Positions 1 to 64,000 are shown, counted from the first letter of the stretch. The stretch is DNA of 64,000 nucleotides from a virus (IMGVR_UViG_3300047445_000242:1472-65471), one strand, 5' to 3'. A program made the numbers and translations. The notes: a model not told the origin generated them from the letters alone.

Positions 1-452
1 ATGGCCCCGAGGAAGGTTTTCGTCACCGCAACAGGCTCGAGTTTGGGCGCCGGCTTCAGTACGCGGGTCTTCACGCCGTTGAATTCCATGAAGCCCCAGT
101 TCGTCGGTATCTCGTCGAGCTTGGCCACGCCAGGCGAAGCGAGGAGCCACCAGCGATCCATGTACTTCATCACGGGCCAGGCCTTCTCGGGCTGCTTGAG
201 CTCGCGCAGCCAGTCGGAGCGCGCGGTCTTCACCTCGTACCCGTTGAGGTCCATGCCTCGCGAGGGCCAGAGGTTGAGCACCACGATGTCAGCGGCGCGC
301 GTGGCGTTCGTGCCGGTGCCGCTCGACACCTCGAACATGCACGCATAGCCGTTCGCCTCGCTGTACACCTGACTCATGTAGGCGCACACGTCTCGCGTGC
401 TGACCTTCGCCGGCGACGCTTCAGGTAAGAGGGGGAGGTTTTCTGCGGTCAC
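1..452 (-). CDS. MmcB-like PD-(D/E)XK endonuclease (3' end outside window)
   Basis: My translation from GTG 452: MTAENLP...RAADIVVLNLWPSRGMDLNGYEVKTARSDWLRELKQPEK...DEIPTNWG. Has the D...EVK-x-SRSD-type motif. Absent from the ORF track because it is truncated. Confidence 0.7.
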   Translation of the reverse strand, partial: MTAENLPLLPEASPAKVSTRDVCAYMSQVYSEANGYACMFEVSSGTGTNATRAADIVVLNLWPSRGMDLNGYEVKTARSDWLRELKQPEKAWPVMKYMDRWWLLASPGVAKLDEIPTNWGFMEFNGVKTRVLKPAPKLEPVAVTKTFLGA

Positions 453-661
453 GATGCGACTTTCTCTGCGGTGGTGGTTAGGAAGCTCACAGTCAGATCG
501 AAGGCGCCGTGAGCGACGACGCCGGACGAATCGACATAGCGGACGGTGGCCATAGGGCGCTGGGTCTCCTTGCATGTCCAAAGGCCGCAAACCTGTATCA
601 CGGCGCCACTCTTGAGGCGCCACCAGTTCCCGGTGTGAACGCGGTCGGCTCGACGGATCAC
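449..661 (-). CDS. Hypothetical protein
   Basis: 70-aa ORF coupled to the downstream gene by a GTGA overlap. Confidence 0.6.
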   Translation of the reverse strand: MIRRADRVHTGNWWRLKSGAVIQVCGLWTCKETQRPMATVRYVDSSGVVAHGAFDLTVSFLTTTAEKVAS

Positions 662-662
662 G

Positions 663-866
663 TCAGCTGCGCGACTTCTTCGGTGTTGCTGGCTTCGCGA
701 CGGCGGCCTTCAGTTTGTCGAAGGTGCCGAGGGTCGGCGTACCACCAGCGCGCACTCGCATCACGGTGCGCAGGGGCACGCGGTTTTCGACGGCGAACTG
801 GTACACGTTCGGGAGCTTTTTGAGGGCGTCCTGAAGCTGCTTGAGGGTCATGGGTGCTTGGTTCAT
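663..866 (-). CDS. Cro-like small HTH transcriptional regulator
   Basis: MNQAPMTLKQLQDALKKLPNVYQFAVENRVPLRTVMRVRAGGTPTLGTFDKL fits an XRE/Cro-like HTH. First gene of the leftward operon at the divergence point. Confidence 0.65.
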   Translation of the reverse strand: MNQAPMTLKQLQDALKKLPNVYQFAVENRVPLRTVMRVRAGGTPTLGTFDKLKAAVAKPATPKKSRS

Positions 867-972
867 GTGCGAATTGTGCCACGCTTGGCGCGCCGAAGAT
901 TGCACCATGTCGCAAAATTCGTTTACTATCCGCTCCGTCACGATGTGTTGACGCTCCAGAAAAGGTTCTGCC
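867..972. promoter_or_regulatory. Divergent promoter region with operator-like palindrome at 876-891
   Basis: AT-richer gap between divergent genes. Contains GTGCCACGCTTGGCGC and a TTGCAC..TACTAT promoter-like pair on the plus strand. Confidence 0.55.
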
Positions 973-1257
973 ATGCAGAAGTCTCCCGCCGCAGTCCGCG
1001 GCTCCTTGGTCCTCTCCCCGGACCTGTTCGCTCCGACCATCGAGGTCGATGCCCGCGGCAAGGTGAACACAGGCAAGGTCGTCATCGGCCTGACCTACAC
1101 CCCGAAGCCGCCGAACCCCCGCATGTCGATCGCCGGCATGCATCTGCAAACCAACATGCTCGACTTCGGCCTCCCGGTGCCGGCCGAGCGCACCTGGCCG
1201 CCGGCGCAAACCAAGCTCGGCCGCCTCGTGCGTTGGTTCTGGCGCTCGTTCTGCTGA
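973..1257 (+). CDS. Hypothetical protein
   Basis: 94-aa ORF, first gene of the rightward operon. Confidence 0.6.
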   Translation: MQKSPAAVRGSLVLSPDLFAPTIEVDARGKVNTGKVVIGLTYTPKPPNPRMSIAGMHLQTNMLDFGLPVPAERTWPPAQTKLGRLVRWFWRSFC

Positions 1258-1291
1258 GCCGCCCCTTTTTCTTCCACCACTCGGAGCTTTC

Positions 1292-3175
1292 ATGCCCACC
1301 AAAAAGAAGACGGCGAAGCCGTCGATTCATGAATATCTGCTCGCGCAGATTCCCAAGGTCCTCGGGATGTTCGAGGGCCGCATGACGCCGGCGCGCCTGG
1401 CATCGAACCTCGGCGATCCTGAAAAGCCAGGATCGCTCATCGACCAGGCGCACGTTGACAAGGCCACGGCCGAGCTCCTGGAGGCCGGCGTGCTGGTGAT
1501 GGACTCGCGCAGCCTGGCGCTCAAGGAGCGCGAGGGCGACATCGAGGTGCTGCCACGCGCCGAGCCGGAGCCCGAAACCACCGCGGTCGCCGTGCGCACG
1601 CCCGAGCAAATCGCCGAGGCTAACTTCAAGGAGGCCATGGAGCGCGCCGAGCTCGTGAAGAAGACTTACGAGAACGCGAAGCTCGACTTCACCACCGAAG
1701 CCGGCCAGAAGGCCGCCAGCGAAGGCGCCCGCCAGCTGGTGGCGATCCGCGTCCGCATCAACGACATGCGCCTGGGCTTCAACGAATCGGCGCGCGCCGA
1801 GATAAAGGCCAATGACGCGAAGGCGAAGGCGATCACTGACATGCTGGCGCCCGTCGAGGCGCGCATCGCAGGCGAGGTGCAGGCCTGGCGCGACATTGAA
1901 AAGGAAAAGGCCGAGGCGAAGAAAAAGGCCGCCGAGGAGGAGCGCATGCGCATCGAGCGCGCGGTGGCCGCGATCCGCGATCCGCTCATGCGCACCGATG
2001 GCATGAGTGCCGATGACCTGGCCGCCCTGCTGCAGGACATCACGAACCAGGTGCCGCAGGCCGCCGACTTCGGCGATCGCTTCGGCGAGGCGACGATGGC
2101 TCACGACTACGTGCTGCGCACGCTGGAGGAGCGCCGCGCCGAAGCAGAGCGGCGCGAAGAAGCGGCCGCGCAGGAGCACGCCACCAGCCTCATGAATGGC
2201 ATGCGCGGCATCGTCCAGCGCGCGATCGCCGCCGACTCGGCCAAGATCGCCGGCCTCATCGGCGAATTGAGCGTGTTCGAGAAAGCGAACTTCGAGCCGC
2301 TGCACGATGAAGGCGTGGCGCTGTACGACCGCCTCATGGTGAGCCTGCGCACCGCGAAGGCCCAGGCCGACCAGGCCGCCGAGCACGAAAAGCAGCGCGA
2401 GCTCGACGCGCAAGCCGAGCGCGATCGCCAGGCGCTCGATGCGAAGGTCACGTCGCTCATCACGCGCATCAACACGCTCACGGTCCAGGCGGGCCGCGGC
2501 TCGGTGGCGGATGTTGATGCGGTGATTGGCCAGGTGGAATCGATCACGCTCGACCCGATCGATAACGTGGGCCTGCAAGGCAGTTTCAACCAGGCCAAGG
2601 AAAGCGCCGCCGAGCTCCTGAAGACGATGCGCACCATGGCCGAGGATCGTGAGCGCGCACAGCGTGAGAACGAAGAACGCCTGAAGCAGGCGCGCGACGA
2701 CAAGGCCGAACAGGACCGCAAGGATGAAGCCGAGCGCCGGCGCGTGGGCCTGGTGGACACCACTTTCTCCGGCATCGCATCGGCCACCTCTCTCGGCGTG
2801 GAGCCGAGCGTCGAGCGTGTTCAGTCCGCGATCGACTGGCTCGACGTGCTGACGTTCGTTCCCGATGTGTTCCTCGATCGCTTCGAGGAAGCCAACAAGG
2901 CGCGCGACGCAGCGCTGGCCGCAGTTCGTGCAGAAATGGCGCCAGCACAGGAGCGCGCCCGCCTGGCCGCCGAAGCCGAGAAAAAGCGCGTGGACGACCA
3001 GCGCAAGGCCGACGCAAAGAGCGCGCTGGACAACCGCGTGCTGGATAACGCCGGCGCGATCTACACGCTCCTCACGGCCTTCGCATCGGCCGCGCTCGAA
3101 CGCTCTCTGCCCGAACAGGCAACGATCGACGCGGCCGTGAATTTGATCGGCTCGATCGAAGACCCGACCCTCTGA
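1292..3175 (+). CDS. Coiled-coil protein with possible N-terminal winged helix
   Basis: 627 aa, GGAG RBS, E/A/R/K-rich heptads. Lies directly upstream of the recombination genes. Confidence 0.75.
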   Translation: MPTKKKTAKPSIHEYLLAQIPKVLGMFEGRMTPARLASNLGDPEKPGSLIDQAHVDKATAELLEAGVLVMDSRSLALKEREGDIEVLPRAEPEPETTAVAVRTPEQIAEANFKEAMERAELVKKTYENAKLDFTTEAGQKAASEGARQLVAIRVRINDMRLGFNESARAEIKANDAKAKAITDMLAPVEARIAGEVQAWRDIEKEKAEAKKKAAEEERMRIERAVAAIRDPLMRTDGMSADDLAALLQDITNQVPQAADFGDRFGEATMAHDYVLRTLEERRAEAERREEAAAQEHATSLMNGMRGIVQRAIAADSAKIAGLIGELSVFEKANFEPLHDEGVALYDRLMVSLRTAKAQADQAAEHEKQRELDAQAERDRQALDAKVTSLITRINTLTVQAGRGSVADVDAVIGQVESITLDPIDNVGLQGSFNQAKESAAELLKTMRTMAEDRERAQRENEERLKQARDDKAEQDRKDEAERRRVGLVDTTFSGIASATSLGVEPSVERVQSAIDWLDVLTFVPDVFLDRFEEANKARDAALAAVRAEMAPAQERARLAAEAEKKRVDDQRKADAKSALDNRVLDNAGAIYTLLTAFASAALERSLPEQATIDAAVNLIGSIEDPTL

Positions 3176-3205
3176 ATTCCCCTCCACCACTCTGAAAGCG
3201 AGACC

Positions 3206-4171
3206 ATGACCAAAGAGCAAAACATCGACCCCGCAATGGGTCACGAGTACGGCAAGCCGGGCGTGTATGACGGCATCAAGATCGAGCACTACCACGGCAG
3301 CAATGGCCTCTCGAAGACCGGCCTCGACCTCCTGGCGCGCAGCCCGTCGCACTACTACTCCATGAAGAAGGACCCGGCCAGGCCGCCCGAGGTGGAGAAG
3401 GCGAGTCACACGCAAGGCAACCTCCTGCACTGTGTCGTCCTGGAGCCGGGTGAGTTCCCGAAGCGCTACGCAACCCTTCCCGCGGACGCCCCGAAGCGCC
3501 CCACGGAATCGCAATGGAACGCGGCGAAGCCGAGCCCCAAGAGCATCGCCGACATGACCTGGTGGACCGACTTTGGCGAGCGCAATGCTGGCAAGACCAT
3601 CATCCCGCTCGCGCAGATGGATGCCGCGCAGCGCATGCGCGACAGCATCATGCGCATCCCCGATGCGCGCGATCTGTTCGCGAAGGGCAAGGCCGAACAG
3701 TCGGCGTATGCGATCGACGAGGAAACCGGCGTGCTGCTCAAGTGCCGCCCCGACTGGAACCACCCGGTCGGCAAAAACTCGGTGATCCTGGCGGACGTGA
3801 AGGGCTACAGCGATGCCCGCGAGAGCATGTTCGCGCTGCAGGCCGCTCGCATGTCGTATGACGTGCAGGACGTGTTTTATACGGACGTGTGGACCAAGGC
3901 CGCCGGCGTCGAGGTGCTCGACTTCATCTTTGTGGTGGTCGAGGACAAGTGGCCATTCGCTGCAAACCTCATCACGATCACGCCCGAGGATCGCGAGGTC
4001 GCGCGCCGTCAATACAAGCCCCTGGTGAAGACCTACGCCCAGTGCCTGGCATCCGGCGAATGGCCTGGCTTCCCCACCGGCGTGAAGACGGTGAAGCTGC
4101 CCTCGTGGAAGGCGCGCTCGATCGAGGCGCTCCTCGACGAAGACGAACAACAAGAGGGGGCGCCTGAGTGA
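3206..4171 (+). CDS. RecE/exonuclease VIII-like PD-(D/E)XK nuclease (DUF3799-like)
   Basis: YH...LSKTGL..LARSPSHY, GNLLHCVVLEP, KCRPDW, LADVK, YDVQDVFY, FIFVVVED motifs. Confidence 0.88.
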   Translation: MTKEQNIDPAMGHEYGKPGVYDGIKIEHYHGSNGLSKTGLDLLARSPSHYYSMKKDPARPPEVEKASHTQGNLLHCVVLEPGEFPKRYATLPADAPKRPTESQWNAAKPSPKSIADMTWWTDFGERNAGKTIIPLAQMDAAQRMRDSIMRIPDARDLFAKGKAEQSAYAIDEETGVLLKCRPDWNHPVGKNSVILADVKGYSDARESMFALQAARMSYDVQDVFYTDVWTKAAGVEVLDFIFVVVEDKWPFAANLITITPEDREVARRQYKPLVKTYAQCLASGEWPGFPTGVKTVKLPSWKARSIEALLDEDEQQEGAPE

Positions 4172-5145
4172 GGCAAGCCTCCGCATCAATGCTGGAGACG
4201 CTGATGCGCGCCGCATCGGAACGCCCTCGCGACATCGAGGATTCCTATGCGGCGATCCAAGCGGCCGTCCAGGACGTGACGCTGTGCCAGGCTGGCACGT
4301 TCGTCTATCGCGACAGCGATGGCGAGCTCGTGGTGGCACCTGGCATCCGCCTTGTCGAGGCAATGTTCCAGGCCTGGGGCAACGTCAGCGCCGGCGTCGA
4401 GGTCATCCAGGCGACGCAGACCTACTCCGATGTTCGATCGTTCGCGGTGGACCTGGAGACGCTGCATAACGACGAGCGCGTGGTGCAGGTTCGGCACGTC
4501 ACCGACAAGGGCTTCGCGCTGGTCGATCAGCGTGACGTGCACGAAATCGTCATGGGCACAGGCGTGAAGAACAAGCGCGGCTGCATGCTGGCCATCCTGC
4601 CGGGCGACTACGTGCGGCAGACGCTGGCCTGGGTCAACGAGACGCTGGAGGGCGAGTGGGAGCTCACGGATGCGGCGATCGACGCGGTGGTGCAGCGCCT
4701 GGCAAAGCACCTGGTCGGCAAGCAGCACATCGAGGCGTTCCTCGGGCACTCCGTCGAGTCGATGGCGACGCCCGACCTGGTGAAGCTGCTGCGCATCGCA
4801 AACTCGCTCGACGAGCGCGCGACGCGGCCGTGGGACTGGTTCGCCATCGAGCGCCCGAAGAAGCCCGGCCGTTCGCGATCGCTGCACGAGATTGCCGCCG
4901 CCGGCGACGTGGAGAGCGAGGTGGACTTCTACGGCCGCAACCCGAGCATGGACGGCCTGGTCCCCGCGCCGGTGAAGCTGAAACCGTTCGAGGTCCTGGT
5001 GGCCCGCATCCGCGAAGCGAAGGACCGCACCGGTCTCGAAGCCGCGGCCAACCTGATACCGGCCTTCGCTGACGCCGGCGAGCGGAACACGCTCGAAAGT
5101 GCAGTGACCGACCAACAACGGCTATTGAAAGGAAAGAAGCAATGA
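4168..5145 (+). CDS. Recombination-associated protein, putative single-strand annealing partner
   Basis: Coupled to the RecE-like gene, in the position RecT usually occupies. GIRLVEAMFQAWGN...DLET...LAILPGD. Function inferred from position. Confidence 0.55.
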   Translation: MRQASASMLETLMRAASERPRDIEDSYAAIQAAVQDVTLCQAGTFVYRDSDGELVVAPGIRLVEAMFQAWGNVSAGVEVIQATQTYSDVRSFAVDLETLHNDERVVQVRHVTDKGFALVDQRDVHEIVMGTGVKNKRGCMLAILPGDYVRQTLAWVNETLEGEWELTDAAIDAVVQRLAKHLVGKQHIEAFLGHSVESMATPDLVKLLRIANSLDERATRPWDWFAIERPKKPGRSRSLHEIAAAGDVESEVDFYGRNPSMDGLVPAPVKLKPFEVLVARIREAKDRTGLEAAANLIPAFADAGERNTLESAVTDQQRLLKGKKQ

Positions 5146-5798
5146 CCCCCAAGCAACGCGAAGCGATGCGCATGCCCACCAACGTGCGCACTGCAATGGA
5201 AGGCCTCGGCGCCGATCCGAAGATTTACGAGGATGCCATCGACAAGGCCCTGGCCGAAGGCGCCACCGAATCGGCCGCGCGAATGGCGGCCATGAACGCC
5301 ATGGTCAATGCGCTCCCCAAGGAGCACGCGATCGGCATGCTCGGCGCACTGTCGAAGGAACTGGGCATCCCGGCCATTTCCTTGAAGCTGTCCGGCAGCA
5401 CGAGCGACATGCTCACCTCCCTCCTCGGCAAGCGCGACCACGCCCCGGCGTCGAGCTCCGACGAGTTCGCGCCGGCGTCGGCAGAACAGGCCTCCTTGCT
5501 GACGAATGCGTCATACCAGCCGAGCGTCGGCGACGTGGTGAAGTGGCGCGACGGCATGCGCAATCTCACGATGCCGGCCTACGGGCAGGAGTTCATCGTC
5601 TCGGATGTCTTCGAGGCGCGGCGCACGCCCAACGGCCGCTATGACATGGCCACGGCGATCTATCGGCCGTGCGACGCCGACGAGTGCGCTGGCGGCCATC
5701 TGGAGGAGCTTCTGGTGGACAGCCGCCGCGTCGATTTCGTGCGCCGGGCCACTCCGTCGAAAAAGGCCGAGCGCCAGCGCACGCCCTTCACCCCGTAA
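5142..5798 (+). CDS. Hypothetical protein
   Basis: 218-aa ORF with ATGA overlap. Confidence 0.7.
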   Translation: MTPKQREAMRMPTNVRTAMEGLGADPKIYEDAIDKALAEGATESAARMAAMNAMVNALPKEHAIGMLGALSKELGIPAISLKLSGSTSDMLTSLLGKRDHAPASSSDEFAPASAEQASLLTNASYQPSVGDVVKWRDGMRNLTMPAYGQEFIVSDVFEARRTPNGRYDMATAIYRPCDADECAGGHLEELLVDSRRVDFVRRATPSKKAERQRTPFTP

Positions 5799-5828
5799 CC
5801 CAATCTGCTGCGCATGCAGCGATCCGCG

Positions 5829-5853
5829 GCCAGGGCGGTCCCCTGGCATTTTT
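5829..5853 (+). terminator. Rho-independent terminator
   Basis: GCCAGGG-cggtc-CCCTGGC followed by ATTTTT. Confidence 0.55.
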
Positions 5854-5878
5854 GAAACCTGAACCGAAAGTCACCATC

Positions 5879-6562
5879 ATGAAGAAGACCATCACTTCCC
5901 TCGCCGCAGCCTTCGCACTCCTGGCGATCGCCGGCGCGGCCAGCGCCACCACGCCGACCGGCCAGGCCGGCGCGCAGTCGGCGTCGAGCGTCACCGTGTT
6001 CTCGGGCACGGCCGGCGGCTCGTCGATCAGCGGCGCAATCAACCACCAGACCGCGAACGTGGCACCCGCCACCAGCACCGGCGCGGCCGGTACGTTCCTG
6101 GGGCAGTCCGCCGGAGCGGCTGGCGTGTCGGGCGGCGTGAGCACCTCGACGTTTTCCGCCGCCGGCAACCTGAGCACCGGCGCCGGCACGGGCAGCGCCA
6201 GCGCCTCGGGCCTGTCGGTTGCGGGTGTTGCGAAGGAGAACGGCTACAGCACGCAGAACGCCGTCAGCGGCACCGTGAAGGGCAACGCCGAGACGGTCAG
6301 CGGCTCGGCAGCTGACGCGGGCCGCAACGGCGCCGCGCTGGTGTCGGCCGATGCCGGCGCGCAGTTCGCCGCCACGGCCAGCAGCAGCCGCACGGGCATT
6401 TTCAGCACCACGCGCACCGCCACCACCACGGCGGCCGCTACGGCCAACACCAGCCAGCCCACGACGCTGACCTGGGGTTCGGGTTCGACCGGCGTGCTGA
6501 ACGAGGCAGCTGCGAACGCCAGCGCCACCTCGAAGTCGGGTTCGGTCACCTCCACGAACTAA
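5879..6562 (+). CDS. Exported Ala/Gly/Ser/Thr-rich protein
   Basis: Sec signal peptide MKKTITSLAAAFALLAIAGAASA, then a small-residue, beta-rich mature chain. Confidence 0.8.
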   Translation: MKKTITSLAAAFALLAIAGAASATTPTGQAGAQSASSVTVFSGTAGGSSISGAINHQTANVAPATSTGAAGTFLGQSAGAAGVSGGVSTSTFSAAGNLSTGAGTGSASASGLSVAGVAKENGYSTQNAVSGTVKGNAETVSGSAADAGRNGAALVSADAGAQFAATASSSRTGIFSTTRTATTTAAATANTSQPTTLTWGSGSTGVLNEAAANASATSKSGSVTSTN

Positions 6563-6641
6563 GCACCACCGAAGGCTCCAGGGCGATCGACGCAAGAGGC
6601 GCGATCGCCCTCCACCACCACACCACCACCGAAAGAAACTC

Positions 6642-7241
6642 ATGTTCCGCAACATCATCCTTCTGGCCGCACTGGCCATCGCCCTCCCTGCGATCGCGCA
6701 GCCTATCGCCGCCGGCGCAGACTCGCGCGCCGGCGCCGCTGCCACGCTCGGCGACGTGACGACCTCCACCACCGTCAACCTGCCGGCGTCGCTCCCTGCC
6801 CCTGCTTCCCAGGAGGTCCGCCACAAGGGTCTCCCGATCAATTCGGCGGCCCCTGCATGGGCCACGCAGCCCGTGTGGAAGTGCACGGGCGCGGGCGATG
6901 CCGGCTCGTTCCAGATCAAGGACCTCGGCGTGGCGCTCTCCCTCGGGGGCAATGACAAGAACATCTGCGGTGACGAATTCCGCATCGCCGTTGCGCTGAA
7001 CGTCATTCGCCTGCGCATCGCCGGCGACGAGGGCTATGACGCCGCCCGCACCATCGCCTGCAACGACGACACCATTGCCAATGCCTTCGAGGGCACGCTC
7101 GACCAGTGCGATGCGCCGAAGACGAAGGCGACGCGCGAGGCCCGCTGGGCGCGTGAACGCTCTGCAGCTGCTGCATCGGGTCGCCCGGTCAGCGTGGCAG
7201 CGCCTGCGGCCCGTCCGATGCCCTGGCAGGCTGGCGGCTGA
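6642..7241 (+). CDS. Exported four-cysteine protein
   Basis: Signal peptide MFRNIILLAALAIALPAIA. C...G.F...G...S.GG.D.N.C...AA..IAC...A....C pattern. Confidence 0.8.
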   Translation: MFRNIILLAALAIALPAIAQPIAAGADSRAGAAATLGDVTTSTTVNLPASLPAPASQEVRHKGLPINSAAPAWATQPVWKCTGAGDAGSFQIKDLGVALSLGGNDKNICGDEFRIAVALNVIRLRIAGDEGYDAARTIACNDDTIANAFEGTLDQCDAPKTKATREARWARERSAAAASGRPVSVAAPAARPMPWQAGG

Positions 7242-7531
7242 TGTCCACGGCCTTCACCAAGGCCAATACCCCGGCCGTGCTCCCCGAGCGGGCCGAGGGT
7301 TGGACCAAGCGCATGGGCATGCACCTGAACCTCGGGCGGGCGAAGGCCGCGAGCTACAGCGTGCGCGACGACCAGGGGCGGCCCATGCCCATCAGCTACG
7401 CTTACCGCGTCCGCGACAAAGACCCGAAAGCGAACTACCAGGGCTTCTTCCTGGAGGGCCACGAGGGCGTCATGACGTGGGCCGAGCTCCGCGCCGCGTG
7501 GCCGGCCTTTTATTCAACCCTTCCCGACTGA
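7241..7531 (+). CDS. Hypothetical protein
   Basis: 96-aa ORF with TGATG coupling. Confidence 0.65.
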   Translation: MSTAFTKANTPAVLPERAEGWTKRMGMHLNLGRAKAASYSVRDDQGRPMPISYAYRVRDKDPKANYQGFFLEGHEGVMTWAELRAAWPAFYSTLPD

Positions 7532-7536
7532 GCACC

Positions 7537-7890
7537 ATGCGCAAATCCTTCTCTCACGTCGCCGCCGCTGCGGCCGCCCTGGCCGGCAGTACCGCGCCCG
7601 CCACTCCTGTCACCGCGATCGACTCCACGCCGCCGCCCGCTGGTCGGCTCACGCGCGAGGAGTTCGAGGCGCACATGAAGAACAAACTCAGGGAGTCGCA
7701 GATCGCCGACAAACTCGAGTTTTGGCATGGCCAGGCCATGCTCCACCTGGCGGCGGCCGAGGTGCCCGCCGAGGAGGCCTTCGAGCTCGCGATGCGCCTG
7801 GCCGAAAAGGCCTGCACCTTCCGCGAGTGGGAGCTCTGGCCGACGCCCGAAGACGTGGTGGCCAAGCACCTGAAGGACGGCCCGAAGTGA
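7537..7890 (+). CDS. Hypothetical protein
   Basis: MRKSFSHVAAA... start at ATG 7537, inside the longer track ORF. Confidence 0.6.
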   Translation: MRKSFSHVAAAAAALAGSTAPATPVTAIDSTPPPAGRLTREEFEAHMKNKLRESQIADKLEFWHGQAMLHLAAAEVPAEEAFELAMRLAEKACTFREWELWPTPEDVVAKHLKDGPK

Positions 7891-8186
7891 AGGCGATCGC
7901 CGGCTGGCTCATGGTCATCCTGGCCACGGCCGTGCTGGCGACGTGCCAGGCGTTCACCGGCGGCGGCTGGTACTGGTGAGCCATGTTCTGTTTCGTCCAG
8001 ATCGCCATCGCAGAGGCCCTCGCGCGAGCGCAGCTTCAGCAGGCGGCGGCCGAGCGTCAGATGGCCGAAGTGAAGGCCAAGCAGGAGGCGCTCATGCGGC
8101 AGGCGCGCCGCGTCGGTGCGATCGACGTGGAGGCCAGGTGGGTCGAGGATGCGCCGGCATTGCCACCGCCGGACCCTCCTGCATAA
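7887..8186 (+). pseudogene. Small membrane protein split by an in-frame TGA (or two tiny genes)
   Basis: 7887-7979 and 7983-8186 share a frame, separated by TGG TGA GCC ATG. Confidence 0.4.
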
Positions 8187-8193
8187 TCGCCGC

Positions 8194-8268
8194 GTGGCGT
8201 TAGCTCAGTGGTAGAGCCCCAGGTTGTGATCCTGGTGGTCGTTGGTTCAAGTCCAACACGTCACCCCA
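8194..8268 (+). tRNA. tRNA-His (GTG)
   Basis: Acceptor stem GTGGCGT/ACGTCAC, D-arm TAGCTCAGTGGTAGAGC, anticodon arm CCAGG-TTGTGAT-CCTGG, T-loop GGTTCAAGTCC, C73, encoded CCA. Confidence 0.95.
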
Positions 8269-8406
8269 GATACACACCCCGAAGGGGCTCAACCGTGATA
8301 CGAGCACGGATCGAAAGTCGTGGCGCCAGGAAGTTGTGAGGGACAACCTGGCCGAGTCTGAATGCAGAGCCTGCCCCACTCGATGCCCCGCATTTATGCC
8401 AACAGA

Positions 8407-8431
8407 AAGGGCTCCCTCGGGAGCCCTTTTT
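8407..8431. terminator. Bidirectional terminator between converging operons
   Basis: AAAGGGCTCCC-T-CGGGAGCCCTTTTT. Confidence 0.85.
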
Positions 8432-9072
8432 CATTGCGCGATCGCCACCTGGATCGGAGGATCGAGCGCTGACTCGAACCAGGTGCCATCGTCGAGCGCC
8501 ACCAGGGCCATCACCTTGCGGACGTTGAAGGCGTCGGCCCGGCAGGAGCGATAGGCGACGTTGATGCTGTCGGCGAGCCCTGCATCCGCATCGCTCTCTG
8601 TAATTGCCTGTTCGTGAAGTAGCCGGGCTCGACTGGCTCCGTCTTCTGCACCACGGTCGGCACTGGCGACAGCTGCACTTTGTTGGGCTGCACCACCGCT
8701 CCCACGTCCGGGTCCTTGGGCTGCATCGCGCAGCCTGGAATCAGCACGAAAGCGACGAAGTTGATCGCCTGCATCACCAACCACTTTTTGGTCCAAGACA
8801 TCTTGTTTCTCCCGTTGAAGGTAGAGCTCGTCGATCTTTCGGTTCTGCGCCAGAACGCTCGCATTGGCAGTTCGTAGCTCGTCGGCCGCTTGCTTTTTGT
8901 TGCGTTTGATGTCCTCCGCCAGGCCGTTGGCTCGGGCTTCCGCAACCTGCTGGTTCACCACCGCCAGGCGCGCCTTGTAGAGGAAAAGGGCCGAGAGGCC
9001 CGCCAAGATCACGCAAGCGCCGATGAGCACCCAGATGATTGCATTCTTAATTGCATCGGTGATGCCAGTCAT
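8431..9072 (-). CDS. Inner-membrane spanin (Rz-like)
   Basis: N-terminal TM helix and coiled coil, downstream of the lysozyme, with a nested lipoprotein ORF. Confidence 0.8.
   Translation of the reverse strand: MTGITDAIKNAIIWVLIGACVILAGLSALFLYKARLAVVNQQVAEARANGLAEDIKRNKKQAADELRTANASVLAQNRKIDELYLQREKQDVLDQKVVGDAGDQLRRFRADSRLRDAAQGPGRGSGGAAQQSAAVASADRGAEDGASRARLLHEQAITESDADAGLADSINVAYRSCRADAFNVRKVMALVALDDGTWFESALDPPIQVAIAQ
8511..8801 (-). CDS. Outer-membrane spanin lipoprotein (Rz1-like), embedded
   Basis: MSWTKKWLVMQAINFVAFVLIPG|C lipobox-like signal and Pro-rich tail, in another frame inside the Rz-like gene. Confidence 0.7.
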   Translation of the reverse strand: MSWTKKWLVMQAINFVAFVLIPGCAMQPKDPDVGAVVQPNKVQLSPVPTVVQKTEPVEPGYFTNRQLQRAMRMQGSPTASTSPIAPAGPTPSTSAR

Positions 9073-9293
9073 GACGCCTCCTTCGAGGTTGAATTGTTGG
9101 TTTTGGTAACGGCCTTTTGGCTGACGTTGGCCAGGCCGAACAGGCCCATCGCCGAGCCCCAGGCGGTCAACATGCCGGCCTGGTCAAGGAGGTTGAGGGC
9201 GCGCAGCGCGGTCGCCGCGAGCACGATGAAGGCCGCGATCAGGAACTTGCGGCCTAGGAGCGCCAGCAGGCGCGTGCGGAGGTCGTCGGTCAC
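9069..9293 (-). CDS. Small two-TM membrane protein (holin/pinholin or antiholin)
   Basis: 74 aa, two hydrophobic helices, GRKF motif, inside the lysis cassette. Confidence 0.65.
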   Translation of the reverse strand: MTDDLRTRLLALLGRKFLIAAFIVLAATALRALNLLDQAGMLTAWGSAMGLFGLANVSQKAVTKTNNSTSKEAS

Positions 9294-9910
9294 GGCGCCA
9301 CGCCCTCGCTGAAGTGGCCGTCACGCCCCCACTCGGCACAGAGCTCCTGGGTCGTGCCGCGGCGCCCGACCAGGCCCTCCAGGCGCGTCTTCACGCCGCG
9401 CACCGTGCCCATCACCCACCGGGACATCTGCATGCACGCGGCGGCCAGGTGGCCAGCATTGGCCTCCTTCATGATGGTGGTGTCGGGATCCAGCGCGCTG
9501 GGGACGTTGAAGGCCACGTCGATGAAGCTGGCCCGCACCCAGACGTTGTAGGAGTCCCAGTACCGCAGGCGCGCCTTGGCCAGCTTCTCGGCCGCCAGGT
9601 AGTGGGGCAGTTCGATGCGCTTGCAGTCCTCCGGCGTGTAGTACCGGCCCGCGACGACATCGGGCCCGGTGATGCCGTTGCAGACCGTCAGCGGCTGGCC
9701 CTTGCCCAGCTTGTCCACGTAGGGGATGCCGATGTGCCGGCCGCTGCTCTCGTAGTAGGCGCCGACCTCCATGGCCAGGAGCACCTCCTCGGAGGGCGCC
9801 GTCTTGCCGGCGAAGTAGGCCCCGCCGCCCCCGGCCGCCAGCGCGGCGGCCACGGCCAGGAGCTTGGCCCGCAGCGCCGGCGGGACCCGGCTGGTTTGTT
9901 GGTCGCTCAT
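9290..9910 (-). CDS. Endolysin, T4-lysozyme-like (GH24) with SAR-like N-terminus
   Basis: E..PYVD..TVCNGITG, YTPEDC, AFNV, AACMQM.RW, GLVGRR motifs. Ala/Gly-rich N-terminal helix. Confidence 0.9.
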   Translation of the reverse strand: MSDQQTSRVPPALRAKLLAVAAALAAGGGGAYFAGKTAPSEEVLLAMEVGAYYESSGRHIGIPYVDKLGKGQPLTVCNGITGPDVVAGRYYTPEDCKRIELPHYLAAEKLAKARLRYWDSYNVWVRASFIDVAFNVPSALDPDTTIMKEANAGHLAAACMQMSRWVMGTVRGVKTRLEGLVGRRGTTQELCAEWGRDGHFSEGVAP

Positions 9911-10245
9911 AGTTCGGTGTCCTGTTCCTGCGCTCGGCGCTGAATGGCGATCTGCCGCTTCTCCGCGGGCGTGAGCTCGAATTCGCGATCGGGCTTTACG
10001 AGCCAAGGAAGCCAGCCCTTGCGCAAGCACAGGGGCCGCCAGACCTTCTTCCAGAACCACTCGGTCACCAGGCAGAGCGAGTAGATCGCCGCCGCGAACG
10101 AGGCGATGTTTGGCCAGGTGAAATCGAGGAGGGCCACCTTCAGCGACGCCGAGGTGGTGATGACGGTATCCGACACCTGGGAGGTGACGGCGGCGCCGAT
10201 CGCAGTGACGGCTTTGGCGGCTGGCATGGAAATCCGGTCATCCAT
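9907..10245 (-). CDS. Holin-like membrane protein
   Basis: TM segment WPNIASFAAAIYSLCLVTEWFWKK and basic C-terminus. First gene of the lysis cassette. Confidence 0.65.
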   Translation of the reverse strand: MDDRISMPAAKAVTAIGAAVTSQVSDTVITTSASLKVALLDFTWPNIASFAAAIYSLCLVTEWFWKKVWRPLCLRKGWLPWLVKPDREFELTPAEKRQIAIQRRAQEQDTEL

Positions 10246-10378
10246 GCTGCGCCCCTTGAGTGGTGTGGTTCACGAGTCGATCCTTTGTGGTGGGGGTCGG
10301 CCCGGCGGCGTGTGTGGCCCGGATTATGGGCGACGGGCTCGGATCGAGCCAGATGTGCGATGCGTCCTACAAATATCG

Positions 10379-10422
10379 AAGACCCCTTCAACACCCGTTG
10401 AAGCCCCCTTCAAGGGGCGTTC
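10379..10422. repeat. 4 x 11-bp iteron-like tandem array
   Basis: AAGACCCCTTC AACACCCGTTG AAGCCCCCTTC AAGGGGCGTTC. Confidence 0.75.
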
Positions 10423-10426
10423 GCCC

Positions 10427-10463
10427 AAAAACAAAGCCCCCCAGGCGTGAACCTGGAGGGCTT
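10427..10463 (-). terminator. Rho-independent terminator after the giant gene
   Basis: Minus strand AAGCCCTCCAGG-TTCACG-CCTGGGGGGCTT then TGTTTTT. Confidence 0.8.
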
Positions 10464-10515
10464 CGGGTGCCCGCTTGCGCGGGTGTCAGGGCGGAGGGAG
10501 GAGGTCGCCAGTGTA

Positions 10516-13500
10516 TCAGCGGCCGGCCGCCGAAGCGCGCACTCGCTCGCCGAGCGTCGGCTTCCGGCGGGCCTTCTCCTCCTGCTCGATCGACTCGTTC
10601 AAGTCCTTCTGCCAAACATAGCGCTCGGCGTCGAGCTCCTTCAGGCGCGCCGGATCGGTGGTCTCCTTGACCTCCTTGGTCAGCTTGTTCACGGCCCGCT
10701 GTGCCCGGTTGCCGAAGCGGATCGCGTCGGCCTCGGGCTTCGCCTGGAGCCGGTCCATCAAGTCGGGGAGGTCGGCGGCCTTGGCGGCCTTGATTTCGCC
10801 CTCCAGCTTCTCCAGCTTGTTCACGTTGTTGAAGTACTTGCTTCGCTGAACCTGCTGGTCATCGACCTTGCCATACCACCGGTTCATCACCGGGATCGAG
10901 TTCTCCGGGACCTCCTGGCCGGCGAGCTTGGCCGCCGAGAGGTTGATGAGCCGCTCGGTCTCGCGCAGCACGCCGCCGCCCAGGACCTGGGCGATGTACC
11001 GGTAGCGCTCGGGCGTCCAGGAAATGCCGCCCTGCGTGACATCGGTGCCGAAGTCGAGGTCGGCGTTCGGCGTCATGGCGTTGATGGCCTTGCTGATGCC
11101 GAGGTAGGCCTGGCCGGTCAGCGTGCGCCGCGTGGCCTCGCGCGTCCGTGCAGCGCCTGGTCGAGGATCGCGATCGCCGCGCTCCTGCTGCTCGATCGGC
11201 ACGCCGGCGAAGTTTCGGTTCGAGGCGAGCTCCACGAGCGGGTCGAGCACCGTGGGGAGGACCGTCTTCAGCGCGCCGTCCGTGGTGAAGACGTTGCCGC
11301 CGCCCAGCGGGTTGAAGGCGCCGGCGATTTCGCCCAGTGCAGACCAGGCCTTGAGGCCCAGCTTCTTGGGCTGGAGCTCGCTGAGCGCCATTTCCGTCAG
11401 CACGCGGCCGGTGTTGGGCAGGACGTGCAGGCCCAGCGGCAGGGGGATTGCGATGTAGCGCTTGCCCTCGCCTGGCAGAGGAATGATGAGCGCCCGAGCC
11501 TTCACAAACTCGGGGAGGTCGTCGTCATCGAAGCCGGCCGCGGCGAGCATGAGGCCTTGCAGCACGCCCAGCGCGAAGCCGCCGGCGATGATGCGCGGCC
11601 CAGCCGGTCCACGCAGCGCCCGCATCGTCCGCTCGGTGCCCTGGAGTGCGGCGTTGAAGAAGGCGTAGAGCGGGCCGACCGTGCGGCCAGTGCGGCCCTT
11701 GCGGTTGAAGTCCACCGTCAATTCGCGGCCCAGGCGCGCGGCCTGCGGCTTGCTCATTCCCTTGTCCAGCGCGGCCGCGTAGGCCGACAGGCGCACGGCG
11801 TTCTCCATGATGTCGTTGAAGCCAGACAGGAGGTTGATGAGCATGCGGCCGACGCGCCGCGGATCCATCGGGCCCCTCGACATGATCTTCAGCTGGCGCT
11901 CGACCTCCTTGGCCCGCTTCTCGCCGTTCTCGAACATCGCCGTAAAACCGGTCTTTCCGCCCTCGGCCATGAACTGGTCGAACAGGCGAGACCACTTGCC
12001 CGCATCCTCGCGGCCGGTCAGGTGGTGGAAGATGCCGCGCATCGCACCAGGGATACCGGCCATGACGCGGAGCTTCTCGTGGCGGAGCTCGGTGTTCGTC
12101 AGGTGGACCAGGCCGCCGCTCGTGTCGCGCCAGAAATTGACGATGCCGAAAGCCGGGTTGTATTGCGTATTCACCGCGGCCAGCCAGCGCGTCGCACGGC
12201 CGACGATCGAGCCCGCCACGTCATAGTCGTTGAGGAGAGAGTCGGCGCCCTTCATCGCGGCCGCCATGCGCTTCGCACGTTCGTCCTCGACGTTCAACAT
12301 CAAGACTCGAGACTCTCCTTTGATCTTGAGCGTGATCGCGCCCGGCATCATCGCGTACATGGGATTGGTCTTCGTCGTGACGCGGTTGGTCACGGGGTCC
12401 ACGTCCGTCACGCTCGGCAGGCCCTGGTGCCCGGCCTCCGCCACCAGCGGGTCGATGCCCATGCGCTCCAGGTCGGCCTTGATGTCCTCCGCCTGGCTGT
12501 CGGGTCGGATGGTCGCCCAGAAGCTCGGGTTCGGATTCGACAGGGCCAGGCCGTAGAGCGCCACCGCGATGCGGTTCTTCTCGCCGCGCACGATCGCCGC
12601 CTCGCGCTGCTGCAGCACCTGGGCCACGATGTTGATGGCCTGCTTTTCCGAGCCCGTGGCCCTCTTGTGGATGACCAGGCGATTGAAGTCCACGTCTTCG
12701 CGGAACATGGGCACGTAGTGCTTGTAAGCGCCCTCCCAGGCCGCGATCGTGTCGCCATCTTCCAGGCCGTCGAGCACCAGGCGGGCACGCGTGCCGGCCG
12801 TGATCTTGTCGATCATCGCGCCCATGCGATCGAGCACGGCGCGGCGATCGGCCGGGATGTCGGCCAGGTACTTGTTGGCCGCGGCTGTGGTCAGAAGCAG
12901 GCCCTTCGAGTTCGAGCCGGCGCCACCGTCCGGCATGAGCGGGTTGATCTTGGCGATCTGCTTGTTCCGCTCGGGCGCGGCGCGCGCATGCAGGTAGTCG
13001 CCGAGCTCCACCTGGTCCACGCCGGCGTCGCGCATGGCCTTCAGCAGTGGCTCGACTTCGTGCTTCACAAAGTCCTCGGACTTCTTGGCCACGCGGCCGG
13101 CGTAGAGGGTCTCCGCCAGGCGGGCGTTGAACTGGTCCTCGATCTGGTCCTGCGTGTCGCGCTCGATCGCTTCTTGGACGCGCTTCAGGTCCACCTTGCC
13201 GTCCTGCCACTCGTAGATCAGGTTATCGATGCGACTGCGGCCCGGCGCCGCCCATGGGCGATCGATGACTTCAGCGGCCACATCGGTCGGGACGTGACCG
13301 TGGCCCATGCGGTCATTGGCCACGTCGAGGATGTCGATGATCTTGTTCGCGCGCTCGATGGCCTTGCGCCCTTCGGCCGAGGTGCGCGGCGTGCCGCCCT
13401 CGCCTTCGGTGGTATGCCCTTCGGCCACCTGGAGGAGCTCGTCGCGCAAGCGTTCGGCTGCCAGGTCGAGCGGCAGGGTCTTCACCTCCTCATTGATGGC

Positions 13501-16500
13501 CTGGCCCGTGCGATCGGCCACGCGCAGCATGTCGTCGAGTGCCTGCGCCGTGATCGCCGAGTCGGCGGACGCGCGCAGCTGGCGATATTCGGCAATGCCG
13601 GCGTCGTCCATCTTGAACAGGCGGCGGAGCTCGTCGTCGCGCCAGACCAGGCCGGGCGACTCAAACTGCTTGCGGAATCGGTTGTTGATCGCGCCCTCGT
13701 AGATGTCGAGCTTCGACTCGCGCCAGCGCTTCAGCTGGTCGGCGGTGATGGTGCCGGTGCGCAGCAGCATTTCCGCGCGCTCGTCGGTCCCGATGGCCTC
13801 GTAGGCCTTCTTCTGCTCGGCCAGCTTCACGGGCTTGCCACTCTGGTCTCGGGTCCACGCGATCGAGCCGCCGAAGATGGCTTTCGCCAGGTTCGGCTTG
13901 GGCTGCTGCGATGGCGCCGGCGCCGCGGCACTGAGCCGGATGTCGGCGCTCGACGGGTCGAAGGCGCCGCCGTTGCCGGTGGCGCTCTTGATCTGCGAAG
14001 GCTCCAGCGCGATCCAGGCCGCCTGGTTGTCGAATTCGGTGGAGCCCTCGTTCCCGCTGGCCTCGATCTTGATGCCGTCCTTGCCCATGTCGGTGAGCCA
14101 CTTGCGGTAAGCATCGACCTCGGCCGTGCCGATCGTCCGTCCATCGTCCTTGCCGTTCTGCAGAAGGCGCGCACGGCGCTGCAGCAGCTGGAAGGTTGTC
14201 ACCTGCGGATTCTTGATGGCCAGATAGACCGGGTAGATCGCGCTGCCCTCATGGTTGCCCGAGTACATGGCTGCGCCGCCTTCGCCGGGGTTGGTGCTGA
14301 ACCAGCTGCCCACGGTGTCGAGCGATGGCGCCCGGAATTTCGTAGTGAACATCCGATCGAACGCCGTGATGTCGCCCATCCCTGGAGCCTTGGCGCCGTC
14401 GCGCACGATGGTCCCGTGGTAGACCACGGCCGGCGCGCCGGAGTCGTCCACCACCTTCGAGTCACCGAACCAGCGTTTGAATGCCGGCGTGTCGGTCTGC
14501 TTCTGGGTCGCGGCGCTCATGCTCTCGCCGGCGGCGGTGGCCAGGCCAGTGCGCGATCGCGCCTGCTCGCTGAATGCCCGCATGCCGGCGATGACCACGC
14601 GGCGGGCCTCCTGTACGTCCTTCAGGAGCGCGTCGGTGCCCAGCGGGCTCGTGTTGGCCAGCTTCGCGATGATGCGATCCAGGAAGCGCACCACGGCGTC
14701 GGCCACGCGGCGGAACAGGCCGCGGTTGTCGGCGGCCAGGCCGGCCCAAAACTCGGGGCTGACAAAGTTGTCGCCCACGATGTCGGCATAGAGCTCCTCG
14801 CGCAGCTTCGAGCCCTCGGGCGCCTCGCGGCCGATCGCGTCATATTTCGCCTTCAGGTCCCGGTAGAAGTCGGTCGTCTTGTCGTTGGTCAACTGGTTGA
14901 GCCGGTGCTCCATGGCCGCGTACAGGTGCGGCGCCTCGCGTCGCAGCGAGTGCAGCAGTTCATGCCCCAGGATGGCCAGGTGCGGCTTGCTGCTGTCCAC
15001 GCGGATGAACACCGTGCCAGGCACCGAAGCCGACATGGCGCCATTGAAGACGGCCGGGCCGTTGAAGCGCACGAACACCACGTCATGACCGAAAAGTCGC
15101 TTCGCGGCCAGGCGAACGGCCGCGAGCGATTTGCCGGCGTCGGTGCTGTCGTTGGGCTCCACGGCCTGGAAGCTGATGAAGCCCTCCTGGCTGGCCTTCA
15201 GGTTGTCCAGCAGGCGCGCGGCCTTGCGGTCGTGCTCGGCGCTGGCCGGCTTCGTCTGCACGGCCGCGCCGGCGCCCTCTGCGGTGCGCATCGGATCGGC
15301 GGCGCTAAAAAGCTCGGTAGTGCCTCGGTCGGTCTCGCGCGATTCGATCGTGTCGAAGAACTTGTCGAAGGCCTCGCGCACGGCCGGCAGTTCGTCGGCG
15401 AGCGGGTAGGGGTAGCTCGGCTCCTCGTTGAGTACCCACTCCATCGACGGGACCACGTTGGCCAGGTAGTCGTTGCTGAAATTCTGGTCGTTGAGCTTGG
15501 CGATCACATAGCTCTCGAACGCTCGCGCAGAGAGCTCGTGCTCGGTGGACCAGTAGGGCTTCGAGCGGCGCTTGTCGAGCGCCTTCGATCGCGCAGTCAT
15601 CGGGATGTTTGCCAGCGTGCGCTTGATCTGCGCGAACGCCGCGCGCATCTGGGGCCGCACGTCGCCCACGCCGTCAGGCGTCGCCGAGAGGTAGCGGCCG
15701 CTGCCGTCCTTCTTCCCGAAGTAGTTGTCGAGCGCGTGCCACCACTCATGTGCGAGCGAGCCAGCGCCGGCGTTCTTCGTCAGGTTGATGACCACTTGGC
15801 CAGGCTCGTAATGCGCCGCGGCCGCGTCCTTGCCGCCGGAGCCTCGCGCACCGAAGGCCAGGCCCAGCTTGCCGTCGAGCGAGAGCGATCGCGGAGGCAC
15901 GCCGAGCACGGCCGCCATGTCCATGAGCGAGTCATAGGCGCGGTTGAGGTCAGCCTGGCGGCGCGGGCCCTCGACGTAGTTCCCGAACTGCACGCCGCGG
16001 AAGCCGAAGGCCTCGCCGAACTGCTCGGGCGTCACGTCGCCGCTGTTGCGGTGGTCCTGGCCGACACGCGGCGCGTTCTCGGCCTTGCGTTCGCTCGGGA
16101 TGTGCTTGTAGTCCGACCACGAGGTCTCAAGCGCCGCCTGGTTGCCCGCGCGCCACTCGCGCGCCTCGGCCACGGTCTTGAACCCGGTCTTCAGGCGCAC
16201 CACGTCGCCGCCGATCTTCTTGCCGATGAAGATAGGCGCGGCTGCGTTGCCGCGGCGATCGGAGTAGATGTCGAACGAGGCGCCCTTCTTCTGCGCGGCC
16301 TCGGCGGCCTGGCCGAAGGCCTTGTCGTAGTTCGCTTTGAACTTGGCGATCGCCTCCTCGCGCGTGTCGCCCACGCCGAGCTCCTTGCCCCAGTTGCCGA
16401 ACGAGCCCTTCGAGCTCCGGCTGACGGACCAGATCGTCTTCGATGGCGAGTACTTGACGCCGCCATACATCGAATAATGGCCAGCCGAGAGCTCCACGTC

Positions 16501-19500
16501 CTTGAGCGAGTGCGCGTGCCCGACCGCCTCGTAAAGCATGGTCTGGTTCACCACCCAGTCATTGAGGGCCACATGGAGGTCGGGGCCCTTGAGCCGATCG
16601 CGCACGTCGAACGTGCCGGCCAGCGCCGCCTCGGCCGACTCGCGCAGGGTCTTGACCTTCTCGGCCCAGGCGTTCAGCTTCCAGCCCTTCGTCGGCTTGT
16701 TCGGAACCTGGTCGCGCGCTGCACGAGCGAACGCCACCGCGGCCGAGTCGGCGCCGCCTTCGATCAGCTTCTGGTAGTCCGGCGCTGGCCAGGACTTCGA
16801 GAGCGGCTCGGTTTTGATGTCGGCCTTTGACGCCTCGGCCATCTTGGCCTTGTAGTCGTCGGTGTAGAGCATCTTCTTCGCGCCCTTGAGCTCCTCGCCA
16901 AAGTCGGCGATCGCCGGCGCCGCGGCGGCCTTGCCCTTGGGCGGCTTCGCCGGCGCTTCAGCGGGCGCGGCGGCCTTCGGTGGGGCGGCTGGCTCGTTGC
17001 CCTTGATGAGCGCTTTCTCCGGCCGGTAGATGGCCAGCGTCACGGCGTCGGGCTTCACCTCCCAGCCCTCGGGCCGGTTCGGCTCCTTGAAGGCGATGCC
17101 GTCATAGCCCAGAGCCAGCACGCGGTCGCGCAGCTGTTCGCCCAGCGCGCGGTCGTCGGTCGAGCGATCGAACAGGTCCTTCACGTCCGCCGGCACGTTG
17201 TCGCCGCGCATGTCGAGGATGCGCGCGTCGGGCGCGACATCGACGTTCAACACGGTGCCGCCCGACTCGATGACCGCATCCTGTTGCGCTTCGGTCATCG
17301 TCTTGTCGCGGCGGCCGATCTTGATGGCCGCGGCGCCGGCGAAGAAGCGCGCGAGCCCCTGGCGGTCGTCCGTCAGATAGACCGCTGGCCCCTGGTGGTG
17401 GTAGCCGGCGCCGCCGCCGCGGCCGACCTCGAAGGCCTCCATGGGGACGGCCGTGCCGTGGAAGAAGCCGGGGAAGGTGTCGCCGTTGGGCTTCGGCTTC
17501 TCGGCCTCCATTGCCGCCTTGCGGTCGGCGCTGCGCTGCATTTCGCTGTTCAGCGTCGGCGTGGCCACCTTGGCGCGCGGCCCGGTGCGGAGGTTCGCCG
17601 CGGTCGGCTGCGTGGTATGCGTGCGTTCGAGCGATCGCTCCGAATCGACCCACTTGCCATCCTTCTCCTCGACCTCCTGCACGGTCACGCTCCAGCGGCC
17701 ATCGGCGTCGGCCGGCGGGTGGTAGCTGATGACGCGATCGAAGCCGGCATAGCCGCGCACCACGTTGCCAGGCGTGAAGTACTTGGCGCGGGCCTCCTCG
17801 GCTTCGCGAGCGGCCTTGACGGCCTTGGTTTCTCGCTTTGGCTTCGGCGTAGATGGTGCGGCTGCTGGTGCAGTCGCTGGCTCGGCCGCCGCGACTGGCG
17901 CCGGCGCCGGCGCGGGTGCTGCTGGCGTGGCCAGGCTCGGGTCCAGCGGCTTCTTGAAAAGACCGTTCTCGAGCCCGTTTTTGAATTCGGCCACCGTCAT
18001 TTCGGTGATGGGCCCGACCTTCCAGCCCTTCATGTAGCTGGCTTTGTATGCCCGCACGCCGGCGGCCTTGTTCATGAACCCGAACAGGGCCTTCGCTTCG
18101 TCGTAGGTGCCGTCCTTGTTCACCTGGTCGATGACCCACACGTTCGGCGCGCGATCGGCGGCCGGGCCCACGAACATATCGACGTGATCGCCATCGGCGG
18201 CCAGGCTGCGCTTGGCGTACCCGTAGTGCGCACCCATGGTGTTCGACCACTCGGTGCCGTCCGGCGAGACGCCCTTGCGCTCGCTGCCCTTCGGGTTCTC
18301 CACCGTGATGTCAACGCCCTGCGTCTGCTCGCCGGAGAGGTGGCCCATCTTGTAATTGCCGGCCTCCTTCTGCGCCTGCGTGGGCTCGGGGAGGTCGTTG
18401 GTCGGGCTGGTGGCGGCCTCATGCGCGGCGGCGTCGATCGAGGCCGCTGGAGTTGTCGACTTTGGCTCGACAGTGCTTGCATTGGGCTCGCCGATCGCCT
18501 TGGCCAGCGCCTCGCGGGTGCGCGGCTGCAGGTCATCCCAGGCCTTCGCCGAGAGCATCTTGGCCCGCAGGCCGGTGCGGCCAGTCTTCTCCAGGGCGGA
18601 GAGCCGGTCGGACGTGACCATGCGCGTCCAGCCGGCCTTCAGTGCTGCGTCGGGTCCGTCTCCAGCTGGTACAGGTGCAGCTTTGCTGCCGCGGTCTGTG
18701 CCCACTGCGGCACGCCCCGTTCCCAGTTCTCCACCAGGTCCTCCCAATCCAGGTCCCACGCTTCCGTCGCCGTCAGCACTCCCGCCTCGAACGCCGCTTG
18801 CGTCTGTTCCTCGAACGTTGTTGCCGTCGCTGCCACTGGCCACTGTTGCATCGCTCACTCCTTGCTCTGCCGCCTTGCGGACCACGTAACCACCACTGTC
18901 GAGCCGGACGATTTCATGCCCGGCGCCACGCGCCTCGACGGCCTTCTTCGCGCCCGAGCGGGTCGTGAAGGGCTTGCCAACGGCGTTCAGCACATCGTCG
19001 GGCTCGATGCCCAGTTTCGCATTGGCCTCGCGCGTGACGCGCGCCTGCCGCTGGTCCAGCGCCTGGTCGTACTCCTTCGAGCCCTTGATGGCCACTGAGA
19101 CCGTGCCGTCATCGTGCGTGAAGGGCGCCGCGATGACGGATGTTCCTCGGCCCTTCTGCTCGCGGATGTAGTCGTTCGCCGCCTTCAGGTCAGGGTATCG
19201 GGTCGCGGCGGGCCGATCGGCTCCAGCGCCGTCTTCAGCCGGCGCGCCTTCGCGTCCTGCACCTCGTACAGCTGCCGCATCACTCGCACCACTTCCGCCG
19301 GCGTTGTCGCCAGCTTCGGCCGCGTTGCTTCCCGGCGCTGCCGCTGGTCCAGCGCGATCAGGAGCGCGAGGGGCGGCTTCCGGCGCGGCTCCGGCCGTGG
19401 CGGCGGTAGGTGGTCGCTGTGAATCTCCTTCAACTGTTGCACTTTGGGCCTCCGGTGTTGCGGTTGTTGCGCTTTGCGTTTCGCTTTTCGGCTTGGCCAG

Positions 19501-21453
19501 CACCTCACGGGCGCCGGCGGCCGTCATCGGGCTCACCACGCCCTCGGCCTCCAGTTGCTCCATGAGCCGCTGCGCGTTGGTGTAGCCGATCTTCAAGTGG
19601 CGCTGCACGGCCGACACGCTGGCGCGCCCCGACTTCGTGACGATTTCGCGGGCCTGGTCGATGAGCTCCTTCGACGCCGGCGCCGGCGCCGGAGCGGGCG
19701 CCGGCGCTTCGGACATGGGAATTCCCATATCGGCCTCGGGCTCGATCGGCGTGGGCTGGCGCGCGTCGCGCTCCTTGCTCTTGGTCAGGTCCTCGGGCGT
19801 GGCCTTCAGGTCGCCCTCGGGGATGAAGTCGAGCGGCTGCTCGGCCGCCGGCGCATCGTTCACCAGGGCCGCGTCCATCGCGGCTGTGTCGGCTTCGCTC
19901 TGCTCGATCGAGCGGATGCGATCCTCCACGTCCTGGCGCTCCTCGGGCGTCTTGTTCAGCGGCACGGGCGCCGTGTCAGCGCCGACGCGCGCTGCAGCGC
20001 GGGCGAAGGCCTTGGGCGGCTTCACGGGAACTGGGGGAACTGGTGGCACTGCGGGAATTGACGAAACCGGCGCCGGCGCGGCAGGCGTCGTCAATTGGCT
20101 GGTGTCCACCTGGGGCGCGGATGCCCCTGGAACTGACGAATCCGGGCCTACAGCTGACGAAACGGGCGGAGCCGGTGGGGTAGTGGCTTGCTCGGGCGCG
20201 AGCGCGCCAGGCGCGTGCGCATGCGAGCGCGCGGCGAGCGCACCAGGCCCGAGGGTCCCGGTGAACGTGTCGGCGGTCTGCTGGCCCATGCCTTCGGTAA
20301 GGCCGGTCTTGTTGTCCACGGCGCCGACCACGGCGTTCTGTGCCAGGCCGGGGAGCCAGGTTTCGCCCTGTTCGCCCAGGTGCTCGGCGCCCACGCGCGC
20401 CACGCGATCGCCGAAGGCATCGCGGCGGACGGCGCCGGAAGCGCGGTTCGCGAAGGTCTGCTCGACGCCGAGCTTCCCGCTGATGGCGCCGGCGAGCGCG
20501 CCGGCGGCCTGCGCCGGGATCGAGTAGATCGGCACGATGATGCCCAGCGCCTGCTCGTGGTCCAGGCCCGAGCTCCGCAGCGCCTGGTAGGTCGAGTCGT
20601 TGCGCCACGCGGCCGGATCGACCTCGCGGAGCTTCTGCTCGGTGGACTTCTTCGCGTCGCCGGCGGTCGAGAGGGCATTGAGCACCTCGATCGCCTTCGG
20701 GCTGACGCCGGCCGAGCCGAGGGCCAGGGTCGGCACGAGAGAGCCCGCGCCCTGCGCGACGACATCGAGGCCGGCGGCCGGGAGGTCGAACACGCTCTGG
20801 AAGGCGGCGCGCGCCGCGGCCATTTCGCCCTGACTGTTCTTCACCGAATCGATCCGACCCTGGCGCACAGAGGTTTGCTCGCGCAGTTCGGGCGACTTCA
20901 GGCGATCGGCGCCCTTGCTGGCGGTGTCGAAGAAGTCGGCCACCGGCGCGCCCACGATCGGGACCACGCGGGCGGCGCCCTCGACCATGCCGGCGGCGCC
21001 CTGGTAAACGCCCAGCGCGGCGTCGCTGGCGGCGCGCACCAGGCCGCGCTTGGGCGTCTCTCGATAGGGCTCGGCGGACATGGGCGGGGCGGATGCCTGC
21101 GCGCGGTTGCCGGCGCCGCGGCGCTCCTGGCGCTCCAGCTGCGCGCGGTCATAGGGCGCATCCTCGACAGAGCGCTCCAGCAGCGATCGCGTGTCCGTGG
21201 TCCGCGTGCCGGCGTTGGCGATCGTGCTGGCCAGGTCGCCGCCCATGGGGTCGGTCGAGGGCTCAGGCTCGGTTGGGAGCGTGCGGTTGATGCTGCCGCG
21301 GCCGCCGCCGGCGCTCGATGGCGTCACGCCCTTCGGGAGCGCGGCCTTCGCAGCTGGCGTGTCGTCGGTTCCGAAGTCGAGGTCGGAGGCCTTGCGGTCA
21401 TCCGTGCCGAAGTCGAGGTCGTCGGTGGTGGTCTTCTTCGCCATGGTGCTCAC
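10516..21453 (-). CDS. Giant polyvalent virion/ejection protein (FtsK-gamma, inorganic-pyrophosphatase-like, 2 ART-like, LPD5/LPD1 and second HExxH peptidase, LPD38-like C-terminus)
   Basis: 3645 aa. Motifs include SAVQRHLKIGYTNAQRLMEQLEAEGVVS, QKEAGNYKMGH..ENPKGS..DGDHVD, FHGT/YHGT..GYDGI, FGFRGVQFGN..AGSLAHEWWH, HELLH, TVDFNRKG..LYAFFNA. Confidence 0.9.
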   Translation of the reverse strand: MSTMAKKTTTDDLDFGTDDRKASDLDFGTDDTPAAKAALPKGVTPSSAGGGRGSINRTLPTEPEPSTDPMGGDLASTIANAGTRTTDTRSLLERSVEDAPYDRAQLERQERRGAGNRAQASAPPMSAEPYRETPKRGLVRAASDAALGVYQGAAGMVEGAARVVPIVGAPVADFFDTASKGADRLKSPELREQTSVRQGRIDSVKNSQGEMAAARAAFQSVFDLPAAGLDVVAQGAGSLVPTLALGSAGVSPKAIEVLNALSTAGDAKKSTEQKLREVDPAAWRNDSTYQALRSSGLDHEQALGIIVPIYSIPAQAAGALAGAISGKLGVEQTFANRASGAVRRDAFGDRVARVGAEHLGEQGETWLPGLAQNAVVGAVDNKTGLTEGMGQQTADTFTGTLGPGALAARSHAHAPGALAPEQATTPPAPPVSSAVGPDSSVPGASAPQVDTSQLTTPAAPAPVSSIPAVPPVPPVPVKPPKAFARAAARVGADTAPVPLNKTPEERQDVEDRIRSIEQSEADTAAMDAALVNDAPAAEQPLDFIPEGDLKATPEDLTKSKERDARQPTPIEPEADMGIPMSEAPAPAPAPAPASKELIDQAREIVTKSGRASVSAVQRHLKIGYTNAQRLMEQLEAEGVVSPMTAAGAREVLAKPKSETQSATTATPEAQSATVEGDSQRPPTAATAGAAPEAAPRAPDRAGPAAAPGSNAAEAGDNAGGSGASDAAAVRGAGREGAPAEDGAGADRPAATRYPDLKAANDYIREQKGRGTSVIAAPFTHDDGTVSVAIKGSKEYDQALDQRQARVTREANAKLGIEPDDVLNAVGKPFTTRSGAKKAVEARGAGHEIVRLDSGGYVVRKAAEQGVSDATVASGSDGNNVRGTDASGVRGGSADGDGSVGPGLGGPGGELGTGRAAVGTDRGSKAAPVPAGDGPDAALKAGWTRMVTSDRLSALEKTGRTGLRAKMLSAKAWDDLQPRTREALAKAIGEPNASTVEPKSTTPAASIDAAAHEAATSPTNDLPEPTQAQKEAGNYKMGHLSGEQTQGVDITVENPKGSERKGVSPDGTEWSNTMGAHYGYAKRSLAADGDHVDMFVGPAADRAPNVWVIDQVNKDGTYDEAKALFGFMNKAAGVRAYKASYMKGWKVGPITEMTVAEFKNGLENGLFKKPLDPSLATPAAPAPAPAPVAAAEPATAPAAAPSTPKPKRETKAVKAAREAEEARAKYFTPGNVVRGYAGFDRVISYHPPADADGRWSVTVQEVEEKDGKWVDSERSLERTHTTQPTAANLRTGPRAKVATPTLNSEMQRSADRKAAMEAEKPKPNGDTFPGFFHGTAVPMEAFEVGRGGGAGYHHQGPAVYLTDDRQGLARFFAGAAAIKIGRRDKTMTEAQQDAVIESGGTVLNVDVAPDARILDMRGDNVPADVKDLFDRSTDDRALGEQLRDRVLALGYDGIAFKEPNRPEGWEVKPDAVTLAIYRPEKALIKGNEPAAPPKAAAPAEAPAKPPKGKAAAAPAIADFGEELKGAKKMLYTDDYKAKMAEASKADIKTEPLSKSWPAPDYQKLIEGGADSAAVAFARAARDQVPNKPTKGWKLNAWAEKVKTLRESAEAALAGTFDVRDRLKGPDLHVALNDWVVNQTMLYEAVGHAHSLKDVELSAGHYSMYGGVKYSPSKTIWSVSRSSKGSFGNWGKELGVGDTREEAIAKFKANYDKAFGQAAEAAQKKGASFDIYSDRRGNAAAPIFIGKKIGGDVVRLKTGFKTVAEAREWRAGNQAALETSWSDYKHIPSERKAENAPRVGQDHRNSGDVTPEQFGEAFGFRGVQFGNYVEGPRRQADLNRAYDSLMDMAAVLGVPPRSLSLDGKLGLAFGARGSGGKDAAAAHYEPGQVVINLTKNAGAGSLAHEWWHALDNYFGKKDGSGRYLSATPDGVGDVRPQMRAAFAQIKRTLANIPMTARSKALDKRRSKPYWSTEHELSARAFESYVIAKLNDQNFSNDYLANVVPSMEWVLNEEPSYPYPLADELPAVREAFDKFFDTIESRETDRGTTELFSAADPMRTAEGAGAAVQTKPASAEHDRKAARLLDNLKASQEGFISFQAVEPNDSTDAGKSLAAVRLAAKRLFGHDVVFVRFNGPAVFNGAMSASVPGTVFIRVDSSKPHLAILGHELLHSLRREAPHLYAAMEHRLNQLTNDKTTDFYRDLKAKYDAIGREAPEGSKLREELYADIVGDNFVSPEFWAGLAADNRGLFRRVADAVVRFLDRIIAKLANTSPLGTDALLKDVQEARRVVIAGMRAFSEQARSRTGLATAAGESMSAATQKQTDTPAFKRWFGDSKVVDDSGAPAVVYHGTIVRDGAKAPGMGDITAFDRMFTTKFRAPSLDTVGSWFSTNPGEGGAAMYSGNHEGSAIYPVYLAIKNPQVTTFQLLQRRARLLQNGKDDGRTIGTAEVDAYRKWLTDMGKDGIKIEASGNEGSTEFDNQAAWIALEPSQIKSATGNGGAFDPSSADIRLSAAAPAPSQQPKPNLAKAIFGGSIAWTRDQSGKPVKLAEQKKAYEAIGTDERAEMLLRTGTITADQLKRWRESKLDIYEGAINNRFRKQFESPGLVWRDDELRRLFKMDDAGIAEYRQLRASADSAITAQALDDMLRVADRTGQAINEEVKTLPLDLAAERLRDELLQVAEGHTTEGEGGTPRTSAEGRKAIERANKIIDILDVANDRMGHGHVPTDVAAEVIDRPWAAPGRSRIDNLIYEWQDGKVDLKRVQEAIERDTQDQIEDQFNARLAETLYAGRVAKKSEDFVKHEVEPLLKAMRDAGVDQVELGDYLHARAAPERNKQIAKINPLMPDGGAGSNSKGLLLTTAAANKYLADIPADRRAVLDRMGAMIDKITAGTRARLVLDGLEDGDTIAAWEGAYKHYVPMFREDVDFNRLVIHKRATGSEKQAINIVAQVLQQREAAIVRGEKNRIAVALYGLALSNPNPSFWATIRPDSQAEDIKADLERMGIDPLVAEAGHQGLPSVTDVDPVTNRVTTKTNPMYAMMPGAITLKIKGESRVLMLNVEDERAKRMAAAMKGADSLLNDYDVAGSIVGRATRWLAAVNTQYNPAFGIVNFWRDTSGGLVHLTNTELRHEKLRVMAGIPGAMRGIFHHLTGREDAGKWSRLFDQFMAEGGKTGFTAMFENGEKRAKEVERQLKIMSRGPMDPRRVGRMLINLLSGFNDIMENAVRLSAYAAALDKGMSKPQAARLGRELTVDFNRKGRTGRTVGPLYAFFNAALQGTERTMRALRGPAGPRIIAGGFALGVLQGLMLAAAGFDDDDLPEFVKARALIIPLPGEGKRYIAIPLPLGLHVLPNTGRVLTEMALSELQPKKLGLKAWSALGEIAGAFNPLGGGNVFTTDGALKTVLPTVLDPLVELASNRNFAGVPIEQQERGDRDPRPGAARTREATRRTLTGQAYLGISKAINAMTPNADLDFGTDVTQGGISWTPERYRYIAQVLGGGVLRETERLINLSAAKLAGQEVPENSIPVMNRWYGKVDDQQVQRSKYFNNVNKLEKLEGEIKAAKAADLPDLMDRLQAKPEADAIRFGNRAQRAVNKLTKEVKETTDPARLKELDAERYVWQKDLNESIEQEEKARRKPTLGERVRASAAGR

Positions 21454-22991
21454 TTCTTGACCAGCTTTTCGCCGGTCTTCGGGTGGATGTAGACCGCGCC
21501 GCTCGGGAGGGCGTCGTACTCGCCGCGGGTCGAAACCTTCACGGCGCCGCTCTTGTCCTTCGGCGGGCTCGCGTCGCCCTTCTGCTTGCGGATGCCGGCC
21601 GTGCCCTCGGGGCCGACTTTCTTCTCCACCAGGTTGACCAGCTGCTCTTGCACGGCGTCGCGCTGAGCGCCGAGCGAGGATTGCTGCTTGTACAGGCTCT
21701 GGAGGAGCGGGTCGGCCGCCTGAGAGGCGCGCGGCAGGTCCTTCACGCGATCAGAAATCGCCTTGTTCGTCTCGCTGATTTCGCGGTTGATCGCGGTCGC
21801 CGCCGACTGCACGGTGAGGCGCGTTTCGCGATCACTGGAGCCGCCGCCCTTGCCGCCACCGCCGCCGGCCTGCAGCTTGGCGATGCGGGCCTCGTTCATG
21901 GCGCCGGTCAGTTCGAGGCGCTGGCGTGCGATGTCCAGGCTGTCCTTCTTCGCGTCGATCGAGGCATCCGTGGCCACGCCCTTGCGCCCGAGCTCCAGCG
22001 CCTTGTCGTAGGGCATGAGCGCCATCGAGGCCTGGTGGCTGTTGATCGTGAACGGCGTGGTCTTGCCGTCTTCGCCCACCATCGGGAAAGTGAGGTCGAA
22101 CGTGCGAATCTTGCCGGCGCCAGGCACGTCCGTTTCGGTCGGCGTCATCGTGACTGGGCCGTCGCCGACCTTGAACAGACCCGACTTCTTCAGCGTGGCC
22201 ACGGCCGCGGTCTTGTCGCCGAGCCGGAACTGGCGCATGCCCTCGAACACGCCCTTTTCCTTCATTTCCTCGGCGGCCTTCTGCATCTGCGACTGCTTCT
22301 GCTGCAGCGCGAGGGCCTCGGTCGGCATGCCGTTGCGCATGTAGGCGTCGGCCATCCGGCCCACGGTCGCGTCGGGCGCGTTGGCGGAATCGGCTGCGGC
22401 TTGCGCGGCGGCGCGGTTTGCGTAGGTCTTGCCGCCGACCTCGAAGCTCTGCACGCCCACCGGGGCCAGCGGCGCAGCTGCTGCCGGCGGTGGAGTGACC
22501 GCGGCGTCCACCGGCGCGGCGACGCCCTCGGCTGCAACGTCCTGGTTCGTGACGCCGGCCTGCTGCGAGGCGAGCGCGGCGCGGTTGGCCATTTCGGCGC
22601 TCGCGTCCTGCGAGGTGGCCAGGTTCTGCGCGGCCGCGGCCCGGCTGGCCGCCTCTCCGCCTCCTGCTGCCGAAGCGATGCCGCCGGCGAGGGCGCTGCC
22701 CGCGGCCGCCGGCGTCGATGCCGTCATGGGCGCTTCGCCAGGCTGGCCCACGTCGCGATTGTCCATGTAGTCGGGCTTCGCCACGCGCTCGGTGACGGCC
22801 TGGCGCTGGCTCGCGCCGGCCAGGTCACGCTCGACCGCATCCTCTCGATCGAGCTTGCGTGTCTGCGAAGCACGAACTCGAGACTTGAATTTCTTGTCGC
22901 TCTCGTACTCCTCGTCCGAGCGAACGATCTGCCGTCCGCGCAGGTAGCCGTTGACGGCCGCTTCAGCGATGTTTCCCCAGTTGCCAGCCAT
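21450..22991 (-). CDS. Internal virion (ejection) protein
   Basis: 513 aa, Ala/Gln-rich helical, C-terminal EYDALPSGAVYIHP motif. Coupled to the giant gene. Confidence 0.7.
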   Translation of the reverse strand: MAGNWGNIAEAAVNGYLRGRQIVRSDEEYESDKKFKSRVRASQTRKLDREDAVERDLAGASQRQAVTERVAKPDYMDNRDVGQPGEAPMTASTPAAAGSALAGGIASAAGGGEAASRAAAAQNLATSQDASAEMANRAALASQQAGVTNQDVAAEGVAAPVDAAVTPPPAAAAPLAPVGVQSFEVGGKTYANRAAAQAAADSANAPDATVGRMADAYMRNGMPTEALALQQKQSQMQKAAEEMKEKGVFEGMRQFRLGDKTAAVATLKKSGLFKVGDGPVTMTPTETDVPGAGKIRTFDLTFPMVGEDGKTTPFTINSHQASMALMPYDKALELGRKGVATDASIDAKKDSLDIARQRLELTGAMNEARIAKLQAGGGGGKGGGSSDRETRLTVQSAATAINREISETNKAISDRVKDLPRASQAADPLLQSLYKQQSSLGAQRDAVQEQLVNLVEKKVGPEGTAGIRKQKGDASPPKDKSGAVKVSTRGEYDALPSGAVYIHPKTGEKLVKK

Positions 22992-22992
22992 G

Positions 22993-24411
22993 TCAGGCCT
23001 CCATTTCGTTGTCGAGATTGATGAGGGTTGCGGTCACTTCGGCGCGGATGTCCGCCAGGCGGCGGATGACCACGGCGTGAGCCTCGGGATGGTGCTTCTT
23101 CGTGTAGCCGAGCCGGCCTTCGTCGAGCCAGGCCGTGCAGTGCAGGCACTCGGGGGCGCGCTTCATGCCCTCGGCGTAGAACGGCGCCACCGGCACGCCT
23201 AGCGCGGCCAGGTAGGTGTCCACCTGGGCGGCGGTCCAGTCCTGGATTGGGTAGTGCACCTCGAAGCCGTCGAGCACGTCGCGGTCGCGCATCGGTGGTG
23301 TCGCGTACTCGTCGTCACGCTGGCCGCGCACGATCATCGTGATGCGCTCCTCCACCATGATCGCGTGCATGGGGTTCATCAGGTTCGCGGCGCAGCAGGC
23401 GTAGCGATCGACCAGGCGAAGCTCGCGGCCCGACACGGCGCGCCCGATCGGCGTGTTCTCGGTCGGTACCAGGTCGCTCGCGTAGCCGTGTGACAGGCGG
23501 AAGGCTCCCACGTCCTGGGCGATGACCTCCAGCACCACGCCGGCGTCGGCCAGGTCCTGGCGCACACGATCGACCACCGCCCGCGTCTCGGGGAACTGGT
23601 CGCCGGTGTCCAGGTGGTAGACGCGCATCTGCGGCCAGCGATCGCGCAGCAGGTATAGCGCCGCCAGGCTGTCGCGGCCGCCGCTGAACTGGAAGGCGAT
23701 CGCGCCCTCGTGGCGGGTCCACCGGGCGACATCCGGGTGCAACGCGGTGAACTTCCACACGGTCGGGACCAGGCCGTCCATCACGGTGGTTTCGATGCCG
23801 TCCGCGGCCAGGAGCTCGGCCATGCGATCGACGCACACGCCCGGCGCGAGCGCGGCCTCCAGCGTGAAGCCGGCCTCGCGCGCCCAGCGCTCGATCCACT
23901 CGGGCTCGAAGAAGCGCGCGCCCAGGAGCGCCTCGGCCTCCACGTTGTCGCCGGCGAGCCTGGCCATGTCGTTGATGAGGAGCGTGCCGCCGGGCTTGAG
24001 CACGCGATAGGCCTCCGCCAGCGCCTCGCTCCAGAGTGGCGAATGGCAGAGCGCGAAGCTGAAGACGATCGCGTCGGCCGACTTGTCGGGCACATCCGTC
24101 ATCGCATGGAAGTCCGCCTGGAGCCGGTCGAAGTCATCGGGGCAGAGCGACAGCTGGAGCTTGCTGGCGTTCACCAGGAGGAAGTCAAGGTCGGGGCGCT
24201 CCTCGCGCATGAGCCTGGCCATTTCGCCGACGCCACACCCGGCATCGATGATCGCGGCGCCCTCCAGCGGGTCCAGCATGGCCAGCAGGACGGCGACGTG
24301 CTCGGCTTCGGTGGCGCCGAACAGGGCGCTGTTGAAAACGCGAATGCCGCGGTCGAGCGCTGGCTCGGTCGCGGCATCCACGGCCTCGGGATTCATGAGG
24401 GTGAGGGTCAT
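22993..24411 (-). CDS. Class I SAM methyltransferase fused to a PAPS/APS-reductase-like PP-loop domain
   Basis: IIDAGCGVG, EAYRVLKPGG, then FSGGRDS, DTGDQFPET, CC-X81-CLHC, RGQR, YPIQDWT. Confidence 0.88.
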   Translation of the reverse strand: MTLTLMNPEAVDAATEPALDRGIRVFNSALFGATEAEHVAVLLAMLDPLEGAAIIDAGCGVGEMARLMREERPDLDFLLVNASKLQLSLCPDDFDRLQADFHAMTDVPDKSADAIVFSFALCHSPLWSEALAEAYRVLKPGGTLLINDMARLAGDNVEAEALLGARFFEPEWIERWAREAGFTLEAALAPGVCVDRMAELLAADGIETTVMDGLVPTVWKFTALHPDVARWTRHEGAIAFQFSGGRDSLAALYLLRDRWPQMRVYHLDTGDQFPETRAVVDRVRQDLADAGVVLEVIAQDVGAFRLSHGYASDLVPTENTPIGRAVSGRELRLVDRYACCAANLMNPMHAIMVEERITMIVRGQRDDEYATPPMRDRDVLDGFEVHYPIQDWTAAQVDTYLAALGVPVAPFYAEGMKRAPECLHCTAWLDEGRLGYTKKHHPEAHAVVIRRLADIRAEVTATLINLDNEMEA

Positions 24412-24458
24412 ACGTTCATGGCGTGGGCCGTTGGTGGTGGAGGGCGGAAATTTCTAAA

Positions 24459-24474
24459 TTGCGAAATTTCGCAA
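24459..24474. promoter_or_regulatory. Perfect 16-bp palindrome upstream of the MTase/PAPS-like gene
   Basis: TTGCGAAATTTCGCAA in an AT-rich intergenic patch. Confidence 0.5.
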
Positions 24475-24477
24475 GTT

Positions 24478-25365
24478 TCAGATGACGACCGCGGCGACGG
24501 TGGCCACGGCGCCGATGCCGGCGGCCGTGTTGGCATTCTTGGCCTGGCCCGCGGCGGCGTCTCGACCAGCTGCAGCACCGTAGGCCGAGCCGAGCGAGCC
24601 ATACGCGCCCTGCTGCCCCGCGTAGGCCGTGTTCACGTTCGCAAGGCCCGACTGGCCAGCGGCCAGGCCGGCCGCGCTGGCGGCGTTGGCAGCGCCCCCG
24701 GCCTGCAGCCCGAGCGCAGCGCTCGTGCCCTGGCTCGACGCGATGTTTCGGCCCAGGTTGGCAGCGTCCATGCGGCGCGCGTAGCCGATGGTCTCCACCG
24801 ATTGGTCGGCTGCACCGGAGGCGCCAGCCTTCAACTTGGCGGCGCCCAGGTCGAGCGACTGACCCATGGCGGCCGCCTTGGCCGAGCCCGGATTCACGCC
24901 CGAGCGCTCCATTTCGCGCGTGCTGGCGGCGCGGGTCGAGGCCAGGTTCGTCTCGACATCCGCGATCGCCTTCGAGCGAGCCTCAGCGCGCTTCTCGGGC
25001 GTGTCGTAGCCCTTGGCGTCGTCAACGATCTGGGCCTCCAGCGGCCGATATTTCGTGTTGTAGTCATCCCAGGCCTGGGCCTGGATTTGCGTCTGGAGTC
25101 GCTGCTGTTCTAGCGAGGCGTTCGCCGATTCGCTGGCGATGCGGCTTGCCACCTCGCGATCGGGCGCCTCCTGGGCATAAATCTGCTTGGCCCACGCAAG
25201 CTGTTCCTGGGAGGCCTGCATCTGCGCCATCGCGGTGTACATCTGCGCGCTGTTGTTGCCACCGCCGCCGCTGCCGCCCTCCAGCGTCAGGAGGTGGCCA
25301 CGGCCATCGGTGCGGAAGGCCTGCTCGGGCAGGAAGTCAAATTCGGTGCGGTGCCAGCGGCTCAT
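24478..25365 (-). CDS. Ejection/pilot-like virion protein with N-terminal leader and Gly-Gly stretch
   Basis: AAGGAG RBS. MSRWHRTEFDFLPEQAF...TLEGGSGGGG, Ala/Gln-rich body, hydrophobic C-terminus GIGAVATVAAVVI. Confidence 0.75.
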   Translation of the reverse strand: MSRWHRTEFDFLPEQAFRTDGRGHLLTLEGGSGGGGNNSAQMYTAMAQMQASQEQLAWAKQIYAQEAPDREVASRIASESANASLEQQRLQTQIQAQAWDDYNTKYRPLEAQIVDDAKGYDTPEKRAEARSKAIADVETNLASTRAASTREMERSGVNPGSAKAAAMGQSLDLGAAKLKAGASGAADQSVETIGYARRMDAANLGRNIASSQGTSAALGLQAGGAANAASAAGLAAGQSGLANVNTAYAGQQGAYGSLGSAYGAAAGRDAAAGQAKNANTAAGIGAVATVAAVVI

Positions 25366-26002
25366 GAGGTGCTCCTTTGGGGCGGCGGCGCCGCTCCTGG
25401 TAGTCGCTCGCCTCTTGCGCGCTTTTGGTGAAGACCTCGGCCGTCTTGGTGTAGCCGAGGGCAAATGCAAGGCGCTCGGCGCCTCGAATGGTGAGAGTGG
25501 TGAACGTGGCTTCGCGGACGCCGAAGTGGAACATCTTTTCCTCGGCGAAGCGCCACAGCGCGACCGCCAGCGCCCCCGTGCGGAACTCGGGGACCACGTA
25601 CAGGAGGTCATCGACCGCGCACAGCTTCTGCGTCGCGAGGTCCAGGCGCACGGCCAGGCGGGCGACGCCGATCAGCTGACCGGCGTAGGTGCGCGCGGTG
25701 AACATCACCAGTTCGCCCGTGCGCTCGCGCTCGCGCAGCACGGCCAGGCCGAAGTCGCTCGCGTCGTCGGTCAGGCGGACTTCCTTGTGATACCCGATGT
25801 GGATGGGTTCGAGCTCGGCTTCGAGCCCCCGGATGCGCTCGGCCTGGAGTGTGTACTCGCCGAGCTTCTTCTGGCCGAACTGGCGGGGGCTGATGCTGCG
25901 ATCGCCCTCCAGCAATGCGTCGGCCATGATGGTCCTGGCCACCTCGGGGGTGAGGACCTGGCCGGCGTGTTTGGCCAGGGCTACGGCAAGGAGGGATCGC
26001 AT
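25337..26002 (-). CDS. GNAT family acetyltransferase/acyltransferase
   Basis: DDLLYVVPEFRTGALAVALWRFAEE (motif A) and AERLAFALGY (motif B). Confidence 0.8.
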   Translation of the reverse strand: MRSLLAVALAKHAGQVLTPEVARTIMADALLEGDRSISPRQFGQKKLGEYTLQAERIRGLEAELEPIHIGYHKEVRLTDDASDFGLAVLRERERTGELVMFTARTYAGQLIGVARLAVRLDLATQKLCAVDDLLYVVPEFRTGALAVALWRFAEEKMFHFGVREATFTTLTIRGAERLAFALGYTKTAEVFTKSAQEASDYQERRRRPKGAPHEPLAPHRI

Positions 26003-26075
26003 TTAGGCTCGCATGGTGGTGGTTCGGCGGTGGGCGTGAGCGTAACGGTCGGTCACATGGTGGGCAAGGGGTGAA

Positions 26076-26771
26076 TTAAACGCCGGGGACGTGGCACATC
26101 GGCAAGCGGATCGGCCTGGCGGTGTAGATGTCGAAGGCCTTGGCTTCGGACCAGTTGGCCCAGACCGTCCAGTCGTCGTAGTGCCGCCAGCCCAGGATGA
26201 TCGAGTCGCCATCCCCTGGCATTTCCAGCGTGTAGCCGAATTTCGGGATCGAGGCCTCGCCGCTGCTGTCCCAGAGGGCCACGGTCACATCGGTGGCATC
26301 GACCCAAGGGCGCCGACCAGCGCCATCAGGCCCGGTGCCGGTACCCACTGCCACGCGCGTGGAGCCGGCGCCAGAGGGGAAGATGTACTCGACGATGGTC
26401 TGGATGCGCGGGAACCGGTAGGCGCTGGAAAAGCAGAGACGGCCGAGGTCGTCGAAGATTTGGATGCCAGCCCCGTCGCCGATCGAGCTCCCCGGAACCT
26501 CGTTGCTGAAAAGCGCGTAGTCGCACCCGCCACCGCAGTGAATCCAGAACCTATCGCCGTATTGGATGACGCCGCCGACCCATGCGCCTGGATCGGGGCG
26601 CAGCAGCAGCAGAGGGCACGAGTTGCCGTGCGCTGCGTGCATGACCTCCTGCAGCGCGAAGACCCCGCCGGGGCCGCTGACACGCCCGGACTGGAACATG
26701 GCCGGGCTCCGCATTTCGGAGGTGATCTGAAGCCGGGACGTGTCGTTGAAAACTTCGATTCCTGCTGTCAT
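26076..26771 (-). CDS. Tail-tip-associated protein
   Basis: AGIEVFND and AGIQIFDDLGRLCFSS repeats, typical of genes following tail-tip proteins. Confidence 0.65.
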   Translation of the reverse strand: MTAGIEVFNDTSRLQITSEMRSPAMFQSGRVSGPGGVFALQEVMHAAHGNSCPLLLLRPDPGAWVGGVIQYGDRFWIHCGGGCDYALFSNEVPGSSIGDGAGIQIFDDLGRLCFSSAYRFPRIQTIVEYIFPSGAGSTRVAVGTGTGPDGAGRRPWVDATDVTVALWDSSGEASIPKFGYTLEMPGDGDSIILGWRHYDDWTVWANWSEAKAFDIYTARPIRLPMCHVPGV

Positions 26772-27064
26772 CGCTGGTACACCGTCCACAAAATCGTATC
26801 GCCGGGAAAGAGGCCGACCGTCCCCACGCGCCACCGGAAGAAGCCCGAATACATTTCGATGTAGCCCGCGCCGGTCGCCACCACGGTGAAGTCGGGGCTG
26901 TTGGTGAAGCCGCCGCCCACGCCGATGTCGGCGTAGTGGTCGTCTCCTGGGAAGGCCTGGGGGGGCGCGATGAAGGCGCCGTTCGCGATGATCTTGCTGT
27001 ACCTGTCCTGGAGGTCAACGATCAATTCCCCGGACGGCGAAAAGACTTGCAGGCCTTGAGGCAT
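26768..27064 (-). CDS. Small tail-tip-associated protein
   Basis: MPQGLQVFSPSGELIVDL motif. Coupled to the tail-tip gene. Confidence 0.65.
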   Translation of the reverse strand: MPQGLQVFSPSGELIVDLQDRYSKIIANGAFIAPPQAFPGDDHYADIGVGGGFTNSPDFTVVATGAGYIEMYSGFFRWRVGTVGLFPGDTILWTVYQR

Positions 27065-28353
27065 TACCAAATCCCCATTCGCACACGCATGGTGCCGGCG
27101 CCGTCATAGACCCGAATCTGGTTGGCCTCGATTTCGGTGCGCGCGCCACTCGACGCCGTGCGCAGCAGGCCGACATTGGCGGTGATCGCGGACAGCGTGG
27201 AGACGTTGATGTTCGACGCCACCACGGCGCCGGCGGCGATCTTGCCGACCGTGATGGAGCCATTCGGCATCACCAGCGTGCCGTCAGCGCCGAGCCTGAA
27301 GCCCACGCCGGTACCGGCGTTGTAGTTCGATGACCGGATGGCGTCGCTCGCGATGACGATGCCGCCGATCGCGCCGGCGGTGGCCACGATGGTCCCGCGC
27401 AGCACGGCGTTCGAGGCCTCCAGGTTGCCCACGCCATCGATGCGCCAGCCCACGCCGCTCGGGCCGCTCACGAACCCCGTGCTCTCGATGTACTCGCCGA
27501 CCGAAACGCTGCCCGCGGTGATCTTGGCCGCGCTGACGCTGGCGATCTTCGCGTTATCGACCGCGAGGCTCCCGATCTTGGCGTTCGTGATGACCCCATT
27601 CATGACGAACAGGTCGCGCATATAGACGCCGACCGGGACCGTGACCCCGTTGTTCGTGATCGGCGTGGTCACCACGCTGAATAGGCCGGCATCGGTCGGG
27701 CCCGTCTCGCTGGCCACGTAGATGAGGTCCGCGCGCAGGGCGAGCTTGGTGTAGGGCGCGGTCGGGTCTTCGGCCGCGGCCGTGAGCGCGTCGATCAACT
27801 TGCTCACGTCCTCGCCCGTCTTCACCTCCAGGCCGTTGACGCCGCCGGCGGGCTGCGACAGTGCGCCGGCGCGGCTCTGCCACTTGATCCACATGCGCCA
27901 GGTGCTGGCGGGCTCGGCCGGGTAGGCGCCCACCGCGCCGCTGAAGTCGCACAAGGGCAGGGCGTTCGCGAAGGTCGGCAGGGGGTCGCCAGGGCTCATG
28001 AGCTTGCCGTAGACCAGCGTGCGGGCGTGGCCGCCCCCGTTGGTATAGCTCGGCGTGTCGTGTTCGATCACGATCCGCGTGATGCCGCCTGTGACCAAGA
28101 ACCCGGTGGGGGTCGGCGGTGGCAGGTTGTTGCCTGGCCCGGTGCCTGGTCCGGTGATCGGGGGCACGTTGCCGCCGCCTTGCCAGTTCGGATTGACGAC
28201 CACCACGCCGGACTCGGACAAGTCGCCGACCGTGACGAAGCGATCGAACCTGTTGCCCATGCGCCCGAGCCCGCGCATCATTTCCTCGCGCATGCGATCG
28301 TCGTAGTTACCCGCCTTCGGCGTCGGGATGTCCTTGCGGCGATCGGTGGCCAT
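27064..28353 (-). CDS. Tail tip/central fibre protein (J-like C-terminus)
   Basis: FN3-like segment, GVITNAKIG..VDNAKI..KITAG repeats, ends VYDGAGTMRVRMGIW. Confidence 0.75.
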   Translation of the reverse strand: MATDRRKDIPTPKAGNYDDRMREEMMRGLGRMGNRFDRFVTVGDLSESGVVVVNPNWQGGGNVPPITGPGTGPGNNLPPPTPTGFLVTGGITRIVIEHDTPSYTNGGGHARTLVYGKLMSPGDPLPTFANALPLCDFSGAVGAYPAEPASTWRMWIKWQSRAGALSQPAGGVNGLEVKTGEDVSKLIDALTAAAEDPTAPYTKLALRADLIYVASETGPTDAGLFSVVTTPITNNGVTVPVGVYMRDLFVMNGVITNAKIGSLAVDNAKIASVSAAKITAGSVSVGEYIESTGFVSGPSGVGWRIDGVGNLEASNAVLRGTIVATAGAIGGIVIASDAIRSSNYNAGTGVGFRLGADGTLVMPNGSITVGKIAAGAVVASNINVSTLSAITANVGLLRTASSGARTEIEANQIRVYDGAGTMRVRMGIW

Positions 28354-30047
28354 CAGTTGCCCGCCTCCGCGAGCTCGTCCACGCTCGTGGCCACGGCAAC
28401 CCACTGCACGGCGCCGCTGGTCTGGATTTCGACCTGGTGCGATCGCGCGGTGAAGCCGCCAGGCAGGCGGAACGTGCGATTGCTCTGCACCGTGCGCGTG
28501 TGGCGCAGCACGCCGGCGGACGGGTTGGTGAACTTGCCGGGGTAGTGCGCCATCACCCGCGTGATGACGCCGGCGTCGAGCTCCAGCGCATCGAAAACCG
28601 CGGTCACTGGGAAGGCGTCGGCCTCGATCCGTGCCGCGGCGTAGTTGCGCGCAGTGCTGGCGAAAATCTTGGACCTGAAGACGGCCGTCATGAAGGCCAC
28701 GCCGGCGTCCCACTTCTTGATCGTGGTGCCGTCGAGCACGTAGAGCTCGTCCTGGGCGTCGTCGAAGAACATCGACTCGAAGCCCTGGTCGAGGAAGTAG
28801 ATGCCCGCCGGCGAGAGGCAGTCCATGAAGAAGCCGCGGCGCACGCCACTGCCGTCGAGGTAGCTGCCGAAATAGGCGCCCTTATAGGCCGCACCGGTCA
28901 TCGACTCGGGATTCAGGGCCTGCCACTGCTCGGGCGTCACAATGCCGGAGGTCACGATCGTGGGCCCGCTCTCGCCCACGTAGCAAAGACCGTCACCAGA
29001 GGCCCAGGCGGCCCCGTGGCCGAGCCCTACGGCGCTGCGCGGGGCAACACACGCCTGGAGCATTTCGAGGGGCTGCTCGTCGAGGGATTCAGGACTCGAG
29101 CCTGTCACCAGCACCGGCTTGCCCGTGGTCATCACGAGTAGCCGCTGGCCGAAGACGGCGAGCGCCACCGCCTTCGCGTTGGGCGGGAGCGTCTCCTGCG
29201 CAATCGGCCAGGCATAGGGCTTGTACGCCAGGCAGTAGCGCACGCTGCCATCGTCGGGGACGATCGCCGCGGCCATGCCGTTCCACATCGCCGTGAGGTA
29301 GGAAAGGTTCGCCGGCGGCGGCGTCCAGCCATCGGTCGGCAGGACCTCGCCGAGCGCGCGGCCGTCATCGGTCGTCGTCGTGATGGTCGAGATTTCTTCG
29401 CGCAGGAAGAAGAACTCGGCATTGCCGCTGTTCCCGCTCTGCGTGCGATAGAAGCGGATGCGGTTGATGCCGTACTCGCCCGCCGGCGGCGCCGCGATGT
29501 TGGTGATGGTGAGCGTGTCGTCGGTCTTGCAGGTCACCTTGGCCGACACCAGCGCCGGCGCGCTCTCCTCGCCCAGGTCCGTCACGTAGGTGTACGTGTA
29601 GAACCGGTCCTCCATGTCGGTGGCCACGCCTGTGTCGTTGGGCGTGACCACGAGCACCTGTGCGGGCGCTGGGATGCCCAACAGGCGCCAGGCCGAAGGG
29701 TAGGGCGTGTCTTCCAGGCCGATCGCGTTGGAGGTCTGCTTGGGTGGCCCGTCGCCCGTGTAGAACGTGCGCTCGGTCGTGTCGCCGCTGATGAAGCCAT
29801 GAATCGCATGCACCACGGTCGGCCAGGTCAGCCAGTACAGCGTGTCGCTCGCGAGCTCGCGGCCCATGCGGTAGATCGTCTCCGTCCCGATGGGCACGGT
29901 GTAGACAGCCAGCGGCAGGCGCCAGGGGCGCAGATCGCCGCGGCCTGGCTTGTGGTTGCGCGAGTCCACGCCCACCGTATCAGCCAGCAGCTTGGGGTGC
30001 AGTGCGAGGGCGGCGCCAGAGAAACCGGCGATGTTGTTGCGGCTCAT
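28353..30047 (-). CDS. Tail nozzle/stabilisation protein
   Basis: 564 aa beta-rich. YTYTYVTDLGEESAP, PYAWP, FRLPGG motifs. Position in the tail module. Confidence 0.7.
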   Translation of the reverse strand: MSRNNIAGFSGAALALHPKLLADTVGVDSRNHKPGRGDLRPWRLPLAVYTVPIGTETIYRMGRELASDTLYWLTWPTVVHAIHGFISGDTTERTFYTGDGPPKQTSNAIGLEDTPYPSAWRLLGIPAPAQVLVVTPNDTGVATDMEDRFYTYTYVTDLGEESAPALVSAKVTCKTDDTLTITNIAAPPAGEYGINRIRFYRTQSGNSGNAEFFFLREEISTITTTTDDGRALGEVLPTDGWTPPPANLSYLTAMWNGMAAAIVPDDGSVRYCLAYKPYAWPIAQETLPPNAKAVALAVFGQRLLVMTTGKPVLVTGSSPESLDEQPLEMLQACVAPRSAVGLGHGAAWASGDGLCYVGESGPTIVTSGIVTPEQWQALNPESMTGAAYKGAYFGSYLDGSGVRRGFFMDCLSPAGIYFLDQGFESMFFDDAQDELYVLDGTTIKKWDAGVAFMTAVFRSKIFASTARNYAAARIEADAFPVTAVFDALELDAGVITRVMAHYPGKFTNPSAGVLRHTRTVQSNRTFRLPGGFTARSHQVEIQTSGAVQWVAVATSVDELAEAGN

Positions 30048-30050
30048 GGG

Positions 30051-30692
30051 TCAGTCGGCCGCCACGAGGTAGCCGTTCATGTACGTGAGCGTTCCGCCCG
30101 CATCGCCGATGATGCCGGCGCCAGCGCCACCACTGGCAACGATTGCCCATAGCTCGATGTACTCGGTGGTTCCATTGAGGTGGACTAGCGTCGATCCTGT
30201 GCAAATCGCCGTTGTGGTGTCCGACGCGCTTGCGGCCCGCGTGGAGAGTTGCTTATGCGCCGCGCCGGTCTTGTAGAGATACCCGGCACCCGTTGAAAAT
30301 GCCGCCCCGCTGCCGATACACACGGCCGCGTTGATCTGGTACCAGCCGGCCTTCGTCGGCTGAAACCGATTGTTGACGGTGCTGAAAACGTTCGCGGTGT
30401 CGGTGTCTTCGACGTTCAACGCCACTTTCTGCGCGGTGCCGATGCTCGCAAAGGCAGTGTTTGCTGTGATGTACACGCTGAACATATTCAGCTTCGCCGG
30501 GGTCTGCTTGATGACGCCGCCAGCCGTGACATCACCAGCGGCGTCGATGCTCAAGATGTCCTGCGTCGTCGCGCCTGGAAGCCCTCGCGCGAGCTTCATC
30601 GTTCCATCGGGCACGGCCGGCGTGGTCAGCGAGAAGTTTTGCGCGGCCGTGGCGCTGACGCCGATCTGATAGTTGTCGGTCTTGACGGTCAT
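30051..30692 (-). CDS. Short tail fibre subunit with C1q-like C-terminal domain
   Basis: NNRFQPTKAGWYQINA, LVHLNGTTEYIELW, YMNGYLV. Confidence 0.7.
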   Translation of the reverse strand: MTVKTDNYQIGVSATAAQNFSLTTPAVPDGTMKLARGLPGATTQDILSIDAAGDVTAGGVIKQTPAKLNMFSVYITANTAFASIGTAQKVALNVEDTDTANVFSTVNNRFQPTKAGWYQINAAVCIGSGAAFSTGAGYLYKTGAAHKQLSTRAASASDTTTAICTGSTLVHLNGTTEYIELWAIVASGGAGAGIIGDAGGTLTYMNGYLVAAD

Positions 30693-30701
30693 CGTGCGTC
30701 C

Positions 30702-31343
30702 TTAGAGTTTGAAGCAGGGCAGCATGCCGATGGCGCTCACGCGGACGGAGGCGGTCGTCTGGTTGGCAGTCGCGCCCGCGTTGGTACCTGGCGCAAAAAT
30801 GATATTGATGTTGTCGGTAGCAAACGTCTGATCCGGGTTGATCGGCTGCGATCCAGCGTGGGCCGCACGCAGCGTCGTGTCATTCAACGTGTCGTAGTAG
30901 TGGCGGGTCGCTTCCAGCTTCTCGCCGTTGGCAATGCGCGAGCCGGCGCCACGCGGATGGCGGTCGCGCACGTCGAACACCGTGAGGCGTTTGAGCGCGG
31001 CCCAGTCGGCCGCAGCGCTAGCGCCGCGCGTGGAGCCAGCGCCAGCGCTCGTCAGGATCGGGCACAGCGCATCGCTGTAGTCGGTCCACCAGAGCGTGAA
31101 AAGTGCCAGCGTGTCCACGTTGGCCCTGGTCGCCCCGCTGCCCACATTGCCGATGGTCCCGCCATCGCCTGCGACCCAGCCTGTTGGGGCCGAGGCGCGC
31201 ATCTTCATAGTGAAGTCGCCTGTCGCGAAGATGCTTCCGTCATTGGCGACGATGACCTTGCCAGCCGAGTCGAATTTGATCTTCTCGACGCCATCGGCCA
31301 GGATCGCGCCGCCAGTGGCGTCCGAACGGAAAGAGAGTGTCAT
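30702..31343 (-). CDS. Short tail fibre subunit with tail-collar-like domain
   Basis: APTGWVAGDG.TIG...LFTLWW...VFDVRDRHPRG...MLPCFK. Confidence 0.7.
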   Translation of the reverse strand: MTLSFRSDATGGAILADGVEKIKFDSAGKVIVANDGSIFATGDFTMKMRASAPTGWVAGDGGTIGNVGSGATRANVDTLALFTLWWTDYSDALCPILTSAGAGSTRGASAAADWAALKRLTVFDVRDRHPRGAGSRIANGEKLEATRHYYDTLNDTTLRAAHAGSQPINPDQTFATDNINIIFAPGTNAGATANQTTASVRVSAIGMLPCFKL

Positions 31344-31352
31344 GGTGGTCCT

Positions 31353-32192
31353 TTAGAGACGAGCGCTTGCGGTCCAGTGGAAGAAGACGCGAGAGGGGTT
31401 GTTCGTCGTGGTGAATATCTTGAATCCACGCTCGCTCTTGTTATCGATGGTGCTGGGCTGGTTGTTGTTCTGACTGCCGGCGGCGGTGAAGCTGGTGATG
31501 TAGTTCGCAGCGTTGCTAAGCCCGTTGGCGTCGTAGGTGACGATGGTGGGCGTCGGCGACTTCATGGAGACGGGGAAAAGAACTCGGTGGGCAAGCGATG
31601 TCGGAACGGCATTTGAGGCAAGCCCGCCGTCTTCGCCGCCCCCGTCAATGCCCGTGTTTGCGCCAGGCGCCACAGATTGCCGATGGGACTTGCAAAAATA
31701 CTGCTGGCACAGTGCCATTTCGACGCTCAAGCGGCGCCGCTCGTAGACGGTGGCCGTGTCGCCGTATTCGAGTTGCGCTCGGCCGACCGTGCCGGCGTTG
31801 AATTCGACATTGAGGGCGGCTCCTGCCGCGATGCCCGTGACAGCCACGCCAGTCGCCCCGTAGGCGCCGCCGTTGATGCGTGCTTGCGCCGTGCCGGCCC
31901 AGGAGGCGATGTAATTCCCCGCCTCCACCTCGTCGGGGTCGGCGATTTGCAGCAGCGTGCCCGCCGAAATGGTGATGGTCACGTCGCGGCCAGAGGTCGC
32001 AAACGTGTACGTGCACCCGCCTGCGCCGGCCTTCCACCCGTCATGCCCATAGGCGCCAGCCCCAAGCGTGACCGTCCCGGACAGCGCGAGTTGGTTCACC
32101 TTGAAATTGCCGTTGATGAGCACATTGCGCATTTCGGCCGGGTAGGTCGTCTGTCCCGTGATGGGACCATTGCCGTCGATCTTCACGCTCAT
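31353..32192 (-). CDS. Short tail fibre subunit with carbohydrate-binding-like domain
   Basis: RNVLINGNFKVNQ...DGW...QLEYGDTATVYERR...EMALCQQYF. Confidence 0.7.
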   Translation of the reverse strand: MSVKIDGNGPITGQTTYPAEMRNVLINGNFKVNQLALSGTVTLGAGAYGHDGWKAGAGGCTYTFATSGRDVTITISAGTLLQIADPDEVEAGNYIASWAGTAQARINGGAYGATGVAVTGIAAGAALNVEFNAGTVGRAQLEYGDTATVYERRRLSVEMALCQQYFCKSHRQSVAPGANTGIDGGGEDGGLASNAVPTSLAHRVLFPVSMKSPTPTIVTYDANGLSNAANYITSFTAAGSQNNNQPSTIDNKSERGFKIFTTTNNPSRVFFHWTASARL

Positions 32193-32202
32193 GGCGATGT
32201 CC

Positions 32203-33774
32203 TTAAACGATGGTGAGGGTCGAGCCCGCGGGCACGGTGATCGTTGCACCTGGTGCTACGGTCATCGGCCCGGCCACCATGGCATTGCGGCCGGTGGTGA
32301 TCGTGTAGTCGGTGTTCGCGGTGGCGTCGCTCTCGTAGAAGATCGAGTCGTTCCCGCCCCCCGCTGCGCCGCCGAGCGAGCCCCAGGCGCTGGCGCCGTA
32401 GCCTTCCCAGCGGCCGAGCGTGCTGCTGTAGCGCAGCTTCCCGGTCACGCCGGTGCCGCGCTGCGCGGTGGTGCCCGAGGGCATCAAGGCCGCGCCCGTG
32501 GCGTTGTCCTTGGTCACGGTGGTGATCGTGTCCGACTTGCCGGCAACGGTCGCGATCAAGTCGGTGATCTGCTTCTGCAGCTTGCCCGCGGCCGTCAGCA
32601 CGGTGTCGGCCGCGGTGATGGCTGCATTGGTGACCAGGCTTAGGCCCGTCAACGCGGTGGCCAGGACGCGAGCGGTCGTGAAGTACTTGTTCGTTGCCCC
32701 CTCGGGCACGGCGTCGGTGCTGCCGGGCGAGGCGCTGATTTCGATGTACGACGAACCGCCCCAGCGATAGGTCAGATTCGAGTCGAGCGCAACGTAAATC
32801 TTCCCCGTCTCGCCCGTAGCCGGGAATGCCGCGAGGTTCGCGAATTCGAGCACGTCATCAACGTAGGCCGGGAGTTGCGCTGCGGGTACTTTGCCGGCCA
32901 CCAGATCGGCCTTCAGGGCCATATCGGTCGTGTAGGTGCTGGTGTTGACCTTCAGGTCGAGCGCGGTCTGCGTGGGGCCGCTGACCGGCTTGACGGCATC
33001 GGCCGTGTTGTCGATGTTCGTGATGCTCAACGCAGTGCGCGCTTGCGCGAGACTGATGGTGCCGGTCAAGCCGACCCACGAGGCCACCGGGCCGCCCGCG
33101 ATGCTCTGCGCCCAGTATTTCGCGCTGTACTCGCCGCCCGAAACTGGGCCGTCCGTCTTGATGGCCCAGGCCTGCGCGTCGATCGCGTAGTAGCGCGCGC
33201 TGTACAGCCCGCCGCCCACGGGAGTCACGAGTTGCGTGGCCCAGGCCTGCGCCAGCGTGGCCGAGCCGTTCGCACTCGTGGCCGCGCCTGTGGCGATGCC
33301 GGCTTGCGTGGTCGAAATGTCGGCCTGTGCGGTGGCCGTGCCCGCGGCGCCAGTGGCGATGCCGGCCTGCGTCGTCGCCGTGGCCGCGGCTGCGACTGCA
33401 ATATCTCGCGCGGCCAGGACCTGGCCAATGATGAGCGAGCCGTTGTCCAGGCCGTCATAAACGGGCAGGCCGGCCACCTCCCAGAGGTTGCAGTTCGGCT
33501 GGTTGGGGATGACCGCGGTGGTCTTCAGCGTCTTGCCGAGGGACGTGATCTTGATGAGGTATTCCGACTCGACGGCGCCCAGCTGGTTGGGCCAGAGGTC
33601 GAGCGTGCACTCGCCGTTCACATCGGTGATCGCGAATGTCTTGTGGGGGGTGACGTAGCCGTCATCGACCTCGAACGTCGAGAGCGTGGCCTCGACCCGC
33701 GCGCCCTCGACCGGCGTGCCCTCCACAGAGTCATTGATGATGCAGAGGACGGCGCAAGTGGTGACAGCTGCCAT
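32203..33774 (-). CDS. Proximal tail fibre/adaptor protein
   Basis: Ala/Thr repeats, YSAKYWA, DLVAGKVPAAQLPAYVDDVLEF, C-terminal DYTITTGRNAMVAGPMTV..GSTLTIV. Confidence 0.75.
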   Translation of the reverse strand: MAAVTTCAVLCIINDSVEGTPVEGARVEATLSTFEVDDGYVTPHKTFAITDVNGECTLDLWPNQLGAVESEYLIKITSLGKTLKTTAVIPNQPNCNLWEVAGLPVYDGLDNGSLIIGQVLAARDIAVAAAATATTQAGIATGAAGTATAQADISTTQAGIATGAATSANGSATLAQAWATQLVTPVGGGLYSARYYAIDAQAWAIKTDGPVSGGEYSAKYWAQSIAGGPVASWVGLTGTISLAQARTALSITNIDNTADAVKPVSGPTQTALDLKVNTSTYTTDMALKADLVAGKVPAAQLPAYVDDVLEFANLAAFPATGETGKIYVALDSNLTYRWGGSSYIEISASPGSTDAVPEGATNKYFTTARVLATALTGLSLVTNAAITAADTVLTAAGKLQKQITDLIATVAGKSDTITTVTKDNATGAALMPSGTTAQRGTGVTGKLRYSSTLGRWEGYGASAWGSLGGAAGGGNDSIFYESDATANTDYTITTGRNAMVAGPMTVAPGATITVPAGSTLTIV

Positions 33775-33783
33775 GGGAGCTCC

Positions 33784-34383
33784 TTATTTCCAGATCGGGA
33801 CTACGCGCGGCGCGTTGCGGCTGTTGCCGCGCCAGAGCTTGACCTTCACGCGGGCGCACTTGAGCTCGAATGCATCCAGGTCGAGCGATGCCGCGGACAC
33901 GTCCGTGTATGCCTTCTGGGGCTGGCGTTTCAGGATCGCGCCGGCGCCCAGCGTGATGAGGCTGACGTGCTCGTCGTACAGGAAGTCTTCGACGCCGGTA
34001 GCGCCGTTGCCTGGCTTGATGGCGCAGGTAAGCGCGATCAGCTGGCCAGCGGCCGGCACGGGGCTCACGATGACCGTTTTGCCGTCGAAGCACGAGACGG
34101 TATCGCGGCAACGGTGCGCGGCCTGGTGCTCGGTTCCCACCTCGATGTCGCGGCCGTCCAGCTGCGCACGCTCGATGCGCACGAGCTCGGTGTTGCGATC
34201 CAGCGGGAGGTCGTACTCGTCGGTATCGGCGATCGCCTCGATCGGGTCCATCACCACGCGCCAGGCTCGAGTCTTTTCACAGAACATCTGCACGGCGCGC
34301 CGAATGGCGTGCTCGGCCACGGACTCGGGGCAACCTGGCACGTTGGGCATGAGGTCGGGGAAGAACTGCTCGAACGTTTTCAT
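33784..34383 (-). CDS. Head-tail adaptor protein
   Basis: VPGCP...AIRRAVQMFCEKTRAW motif. Position after capsid genes. Confidence 0.7.
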   Translation of the reverse strand: MKTFEQFFPDLMPNVPGCPESVAEHAIRRAVQMFCEKTRAWRVVMDPIEAIADTDEYDLPLDRNTELVRIERAQLDGRDIEVGTEHQAAHRCRDTVSCFDGKTVIVSPVPAAGQLIALTCAIKPGNGATGVEDFLYDEHVSLITLGAGAILKRQPQKAYTDVSAASLDLDAFELKCARVKVKLWRGNSRNAPRVVPIWK

Positions 34384-34384
34384 G

Positions 34385-35017
34385 TCATTTCCGCCTCGGT
34401 TGAACTGCGGTGTCGGTCTGCGTCTTGCCCGTCAGCGCCTGCGTGAAGGCCGCCAGGTGGTTCGCTGCGCCGGCCTGGTCGGCAGGGTCGTCGCTGTCCT
34501 GCATGCGCGCCCTGAAGCACACGTAGTCGATCAGCGGGCCCTCGAACGAATCGGGGATCGGCACGGTCTGGCCCAGCGCGGTGATGGGCGCCGGCGTGAA
34601 CGAGACGGCGATGCGCAGCTTCGCACCCACCAGCGCCGGCGGCGTCACGTCGAACGTGCGCGGCGTGGTGGCATCGACCATGTACTGGCGGGTTGGCCGT
34701 GCGGCCGCGCCGCGCCAGTTGAGGTCGATCTGGTCGAGCGAGTCCCGGTTCGTCAGCGTCACGCCGCGGCCCACCGTGTTGTCCGTGTTGACGTTGTGCA
34801 GCACGTCGAGGAGCGCGATCGCATCCGCTGGGATGGTCTGCTCGACGCCGGCCACCAGCACGATGGTTTCGCGGCGGGAGCTCGCATCGGGCCGCAGGGC
34901 AATGACTTGAGAGACGCCAGTGGTCAGCCATCCCAGCATGTCGGGATCGCTCCAGCGATCGCCGCCTACGTCCTGCAGCAGCAGGCGAGCTTTGCCCAGC
35001 GGTTGCGATGCGAGCAT
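34385..35017 (-). CDS. Head-tail adaptor protein
   Basis: LQD..GDRW...ML.WL...RPDA...LIDYVCFRA motif. Confidence 0.7.
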   Translation of the reverse strand: MLASQPLGKARLLLQDVGGDRWSDPDMLGWLTTGVSQVIALRPDASSRRETIVLVAGVEQTIPADAIALLDVLHNVNTDNTVGRGVTLTNRDSLDQIDLNWRGAAARPTRQYMVDATTPRTFDVTPPALVGAKLRIAVSFTPAPITALGQTVPIPDSFEGPLIDYVCFRARMQDSDDPADQAGAANHLAAFTQALTGKTQTDTAVQPRRK

Positions 35018-35021
35018 GGCC

Positions 35022-35693
35022 TTACTCCTGGCCGGCGGCCGCGTTGATGGCGTTCAGGATGACGGTGCGGATTTTGTCGCCCTTGAGACCGTTGTTCACC
35101 GGGACGCCGATCGACTTGGCGAACACGCGCAGCGCCTTGTCGTCGAGCGTGGCCAGGTCGAGCTCGGTGCCGTCGCCGTTCTTGATGACCCACTTGGTCG
35201 CAGCGCCGGCGGCGTTGTCGGTGTCCATCTGCTCGCGCTGCTTGAGCAACAGGGCGTTGGCTTCGGACTCGATCGCGTCGTCAATGTCCGCCTGGTCCTG
35301 CGCGTTCCACTGCGATTTCGTCTTGCCGCTGCGCTTGAAAGCGGCGTCCACCAGGTCGGCAACCTTCACCGATGCCGAGCCGAGCGTGACGGTCTCGTCG
35401 GTGAGCTTGCTTGAGCCGACCAGGACCTGGGCGCGGCGCGCGATCGCTGCGGCATCTTCGGGCTTGATGACCTCGCCGGTCGCTGCAGCTGGTGCGGCCG
35501 GGGCGCCGGCGGCGGGCGGCTCGCCCTCGTAGGGCTGGTATGCCTCGGGGATGGCGCGCACCAGGTGTGCAGCCGCGGCCTTGTCGGTCACGTTGCACAC
35601 GATGTCGCCGGCGGCGTTGGCTTTGAAGGCCCAGTCAGCGCCCATGAGGTTGACGGTGATCGGGTCGCGGCGGCGATAAGCGGAAATGAGCAT
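35022..35693 (-). CDS. Hypothetical virion-associated protein
   Basis: 223-aa ORF with GGAG RBS. Confidence 0.65.
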   Translation of the reverse strand: MLISAYRRRDPITVNLMGADWAFKANAAGDIVCNVTDKAAAAHLVRAIPEAYQPYEGEPPAAGAPAAPAAATGEVIKPEDAAAIARRAQVLVGSSKLTDETVTLGSASVKVADLVDAAFKRSGKTKSQWNAQDQADIDDAIESEANALLLKQREQMDTDNAAGAATKWVIKNGDGTELDLATLDDKALRVFAKSIGVPVNNGLKGDKIRTVILNAINAAAGQE

Positions 35694-35784
35694 CTTGCTT
35701 CTCCAGAAAGTGAGGGTTTGGACATGCGAAACGGGGAGCGTCAGCCCCCCGTCTCTCTACACACGCGCCGGGGGTCAGCTTTTC

Positions 35785-36234
35785 TTAGCCGCTGACCAGG
35801 TGCAGGTTGACCAGGATGGTCTTGCCGGCCAGGGCGGCCGTCGCGGCGATCGTGGTGCACTTCAGCGAGATAACCCGCGCAGCGCTGGCGTCGTCAAGCG
35901 CTTGCACGGCGGTCGAGGCTTCGATCACGTTGCCGTTTGCGCCGCGGCCTGGGATCAGGCCGGCCTCGTAGACGCGCAGCAGATCGTCGCGCGTGGCGTT
36001 CTCCACGCCGATCGAGAAAGCGAGCGTCGGGGTGCCGTTGCTGTCCAGCTGGGGGGCGATGATGTCGAAGTCGGTGACCTTGACGCCGGGGTCCACGTTG
36101 ATGAGCGCCAGCAGATCGCCCGCGGCCAGGACGGCCGGCAGAACGATCCAGAGCGGGATGATCGAGACAAAGGCGCAGTCGGGACGCGGAAGCGACTTCT
36201 TGCCGGTGATGTAGTCGGAAACAGTGCGTGCCAT
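35785..36234 (-). CDS. Capsid-associated (decoration) protein
   Basis: 149 aa directly after the MCP gene. AGD...LDSNGTPTL motif. Confidence 0.7.
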   Translation of the reverse strand: MARTVSDYITGKKSLPRPDCAFVSIIPLWIVLPAVLAAGDLLALINVDPGVKVTDFDIIAPQLDSNGTPTLAFSIGVENATRDDLLRVYEAGLIPGRGANGNVIEASTAVQALDDASAARVISLKCTTIAATAALAGKTILVNLHLVSG

Positions 36235-36307
36235 TTGAGGCTCCTAGAAGTTGAAAAAGCGAAGGGTTGCGAGGTGAATGGGCCGACCCGAAGGCCGGCC
36301 CGCCCGA

Positions 36308-37429
36308 TCAGGTCGGGTCAGCGCAGTAGGTGTCGATCGCGATCACGCCGAAGTCGCGCACGGTGGCGTTGTCCTTCGACTTGTAGGTGGCCTTCTTCAC
36401 GCCGAAGATCGACGAGAGGCCGATGGCCACGCTGTTTTCGTGGTCGCGCTCGACCTCGGTCCACTTGAACTTCGCGCCGCTCTCGTTGTCGCCGTAGGCC
36501 ACGAATGCGGCCTGGGCGCCCAGGAACAGGGCACGAGCGGCCGGCAGGTTGGCGCCGGCGCCGTAGTCGCCGAAGCGGATCACGTTGCGGTGCTTGTGGA
36601 TCACACAGTTCGCATACATGCCCTGGCCGCCCTTGAAGATCGGGTTGTTCCGACCTTCGGCTGCAGCTGCTGCCTTCTGGATGTCCAGCCACTGGCCGGT
36701 CGCCGTGTCCGACTTCAGCGAGTCGAACTGGAAGGTATGCATCAGCGCGACGAAGTGGTCTTCACCGTCGATGTCGATGGGCAGCATCGAGAGCTCGTCC
36801 GTGCCGTCGCCGCCCATGGTTTCGGCCTTGGCAATCGCACGGTCGATGTTGCGCAGCTTGAACGTGTCGGTCGCGGTGAGCGAGGCCTTCGACGTTGCAA
36901 CGTTGCCGTACATCTGGTGCGAGGAGTCCGGTGCCGTCAGCGGGTTGACGGTGAAGAACGGATTGGTCGCCGACCAGATGAAGCCCGTGCCGGTGCCGCG
37001 CGAGCCCGACAGGTAGATGAAATAGAGCTCGTCCATGAGCCGCTTCCACCAGTCGGTGCCGACGCGCTTGGCGTCCTGGCGGATGTTGCGAAGCGTGCGC
37101 TTCTTGGTCATCCGGCTGCCCAGGTCGAAGCCACCGCGCACCTGGTCGATGCGCATGCGGTCGGTGTAGTACTTCAGCGGCTGTTCCTTGCCGTCCAGAA
37201 CCTCGTCCATGACGACCGGCTCCTGGTTGGAAGGCATCAGCAGATCGACCGTCACTTCATCACCGGCACCGGATTCGAGGTCATCGATCCGCTGGATGGG
37301 AAGGCGGGATTCGCGGCCATTGCCGACGAACTTCTTGCCGAAATAGCTGTTCTTGTTGACGGCCACAGCCGTCGCGGTCGCCCAACGCTTGACTGCTTGG
37401 GGATCGTTCACGCCAATAAGGGTGCGCAT
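36308..37429 (-). CDS. Major capsid protein, N4-gp56 family
   Basis: IGVNDPQAVKRW, DLESGAGD.VTVDL, IDQVRGG, WLDIQKAAAAAEGRNNPIFKG, RALFLGAQA, DFGVIAIDT. AAAGGA RBS. Confidence 0.93.
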   Translation of the reverse strand: MRTLIGVNDPQAVKRWATATAVAVNKNSYFGKKFVGNGRESRLPIQRIDDLESGAGDEVTVDLLMPSNQEPVVMDEVLDGKEQPLKYYTDRMRIDQVRGGFDLGSRMTKKRTLRNIRQDAKRVGTDWWKRLMDELYFIYLSGSRGTGTGFIWSATNPFFTVNPLTAPDSSHQMYGNVATSKASLTATDTFKLRNIDRAIAKAETMGGDGTDELSMLPIDIDGEDHFVALMHTFQFDSLKSDTATGQWLDIQKAAAAAEGRNNPIFKGGQGMYANCVIHKHRNVIRFGDYGAGANLPAARALFLGAQAAFVAYGDNESGAKFKWTEVERDHENSVAIGLSSIFGVKKATYKSKDNATVRDFGVIAIDTYCADPT

Positions 37430-37584
37430 GTCGAGAGGTCCTTTCGCTCGGGTTTCGAGCTCCTGGCGCCTCTTGCGCACATACCTGGGAAACCGCCAGG
37501 CCGGCTCGGTTCGCTCCCAACGCCTTCCAGCGTGTCTGCGTCCCGATGGCGCGAATTATGGCCGTGTCAAGCCTTCGCGCGTGA

Positions 37585-37624
37585 GGGGTCGAATTAGGAA
37601 TTCATTGAAAACCTAATTCGCCCC
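37585..37624. promoter_or_regulatory. Inverted repeat upstream of the capsid leader
   Basis: GGGGtCGAATTAGG...CCTAATTCGCCCC around an AT-rich spacer. Confidence 0.45.
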
Positions 37625-37633
37625 GTCTTCTTT

Positions 37634-37957
37634 TTACAAATAAATGGCCTGGATCGGGCTCGCGTGCTCGGGCAGCAAGTCCTCTCGACGATCGATGCGG
37701 AGGTCAGCTGCGACCCGCAGGTAAAGGCGGGCCTGGCGCACCAGCATCCGCTCCACTTCGATCACGAGACGCCCGTTGTCCACTTCGGCCCGGTGGCCGT
37801 GATGCAGCTGTGCCTTCTCCACGCCATCGACTCGCACCGAAACGCGGGGCTTGTTGCCTCCCACGCCTCGGTCCAACACCACCACGATCCGCCCTCGCTC
37901 GAACGTCAGCATTTCGAGCGTCTCCAGGGTTCGTTTGAGGTGGTGCTGAGTGCTCAT
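37634..37957 (-). CDS. CsrA/RsmA-like protein, apparently two tandem units
   Basis: Two beta-rich units: LTFERGRIVVVL..GNKPRVSV and EVDNGRLVIEV..RQARLYLRVAADLRIDRRE. ATGA-coupled to the scaffold gene. Confidence 0.5.
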   Translation of the reverse strand: MSTQHHLKRTLETLEMLTFERGRIVVVLDRGVGGNKPRVSVRVDGVEKAQLHHGHRAEVDNGRLVIEVERMLVRQARLYLRVAADLRIDRREDLLPEHASPIQAIYL

Positions 37958-39036
37958 CGCGACAGGTAGCGGTCCATCTGGTCGGGTGTCAGGGCCGCCA
38001 CAGCCGTCTCCAGGGCGGAGTCGTCCAGGCCTTCCAGGTGGCCGAACTCGCCGCCGGCGACGTTGGCCGCCGCGGCTTCGGGTGCGCCTGCCAGGGTCGG
38101 AGGCAGCTTGGACAGGTCCGGGCGGCGCTCGGCCCGCAGCTGGGCTTCGGTCTTGGCGGCCGCCGCCGGCGCTGCAGCAGGCGCAGCGGCCGGGGCCACC
38201 GCCGCCGTGGTCTTGCCGAACAGTTTCTTCATGTCGTTGACGGCGTTGTCGAGCGCCCACTGGCTGGCGGCCAGGTTGCGGCCGTCCTTGATGCCCTTGG
38301 CCGTCGCCTCGTCGCCCCACATGCCCGTCACCTTGTCGAAGCGTCGCAGCGTCGCCTCGTCGATCGGGATGCCAGCGGCCTTCAGCTGCTCGACCGCGAC
38401 CTGGCGCTTGTCACTGTAGAGCGCGTCGAGGCTGGCCTGCTGGTTGTCCACGAAAGCGGCGTCGCGGGCGATCGCCCGGTTCAGCGTGTCCACCGTCGAG
38501 TTGGTCTTGGTCTCGATCGCGTCATATTCCTCGTTCGAGAGCTCACCGTCGATCAGCTTCGCGCGAGCCGCGGAGACCTCGGCGCGGGCGGCCGCGATCT
38601 GGGTCTCAGCGTCGGCCGGCGCGTGCGGCCGGTAGGCCGGAATTTCCTGTGCCACGTAGGTGGTCGGGTCGATTCCGGCGAAGTCGTCGGCCGGTGCGGC
38701 GGCTGCAGGGGCCGCCGCGGGCGCTGGCGGGGCCGCCGCTGCGTCATCGGCCGCTGGTGCAGCTGCTGGTGCCGCCGGCGCTGCTGGGGGCGCTGGCGGG
38801 GCTGCGGTGAGGTCTGCGGCCGGTGCAGCTGCGGGAGCGGCCGCCGGCGCGGGGGCTGGTGCGGCGGTCGGATCGAAGCCGGCGTCGAGGTCCTTGGCGG
38901 CCTGGGCACGGGCGGCGAGCTCGGGATCGACCTCGGCAAAGGCGTTGCGCTCCTCGTCGGTCGGCTCGTCGGGGTCCTTGCCGTCGAACTGGAGCTCGTA
39001 GTCGAGGCGGTTGCTGATTTTTTCGTCGATGGCCAT
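37954..39036 (-). CDS. Capsid scaffolding protein
   Basis: Acidic, Ala/Pro linker, LPPTLAG.P and C-terminal LTPDQMDRYL. Upstream of the MCP gene. Confidence 0.75.
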   Translation of the reverse strand: MAIDEKISNRLDYELQFDGKDPDEPTDEERNAFAEVDPELAARAQAAKDLDAGFDPTAAPAPAPAAAPAAAPAADLTAAPPAPPAAPAAPAAAPAADDAAAAPPAPAAAPAAAAPADDFAGIDPTTYVAQEIPAYRPHAPADAETQIAAARAEVSAARAKLIDGELSNEEYDAIETKTNSTVDTLNRAIARDAAFVDNQQASLDALYSDKRQVAVEQLKAAGIPIDEATLRRFDKVTGMWGDEATAKGIKDGRNLAASQWALDNAVNDMKKLFGKTTAAVAPAAAPAAAPAAAAKTEAQLRAERRPDLSKLPPTLAGAPEAAAANVAGGEFGHLEGLDDSALETAVAALTPDQMDRYLSR

Positions 39037-39038
39037 GG

Positions 39039-39554
39039 TTAGGTCCTTTCAGTGGTGGTGGTTGGGCGGTTGAAGTAGGCGACAGCCATGTTTCCGGCGT
39101 AGCTGTTGGCGCGGCAGGAGGCGATCAGTTCCTGGTGGTCGGGCTGGCCGTCTCGGGCCGCGGCCACCGCATCGGCGACGCGCGTGCACGTCTCCGCCAG
39201 GTAGACGAACGGATCGGGCCCGTTGTCGATCGGCAGGATTGCCGCGTTGTAGGCGCGCACCTGGTCGCGGATGTCGGCCATCGCCTGGCACGAGGCCTCG
39301 AACGGCGCATGTCGCCACTCGCTGGGCAACATCGACCAGCGCGACAGGACCCGCTTGGCGCGGAAGGTCGGGCCCTCCTGCACCACGTAGGCCGCGGTGA
39401 TGACCTCCAGTTCGTTCGCCGCATGGGAGACGTGCTCGAACTGAACCAGGGGCGCCACCGGTGCGCGGATCGAGCCATTGAGCTCGCGCCACACCGGCGG
39501 CTTGGGCCAAAAGCCGCGGTTATCCGCGGCAGGGATGGGGTAGTCCTTGGTCAC
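39039..39554 (-). CDS. Hypothetical protein
   Basis: GTGA-coupled 171-aa ORF. Confidence 0.55.
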   Translation of the reverse strand: MTKDYPIPAADNRGFWPKPPVWRELNGSIRAPVAPLVQFEHVSHAANELEVITAAYVVQEGPTFRAKRVLSRWSMLPSEWRHAPFEASCQAMADIRDQVRAYNAAILPIDNGPDPFVYLAETCTRVADAVAAARDGQPDHQELIASCRANSYAGNMAVAYFNRPTTTTERT

Positions 39555-41965
39555 TTCGACACCTGTGCCTGCTTGACCTGGTAGGGCATCCACTCGCACC
39601 ACGAGCCGGACCCTGGTGCCGGGTCGCCCGGCTGCACCAGGGTCACGCTCGTGAAGGCGTGGTGGTTGCCGGCGTGGTCGGTCACGTCGAGATTGACCAT
39701 GCGATCGCTCCACACGTAGACCACGCCGGCGTTCAGCGGCTGGTCCTTGCTGTTGACGACAAAGCCGGTCGAGCCCATGTTCGGATCAGGGTGGAACCAC
39801 ACGCGGCGGCCGATGGTGGGCGCGATGGCTTCGAGCTTTTCGGGAGCCGACATCGGGACCTTCAATGTGTCGAGCGCCTGGGCCGTGATTTCTCCCATGT
39901 CGAGCTTCACGGCCTGCTCGTCCAGCGCGGGCGCCAGCGCGTCAGGCGTCGCCGGCGACTTGATGCTGATGCGCCCGCTTTCGCTGTCCACCGTGATGAT
40001 GTCGCCGCGGTGGAAGTACAGCGATTCGCTCGGGGCGTTGCCCTCAACGATGTAGCAGCTGTCGTTCTCGTGCGTGACCTGGTGGCCGTGGAACTGGAAG
40101 GACCAGGCCAGGCCGTTGGTCACTTTCCAACGGTTGAGCTCTGCTTGCTCCAGGCCGTAGTTAACGAACTGCGCCCAGTCGTAGGTCAGGTTCACCTTGA
40201 TCGGCTGCTTCTGCGGCGCCACCGCGCCGGCGTGCAACGTCTTGCCGAGCTCGAAGAAGCCAGCCGCATCGTCGATGGTGGTGCCAGCAGGCACGGTGCC
40301 GATCGTGATGGACTCGCCCGCCTCGGAGTCATGCATGTTCTTTCCGAGAGGATCGATGGCCGCCGTCCAAATCGAGTTGTTGGCCTCAAACACGGTCTTG
40401 AGGCCAACAGGGACGGGGTTCTCCAGGAGACGGGCCACGCCGCGGGCTCGCATGAGGGCGACGCCACTTTCGCTTCGGGCGATGTGCAGCGCGTAGCCCG
40501 GATGTTCGGTGAGCGGGAGCCATGCTTCAAGCGTAGCTGGCGACTTCGTAGTCTTCAGGAGCCAGGTGGCCACGTCCTGGCGCGGGACTGCCTCGCCCAC
40601 CGCCTTCAAGTCCTTGGCGGCCTCGGCTGCAGCAGCGATCGCCGCCTCTCCAGCGCGCGGGATGGGCGCGCCAGGCCGCTCGTCGTCGGCGTCAACGGTG
40701 AGCCAGGGCTCGACATCGACGGTCACGCCATTGGAGGCGGCGAAGGGGTAGGACGGTTTGAAGCGCGGCCGCATGCTGGTCTCTGCTTCGTACTGGTAGT
40801 CCGCGAACTCCTGCAGCGCCAGGCGCACGGCGCCGGTGAAAAGGTCGTCGCCGATGGTTGCGTGGGTCAGCACCAGGCCGAGGCGACGCGCCGGATAGGC
40901 GATGACCGGACGCAAGGGCTTGGCCGCGATCGCTTCGAGCTCGCGCGCCTGTTCAGGCGTCTCCTCGGGATAGCCGCCCTCTGATGCAGGGACCACTTCA
41001 AGAAGCTCGGCGTAGATCGACAAGGTGATGGCCGTCGAGTCTTCGACGATCGCCAGGGTCGGCGTTTTTTCGTCGCGTCCGATGTAGCGGTAGAGGTCGC
41101 CCGGCCCGTCCTTCAAGCGAACGATCTTGTCGGCAAATGGGTCGGGTTCCGGGGCTGCAACGGGCTCCTTCTTCTGGCTCGCGCGGTAGTGCGCATCGCG
41201 GTCCATGTCCACGTCGAACATATGGCGCATGAGCGCGGCCGCGGCGTAGTTGGACTCACGGCGATCGAGCTCGATGCCCAGGCGTTGGAGGGCATCGGCC
41301 ATCGGCCCGGCGATGTTGCATTGCCAGGCCCAGGCGTAGCCCAAGTCCTTGGCCATGGCCGCCTTGATGGCGTTCATCGCGTTGGGGATGTCGCCGGCGA
41401 ACTTCCCGCCCTGCTTGAGGTATGCGGCCAGGCGATCGAGCTCGTCGCGGCTGAGCCCGGCCTGGTTGGTGCGGTAGTTTTCGCGGGCCTCGAACACGGC
41501 CTTCATGAGCCTGGCTTGCTCATCGTCGAAGACTGGGGCGGAGCCGTATGGCGGGCGCCACTCGACGCCGCCAGTGTGCTCGTAGCCCAGTGTTGCGAGC
41601 GTCTTGAGCGCCGCGGCGATCGGGTGGCCATCGGGTGGCGCAGGAAACTCGAGCGTGGTTTTCGGCTGCCCCACCAGGTCGATCGTCAGCTTCGCCTTGC
41701 CTTCGCCGTCGATGGTCAGTTCGCCGCCGATCACGGGGTTCGCCGGCGGAGGTGCGGGCTCGTTGCTGGCGCAGTTGGGCGGCGAGAGGAGCTCGACTGC
41801 CTTCTTCAACGATTCCCTCTTGTCGAGGAGGGAGAGGTCCTCACGGCGCGTTCTCCAGAGGTCTGAAATGAGTTGGCGCTGGCTCGCGATGTTGTCGCGC
41901 ACCTGGTCTTCGACCTCTTGCAGCTGGTTGTGAATGCTCGCGAGAGCGGGGTTCTGTTCGGACAT
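39551..41965 (-). CDS. Large mosaic multidomain hypothetical protein
   Basis: 804 aa with several globular blocks separated by Pro/Ala linkers. Confidence 0.75.
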   Translation of the reverse strand: MSEQNPALASIHNQLQEVEDQVRDNIASQRQLISDLWRTRREDLSLLDKRESLKKAVELLSPPNCASNEPAPPPANPVIGGELTIDGEGKAKLTIDLVGQPKTTLEFPAPPDGHPIAAALKTLATLGYEHTGGVEWRPPYGSAPVFDDEQARLMKAVFEARENYRTNQAGLSRDELDRLAAYLKQGGKFAGDIPNAMNAIKAAMAKDLGYAWAWQCNIAGPMADALQRLGIELDRRESNYAAAALMRHMFDVDMDRDAHYRASQKKEPVAAPEPDPFADKIVRLKDGPGDLYRYIGRDEKTPTLAIVEDSTAITLSIYAELLEVVPASEGGYPEETPEQARELEAIAAKPLRPVIAYPARRLGLVLTHATIGDDLFTGAVRLALQEFADYQYEAETSMRPRFKPSYPFAASNGVTVDVEPWLTVDADDERPGAPIPRAGEAAIAAAAEAAKDLKAVGEAVPRQDVATWLLKTTKSPATLEAWLPLTEHPGYALHIARSESGVALMRARGVARLLENPVPVGLKTVFEANNSIWTAAIDPLGKNMHDSEAGESITIGTVPAGTTIDDAAGFFELGKTLHAGAVAPQKQPIKVNLTYDWAQFVNYGLEQAELNRWKVTNGLAWSFQFHGHQVTHENDSCYIVEGNAPSESLYFHRGDIITVDSESGRISIKSPATPDALAPALDEQAVKLDMGEITAQALDTLKVPMSAPEKLEAIAPTIGRRVWFHPDPNMGSTGFVVNSKDQPLNAGVVYVWSDRMVNLDVTDHAGNHHAFTSVTLVQPGDPAPGSGSWCEWMPYQVKQAQVSK

Positions 41966-42035
41966 GGCTTCTTGCCTTTCTGTGATGGCGGTGGTGGTGC
42001 ACTCCAGGCGCGGGATGCGCCCGGCGGGTGCTGGG

Positions 42036-44477
42036 TCAGCCCGGCGGCTGCAGTTCCTCGGGTCCCGCGATTGCGGTGGGCGTAGGCGCTGCGAGCTCGG
42101 GCGGTTGTGGTGGTGCCGGCGGTGCCTCCAGGTCGGCCGGTGCTGGATTCTGACTCATTGGTGGCACGCCGCCGCCGGCATCGTCCATCGGCGGCGGTGC
42201 CAGGCCTGCGGAGGCATCTGGCGCCGGCGCCGCGGGCATGCCGCGCTGCGCTGCATTGAGGGCGTCACTCGGCTGCGTGGTGTCCAGACCCGCGGCCGTG
42301 GAGATTTCGTCGGCTGCGTCGATCGCGTGCGGGTTCTGCATCACGATGCCCGCGGCTTCGAGCGACGACATCATCACATCCATGCGCTTCACGGCCGCCT
42401 CGACGTTGGCCACCATGGCGTCCTGTTGGGCCTTGTCGGCCAGGCCCTGCTTGAGCTTGAGCTCGGCCTCGCCCATGAGCTTCACGAGCTCGGCGGCTTG
42501 CTCCTCGTCCTTGGCCTTCACCTGGTCCTGTGCCTGCTCGGCGGGCGTGAGGGGCTTGCTCGGATCGCGCTGGCCGTTGAGCTTGCGGATGCGGTTGACC
42601 CACTCCTCTTTCCCCTCGATGTCGGCGTTCTGCACCACCAGGTCGAGCACGTTGAGCACCACTTGCGGGGCGAACGTCGCGATCTTGCCAAGGAGGTCGA
42701 ACATCTGTTCGAGCGCGGCCTGCGCCAGGTGCGATCGGTAGTCCTGTGCGTCCACCTCGAAGTCGGCCTGGCGCTGGGTGATGTCGTTTTGAAAGCCGCC
42801 GGTCTCGGGGTCGTACTCGTTGATAACAACCCACTCGATCGGCTTGGCCTTGCCGGTGATGCGCACGGCCTTGCGCTCGGTCCAGAATTGCTCCATGTGC
42901 GACAGGCGCAGCTTGCCGGCCTGCTTGATCGCAATGAGCAAGTTGTCGAACAGTTCGGCGGTGGTGAGCGAGCCCTGGTCCTGCTTGGCCAAGATGGCCT
43001 TACCGGACTGCGAGCCAGGCCCGAGTCCCAGGTTCTCGTCGGTCACGCCGCCGATGTTGCGCATCGCCTGTTGGTTCTGCTGGGCGAGCTCCAGGTTGCC
43101 GCGCACGTCCGTGGTGTTCTCGACGAACTGCACCTGCGAGTTACGCTTTTTGATAATCATCGCGTCGGGGCGTGCGGCCTCCTCGCGCAGCGCCTCGAAG
43201 TCGTCCACCGCGTCTTCATCGGCGATGACCCGATTCAGCGACAGGGACCAGAGCGCCTTCGAGCGGCGCTTGTTCGTGTCGTCGGACAGGTCGCGCATGC
43301 CGCGCCACACACCGTAGGCCTGGCCATCACGAGCTCGACGGTAGGCATAGATCGGGATGAGGCTGAACTGGCCATGCCGGAAGGGGCTGTCGCCGTCCCA
43401 GAGCACGGTGTTCTCGGTGCACAGCATGACGCGCATGCGCATGCGCACAGCGTTGCGCAACCAGGCGCCTTTCTTCTTCTCCCAGGCCATGCGCGGGTCT
43501 TCCTTGTTCAGGATTTGGCCGTCGAAGTTTCCGCCCACGAACACCTCGACCGACTGCGGCACGCGGTACCAGGCCTCGACCAGATCGACAGAGAGACGGC
43601 GGCCCGAGTCGAAGTAACCCGGTTGCATCATGTAGGCGCCACGCTCCTCGAAGCTGGTGGCCTTGCGCACGCCCATTTCGCTGGCACTGGTGAGCTTCTG
43701 GCCGAGGTACCAGGGGCCCTCGTTGTCGAAGGCTTCCTCGCTGCGCTTGTACGCCTCGACCATGAGGCGCTCGGTCGAGGAGGAGCGCACGGGCTCGAAC
43801 AGGGCGCACGCATAGTCGAGGTCGATGGTCTTGCGGCGGAACATCACCCGAGCGTCGCGCTGCATGATGTCGCGCGATCGGCTGTCCCGCAGCACGTTGC
43901 GCCAGTCTTCGCCGCCACCGTAGAGGATTTCCTCCTCGGGGTTCGGGTTGATGGCCTCCTCCAGGAACGAGAGGCCGGCGACGACCGCCTGCTTGAAGCG
44001 GCGCGATCGCTCCCAGGCCGTCATGTTGATGTCGTCGGTGTACTTCAGCAGCTTGGTCTTGAGCTCGGCGCCGTTCTCGTCGCCTGGCTCGCGCGGCTGC
44101 ACCTTGTAGTCCTTGCGCAGGCGCTTCTCCATGCCGCTGATCCACTCGATGGTCTGGCGCCCTTCGTTGAACACGAGAGGCGCCTGGCCGCGGGCTTCGA
44201 GCGCGGCCGCGTCCTCGGGTCGCCAGTGCAGGCCATCGTTGTAATCCTCGTCGATCGCCATGTGATAGCGCTCCTCCTGCTGGCGATCGCCCTCGTCGTG
44301 CAGCACGTCCATCAACGAGGCGTGCCGGCGGCGCTCGCCCTCCTCGACGGTCTGGGCGCCCTCGTCGCCATCCTTGCCGAACACGGCGATCTGCTTCGGG
44401 TCGTCGCCTGGCGCGAGAGGCCGCGGCGCGGTGGAGCCCATCGGCTCGGGCTTGGTTGGTACGCGGACCTCAAACAT
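42036..44477 (-). CDS. Portal protein
   Basis: LEARGQAPLVFN, YGVWRGMRD, NKRRSK, GVTDENLG, SGKAILAKQDQG motifs. Confidence 0.9.
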   Translation of the reverse strand: MFEVRVPTKPEPMGSTAPRPLAPGDDPKQIAVFGKDGDEGAQTVEEGERRRHASLMDVLHDEGDRQQEERYHMAIDEDYNDGLHWRPEDAAALEARGQAPLVFNEGRQTIEWISGMEKRLRKDYKVQPREPGDENGAELKTKLLKYTDDINMTAWERSRRFKQAVVAGLSFLEEAINPNPEEEILYGGGEDWRNVLRDSRSRDIMQRDARVMFRRKTIDLDYACALFEPVRSSSTERLMVEAYKRSEEAFDNEGPWYLGQKLTSASEMGVRKATSFEERGAYMMQPGYFDSGRRLSVDLVEAWYRVPQSVEVFVGGNFDGQILNKEDPRMAWEKKKGAWLRNAVRMRMRVMLCTENTVLWDGDSPFRHGQFSLIPIYAYRRARDGQAYGVWRGMRDLSDDTNKRRSKALWSLSLNRVIADEDAVDDFEALREEAARPDAMIIKKRNSQVQFVENTTDVRGNLELAQQNQQAMRNIGGVTDENLGLGPGSQSGKAILAKQDQGSLTTAELFDNLLIAIKQAGKLRLSHMEQFWTERKAVRITGKAKPIEWVVINEYDPETGGFQNDITQRQADFEVDAQDYRSHLAQAALEQMFDLLGKIATFAPQVVLNVLDLVVQNADIEGKEEWVNRIRKLNGQRDPSKPLTPAEQAQDQVKAKDEEQAAELVKLMGEAELKLKQGLADKAQQDAMVANVEAAVKRMDVMMSSLEAAGIVMQNPHAIDAADEISTAAGLDTTQPSDALNAAQRGMPAAPAPDASAGLAPPPMDDAGGGVPPMSQNPAPADLEAPPAPPQPPELAAPTPTAIAGPEELQPPG

Positions 44478-44487
44478 GATTGCTCCC

Positions 44488-44982
44488 TTAGTGCAGTTCG
44501 GAATGGATGATGCGGTCGCCGGCGCGCACCGTGACCTCGATGCCCTTGATGCGGCGCTTCATGGCCAGGGCGTCGGGCTGCTCGCTCGGCATCTTGATGA
44601 GGTCGGGCATGGCCTCCAGCACCAGGTCGAAAACGCGGTGCTTGGCGGCCTTGTCGTTCATGTCGAAGCCCAGCTGTTGCACGGCGGCCATCACGGCCAT
44701 GAGGAACGAGTCTGGGATGCCGTTGCCGTCCGCGGCCGCGTACAGGAAGGCGTTGCGCTGGGGGATGACGTAAGAGCCGGTGTCCATGCGTCGGTACGCG
44801 CTGAAAAGGCACATGCACGGGACCGGGCCGTCCTCCTCGAAGGTCGGGTCGCTGGCCTTCACATCGATCCACTGGAGCGAGGCGATCACGTCGCCCTTGT
44901 GGAACGTGCGCCAGGAGCGCTCGCCCCCGAGCTCGACCATTGGTGACCCCTTGGGTCCGAGGATTGTGGGTGCGTGATTCAT
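44488..44982 (-). CDS. Hypothetical protein
   Basis: 164 aa, ends PDLIKMPSE-type motif. Lies between terminase and portal. Confidence 0.65.
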   Translation of the reverse strand: MNHAPTILGPKGSPMVELGGERSWRTFHKGDVIASLQWIDVKASDPTFEEDGPVPCMCLFSAYRRMDTGSYVIPQRNAFLYAAADGNGIPDSFLMAVMAAVQQLGFDMNDKAAKHRVFDLVLEAMPDLIKMPSEQPDALAMKRRIKGIEVTVRAGDRIIHSELH

Positions 44983-45215
44983 TGCTGGAGCTCCTGGGTG
45001 GTGGTTGGTTGACGGTGTTGCTGCTGCTCGACGGTGAAGACGCCGCACAGCGAGTGAGGATGTGCGCCTTCGGTGGCGTTGATGTTCATGGTGCCCTGGT
45101 GCCGGCCGCTGGCCAGCGCGAGGGCGATCTGGGCCAGGCCTGCCCGGTAGAGGTCGGCCAGGCCTGCGCCTGAGTCGGCCTCGATCGTCATGGCGATCGT
45201 GATGGCGCGCCTCAT
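44979..45215 (-). CDS. Hypothetical protein
   Basis: ATGA overlaps at both ends. Confidence 0.5.
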   Translation of the reverse strand: MRRAITIAMTIEADSGAGLADLYRAGLAQIALALASGRHQGTMNINATEGAHPHSLCGVFTVEQQQHRQPTTTQELQQ

Positions 45216-45487
45216 TGGGTGGCCTGCGAGGTGCTGCCCAGGCGGGCGAAGACGCCGAGCCAGCCGCCGGCGTGCACCACGCACTCGACAGACTGGTCAT
45301 CGGTCCCGTAGTCGAGGCCCATGGACTGGGGCTCGACCTTGGCCAGCGCCTTGGTCGCGAGGAAGTTTTCCAACGTCTCGGCGTTCACCAGGTCATCGCG
45401 CTGGCGCATCAAGGCGTCACGCTTTCGCTCGTGGTCGGCGATCTTGTTCTCGACGTGCAGGCGTAGCTCTCGGATGCGTTTTGACAT
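45212..45487 (-). CDS. Hypothetical protein
   Basis: MSKRIRELR..., GGAG RBS. Confidence 0.55.
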   Translation of the reverse strand: MSKRIRELRLHVENKIADHERKRDALMRQRDDLVNAETLENFLATKALAKVEPQSMGLDYGTDDQSVECVVHAGGWLGVFARLGSTSQATQ

Positions 45488-45516
45488 GGTGGTGCTCCGG
45501 TGGTGGTGAATGCGCT

Positions 45517-47124
45517 CTACCTGGCGCGCCAGGACCCGAGCGCGGAGGGGCGCCCTGGCTTGATCTGCGATCGGATGTGATACGCCTGGCCCCACTGGCG
45601 CAGCGAGTCGGCTGCTTCGCTGTGCTCGTCGTGGCGTGGCTTGTTGCGCCAGGTGCCGGCCTTCTCGTCCCATTCCTTGCGGTAGAGGCCGAGGTGGACT
45701 AGGCCCTTTTTGCAGCCCACCTCGTTGAACGTGGCCATGCTCAACTTCTGGCGGGTCATCTGGATGCCGGTGTTCACGTCCTCGACGCGATCGACCACCG
45801 TCCACGAGCCGCCCAGGCCCATGGTGGTGAGCGTGTCGATCGGGGCGATCACGTCCGTGGCCTGCTGGCGCTTGTGGCCAGCGTCGTGCGGCACGTAGTG
45901 CGTGGCCCAGGTGTAGCCGCGCGACTGGAGGATGGTGATGAAGAAGCCGTAGCTCTCGCCCCAGCCCTCGATGTACTCGATGAAGCGGCACTCGCCGCGG
46001 ATGTCCTGCATGAGCCAGACACCGGTCCCGTCGCTCGCGCCGATGTCCCAGAACGTGTACACCGGGAACCCCTCGATGTAGGGGTAGAAGCCGACCCGCT
46101 TGCTCTTGCGAATGGCCGTCAGCTGCTTGGCGTAGTAGGTGCCGTCCGTGCTGACCTGGAAGGCCTCCTCGGGCGTCGATGGGTACTCCTGCCACATGAG
46201 CTCCTCGTCGCCGCTGTAGTCGCTCTTGCGCGTGCTGACGTACCAGGCGCGCTGTTGCAGCGTGAGCACCTTGCCGATGACGGCCTCGATCTTGTGGAAG
46301 TATTCCTCGTCGTCCTTGGTGATGACCACCTTGGCGTCGAGCACGTAGCCGGGCTCCTCGTGCCAGGGGAAGAAGTGGAAGCGGTGGTCGCGGACGGTGA
46401 GCTTGTGGCCACTCTCGGCGGTCTCCATGGAGTCGGTGACCAGCTTGTAAAAGCGGCCCTCCTGCCCCTCGGCTGTGCTCTCCACGATGATGATCCCGTC
46501 GATCGGCACAGCAGTGAACGAGCCGGTCGCGATTTCCTTGGCCTTGTGCGGGAACTTGGCGCCGATCTTCCCCATTTCGCTGACGTGCAGCCGGTGCGGC
46601 GTGCCACCGCGGGCGCTGGTCGAGACCTTCACCGTGCTGTTGTTGGCGAACATGATTTCGTCAGCGGTGCGGCTGACGACAGGCTTCAACAGGCGGACGT
46701 GCAAGGGCAGGCGGTCATAAGCCAGCAGCACCTTGTCGCGGAAGATTTCGCCGGCCTTGTCCAGGTCCTGCGCCACGATGACGCAGCGCTGGTTCTCGTT
46801 GAACAGGGCGTGATCGAGCCAGAGGATGGCCACCAGGGTGGTGAAGCCCAGCTGGCGGGCCTTGAGGATGACGTTGCGATACCAGAGCCTGGCCAGGAAG
46901 CGACGCTGCGCCCGGTTGGGCTTGAACGGCACGATCGTCTCGCCCTCGTCGTTCGCGCTCTTGGTCATCACCTGGTACAGCTGGCCAGAGTGGATGCGCC
47001 ACTGTGCATCGGCCAGCGCGATCTTCCACTCCTCGGGCGTCTGCGGCTCGAACGTGTACGCCACTGGCTCGCCAGGCAGCAGCCGGCAGGCGGGGAACTC
47101 GAACTCGCGGAGGGCTGCGCTCAT
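45517..47124 (-). CDS. terL: Terminase large subunit
   Basis: LKARQLGFTT Walker A, LHVSE Walker B, ESTAEG, QEYP, WDIG.SD, PHD and HSEAADSLR nuclease motifs. Confidence 0.95.
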   Translation of the reverse strand: MSAALREFEFPACRLLPGEPVAYTFEPQTPEEWKIALADAQWRIHSGQLYQVMTKSANDEGETIVPFKPNRAQRRFLARLWYRNVILKARQLGFTTLVAILWLDHALFNENQRCVIVAQDLDKAGEIFRDKVLLAYDRLPLHVRLLKPVVSRTADEIMFANNSTVKVSTSARGGTPHRLHVSEMGKIGAKFPHKAKEIATGSFTAVPIDGIIIVESTAEGQEGRFYKLVTDSMETAESGHKLTVRDHRFHFFPWHEEPGYVLDAKVVITKDDEEYFHKIEAVIGKVLTLQQRAWYVSTRKSDYSGDEELMWQEYPSTPEEAFQVSTDGTYYAKQLTAIRKSKRVGFYPYIEGFPVYTFWDIGASDGTGVWLMQDIRGECRFIEYIEGWGESYGFFITILQSRGYTWATHYVPHDAGHKRQQATDVIAPIDTLTTMGLGGSWTVVDRVEDVNTGIQMTRQKLSMATFNEVGCKKGLVHLGLYRKEWDEKAGTWRNKPRHDEHSEAADSLRQWGQAYHIRSQIKPGRPSALGSWRAR

Positions 47125-48197
47125 TCCGGCGGGTCCTCCACTGGCTTGAGGGCCGATCGCTTGGTGGCGCCGCCCATGAGGCTCTCCAGGAGCTCGGCCA
47201 GGCCTGCGCCCTTGTCCTTCTCGTAGAAGCCAATGTGCTTGGCGATCTTCTCCAGGGCGTCCATGCGGCTGAGCGACTTGAGCTCCAGGCCGTCGCGGCT
47301 CTGCTTCACGCCGTCATAAAGCAGGGCCGCGTCGCCATTGAGGAGCCGCGTGTCGCGCATGACAGCGCGGCCGTGCCCGCGGCCGAAGCACTCTGGGCAG
47401 TCAGGGTGCGGCGACTTGCGCTCATCGAAGCCGACGCCGCCCATCGCGTTGAACTCGCTCTGCTCGTAACCGTCGCGGTACCGATCAACCACCGGTGCCT
47501 CGGGCAGCTGCTGCCCGCCTGCCCTGCGCCGGCGCTTCTTTGCGGCTGCTGGCATCTGTGAGCCCCACCGCTCGTGATCGGCCAGGTCGCGGTCGTACTC
47601 CGCTTGAGTGCGTTGGTAGCGGTGGTCGAAGCCCCAGCAGTAGCGGCAGGCGCCCACGCGCCACTCACTGAGCTCGCGGGGGTCAGCCATGGCGATCGAG
47701 CGAAGGCGCGACAGGAGCCAGGTCGCGTCAACGTTCGCCCGGTCGGCGGCCAAATCGCGTCTGCGGGCCAATTCGGACGCGATCTTGTCGTTCCTAAGCA
47801 TCCGACATCCGCCCGTGGCTGCAGCCTCTACGGTGATGCTCGGGTCCAGGTCCAGGTATGCGCGGGTCTGGTTCCCGTGCCTGACCATGCCGTCAATGAA
47901 TGCTGACTCACGGATGGTGAGCTCGGGTGCTGCGGGCGGCTGCTTGGTCGCCTTGGGCTTCTTGGCCTGGTCAGGTGCTGGTCCGGATGGCTTGGCGACA
48001 CTCCATGCCTTGAGGGCGGGCGCCGGTCCAGCGGGTTTCTGTGACTTTTTGCGCACTGGCGTTACGGCGGGCTTCGAGGCGGGCTTAGGCTTACCAGGCG
48101 TTGCAGTTAATGCCTTTGTTTTAGTTTTCGCCGGAGAGACACTGCTCCTAGCCCGCGTGGTGGTGGGCTTTCGGTCGGTGCGGTCGGTCTTGCTCAT
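47121..48197 (-). CDS. terS: Terminase small subunit with Zn-ribbon insert
   Basis: FIDG...NQTRAY...AA..GCRML, ADPREL, CRYCWG...PHPDCPECFG.G. Coupled to terL. Confidence 0.85.
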   Translation of the reverse strand: MSKTDRTDRKPTTTRARSSVSPAKTKTKALTATPGKPKPASKPAVTPVRKKSQKPAGPAPALKAWSVAKPSGPAPDQAKKPKATKQPPAAPELTIRESAFIDGMVRHGNQTRAYLDLDPSITVEAAATGGCRMLRNDKIASELARRRDLAADRANVDATWLLSRLRSIAMADPRELSEWRVGACRYCWGFDHRYQRTQAEYDRDLADHERWGSQMPAAAKKRRRRAGGQQLPEAPVVDRYRDGYEQSEFNAMGGVGFDERKSPHPDCPECFGRGHGRAVMRDTRLLNGDAALLYDGVKQSRDGLELKSLSRMDALEKIAKHIGFYEKDKGAGLAELLESLMGGATKRSALKPVEDPPE

Positions 48198-48220
48198 GTG
48201 GTGTGGGTCTCGGCCGATAC

Positions 48221-48278
48221 AAAAAAGCCCCCCTCCCCCAGCTTTGCCGCACGAGGCGCCTGGCTGGAGGAGGGGGCG
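48221..48278 (-). terminator. Terminator-like hairpin immediately upstream of terS
   Basis: Minus strand GCCCCCTCCTCCAGC...GCTGGGGGAGGGGGC followed by TTTTTT. Confidence 0.65.
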
Positions 48279-48432
48279 AATCTCTTGCACGTAAAGACCT
48301 CGGGCCGTCCGAGGTGAAACCGCGCAGGAGAGGAGACACGCTGCGGGGTTCCGGACCGCAGCGCGCTCCGATTAAAACGCATCACTGAATGTTACGGAGC
48401 GGGGTGACCCCGATGTGAGTGGGTGCCAACGC

Positions 48433-48471
48433 AAAAGGCCGCCAGGTTCAACGCCTGGCGGCCTTTCTTTT
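48433..48471. terminator. Bidirectional terminator
   Basis: AAAAGGCCGCCAGG-TTCAACG-CCTGGCGGCCTTTCTTTT. Confidence 0.85.
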
Positions 48472-48500
48472 GTCCGGCGTAGCGTGCCGATCGCTGCAGT

Positions 48501-48776
48501 TCAGTGCATCAGGCGCCCGTCGATCGCGGTGGCCAGCGTGGCCTTGCGCAGGGCGTCTCCGCCCTCCCTGGTGAGCCTGTAGCACCAGGTCGGGCCCTGC
48601 GGCGTGGCCTGCTCGATCTTCTGCGTCACGAGGCCGGCCCGGATGAGCCTGTGCATGCGGTTGTAGAAGGTCGGCGGCCAGTGGCCTACCTGCTTGCGGA
48701 GCTCGCGTGCCTTGGCCCAGGTGGGGGCGTCGGCGAGGGCCAGGAGGATGTCGATGTGCTTGCGGGTGAGTCGCAT
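48501..48776 (-). CDS. Winged-helix (PadR/MarR-like) regulator
   Basis: ILLAL...ARELR...TFYNRMHRLIRAGLV...YRLTREG. Confidence 0.75.
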   Translation of the reverse strand: MRLTRKHIDILLALADAPTWAKARELRKQVGHWPPTFYNRMHRLIRAGLVTQKIEQATPQGPTWCYRLTREGGDALRKATLATAIDGRLMH

Positions 48777-48820
48777 AAGTGGGTCTCGAGACTTTTGTAG
48801 GAATAGGACTACAGAAAATG

Positions 48821-48864
48821 AAGGGGGCTTCAAGGCCCCTTCAAGGGGGGTTCAAGTCCCCTTC
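48821..48864. repeat. 4 x 11-bp iteron-like tandem array
   Basis: AAGGGGGCTTC AAGGCCCCTTC AAGGGGGGTTC AAGTCCCCTTC. Confidence 0.8.
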
Positions 48865-49055
48865 GATTGGCGTAGGAGAGCCCAGGTGTCCTGGATCATG
48901 GCGATGGTCAGTCCCATCGAGCCGCCGAGGACGATGCAGGGCAGGATGTAGGCGTCGGTGTCCTTCTTCCAGGCGGCCCAGGTCATCAATGCGACGCCGG
49001 CGAACTCCAGGAGCAAAAGGAGGATGAGGAGGGTGAGTGCGATCAGTTTGAGCAT
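48852..49055 (-). CDS. Small two-TM membrane protein
   Basis: MLKLIALTLLILLLLLEFAGVAL..., two hydrophobic helices. Confidence 0.55.
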   Translation of the reverse strand: MLKLIALTLLILLLLLEFAGVALMTWAAWKKDTDAYILPCIVLGGSMGLTIAMIQDTWALLRQSKGT

Positions 49056-50577
49056 GGTGGTCTCTGGTGGATGGTGGGTTTGGTGGTGTCGAGCTTCCAG
49101 CTGTTCACCAGGTCGTCGCGGTAGCGGTGATGCCAGTTGAAGGCCACCGCCACGCCGATCGCTCGGGTGCCGTTGGCCAGGAGGCACTCGACGCGCTGGT
49201 GGCCCAGCACAGGGCACGGGCCAGGGCTCCAGTGCTTGAAGCCGAAGGGGTCGAGGTCGAGCATCAATCCTCCCTCGATGGCGGCTTGAGGCCGTACTGG
49301 CAGTGCCGCACGCAGTCGCGGTGCCCTGGCCCTCCAGGCTCGCCGTGATCGTGGTTGCCGGTGGTCAGGTCCACGTAGACCGATTGCGAGCATCCGTCCC
49401 AGCCGATCGGGCACGGGCGTCCGCCCTCGAAGCGCCACAGCGCGCCGTGCATGGCCACGGTCTCCTCGTCGCCGGCGAGCGCGATCGCGCCGGTGATGAG
49501 CTCGTCGAGCTCGCGTGTCATCGCAGCTGCGCCAGGAGGCGCTCGTAGAGGTCGGGATGCACGTACAGGATGCCCGGCACGCGGAATGCGCTGGGCTCCT
49601 GGTAACGCTCGACAGACCAGCGCCGGCGCCGCTTCGGCGTCGGGTGCCGCGCGACTCGCCAGCGCGTGATCGTGGCCAGCGGGTGCGACACGATCTGCAT
49701 GCCGTTGAAGAACTCGGCCTTCACAGAAGCCGCTCCTGGCCCCTGGCCTCCAGTGCCTCGGGGCTGTCGCGGTGGTAGCGCAGCACGGCGCGCCTGGTGG
49801 CCGCGCGAGCGGTCGTGAGAACGCGCTGCGCGATGTCGGCCTCCTTGCGCAGCTGGTTGAACGCCGCTCGGTCTTCGGGCTCGGCGCCCTCGTCGTCGTA
49901 GGGCTCCTCGACGTTGCTGCGGTAGACCTTCAACCAGGTGCGCAGCGCAGAGCGCGCATCGTTGCGCTCGCGCCATGCCGCATGCTCCTTGATGGCGAGC
50001 TTGCCGATGATGGTGGCATTCGTCATGAGCGAGCCCTCTGAATCACCACGGCGCGCCCTTTGTCCCCGATCTGCAGGTTCAAGCTCGCAGAGGGCATGTG
50101 CGGCTCGTGGTCGTACATCGCGCGCCAGGACTGGCCATCGCCAATGTTCCAGAGGTGCACGGCAACGAAGGAATGCCCATCCGGATGAGCGAGGCGATCG
50201 CCGTGATAGATGACCTGGCCAGCGAAGTCAGTCCAGGGCGCGGGCTCGAAGCCCTTGGACTTGCGGAGCGCGTTGATCGCTGGCACGCATGCCGTGATGA
50301 GGTCGGTGCCGGCGACAAGTTCCAGGGCCGCGCCGATCGCGTGCAGCGCCTCGCCTCGCCTGGCACCCTGCAGCGCGCGGTCGTGGTGCGATGCACGCGG
50401 CTTGCGCTCCTTGTCGTCGCTGAAAACGAACGTGGCGAAGAACTCGTCGAGCGCCTTCATGTCGCCGTTATCAGTGCGATCGCGGAGCTCCTTGAGGTTC
50501 TCGATCAGGGTCTCCAGTGCGAACTTGATGGTCCCCTCGTCGCCGCTGCGCGCGGCGTGCTCGATGTTCATTCTCAC
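49043..50577 (-). other. Run of five coupled small hypothetical genes (49043-49264, 49264-49521, 49518-49724, 49721-50026, 50023-50577)
   Basis: Start/stop overlaps (ATGA, GTGA, TGATG) chain the ORFs. Confidence 0.6.
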
Positions 50578-50792
50578 GATCCAACCCTCGGTTGCTTCAC
50601 ACGCTTGGCCAGCATGGCCGCGGCCTTGATGGTGAACAGTTCCCACGCGGCCGCGTTCATCTTGCGGGTCGCGCGCTCCCACTGTCCCCACGCGATCGCG
50701 GAACAGTGCACCAGGTCGGCCGCGGCGGCCTGGCTGATGCCCAGGCGCGTGCGGAGCTCGAAGATTTCTTCGGGCGTTGGAATGGTGGCCAT
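50574..50792 (-). CDS. XRE-family HTH protein
   Basis: TPEEIFELRTRLGISQAAAADLV...WGQWE..TRKM..AAWELF. Confidence 0.8.
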   Translation of the reverse strand: MATIPTPEEIFELRTRLGISQAAAADLVHCSAIAWGQWERATRKMNAAAWELFTIKAAAMLAKRVKQPRVGS

Positions 50793-53700
50793 CAATGCAG
50801 CCCTCCGCCTGGTGCGAGGTCGGCCTTCGCCTTCATGCCGTCCTGGTAGCCCTTGAGGAGGGACGGCAGGCGCTCGCCGATGGTGTTCTCGGTCGTCACC
50901 TCCAGGCTGTGCGCCGCGAGCGTGAGGCCCACGCCGTACAGCAGCGAGAGGATGCTTTGCATGCGGTCGGTCCCATACGCCTTTTCGATCGCGAGCGTCA
51001 TCTGCCTGATGCCATCGGAGAACGCATAGGAGGCGAGCACGGGCACGGCCACGATTTCGGCCTCGCCTTCGATTGCAGGGTTGTCTTTCTTCATGGTGTT
51101 GTCCTTCGTGGTGGTGGATCAGCGGCGGCGCATGCGGTCGGGGCGGAAGCGCTGCAGCGTGTCGATGAACTCGCGCGCCAGCATGTCGGCGATGCGCGCG
51201 ATCGCCTCGGGGCGGTCGATCTGCGCCAGGCTCTCCAGGTTGACGCGGTACATGATCGCGCCCTGCTTCGTGGTGACGTAGGCGTGGGGCACGCTGTACA
51301 GCGCATCGCGGCCCAGGTGCTCCAGGCCGCCCTCGATCGCGTCCGCGGTCAGCGTCTCGTAGTGCTGCATGAGGTCCTGCATCGGGTCGTTGGCGACAGG
51401 GAAGAAGTCTTTGGCCCACGGTTGAGCGGCGCGCTGCACTTGCCATCCGGCCTCCACCATTTCCTTGAACGCCTTGCTGTCCACCACCTGGTCGATCGGC
51501 GGGAGCGCGATGCTGTCGCCCAGCACCTTGCGGCATGCGGCCATCTGCCGCTCGTGCACTGCGACTTTCGCGCGCATCTGGCGCGCGTCGGCCGCCTGGC
51601 GATCGCGGTCGATGCGCTGCAGGCGCACCAGGTCATTCAGCTGCGCAATCTCGTTCTCTGCGCCAGCCATGGCCTCACGCGCTTTGCGGCGCTGGTTGCG
51701 CCCGAATCTCTTGCTCATGTTGATCCCCAGATTAAAAGTGAGACGAGGATGACGGCGCCGACGATGCCGACCACCAGCGCCGACACGAGAGAGGCCATCA
51801 CCTCGGCGGGCGTATCGGGCACGCCGAAGGGCAGCACGTTGCGCCAGTTCATAGCCCGTTGCCTTCCTTGATTTCGACGCCGGGACATCCGACGCCGTAG
51901 TTAAAGCCAGGGCAACCACGCGGGCACGGGTTGCCGCACTCGTTCGACATCGGCAACACCTTGCGGCCCTTGGCCTGTTCGATCGCAAGGTTCGCGTAGG
52001 CGGCCGAGTTGCTGAGCGTGCCGTTGCTGTCGGTGAAGTCGCTGGGCCCGGTGGGCCTGGTCTTCACGGCGTGCTCCATGTTGCGCATTGCGCCGGCGAT
52101 GCTGATGCACATGCCGTATCGCCTGCCAGCCATCACCGCTCCTCGGGCGGATCGCCCTGGCCATCGGGCCACGCGATCGCGCGCAGGCGTTGGTACTCCG
52201 CGAACACCTCGGGCTCGTTCTCCTGCCACATTGCATCGAGCTCGTCGCCTTCGATGATGGCGCCGATCGCGCCGCGCAGCATGTTCAGCGCCTGGCGCAG
52301 TGCACGGGCCTTCTCGGTCTTCTGGCGGATCAGCTGGTCGTCCTTGCCGGCCGCGTACTTCGGGAGGTCGAAGGCCTCGTTCGTGTACACCTCGCCGCGC
52401 ATTGCGATGACGGCGCGCTCACCGATCCAGCGCAACCGGCGCGTGTTGGTGCGGCTCGCGTCGGCCGCTTTCTTGATGTGGTCGAGCGCATCGACCAGCA
52501 GAGCGTTTTTGGCCTTGAGCGCGCCGATTTCGGCGGCCAGCCCTTCCTCGTGCGATTGCCCGAGGGATTGCATTGCTGTATTCATGCCGGTGCCTTGTCG
52601 TGGTCGAGGAAATCCGATGCGGGGTGCGCTTCGATCGCGCAAGCGCGGAACGGGCCGATGTCATCGACGCTGGCCAGGCTCTGCTCGACCATCACCTTGA
52701 AGCGCGCCGGCGAGCGGCAGACTTCGCAGCGAGGGCCGACCAGGCCGGAGGGCTTCGGGAGCTTCTTCGGCTTCCCGAGCGCGGGGTAGGTCTTGAGCGT
52801 CATTGCGTCGTGACCTTCACGGCGATCGTGCGGGTCGCGAGCTCGGCGTAGAACGCGATCGAGCCACTCGTTGCGCTCAAGCGCATGGCCAGCGCCGCCG
52901 GCACGGGCTTGCCCGAGTCGGTCGCGAGGTGCATCTGCAGCGCCTGCAGATCGGAGGCGGCCCGCACGAGAACGTCGAGCGGGATGGTCGGTGCTGGCGG
53001 TGGTGGTTTCTTGATAGGCATAGGCCCTCCTGGCCTGTAGCGGGACGGATCGCCCGAGCATGCAGCCGGCGGCCGCATGCGCTGGCGTCTCAGTGCTCGC
53101 AGTCGCGGTAGCGGCGGCCGAACGCATCACGGCCTCGTGAGTCGCCCGAGCCGGCGCAAGCCCAGCAAAAGCTCGAGTCGGTCTGTCCGAGGCCCGTGCC
53201 GCGGCAGGTATCGCAGTAGGGCTCGGGCTCGATGTCGGCGGCGCCTTGCTTCAGCCACTCGCCGAAGCTCACGCCGTTGTCGCGTGCGTTGCTCCCGAGC
53301 CAGTCGCTGTACTTGCGCTGGCTCGCGGCCTGGCGCTTGGTGGTCGCGGTGGTCATTCGGTTTCGCGCTCGTAGCGGCCAGCCAGGTACACGCTGTATTC
53401 GCTCATCTGGCTCGCCAGCGTCTCGCGGCCGTCGATGCCCTTGCCCTGCCGCGTGATGCTCGCGCTCTCGTCGTTGCAGTCGTTGCACGAGCGGGTGAAC
53501 TTGTTGAGCGCCGTGGTCGCAGCCTCCAGCTTCTTGGCGCAGTCCAGGGCGGCCTTGCGGCGCGCGGCGTGTAGTTGTGCGGTGGTCTTCATTTCTTTCC
53601 TTTCGGGATGGCGAGCGCCAGGTGGCGCAGGTTCACGGCGTTGGCTTTCCAGTAGGCGGCCATCGGTGCCTTGTGCTTGGCCCAGGCCTCGTTCCCGCGA

Positions 53701-56700
53701 TGGCGGCACTCCTTGCTGATGGCCATCAACGCGGCGCGCGTGGCCATGCGCGCGTCGAGCGGCAGTGCGGCCAGGGCTTGCACCTCGGGCAGCGCGATCA
53801 TCGGATTGCGCACCTCGGCGCGGCTGCTTCGTTCCTTGCTCACAGCTTCTGCCTCCGGTGGAAAAACTCCTCGAAGGCGCGATACCGGTCCTCCCCAGGA
53901 CACCAGCCGAAGTACAGCGCGGCGTCCGGGTTGATCGCATAGATTTGCTCGCGCAGCTGGCGCACGGCGTCATGGTTGCCGAGGCGGCGCATTTCGTTGA
54001 TGCGCTCGTTCACCGGCTGGCCCGTGACCTTGGCCCACTCCTCGAAGTTGTCGCGGCCCTTGCAGATCGCCAGGAGCTCGCGCTGGAGGTCATCGACGGT
54101 TGGCTTGTTCATGGCTTGACCTTCGGGGCGAGGGTGAAGCGCAAGTCGGTGCGCCTGAACATTTCGTTCGCGTAGAACTCGCAGCAGCGCAGCGTGCAGA
54201 AGTTGCCGTAGGCCCTGTACGTGCCGAGCCACTCCGGCGGGCGCGGGTCCTTCGGGCGAAGGTCGTTCGCGGAGTAGCGCCGGCGCGCAGCCATGCGAGG
54301 CGTGAGCGGCTTGCTGCAGCCGGGGCACTTTGGCCGCTCCTTGACGGGTGGCGCGGCGCTCACGATGCCCTCCCGTTGGATTTGCCATCCATGCGGTTCT
54401 TCACGATGGCCGCGGCCACGAAGATGGCCACGCCGACCAGCAGCAGGGGGGAGGCGAGCACGATGAAAAAAGGCTTCACGATGCGTCCTTGTTGGTAGCC
54501 GCCTCGATGCGCGCGGCGTGCTCGTCGAGCGCGCGAATCAAGCGCTCCACGGTGTCGTTGATCTGGTTCGCGGCGCGCAGCATTTCATCGGCGGCCTGGC
54601 TCATGTTCTGGCCGGCGCGTCTGACATCCTCTGCGCCCACGAGCGTGACGTAATCGCCCATTACTAGGCCCTCCTGGTGGTGTTGATGGCAGCGCATCGC
54701 TCGCGCTCACGGCGCGCGGCCTTATGGGCCGCGTCGAATGTCTCGCGCACCATGCGGCGAACGAACGGCATGCCGCGTTGAGCGATCAGCGCCTGGGAAA
54801 CGAAAATGCCCCCGGTCGGCGAGCCTTCGCAGAAAACGCCCACGCGGACCATGTTGGCCTGCGGTGCGTCGATCACGATGCGCTCCCGGTGGCCTTGGCG
54901 ATGGCGGCGAAGCTCTGCACTACCAGAGACAGGCGACGGTCGGCGGTGTAGCGGCCGAAGGCCTTGTTGTGCATCAATCCCATCCAGTGGCCGGCGTGCC
55001 GTACTTGGTAGCCGTCGCGGTGCTTACGGGTTTCGTGGCCCTGTGCCTCGCAAAAGGTGATGAACGCCGTCACGTGTTCGATAGCGATCCATGGGCCTTC
55101 GCTTGCCGCGCGCGTCTTGTTGTCGGGCATCGTCCATTTCCGACGCCCCGGCGTGTGCTGCGCGCTCACGACAGACCTCCAGAGGCATTGACGTAGGCAG
55201 CGTTCATTCGCTCGTGATGCTCGACCAGGCGCTCCCTGGCCCACGAGCCGGCAGGCAGTCGCTCGGCGATGGCCAGGAGGCTATCGTCGTCGTGGTTCTG
55301 TTCATCGAGGCGCGTCCCGAGGGCGGCCTGCTCGACTGCGAGCGCCAGATCACTGGCAGCAGCCAGGAGTCGAGCCAGCGCCTCGCACTCCGGGCTCCGC
55401 TCGTCGTCCTCCATGCGCCACACGATCAGGGCCGCGCCGGCGTGCTCGCCAGCAACGAGCTCGACCCACTCGCCGGCGCCCTCCCAGGTCTTGAGCTCGG
55501 TGCCCAGGATGCGATCGCCGAGCGTCAGCTTCGGCGCGTTCATGCCGCATCCCCGAGGGCTTCGGTCGCGCGCTGGTCCCAGTCCTTGGCCAAGTGGCGC
55601 GAGCTCGATGCGCGGATGATCTTGCGGGCCTCCTTCACGAGCTCGATCAGGTCGCGAGCCATGCCGATCGCGTCGAGGAGCTCGTTCTCGGCCATGTTGT
55701 CGGGCGCCAGGTGGCGGCGATCAGCCAGCGCGGTGCGCAGGATGTCGGCCAGGCCCTGGCGCTTGGGCTTCGGCGCGCTGACGCACTTCCACACGTAGAG
55801 GCCGGCGTCCTTGCGTCGCGCCCACACGGCGTGATCGCTTTCGGCGAGCTCGGCCGTGCGCTTTGCGCTCAATGCGCTCGGTCGGAACGTCGAGCGCTCC
55901 GGGTTGAAGGTGAAGACGCGAGGGCCGCCGGCCTGGAAGGCCCGCTCGCACTCCGCCGCGATTTGGTCGTTGGTCATTCAATGCTCCATTCCGGCGGCAC
56001 GGTGCCGCGCATCTGGTAGACGGTCTCGCCGCGGACCTTGGGCACGGCCAGCACGAGCAGGCCGTTCATCGCGTTGAGGTGCGCCATGGGGTTGGGGGAC
56101 GGCGCTACAGGCGCGGGCGCCGGGTCGGCCTCGCGTTTGACTGGATCGCCGAGCCCGGTGAAGTCGGGTTTGTTCATCAGATGGCCTTGATGCTGGTGAA
56201 GACCACGCCAACCACGATCGCAGCGCCAAGCGTGATCGCGCCGATGAAGAAGGCGACTTCGAGGGTCTGGAGGATGCGGGTTGCCATATGGTCTCCTGGT
56301 GAAGTGCGGGATTGCACTGGCCAGGGCCGACTCGCGGCCCTGGACGGTGGAATCAGACTCGGCGAACGATGTCGTTTTTGCTCTCGGTGCCGAAGTACAG
56401 GCGGCCGCTCTTGTGCCAGCTGTCTTGCACCTGGTTCGGGTAGACGCCGACGCATGCGAAGTCGTGATGCGCCGAGGCCTTCTCGATCGTGACCACCTCG
56501 CCGGCGCGCGTGAGGTAGTGACCGGGGCCGTCGATGACCACCGGCTGCACCACGAGAGACCACATCCAGCCAGCCGGGTTCACGCGGCCACCTTCGAGGC
56601 CTTCGCCTTCTTCTCGACCGGCACGCACTCGACCACGCGGACCTTGCCGTGATATTTGCTGTGCTCGCCGATCTTGGTCGAGGCGTTCTTCAGGCTCATG

Positions 56701-57523
56701 GACCACTGCAGGACCACCACCGGGCCGAGGGGTCCTTCGCCGTATTCCTTGTCAATGCGGGCCAGGCGGCCGGCCTTCAGCTTTGCCACGTAGGCATCGA
56801 GGTCAGGGTTCGCGGCCATGAACGCGACGTGCTCGCCGTGCGCCTTCTCGTCCATGGGGTAGGACCAGGGGCGGGCGCTGCCCGTGACGTGGATCAGGTC
56901 GCCGGGCTTCATCGCGGCGCTCTCCTTGTGCCACGTCCAATTTTTGGTGTCGCCCTTGATCCAACCCTTGTCTTGAGCGCCTTCGCGCGCCAGGGTCAGG
57001 TTGTATTGGCCGACCACCGCGTGGGTGTAGGGGCGCTCGCTGGTGCGCTTCGAGCCGGCGACTTCGGGGACGGTGTAGGTGGTCTTCATTGGGCTTCCTT
57101 GGTTGAGTGCGGATTGCACTGGCAAAGCTCCTGGCCTTGCCGGTGGAATCAGAAGGGGATGTCGTCCACGCCGGCGTCGGCGCAGTGCATGGCCAGCACG
57201 GTCGCGAGGCGGTCGTGCTTGAGGCTCTGGGCGATTTCCCACAGGCCCGTGAACAGGCGATGCCCTGGAACCTGCTCGGCGGCCACTTCCTCGTCGCTGA
57301 TTTCTTCCCACTCGCTGACGGGCATGCGGAAAAAGATGCCCAGGCGCTTCGGCGCGAACTTCTCGGCCTGGTCAGCCAGCGCGCGATCGTAGGCGTCAGC
57401 CACTGCAGCTTCGACCACGCCCGCATCGCAGCAGAAATAGCAGGTGTACGCCTTGCCTTCTTCGTCGTAGTCGGGGAAGCCGCCACATTGGGGGCAGGGC
57501 GCTTTTGCGGTGTTGAGGTGCAT
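50792..57523 (-). other. Dense array of about 24 small hypothetical genes (e.g. 50792-51094, 51119-51718, 51849-52133, 52133-52585, 53090-53356, 53353-53592, 53589-53843, 53840-54112, 54109-54363, 55166-55543, 55540-55977, 56580-57089, 57149-57523)
   Basis: Translationally coupled minus-strand ORFs, several with CxxC pairs. No family recognised. Confidence 0.6.
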
Positions 57524-57551
57524 CTGAATCTCCTGGGTGCGGCGTCGCGGT

Positions 57552-57567
57552 GTGCCACGCACGGCAC
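57552..57567. promoter_or_regulatory. Operator-like palindrome
   Basis: GTGCCACGCACGGCAC, adjacent to a minus-strand TTGCAC..CATAAT promoter-like pair. Confidence 0.6.
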
Positions 57568-57700
57568 AATTATGATGCCATTCAATGAATGCGTGCAAGC
57601 AGTTTCTTCACCAGGCCGCCCAGCGCGGCCGTGAGCACCAGTGAGACCAGGAGCACGGCCGCCACGCCGTACCAGGCTGCATCGAGCTCGGCCGGGTCCA

Positions 57701-58162
57701 TCAATCCACCTCGGGCCAGTCGGGCAGGTTGCGCGGCCAGAGGTTCATGGCGCGCATCTTGTCGCGGGTCTCGCGCCCATAGCGGGCTTCGAGCTCGCGG
57801 CGCTCGGCGCGCGGAATCTTCCCGGAGCTCCCGAGGAGGTCGTGGCACTCGCGGCAGGCAGGGAAGCCGCGGCGAACGTCCGTCTTCAGGCCGGCGCCCT
57901 TGTTCATGTCGGCGTGCGCGAAGTCGCAAGGCGGGAACTTCCCGCACCGTGCGCAGGAGAACATTTTCACGAGGCCCATGTAGGTCCCGTTCTGGCTGGC
58001 GTTCTCCTTGTCGATCGCCGGCGCGTGGCCCTCGACCGGCTCGGCCTGCCGGAACTCCGGGCGCACGCTCGGCGTGGGCCTCACGCGGTCAGGATCGCGG
58101 TCGTAGGTGGGCGCCTGGCGGCCGAAGCCCTTGCCGGGGCTCATGGGCTTGCGTCGGATCAT
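57701..58162 (-). CDS. DUF968/HNH-like Zn-binding putative nuclease
   Basis: CARCG...AHAD..KGAGLKTD....PACRECHD. Confidence 0.7.
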   Translation of the reverse strand: MIRRKPMSPGKGFGRQAPTYDRDPDRVRPTPSVRPEFRQAEPVEGHAPAIDKENASQNGTYMGLVKMFSCARCGKFPPCDFAHADMNKGAGLKTDVRRGFPACRECHDLLGSSGKIPRAERRELEARYGRETRDKMRAMNLWPRNLPDWPEVD

Positions 58163-58548
58163 TTCGTTCTCCTTGGGCGCGATCCGCGCGGCGGCGGTCG
58201 CTGCGGTGGCGGCGGCAGCAGCACCGGCACGCCAGGCACGGGCCGCACCTGGTCGGGCTCCGGCCGCCGGCACCAGTCAAGGCAACCGCGGCGATAGAAG
58301 CCCCAGGCTTCAGGGGTCGGGTAGTTGTGCCCCTCGGGCGCGCGGAAGTCCATCGCGTGCTCGCGCGTGCAGTTGTTGCGCGTGTCAGCCTCGCTGGTGC
58401 TGTGCCGGAAATGCACGCAGTCATCGCACCAGCGCTTGATCGGTCGCAGGTTCACCCGGCCATCGGCGCGGCGCTCCAGTTCGCGCACCAGGGCGCCCGT
58501 GCTGAACTGTTCCAGCTGGTTCGCTGGCCAGGGCTTCTTCACGTCCAT
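58159..58548 (-). CDS. Hypothetical Cys-rich protein
   Basis: WCDDCVHF...C...H...C, coupled to neighbours. Confidence 0.55.
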   Translation of the reverse strand: MDVKKPWPANQLEQFSTGALVRELERRADGRVNLRPIKRWCDDCVHFRHSTSEADTRNNCTREHAMDFRAPEGHNYPTPEAWGFYRRGCLDWCRRPEPDQVRPVPGVPVLLPPPPQRPPPRGSRPRRTK

Positions 58549-59354
58549 CAGGTCACCAGCTGGTGGATGATTTCTTGGCGGGCGCGATCGCTCGCGTGAG
58601 GCCAGAGCTTCTTCTTCGCGTATTGCGATCGCAGGAATTCGCGCGATCGCTCGGCGTACTCCCTGAACTCGACCTCGCCGCAGTTCTCGTAGGCGGTAGA
58701 CCGCGGCTTGGCCACGAGCTCGCCGCCCTCGTTCTCCCAGGTGACGTGACCGGCACCCGTTTTGAGCCAGTCGCGGAAGGTCTCGAACAGGGCGAACTCC
58801 TCCTGCGCCTTGTAGATTTCCGACTCCATGCGCATCTGCGCTCGATGCATCGGGCCCTGCCGCTCGACCTCGACGTAAATGGTCGCGACCTCGCCCATTT
58901 CGAGATTGGTGAGCACGCGGAAGAAGCGGCGCCAGTTGCGGCGATCGGGCTCGGCCAGGCCATCGGTGATGCCGAAGATGACGCGGAAGGCGGCGACGCG
59001 ATCCTGCTCGGTGATGGCGCGTGGCTCCTTGCGCTCCAGGTCGATGCGCCTGGCGCGCTCGGGCGGGCGCTGCACGGCGAAGCCAGGCGAGTGCGGCTCG
59101 TGCGAGAGGCACACCCAGCCCTCGACCAGGCCGTAACCGCCCAGTACGTGCGTGACGGCGCGGCGGAGCTCGCGGCCCGTGTAGACGAGCTCGGCGCCCT
59201 CCTTCATGGCCTGGCCGCTGCTCTCGGTCTCGCGAAGCACCAGGATGTCGCCGGCCTTGTAGTCGCGATCGTTGAAGCGAATCTCGAAGGTCTTTTGGCC
59301 GCTCCAGGTCGCCTCGAACGTGAGGGGGTCTGTCTTCAGTTCATGCTCTTGCAT
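58548..59354 (-). CDS. ASCH/DUF3850 domain fused to a DUF1367-like domain
   Basis: HELKT..F....GQKTFEIRFNDRDYKAGDILVLRE, then FETFRDWLK.GAGH...PRSTAY....EF. Confidence 0.7.
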   Translation of the reverse strand: MQEHELKTDPLTFEATWSGQKTFEIRFNDRDYKAGDILVLRETESSGQAMKEGAELVYTGRELRRAVTHVLGGYGLVEGWVCLSHEPHSPGFAVQRPPERARRIDLERKEPRAITEQDRVAAFRVIFGITDGLAEPDRRNWRRFFRVLTNLEMGEVATIYVEVERQGPMHRAQMRMESEIYKAQEEFALFETFRDWLKTGAGHVTWENEGGELVAKPRSTAYENCGEVEFREYAERSREFLRSQYAKKKLWPHASDRARQEIIHQLVT

Positions 59355-61775
59355 CGGGCTCCCCTTCGCTCTTGGCTTGGTCGATCGCGTCGCGCAGACT
59401 CTTGGCATCGTTGTGCCATCCGGCCTTGTTGCGCCAGGACCAGCTACTCGGCGCGCCGCGGTAACCGGTCGCGTGGCCGACGCGATCGTGGTTCTTGTTG
59501 AGCCAGTCCAGGCGGTCGGTGTCCTGCCCCAGGTAGTTCGCATCCTTGAGGCCGCGGGCGTAGCCCTTCTCCTCCTCGCGTTTGAGCGCCATCTGGTGCT
59601 CGCCCTGCATGGCGTACATGCGTCGATCGGTGTCCGAGTCGTCCTGGTTGGCGCGGCTGACGCGCTCCTCCATTTCGCGGTACTGCTTCGCATCGATCTG
59701 GCACGCCGGCTGCTGGTACTCGCTCCATCCGAAGTGCTCGGCCGCGGCGGCTTCGTCGGTGAAGGTCTCACTGCAGTGGAAGCAGCGCCAGCACGGCGAG
59801 ACGCCCTCCAGGGCGCTCTTTGCGGCCACATGCCACCTCGACCCCTTGCCCGCCTCGTCGCCGTCCTCCTGCATCTTCACCATGTCCTCCAGGCTCGCGC
59901 GGATCGCGGCATCAGGGAGCGGCGTCACCTCCTTGGACTCGCTGAGCTCCGCCTCGATCTTGTCGGCGAGGTCTTTGGCCAAGTCGATCGAGTCATTGCC
60001 GTACTGGTAACTGCGCAGTGCCGACAAAGCGGCCTGCATCAGGTTCGGCTTGTTCATGCTGCACCGCCCTTCGTGGTGGTGGCGAGGGCCATGATGGCGT
60101 CGGCAATTTCGGCGGGCGTGTCGGACTCTCCAACGTCCGCAAAGTCGTCTTGACTCATGGTGCCAACGCCCCACGCCGTCCACACCCGCGTGCAGTGGTA
60201 GGTGCCGCTCAGATGTTTCGCGATCAGGTCCACCAAGGCGTCGCGATCAAGCGCCGCCGCCTGCCCGCTCGCTGCTGGTGCTTCCTCGCGCGATGCGAGG
60301 GCGGTTTGGGTAGGGGTGTTCATTGCGGGGCGTCCTTGAGTTTGGAAATTTCTCCCTCAGCAGCGGCAACCAAGAGGCAGAACCACATGCGCTGCTTCCT
60401 GCTTTGCCAAGGCAACTTATCTGCCGGCTGTTCGTGAACGCCCAGCAATATCCACGATGGGTCGTCCTGCATTGCTGCTTCCGTGAACGTTGCAAATTCG
60501 CGGTCGTGGAAGCCTTGAGCTAGTTGAAGGGCGTTTCGCATCACGGCTTGTCCTCCTGCTCGCGCGCAGCGATAGCGGCTCCGGGTGCGGCGAGGGCTTC
60601 GATGCGCTCGATGTACTCATTGGCCTCGGAGAACACGCCTTGCGGCACATGGCCGTTGAAGTTTGCTTCGACAAGCCCTTCGAGCCAGTCTTTCAGGTCG
60701 GAAAGCAGACTGGGCGTCGTGTCGGGGTAGCCGAACTCGCCCAGCAGGGCGCCGAGCTTCTGATCAATGCAGGTCAGACACACGTAGCCGCCCATTGCGT
60801 CGATGCGCAGTGGCGTGTGCTTGTGCTCGCCGCATCCCGCACAGTTCGTCGCTTGCGTGCTGGCGTAGGTGTTCGCCACCGCCCCGTCTCGCCCTTGACC
60901 GGCAGCGCCATCCTTGGCGGCGAGGAATCGCACGCGGTCGCGGTATTGCATGACCGTGCGCGCATCTTTCTGGCTGGCGGGGCCCTTGACCAGCCCGTCT
61001 TCGATCATGCGCTGCAAGGCTTCCCAAACTCCGTCCGGTACTGCCTCCCCCTCGCTGCTCGCATGAGGGGCGGAGAGGGCGCTGGCCTGCGCCGCTTCCT
61101 GGGTGGTCTCGGCGTGGTCAGCCGGGCGCATGGCGCGCGCCGGCACTGCCCGGTTCTCCGCGTCGATGCAGTCAGCGCACCGGCATGGCTGTGCGTGGTT
61201 GTTCATGCCGCCTCCTCGGTCTGCGGATTCTCGGGGTTCGAGCCGGTCGCGAAGCGCGGGTCGTGGCCGGCGAACGGGAAGGGCGCGGCCACCAGGTCGA
61301 GGGCGGCATCCCACTCCTCGGGCGTCGCCTCGCGCGTGTCGCCGACCTCGGACGGGAGGGCCGCGGCTATCGCTGCCACGAACTTTTCGCCGCCGGACAT
61401 CAGCCCGGTGCGCCAGGTCACGTAGCGCCTTGCGTCCTTGGCCATGCCGTTGACCAGCGCGCCATTGAGCATGTCCCACGCATCGCGGCGATCGAGCTCG
61501 GTCTGGCGGTACTCCTCGATGGTTTGGGGTTTGGCGGCAGCGATTCGGTCGTGCTCTCGCATGGCGGCCTCGACCGGCAAGCGAGCCGAGAGGCCCGTGC
61601 CGAAAGTGAAGATGCCGACCTTCGCCGGCGAGCCGAGCTTCGGCCAGGCATCGCGGGGCTCGGCTTCGAGCGTGGCCGCGGCCAGTTCGATCGCAGCTAC
61701 TTCAGTACCGGTGAGGAGATTGGGGGAAGCGTTGCGCAGGAGGCGCAGCGCGGTCGCGGCTTGTCGGCGTTCCAT
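59341..61775 (-). other. Five coupled hypothetical genes (59341-60057, 60054-60323, 60320-60544, 60541-61206, 61203-61775)
   Basis: Overlapping start/stop codons. WRCFHC and CAGC...CLTC motifs. Confidence 0.6.
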
Positions 61776-61798
61776 GTAGTTTCCTTTGGCGTGGCGAC

Positions 61799-61831
61799 GT
61801 GCCACGAATGGCATTGTGCCACGCCTGGCAC
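61799..61831. promoter_or_regulatory. Two adjacent operator-like palindromes
   Basis: GTGCCACGAATGGCAT (61799-61814) and GTGCCACGCCTGGCAC (61816-61831). Confidence 0.65.
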
Positions 61832-61842
61832 GGCCAGGGAAA

Positions 61843-62238
61843 CTACTTTGTCACGCCGGGCTCGAACTTGCGGCCGGCAATGATCGCGGCCGCATCCTCG
61901 ATCGTCCTGGCCACGCCGGCGACGCCGCCGTGGCGCTGCACGTTCACGAGGAAGGCGATCTGGTCGGCGGACAGATGGCCGATGCGGGCCTTTGTCTCGA
62001 TCACGATCATGCGGCCGTCACGCATCTGGCCCAGGAGGTCGGACAGCCCGGCGAATCCAAACTCAATCCATTGAGACTGTGTGCCGTCCTTGCGGATGAA
62101 CTTGCCCGCGCCCACGTTGAATCGATGAATCCAGGCGACCTTGGGGTGGTAGTTGCAGAACTGCTCGATCGAGTTGCGCCTGGCGGTCTCACCAGGCTCT
62201 ACGTGCGTCAGGCGGAAGGGGCGGGGCTTCGCGCTCAT
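61843..62238 (-). CDS. VRR-NUC domain nuclease (putative Holliday junction resolvase)
   Basis: RFNVGA...FG..GLSDL.G...GR...IETK...G..S..Q..F......GG.AGVARTIED. Confidence 0.85.
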   Translation of the reverse strand: MSAKPRPFRLTHVEPGETARRNSIEQFCNYHPKVAWIHRFNVGAGKFIRKDGTQSQWIEFGFAGLSDLLGQMRDGRMIVIETKARIGHLSADQIAFLVNVQRHGGVAGVARTIEDAAAIIAGRKFEPGVTK

Positions 62239-62723
62239 CGCACGAACTCGATCGCAGTGACGCCGCTGGTTCGCTTGCGCTGCTTGGCTTCGTACACATC
62301 GCGGGCGAAGGCGTTGAAGGCCTCGACGTAGTTCCTGGCCGACATCATCCGCATCATGGTCTCGTAGTCGTCGAGAAGGTTGAGCACCGGCTGGCGGTTC
62401 TTCTCGACCAGGTGGATGCACCCGTGCTCGCGGTAGTGGTCGGACACCTCACGCATGCAGCGCTCGGCCTCCGCGATCATCGGCTCGGCGTCATCGTTGA
62501 GCCAGTCCTTCTCGCGGCACTTGTCCACGAAGTTGATGCAGTTGGCCACGTCCTCCCAGTCAGCGATCGAGCCGCCGGCGTCGCTCACGAGGTTCGCGAA
62601 GTACGAGCGGATTTTCTGCACGTACTCGCGGATCGGCCTCTCCGGCATCGGCTCGGTGGTCGAGGCGAACATCACCGTCATCGGTGGGTACGGCGGCCTG
62701 AACTGGTGCGGTTTCTTCTTCAC
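62235..62723 (-). CDS. Hypothetical protein
   Basis: 162 aa, coupled to both neighbours. Confidence 0.7.
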   Translation of the reverse strand: MKKKPHQFRPPYPPMTVMFASTTEPMPERPIREYVQKIRSYFANLVSDAGGSIADWEDVANCINFVDKCREKDWLNDDAEPMIAEAERCMREVSDHYREHGCIHLVEKNRQPVLNLLDDYETMMRMMSARNYVEAFNAFARDVYEAKQRKRTSGVTAIEFVR

Positions 62724-63406
62724 GGTAGCGGGTCCTCAAGCGGGGTGTTGTCGGTGGTCTGGAGCTTTCGCTGCGCGATGCCCTCCAGGATTTCGCGGCG
62801 AATCTGCGCCAGGCGCTCGACTTGATCGGGCGGGCACGGCGCGGGCTTGTGGACCTTCGCCGGCAGCGCGCGCTTCGGCGCCGTCACGTCAGCGCCCCAA
62901 CCGTGATCCAGTTCGAGCTCAAGCGCCGCGGTCCAGCGCGTGCGGAAGCGCGTGAAGGGCTCGCCGCTGTTGAGCTCCTTGGTCATCCGCATCGCGGCCC
63001 TGAAGACGGCCGGGTGGGACCAGTCGCCCACCTCGCCGGCCTGGCGCTGCTCAAGGCAGGCCTGGGCCTCGTACCAGGCGAACTCAGGGTTCAGGCACGG
63101 CCGGCAGAGGAGCTTGAACGCCGGCAAGGTCATCTGCCACTCGAACGTCGAGGCGCGGTTCAGGCCGCGCTCAATCTCCTCGCCGCGGAAACCGTAGAGC
63201 GACACGGCCCACTCGGATTCCAGGTCGTCGAGGTTCGAGCCCTTGAACAGAGTGGCCAGCTTCCCGCCCTGCTGCGCGCCCAGGCGTCGGAAGATGCGCT
63301 GAACCCAGGCACGGGGCAGCGACGGCCTATTCGGCGCGTGGAGGTTTTGGCTCAACGTCCGAGACATCAGCGGGGTGTGGTCGTTGGGCTCTTGATCGTG
63401 TTCCAT
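62720..63406 (-). CDS. Replication protein P-like (helicase loader position)
   Basis: WVQRIF..L....G...W...L.G....EI.RGL...LPAF..LCRP...WSHPAVF. Overlaps the initiator gene. Start could be 63367. Confidence 0.6.
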   Translation of the reverse strand: MEHDQEPNDHTPLMSRTLSQNLHAPNRPSLPRAWVQRIFRRLGAQQGGKLATLFKGSNLDDLESEWAVSLYGFRGEEIERGLNRASTFEWQMTLPAFKLLCRPCLNPEFAWYEAQACLEQRQAGEVGDWSHPAVFRAAMRMTKELNSGEPFTRFRTRWTAALELELDHGWGADVTAPKRALPAKVHKPAPCPPDQVERLAQIRREILEGIAQRKLQTTDNTPLEDPLP

Positions 63407-64000
63407 CGTTCTCTCCTGTCATGCGCGCGAAAAATTCCTCGCTGTGATTGCCGGCCGACCGGCTCTGCTTCAGCGCTTTGAAGCGCGCCTCGTCGTAATG
63501 GTTCGGCGCCGGCGGCGATCGCCAGGCCTTCGCGATCGTGTCCTTCAGTCGCTGCACCGGGTCGATCCCCTCGACCCGACATTTCAACAGGTTGTCCACA
63601 GCTTCTTCCGCGGCGCGCCAGGTGAACGGCCACGCTGTCGCCTTCGCGCGACGCAATTCAATGAATCCCGCCCAGAGGTCCGGCGGAATGAAGTCCGGGG
63701 AGGGGAAGTCGTACCCCCAACGGATGCCTCCGCCGGCGGCGGCCGCTGCGGTCGCGCTGTCGCCCTTCTTCGCCCTTTTGGCGGGGGCTGGTGCCGGGGC
63801 ATCCCCGAAAAGGCCTCCAGCGCCCGATTTCTGGCCTTCCTGGGGCTTTCCGACCACTGGCGGAGGCGAAGCCGTAGCCTCGACCGGCGGCGGAGGCGCC
63901 GGGGGCGGGGGAGGCGGCGGCGCCGGAATAGGAGCGGGGGTAGGGGGTGTGGTTGTATTTGGGTTATGGGTTCTGGGTTCTGGGTGCTTCAAGGGGGGTT
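63327..64000 (-). CDS. Replication initiator (O-like), C-terminal part; 5' end outside window
   Basis: PEPRTHNP..TPPTP linker, C-terminal P.FIP.DLW.GF.E.RR.K...T..A domain. Iteron-like unit at the window edge. Confidence 0.7.
   Translation of the reverse strand, partial: PPLKHPEPRTHNPNTTTPPTPAPIPAPPPPPPPAPPPPVEATASPPPVVGKPQEGQKSGAGGLFGDAPAPAPAKRAKKGDSATAAAAAGGGIRWGYDFPSPDFIPPDLWAGFIELRRAKATAWPFTWRAAEEAVDNLLKCRVEGIDPVQRLKDTIAKAWRSPPAPNHYDEARFKALKQSRSAGNHSEEFFARMTGENDGTRSRAQRPHPADVSDVEPKPPRAE

Follow-up and report, generated by a model that had tools for sequence, protein, structure and literature searches.

The window, that is, the whole stretch of 64,000 nucleotides analysed here, belongs to a complete 65.5-kb Bcep22-like podophage. 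As the preliminary description had it, two enzyme genes flank a virion protein gene within a virion operon. All three genes, confirmed in their coordinates and in their location on the minus strand, are tightly packed and are followed by two larger virion protein genes. The features of the region are the following:

10516..21453, minus strand: 3645-aa polyvalent ('DarB-like') virion protein at the operon end, with Pfam domains InPase, LPD5, LPD38, FtsK_gamma, LPD1 and ART-PolyVal
21450..22991, minus strand: 513-aa virion protein in the IVP-C slot
22993..24411, minus strand: fusion of a methyltransferase and a PAPS_reduct PP-loop domain, 472 aa (Pfam)
22996..23730, minus strand: PAPS_reduct-fold PP-loop domain of the fusion, residues 228-472 (Pfam PF01507)
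23137..23148, minus strand: Cys422-x-x-Cys425, invariant
23392..23397, minus strand: Cys339-Cys340 pair, invariant in all alignments
23668..23685, minus strand: canonical PP-loop SGGRDS, residues 243-248, invariant as SGG[RK]DS in fused and unfused relatives
23731..24411, minus strand: predicted class I SAM methyltransferase domain of the fusion, residues 1-227, with motif I DAGCGVGE (Pfam Methyltransf_11/23/25)
24459..24474, no strand: AT-rich perfect palindrome TTGCGAAATTTCGCAA
24478..25365, minus strand: virion protein (ejection-type, IVP-B-like), 295 aa, matching phrog_8003 'virion structural protein' (2.4e-32)
24481..24528, minus strand: apolar C-terminal tail TAAGIGAVATVAAVVI at the protein end, 16 residues, none charged or amide
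25258..25278, minus strand: Gly run GGSGGGG at the leader boundary
25279..25365, minus strand: N-terminal leader MSRWHRTEFDFLPEQAFRTDGRGHLLTLE, 29 residues, conserved in relatives
25337..26002, minus strand: GNAT acetyltransferase-fold gene, 221 aa, in the IVP-A slot (Pfam Acetyltransf_1, phrog_1249)

The GNAT gene, previously described as upstream of and overlapping the virion protein gene, shares 29 nt with it. The virion protein, counted from the MSRWHR start, is preceded by the Shine-Dalgarno sequence AAAGGAG 7 nt 5' of this start, and its gene is separated from the fusion gene by a 66-nt spacer; relatives have nearly no spacer at this point. The palindrome lies within the spacer and is present in a single copy in the window, with 19 of 100 shuffles yielding at least one match at three or fewer mismatches. 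The gene for the 513-aa protein starts 1 nt past the stop of the fusion gene and belongs to the family that most commonly follows directly on the ejection protein gene or PP-loop gene; its homologue JC1 gp68 has been reported as virion-associated (PMC9144972). The position of the 3645-aa polyvalent protein matches that of Bcep22 gp75 and Gerry gp28. The three-gene arrangement is not due to chance: Bcep22 and Ralstonia phage Gerry have the genes annotated in this order, and many viral contigs show it as well.

The first gene can be assigned to the GNAT superfamily on the strength of its matches to Pfam Acetyltransf_1 (E 6.8e-5; 23.6 bits, with a gathering cut-off of 20.7) and to the phrog_1249 acetyltransferases (3.7e-9). 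A profile of the family aligns with solved GNATs across motifs A and B (AAC(6'), E 1.1e-4), residues E55, G96, R104, D132, P138, R141, E154, G161 and K193 are invariant among 18 relatives, and the acyl-CoA loop, with the consensus PEHRGG, reads VPEFRTGALA in the window. A GNAT gene adjoins the virion protein homologue in most relatives, and the window type is found in 50 of 83 sources. Hardies et al. defined IVP-A as an acetyltransferase-family gene immediately 5' of IVP-B, and the T7 representative is required for morphogenesis and not retained in the virion (PMC4819975). The window gene order corresponds to such an IVP-A/IVP-B pair. Comparisons with T7 gp13/gp14 and P22 gp14/gp7 were made with single-sequence templates, hence with low sensitivity, and recovered no sequence homology (hhalign probabilities of 1.2% and 2.3%, 0 jackhmmer matches, hmmsearch E = 2); it is thus position, architecture and the literature that support the IVP-A/B assignment. 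Likewise, the label 'ejection-type' reflects position and architecture, not detectable homology to P22 gp7 or T7 gp14.

The virion protein consists of the leader, the Gly run, a long helical Q/A-rich body and the apolar tail. Its homologues form 87 clusters, and one of them, JC1 gp64, has been detected in virions by mass spectrometry (PMC9144972). The preliminary description was right about a leader followed by GGSGGGG, although the leader comprises 29 residues, not 28. It is conserved as M[SA]RWHRTEFDxLPExAF...(M/L)(T/S)LE in close relatives and in the distant relatives L065 and P0202, and is missing from relatives whose protein begins directly with MG or MC; the Gly run aligns with the first residues of these leaderless forms. 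Gly or Cys nearly always stands first behind the leader, or behind Met in the leaderless proteins, with a conserved APDTSGxN or APxPDP motif coming next. Gly and Cys are small residues of the kind taken by N-terminal acyltransferases. The leader looks like a removable propeptide, as previously proposed, by analogy with P22 gp7, which is organised in the same way, with E as the last leader residue and a Gly-rich stretch next, and from which, according to its record, host OpdA removes the first 20 residues.

The fusion protein matches Methyltransf_11 over residues 56-146 (2.9e-15) and PAPS_reduct over residues 238-426 (1.2e-15). For the N-terminal domain, several Pfam methyltransferase families score above their cut-offs, motif DAGCGVGE is invariant in relatives, and the AF2 model (pLDDT 93.7) is structurally closest to small-molecule methyltransferases, namely SpnF (Z 24.6), sarcosine/dimethylglycine methyltransferase (Z 23.7) and RebM (Z 22.6); sequence and model both indicate a class I SAM methyltransferase with a Rossmann fold and motif I. 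The folds nearest to the model of the PP-loop domain (pLDDT 94.6) are APS/PAPS reductases (2GOY, 7RGE, 6VPU, 7LHR; Z about 15), followed by CysD, the GMP synthetase ATP-PPase, FAD synthase, TilS, NcsA, LarE and TtuA. In other lineages, the PP-loop domain is fused to a CxxCxxCC domain.

The motifs quoted in the preliminary description (SGGRDS, DTG..FPET and CC-X81-CxxC with no ECGLH tail) are all present. FSGGRDS occupies residues 242-248 and DTGDQFPET residues 268-276, and in alignments SGGRDS falls opposite the degenerate SSSFGIQ loop in CysH and FSGGLDTS in argininosuccinate synthase. By its loop motif, the enzyme is predicted to be an N-type, adenylating ATP-pyrophosphatase. The CC and CxxC motifs, with 81 residues between C340 and C422, together make up an APS-reductase-type four-Cys pattern, a candidate [4Fe-4S] site, and the domain probably binds such a cluster. 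The Cys residues of the fusion are 59, 90, 122, 193, 339, 340, 422 and 425; with none past 425 there is no ECG[LI]H tail, and no conserved Cys follows CxxC in alignments of 13, 45 or 33 relatives. The protein ends in ...LINLDNEMEA, and its last 40 residues are modelled as a long helix outside the aligned core. Scores against curated NCBIfam models fall far short of the cut-offs: 28.8 vs 165.1 for TIGR00434 (cysH), 33.4 vs 235.3 for TIGR02055 (APS_reductase), 22.0 vs 254.2 for TIGR02057 and 43.9 vs 154 for PRK02090. The canonical loop, the missing catalytic Cys and these scores rule out a CysH identity and bear out the earlier judgement that an ordinary sulfate-assimilation reductase is unlikely.

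The neighbourhood comparison suggested at the outset confirmed that the PP-loop gene is tied to the virion protein and that a GNAT is present in most relatives; the full set is not, however, a constant one: of 83 sources, only 17 have the PP-loop gene with the virion protein and 8 the methyltransferase. The PP-loop gene is an optional add-on to the operon, and among relatives each of leader, GNAT, PP-loop gene and methyltransferase comes and goes independently of the others. The MSRWHRTEFD leader occurs without a PP-loop gene in L065 and P0202, the PP-loop gene occurs with the leaderless MC form in L044, and no co-variation between leader type and PP-loop gene was found across relatives.

Statistically, presence of the PP-loop gene goes with the C-terminal type of the neighbouring virion protein, not with its Gly N-terminus. 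Among 106 non-redundant virion protein homologues followed by 1200 nt or more of sequence, the gene is present in 33, of which 30 have the apolar tail and three do not, although two of these come close to it with the ending ...GAGVSLFL. It is found in 0 of the 46 homologues with an S74 domain and 0 of the 27 with a polar ending, that is, neither S74 nor apolar tail, and a bare apolar tail without the gene was not encountered in this set. Peptidase_S74 is an intramolecular chaperone of tail fibres and spikes that acts in cis and excises itself. It is located directly behind the apolar tail in 25 of the 87 homologue clusters and 46 of the 106 loci (PF13884 is present, for example, in L008 and L070); the window virion protein has no Pfam match to PF13884. 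Presence of the PP-loop gene changes at least 12 times on the tree. In seven independent pairs on well-supported branches, which is a small number of contrasts, the tail is concordant in 5.9, opposite in 0 and not different in 1.1 (sign test, median p 0.031, range 0.016-0.0625); on a first, smaller tree, significance was out of reach for the test. The reverse comparison gives the same picture: in 62 viral loci found via the PP-loop domain, 57 of them with an upstream ORF, this ORF ends in an apolar run of at least eight residues in 49 of 57 cases vs 4 of 318 other ORFs, and the last residue of these endings is F in 26, Y in 11, I in 8, L in 2, V in 1 and W in 1. Natural swaps are seen between L007 (PP-loop gene) and L008 (Peptidase_S74) and between L002 and L081 (PP-loop gene) and L070 (S74). 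Exceptions to the association are L117, which combines an S74-like ending with the PP-loop gene, and L240. The slot of the PP-loop gene is constant, mostly 0-30 nt behind the ejection protein gene, even where the profile misses a diverged ejection protein. Adjacency as such can alternatively stem from a common insertion hot spot. This association with the bare apolar tail is the new element here, most of the locus being of a kind already known.

These patterns bear directly on the interpretation of the locus. The preliminary description combined all components into a single RiPP-like line, in which leader removal exposes Gly, the GNAT N-acylates it, the PP-loop enzyme adenylates or thiolates and the methyltransferase methylates. 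The co-orientation and tight packing of the three genes, the nearly constant Gly or Cys at the boundary with its conserved downstream motif, and the invariant polar residues and PEHRGG-type loop retained by the GNAT family are all compatible with such a scheme. Nevertheless, its components are not co-inherited, leader type is independent of the PP-loop gene, the substrate would be a 295-aa structural protein, and the observed association concerns the opposite terminus. Moreover, the mature N-terminus of P22 gp7, KGGKG, was determined by Edman sequencing and hence has a free amine, which argues against N-acylation, and deletion of the gp7 leader is reported to carry little cost (PMC8402733). 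We consider a single pathway of this kind improbable.

An unlikely but more serious contender is that the PP-loop enzyme, alone or together with the methyltransferase, modifies nucleic acid, its position in the virion operon being incidental; the target could be phage DNA, as for DndC, SspD and BrxP, or host tRNA, as for TtuA, NcsA and TilS, and the modification might serve counter-defence together with the polyvalent anti-host protein that closes the operon. PF01507 relatives include DNA-backbone enzymes, TilS (Z 11.3), NcsA (Z 11.0) and TtuA (Z 9.9) are structural neighbours, and a structure search of the Atlas retrieved archaeal PAPS_reduct domains fused to PUA, Fer4 or cysteine-desulfurase-like domains (TM 0.71-0.77). 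The PADLOC matches of the fusion are all weak (mad2 for the methyltransferase part, BrxP at 7.3e-5, SspD at 3.8e-4, and QueC), and those on the PP-loop side span just about 50 residues around the loop motif. The DndC-like alternative raised in the preliminary description belongs to this unlikely reading and found no specific support: the PADLOC search detected no DndC family at E <= 0.01, no solved DndC is among the fold lists for the PP-loop domain, an absence of little weight, and no Dnd or Ssp partner came up when 42 further ORFs of the window were annotated with PHROG. Nor does a nucleic acid target explain why the gene tracks the C-terminal type of the ejection protein and stays directly behind its gene. 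The virion-protein list in the available text on JC1 includes neither the GNAT nor the PP-loop enzyme (PMC9144972); absence of the enzyme counts against the nucleic acid target and fits a helper role, and says nothing on the substrate. The papers on JC1 and CSP3 refer to moron genes and propose sulfate reduction (PMC9144972, PMC10269572), in line with the nearest folds of the PP-loop domain. That the GNAT and 'PAPS reductase' are morons or auxiliary metabolic genes aiding host sulfur assimilation or fitness is nevertheless highly improbable given the features that rule out CysH, the fixed slot in a late virion operon across lineages of just 36-40% identity, the association with tail type and the coincidence of the GNAT slot with the known IVP-A slot (PMC4819975).

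The explanation we favour, and to which we assign about an even chance, is that the region forms the leading part of a podovirus ejection-protein operon with an optional PP-loop enzyme tied to the apolar tail. The GNAT would be an IVP-A-class helper preceding the first ejection protein, and the 295-aa protein an IVP-B-class ejection protein built like P22 gp7, its propeptide probably being cut off behind ...TLE by an oligopeptidase of the host, with a free Gly-rich N-terminus as the result. The fusion appears, from its motifs, to be an adenylating enzyme of the ATP-pyrophosphatase type, probably with a [4Fe-4S] cluster, rather than a sulfonucleotide reductase. Its likeliest role is that of an ATP-dependent factor for the bare apolar C-terminus, which it would either modify covalently or hold up to the time of assembly. 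Relatives without the enzyme appear to meet the same need with the self-cleaving S74 domain behind the tail. Of all this, gene identities, motifs, synteny and the association are established, whereas propeptide cleavage, Fe-S binding, ATP use and any action on the C-terminus are inferred. The two solutions would differ in kind, a cis-acting self-cleaving domain vs a separate ATP-type enzyme. If the enzyme acted purely as a holdase, the invariance of its catalytic-looking PP-loop and Cys residues would be left unexplained. The apolar tail of P22 gp7 occurs without a PP-loop gene, so such a tail does not as a rule require the enzyme, and S74 cleavage leaves an ordinary carboxylate, so a covalent cap is not obviously required. 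The specific chemistry in which the PP-loop/[4Fe-4S] enzyme adenylates the C-terminal carboxylate of the ejection protein to yield an amide, thioacid, ester or cross-link is a rather doubtful proposition. If true, the modification would serve to let the apolar tail assemble or pass into the host membrane. The enzyme would then stand in for the self-cleaving S74 domain, and this would be the first case of a phage DNA-ejection protein carrying a post-translational modification made by an enzyme.

Among known enzymes, the APS reductases of P. aeruginosa (2GOY; Z 15.2, rmsd 2.8 A over 176 residues) and M. tuberculosis (7LHR; Z 14.9, rmsd 2.5 A over 173 residues) are the closest in fold, and the [4Fe-4S] class shares the CC...CxxC four-Cys pattern, whereas identity to APS/PAPS reductases is 13-20% and the window enzyme differs in its canonical SGGRDS and lack of the ECG[LI]H Cys. 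TtuA, NcsA and LarE share the PP-loop ATP-pyrophosphatase fold (Z 9.9-11.0) and have a [4Fe-4S] site, as predicted for the window enzyme, but belong to another Pfam family, with another Cys pattern, and act on tRNA or a cofactor. TtuA works with the carrier TtuB, and their complex (5GHA, Foldseek rank 18 for the PP-loop domain) is a precedent for a protein C-terminus entering a PP-loop active site; no gene for a sulfur carrier or desulfurase is present here. DndC, SspD and BrxP have a PF01507-type PP-loop with canonical SGGxDS like the window enzyme, the context of which is a virion operon.

At the level of gene order, T7 gp13-gp14-gp15-gp16 and P22 gp14-gp7-gp20-gp16 resemble the window in having a small acetyltransferase-family helper, a helical ejection protein of 200-300 aa and then larger ones. 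The window helper passes the Pfam GNAT threshold, whereas P22 gp14 is DUF2824 and T7 gp13 is Phage_T7_Gp13, and the P22 and T7 operons lack a PP-loop or methyltransferase gene. P22 gp7 (MLYAFTLGRKLRGEEPSYPE|KGGKGG..., ending in ...GIGLLGSLF) and the window protein have in common architecture alone: a leader ending in E (...YPE|KGGKGG in gp7, ...TLE|GGSGGGG in the window), a Gly-rich start behind the leader and an apolar tail with F as its last residue. The most similar cassettes are those of Bcep22 (gp69-gp70-gp73-gp74-gp75), JC1 (gp63-65) and Gerry (gp24-28), with the same five-gene order of GNAT, virion protein, PAPS-reductase-like gene, virion protein and giant protein and a middle protein of the same family. 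The GNAT of the Bcep22-like cassette is of the phrog_4470 subfamily, as opposed to phrog_1249 in the window, and the leader of Bcep22 gp70 is transmembrane-like, unlike that of the window protein. The Bcep22-like PP-loop protein, of about 240 aa, is unfused, whereas that of the window carries the N-terminal methyltransferase; the PP-loop domains are 36-40% identical, with SGGxDS, CC and CxxC equally invariant.

The virus record (65,471 bp, rated complete by CheckV) is almost entirely covered by the window and, judging from PHROG matches, encodes a podophage gene set that includes terminase, portal, major head protein, tail fibres, an 'internal virion protein', endolysin and recombination genes. 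The GNAT, ejection-protein and fusion genes are co-oriented on the minus strand, and the genes considered here are:

25337-26002, minus strand: GNAT, 221 aa; Acetyltransf_1 slightly over the gathering score (Pfam), phrog_1249
24478-25365, minus strand: ejection protein (middle gene), 295 aa; phrog_8003 'virion structural protein', 2.4e-32
22993-24411, minus strand: fusion protein, 472 aa; Methyltransf_11 at residues 56-146, PAPS_reduct (PP-loop) at residues 238-426 (Pfam)
directly after the fusion gene, start 1 nt past its stop: 513-aa gene
10516-21453, minus strand: last gene of the operon, a 3645-aa polyvalent protein with InPase, LPD5, LPD38, FtsK_gamma, LPD1 and ART-PolyVal domains

The ejection protein starts with MSRWHR behind an AAAGGAG ribosome-binding site; its gene shares 29 nt with the GNAT gene and is separated from the fusion gene by a 66-nt spacer. 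A perfect AT-rich palindrome, TTGCGAAATTTCGCAA, is located within this spacer (24459-24474) in a genome of 68% G+C and may form a hairpin or bind a protein; the junction that holds it has almost no spacer in relatives. Record annotations name the counterpart of the 3645-aa protein in relatives 'DarB-like antirestriction'. Flanked by the portal and terminase genes is a 270-aa ORF (44488-45300, minus strand) that matches a DNA methyltransferase PHROG (phrog_10057, 4.1e-10) and has no Pfam family match. All motifs quoted in the preliminary description were found in the sequence and its observation of the three-gene arrangement is confirmed, with a leader of 29 rather than 28 residues; its interpretation is supported in part.

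The claim that the PP-loop enzyme is no ordinary sulfate reductase stands, as motifs, alignment and scores agree. The SGG[RK]DS, CC and CxxC motifs are invariant across fused and unfused relatives, and in a direct alignment the counterparts of the window protein's FSGGRDS are the degenerate SSSFGIQ in CysH and FSGGLDTS in argininosuccinate synthase. The fusion protein contains no Cys beyond residue 425 and scores far under the cut-off of every curated cysH/APS-reductase model; the intact loop, the absent C-terminal Cys and these scores indicate that it is not a sulfate-assimilation reductase. In fold searches the full-length model returned methyltransferases only, and the PP-loop domain was therefore folded on its own, giving a confident prediction (pLDDT 94.6). 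The solved folds closest to this predicted structure are those of APS and PAPS reductases (Z 14.8-15.2, rmsd 2.5-3.1 A over 170-185 residues), followed by those of CysD, the GMP synthetase ATP-PPase, FAD synthase, TilS, NcsA, LarE and TtuA. Within the Atlas the domain falls among viral PAPS_reduct clusters; its structural neighbours there include archaeal versions joined to a ferredoxin, cysteine-desulfurase-like or PUA domain. The methyltransferase domain is closest to small-molecule methyltransferases (Z 20-24.6), with protein N-terminal methyltransferases scoring lower (Z 18.4-18.9).

Megablast with a 6-kb query found no close DNA-level record in the phage collection, and tblastn gave no matches for the GNAT. 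With the fusion protein, the PP-loop half alone matched 44 records at 36-40% identity, namely Bcep22-like Burkholderia and Ralstonia phages and three others. The annotated gene order of Bcep22 and Ralstonia phage Gerry is that of the window: acyl-CoA N-acyltransferase, virion structural protein, PAPS reductase, virion structural protein and the 'DarB-like' giant protein. In passages of the JC1 and CSP3 papers (PMC9144972, PMC10269572), the acetyltransferase and PAPS reductase are treated as moron genes, with gene regulation and sulfate reduction suggested as their functions; the excerpted JC1 virion mass spectrometry (PMC9144972) lists gp64 (the ejection protein) and gp68 (the next protein) and neither enzyme. 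The methyltransferase fusion is missing from these phages but common elsewhere: 156 proteins were found, nearly all of the 120 listed having both domains. The named sources among the matches listed are Variovorax, Xenophilus, Polaromonas, Rhizobacter, Comamonas and Pseudacidovorax; many further matches are contigs of ~65 kb, and a scan of species genomes found the fusion in Comamonadaceae, Cupriavidus and Massilia. Longer fusions, which could point to a partner of the PP-loop domain, were sought as well, and the 120 listed of 128 proteins contained methyltransferase fusions only. In another lineage among the viral loci of relatives gathered by homology scans (L-numbers), a putative metal-binding domain of the CxxCxxCC type (PF03692, 5.5e-7) stands at the N-terminal side of the PP-loop domain in place of the methyltransferase (L109:3602-4726; also L111, L113, L138 and L142).

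Presence of a PP-loop gene, fused or not, is linked to the way the ejection protein ends. A C-terminal Peptidase_S74 chaperone domain (S74) is found in 25 of 87 clusters of ejection-protein homologues and was confirmed with Pfam in L008 and L070. The forward comparison pooled 159 viral loci, taken from two scans that kept the best 80 of 180 and the best 80 of 166 relatives, with the window, Bcep22 and Gerry; after removal of identical proteins, loci with less than 1200 nt downstream and cores shorter than 120 residues, 106 rows were kept. Where the PP-loop gene is present, the ejection protein has an apolar natural tail in 30 rows and another ending in three (two end ...GAGVSLFL and one is L240); where it is absent, 46 rows have S74, 27 have neither ending and none has the apolar tail. 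On a tree of this set made without the tail columns, presence of the PP-loop gene changes state at least 12 times. Across seven independent well-supported pairs, the apolar tail differs in the same direction as the PP-loop gene in 5.9, in the opposite direction in 0 and not at all in 1.1 (sign test, median p 0.031, range 0.016-0.0625), and S74 is opposite in direction to the gene in 5.2 of the 7 (p 0.0625). This set supersedes a first tree of 75 rows that could not test the association because it offered just three supported contrasts.

The reverse comparison started from 62 viral loci found via the PP-loop domain, 57 of which have an upstream ORF ending -80 to +450 nt from the PP-loop gene. 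An apolar run of 8 or more residues closes this ORF in 49 of the 57 loci, compared with 4 of 318 same-strand ORFs in other positions; of the eight misses, at least two (L095 and L102) are ORF-picking errors. Close natural swaps are also observed, with the PP-loop gene in L007 and S74 in L008, and with the gene in L002 and L081 and S74 in L070. Several facts count against the link: P22 gp7 carries an apolar tail in a phage without a PP-loop gene; in L117, the single locus with both, an ORF with an S74-like ending (...VGVMADEVAHVPGAVV...) terminates 9 nt ahead of the PP-loop gene; L240 is an exception; and the independent contrasts are few (n=7). A third C-terminal ending, ...SNGEYVLPADTVKAIG...THTPA.VQRR... 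within the last 45 residues, occurs with neither PP-loop gene nor S74 (L045-L047, L055, L058, L059, L065, L067, L069 and L074) and has no Pfam match.

The two upstream genes fit the podovirus internal-virion-protein operon described by Hardies et al. (PMC4819975), where IVP-A resembles acetyltransferases in HHpred searches and its T7 member is required for morphogenesis without being kept in the virion, and where IVP-B (T7 gp14, P22 gp7) follows and precedes two larger proteins. The gene order of the window agrees with this order. Comparisons of the ejection protein and GNAT with P22 gp7/gp14 and T7 gp14 were non-significant in profile and iterative searches (hhalign probability 1-2%, no jackhmmer hits); since sequence homology could not be shown, the assignment of the GNAT and ejection protein as an IVP-A/IVP-B pair is made by synteny and architecture. 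The upstream neighbour of the ejection-protein gene is a window-type GNAT in 50 of 83 sources and a Bcep22-type one (phrog_4470) in 14, with other small ORFs elsewhere. HNH homing-endonuclease ORFs are placed exactly between the GNAT and ejection-protein genes in two loci (L024:5435-5938 and L079:5354-5929), and a SET-domain ORF clipped by the contig end (L074:54-365, Pfam 2.8e-7) occupies the GNAT's slot in another.

The plan of the ejection protein (...LLTLE|GGSGGGG..., end ...GIGAVATVAAVVI) resembles that of P22 gp7 (...SYPE|KGGKGG..., end ...GIGLLGSLF), from which, according to its record, host OpdA cuts off residues 1-20. The leader MSRWHRTEFD..LE is kept in the closest relatives and two distant ones; some relatives have a short leader with a final Met right before the Gly run, others begin directly at MGKSTK.., MGGKGGG.. 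or MCSDAPD..., and more distant ones begin MSKGSAPPAPDY.. or MGKSSSPPPPDY.... The Met-Cys start recurs in many homologues, L019, L020, L023-L025, L030, L044, L063, L072, L076 and L079-L082 being among the loci with recurrent Cys/Gly N-termini; T7 gp14 (L149:1229-1819) begins MCW..., and other homologues show ...GWHA[RS]C just ahead of the common motif. A crude tally of GNAT type against N-terminal motif gives no more than a loose tendency (for the window-type GNAT, 29 cases of PDxSG and others from three further classes).

The most economical account would be a standard ejection-protein operon, its first member bearing a gp7-like propeptide, with an optional add-on: an ATP-type, probably Fe-S enzyme whose function may be bound to the free apolar C-terminus of the ejection protein. 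Enzymes of the PP-loop family use adenylation to activate carbonyl or carboxyl oxygens, and TtuA-TtuB provides a precedent for a protein C-terminus entering a PP-loop active site; 5GHA, the TtuA-TtuB complex, is among the structural matches of the domain. Because of this chemistry and precedent, it is conceivable that the C-terminal carboxylate is adenylated and then amidated, thiolated, esterified or cross-linked. A non-covalent holdase role at the apolar C-terminus is conceivable too, and we prefer neither.

That a nucleic-acid-modifying enzyme is merely parked in the virion operon seems unlikely, considering that the fusion protein has at most weak, local matches to defence families (PADLOC). 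Still less probable is the complete RiPP-like line of the preliminary description, with leader removal, GNAT acylation, PP-loop adenylation or thiolation and methylation. The boundary residue in relatives is nearly always Gly, Cys or Ser, followed by APDTSGxN or APxPDP, which made N-terminal acylation attractive; however, the mature P22 gp7 N-terminus was read as Lys-Gly-Gly-Lys-Gly, and leader deletion leaves ~60% of the burst, as given in passages of a paper from the Casjens laboratory (PMC8402733). Being readable by Edman degradation, this N-terminus has a free amine, and therefore the helper does not block it in P22; myristoylation-like acylation of the N-terminal Gly or Cys by the GNAT was considered, is weakened by this result and is not put forward. 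A sulfur-metabolism moron, the sulfate-reduction role suggested in the JC1 and CSP3 papers, is very improbable given the canonical PP-loop, the Cys-free C-terminus and the sub-cut-off scores. It is common practice to class phage 'PAPS reductase' genes as morons or as auxiliary genes of sulfur metabolism, a label that is very probably mistaken for the large viral clade considered here.

Should the enzyme indeed serve the ejection protein, it would provide access to the way in which the membrane-active end of the podophage DNA-delivery conduit is prepared, a step that to our knowledge is almost unstudied, and would also explain the self-cleaving chaperone domain at the equivalent place in some relatives. 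With the Bcep22-type 'acetyltransferase' assigned to IVP-A, the helper found generally in T7- and P22-like phages, these genomes would have one supposed moron fewer. The records listed by literature searches on N-terminal acetylation of ejection proteins, IVP-A and acetyltransferase, phage PAPS reductase PP-loop, and intramolecular chaperone and ejection protein contain no account of the methyltransferase fusion or of a link between PP-loop gene and tail, and the words 'acetyl' and 'post-translational' are both absent from the text of an ejection-protein review (PMC8954989). The GNAT, ejection protein and leader are of an already known kind, and the methyltransferase fusion and the association between the PP-loop gene and the C-terminus are new here.
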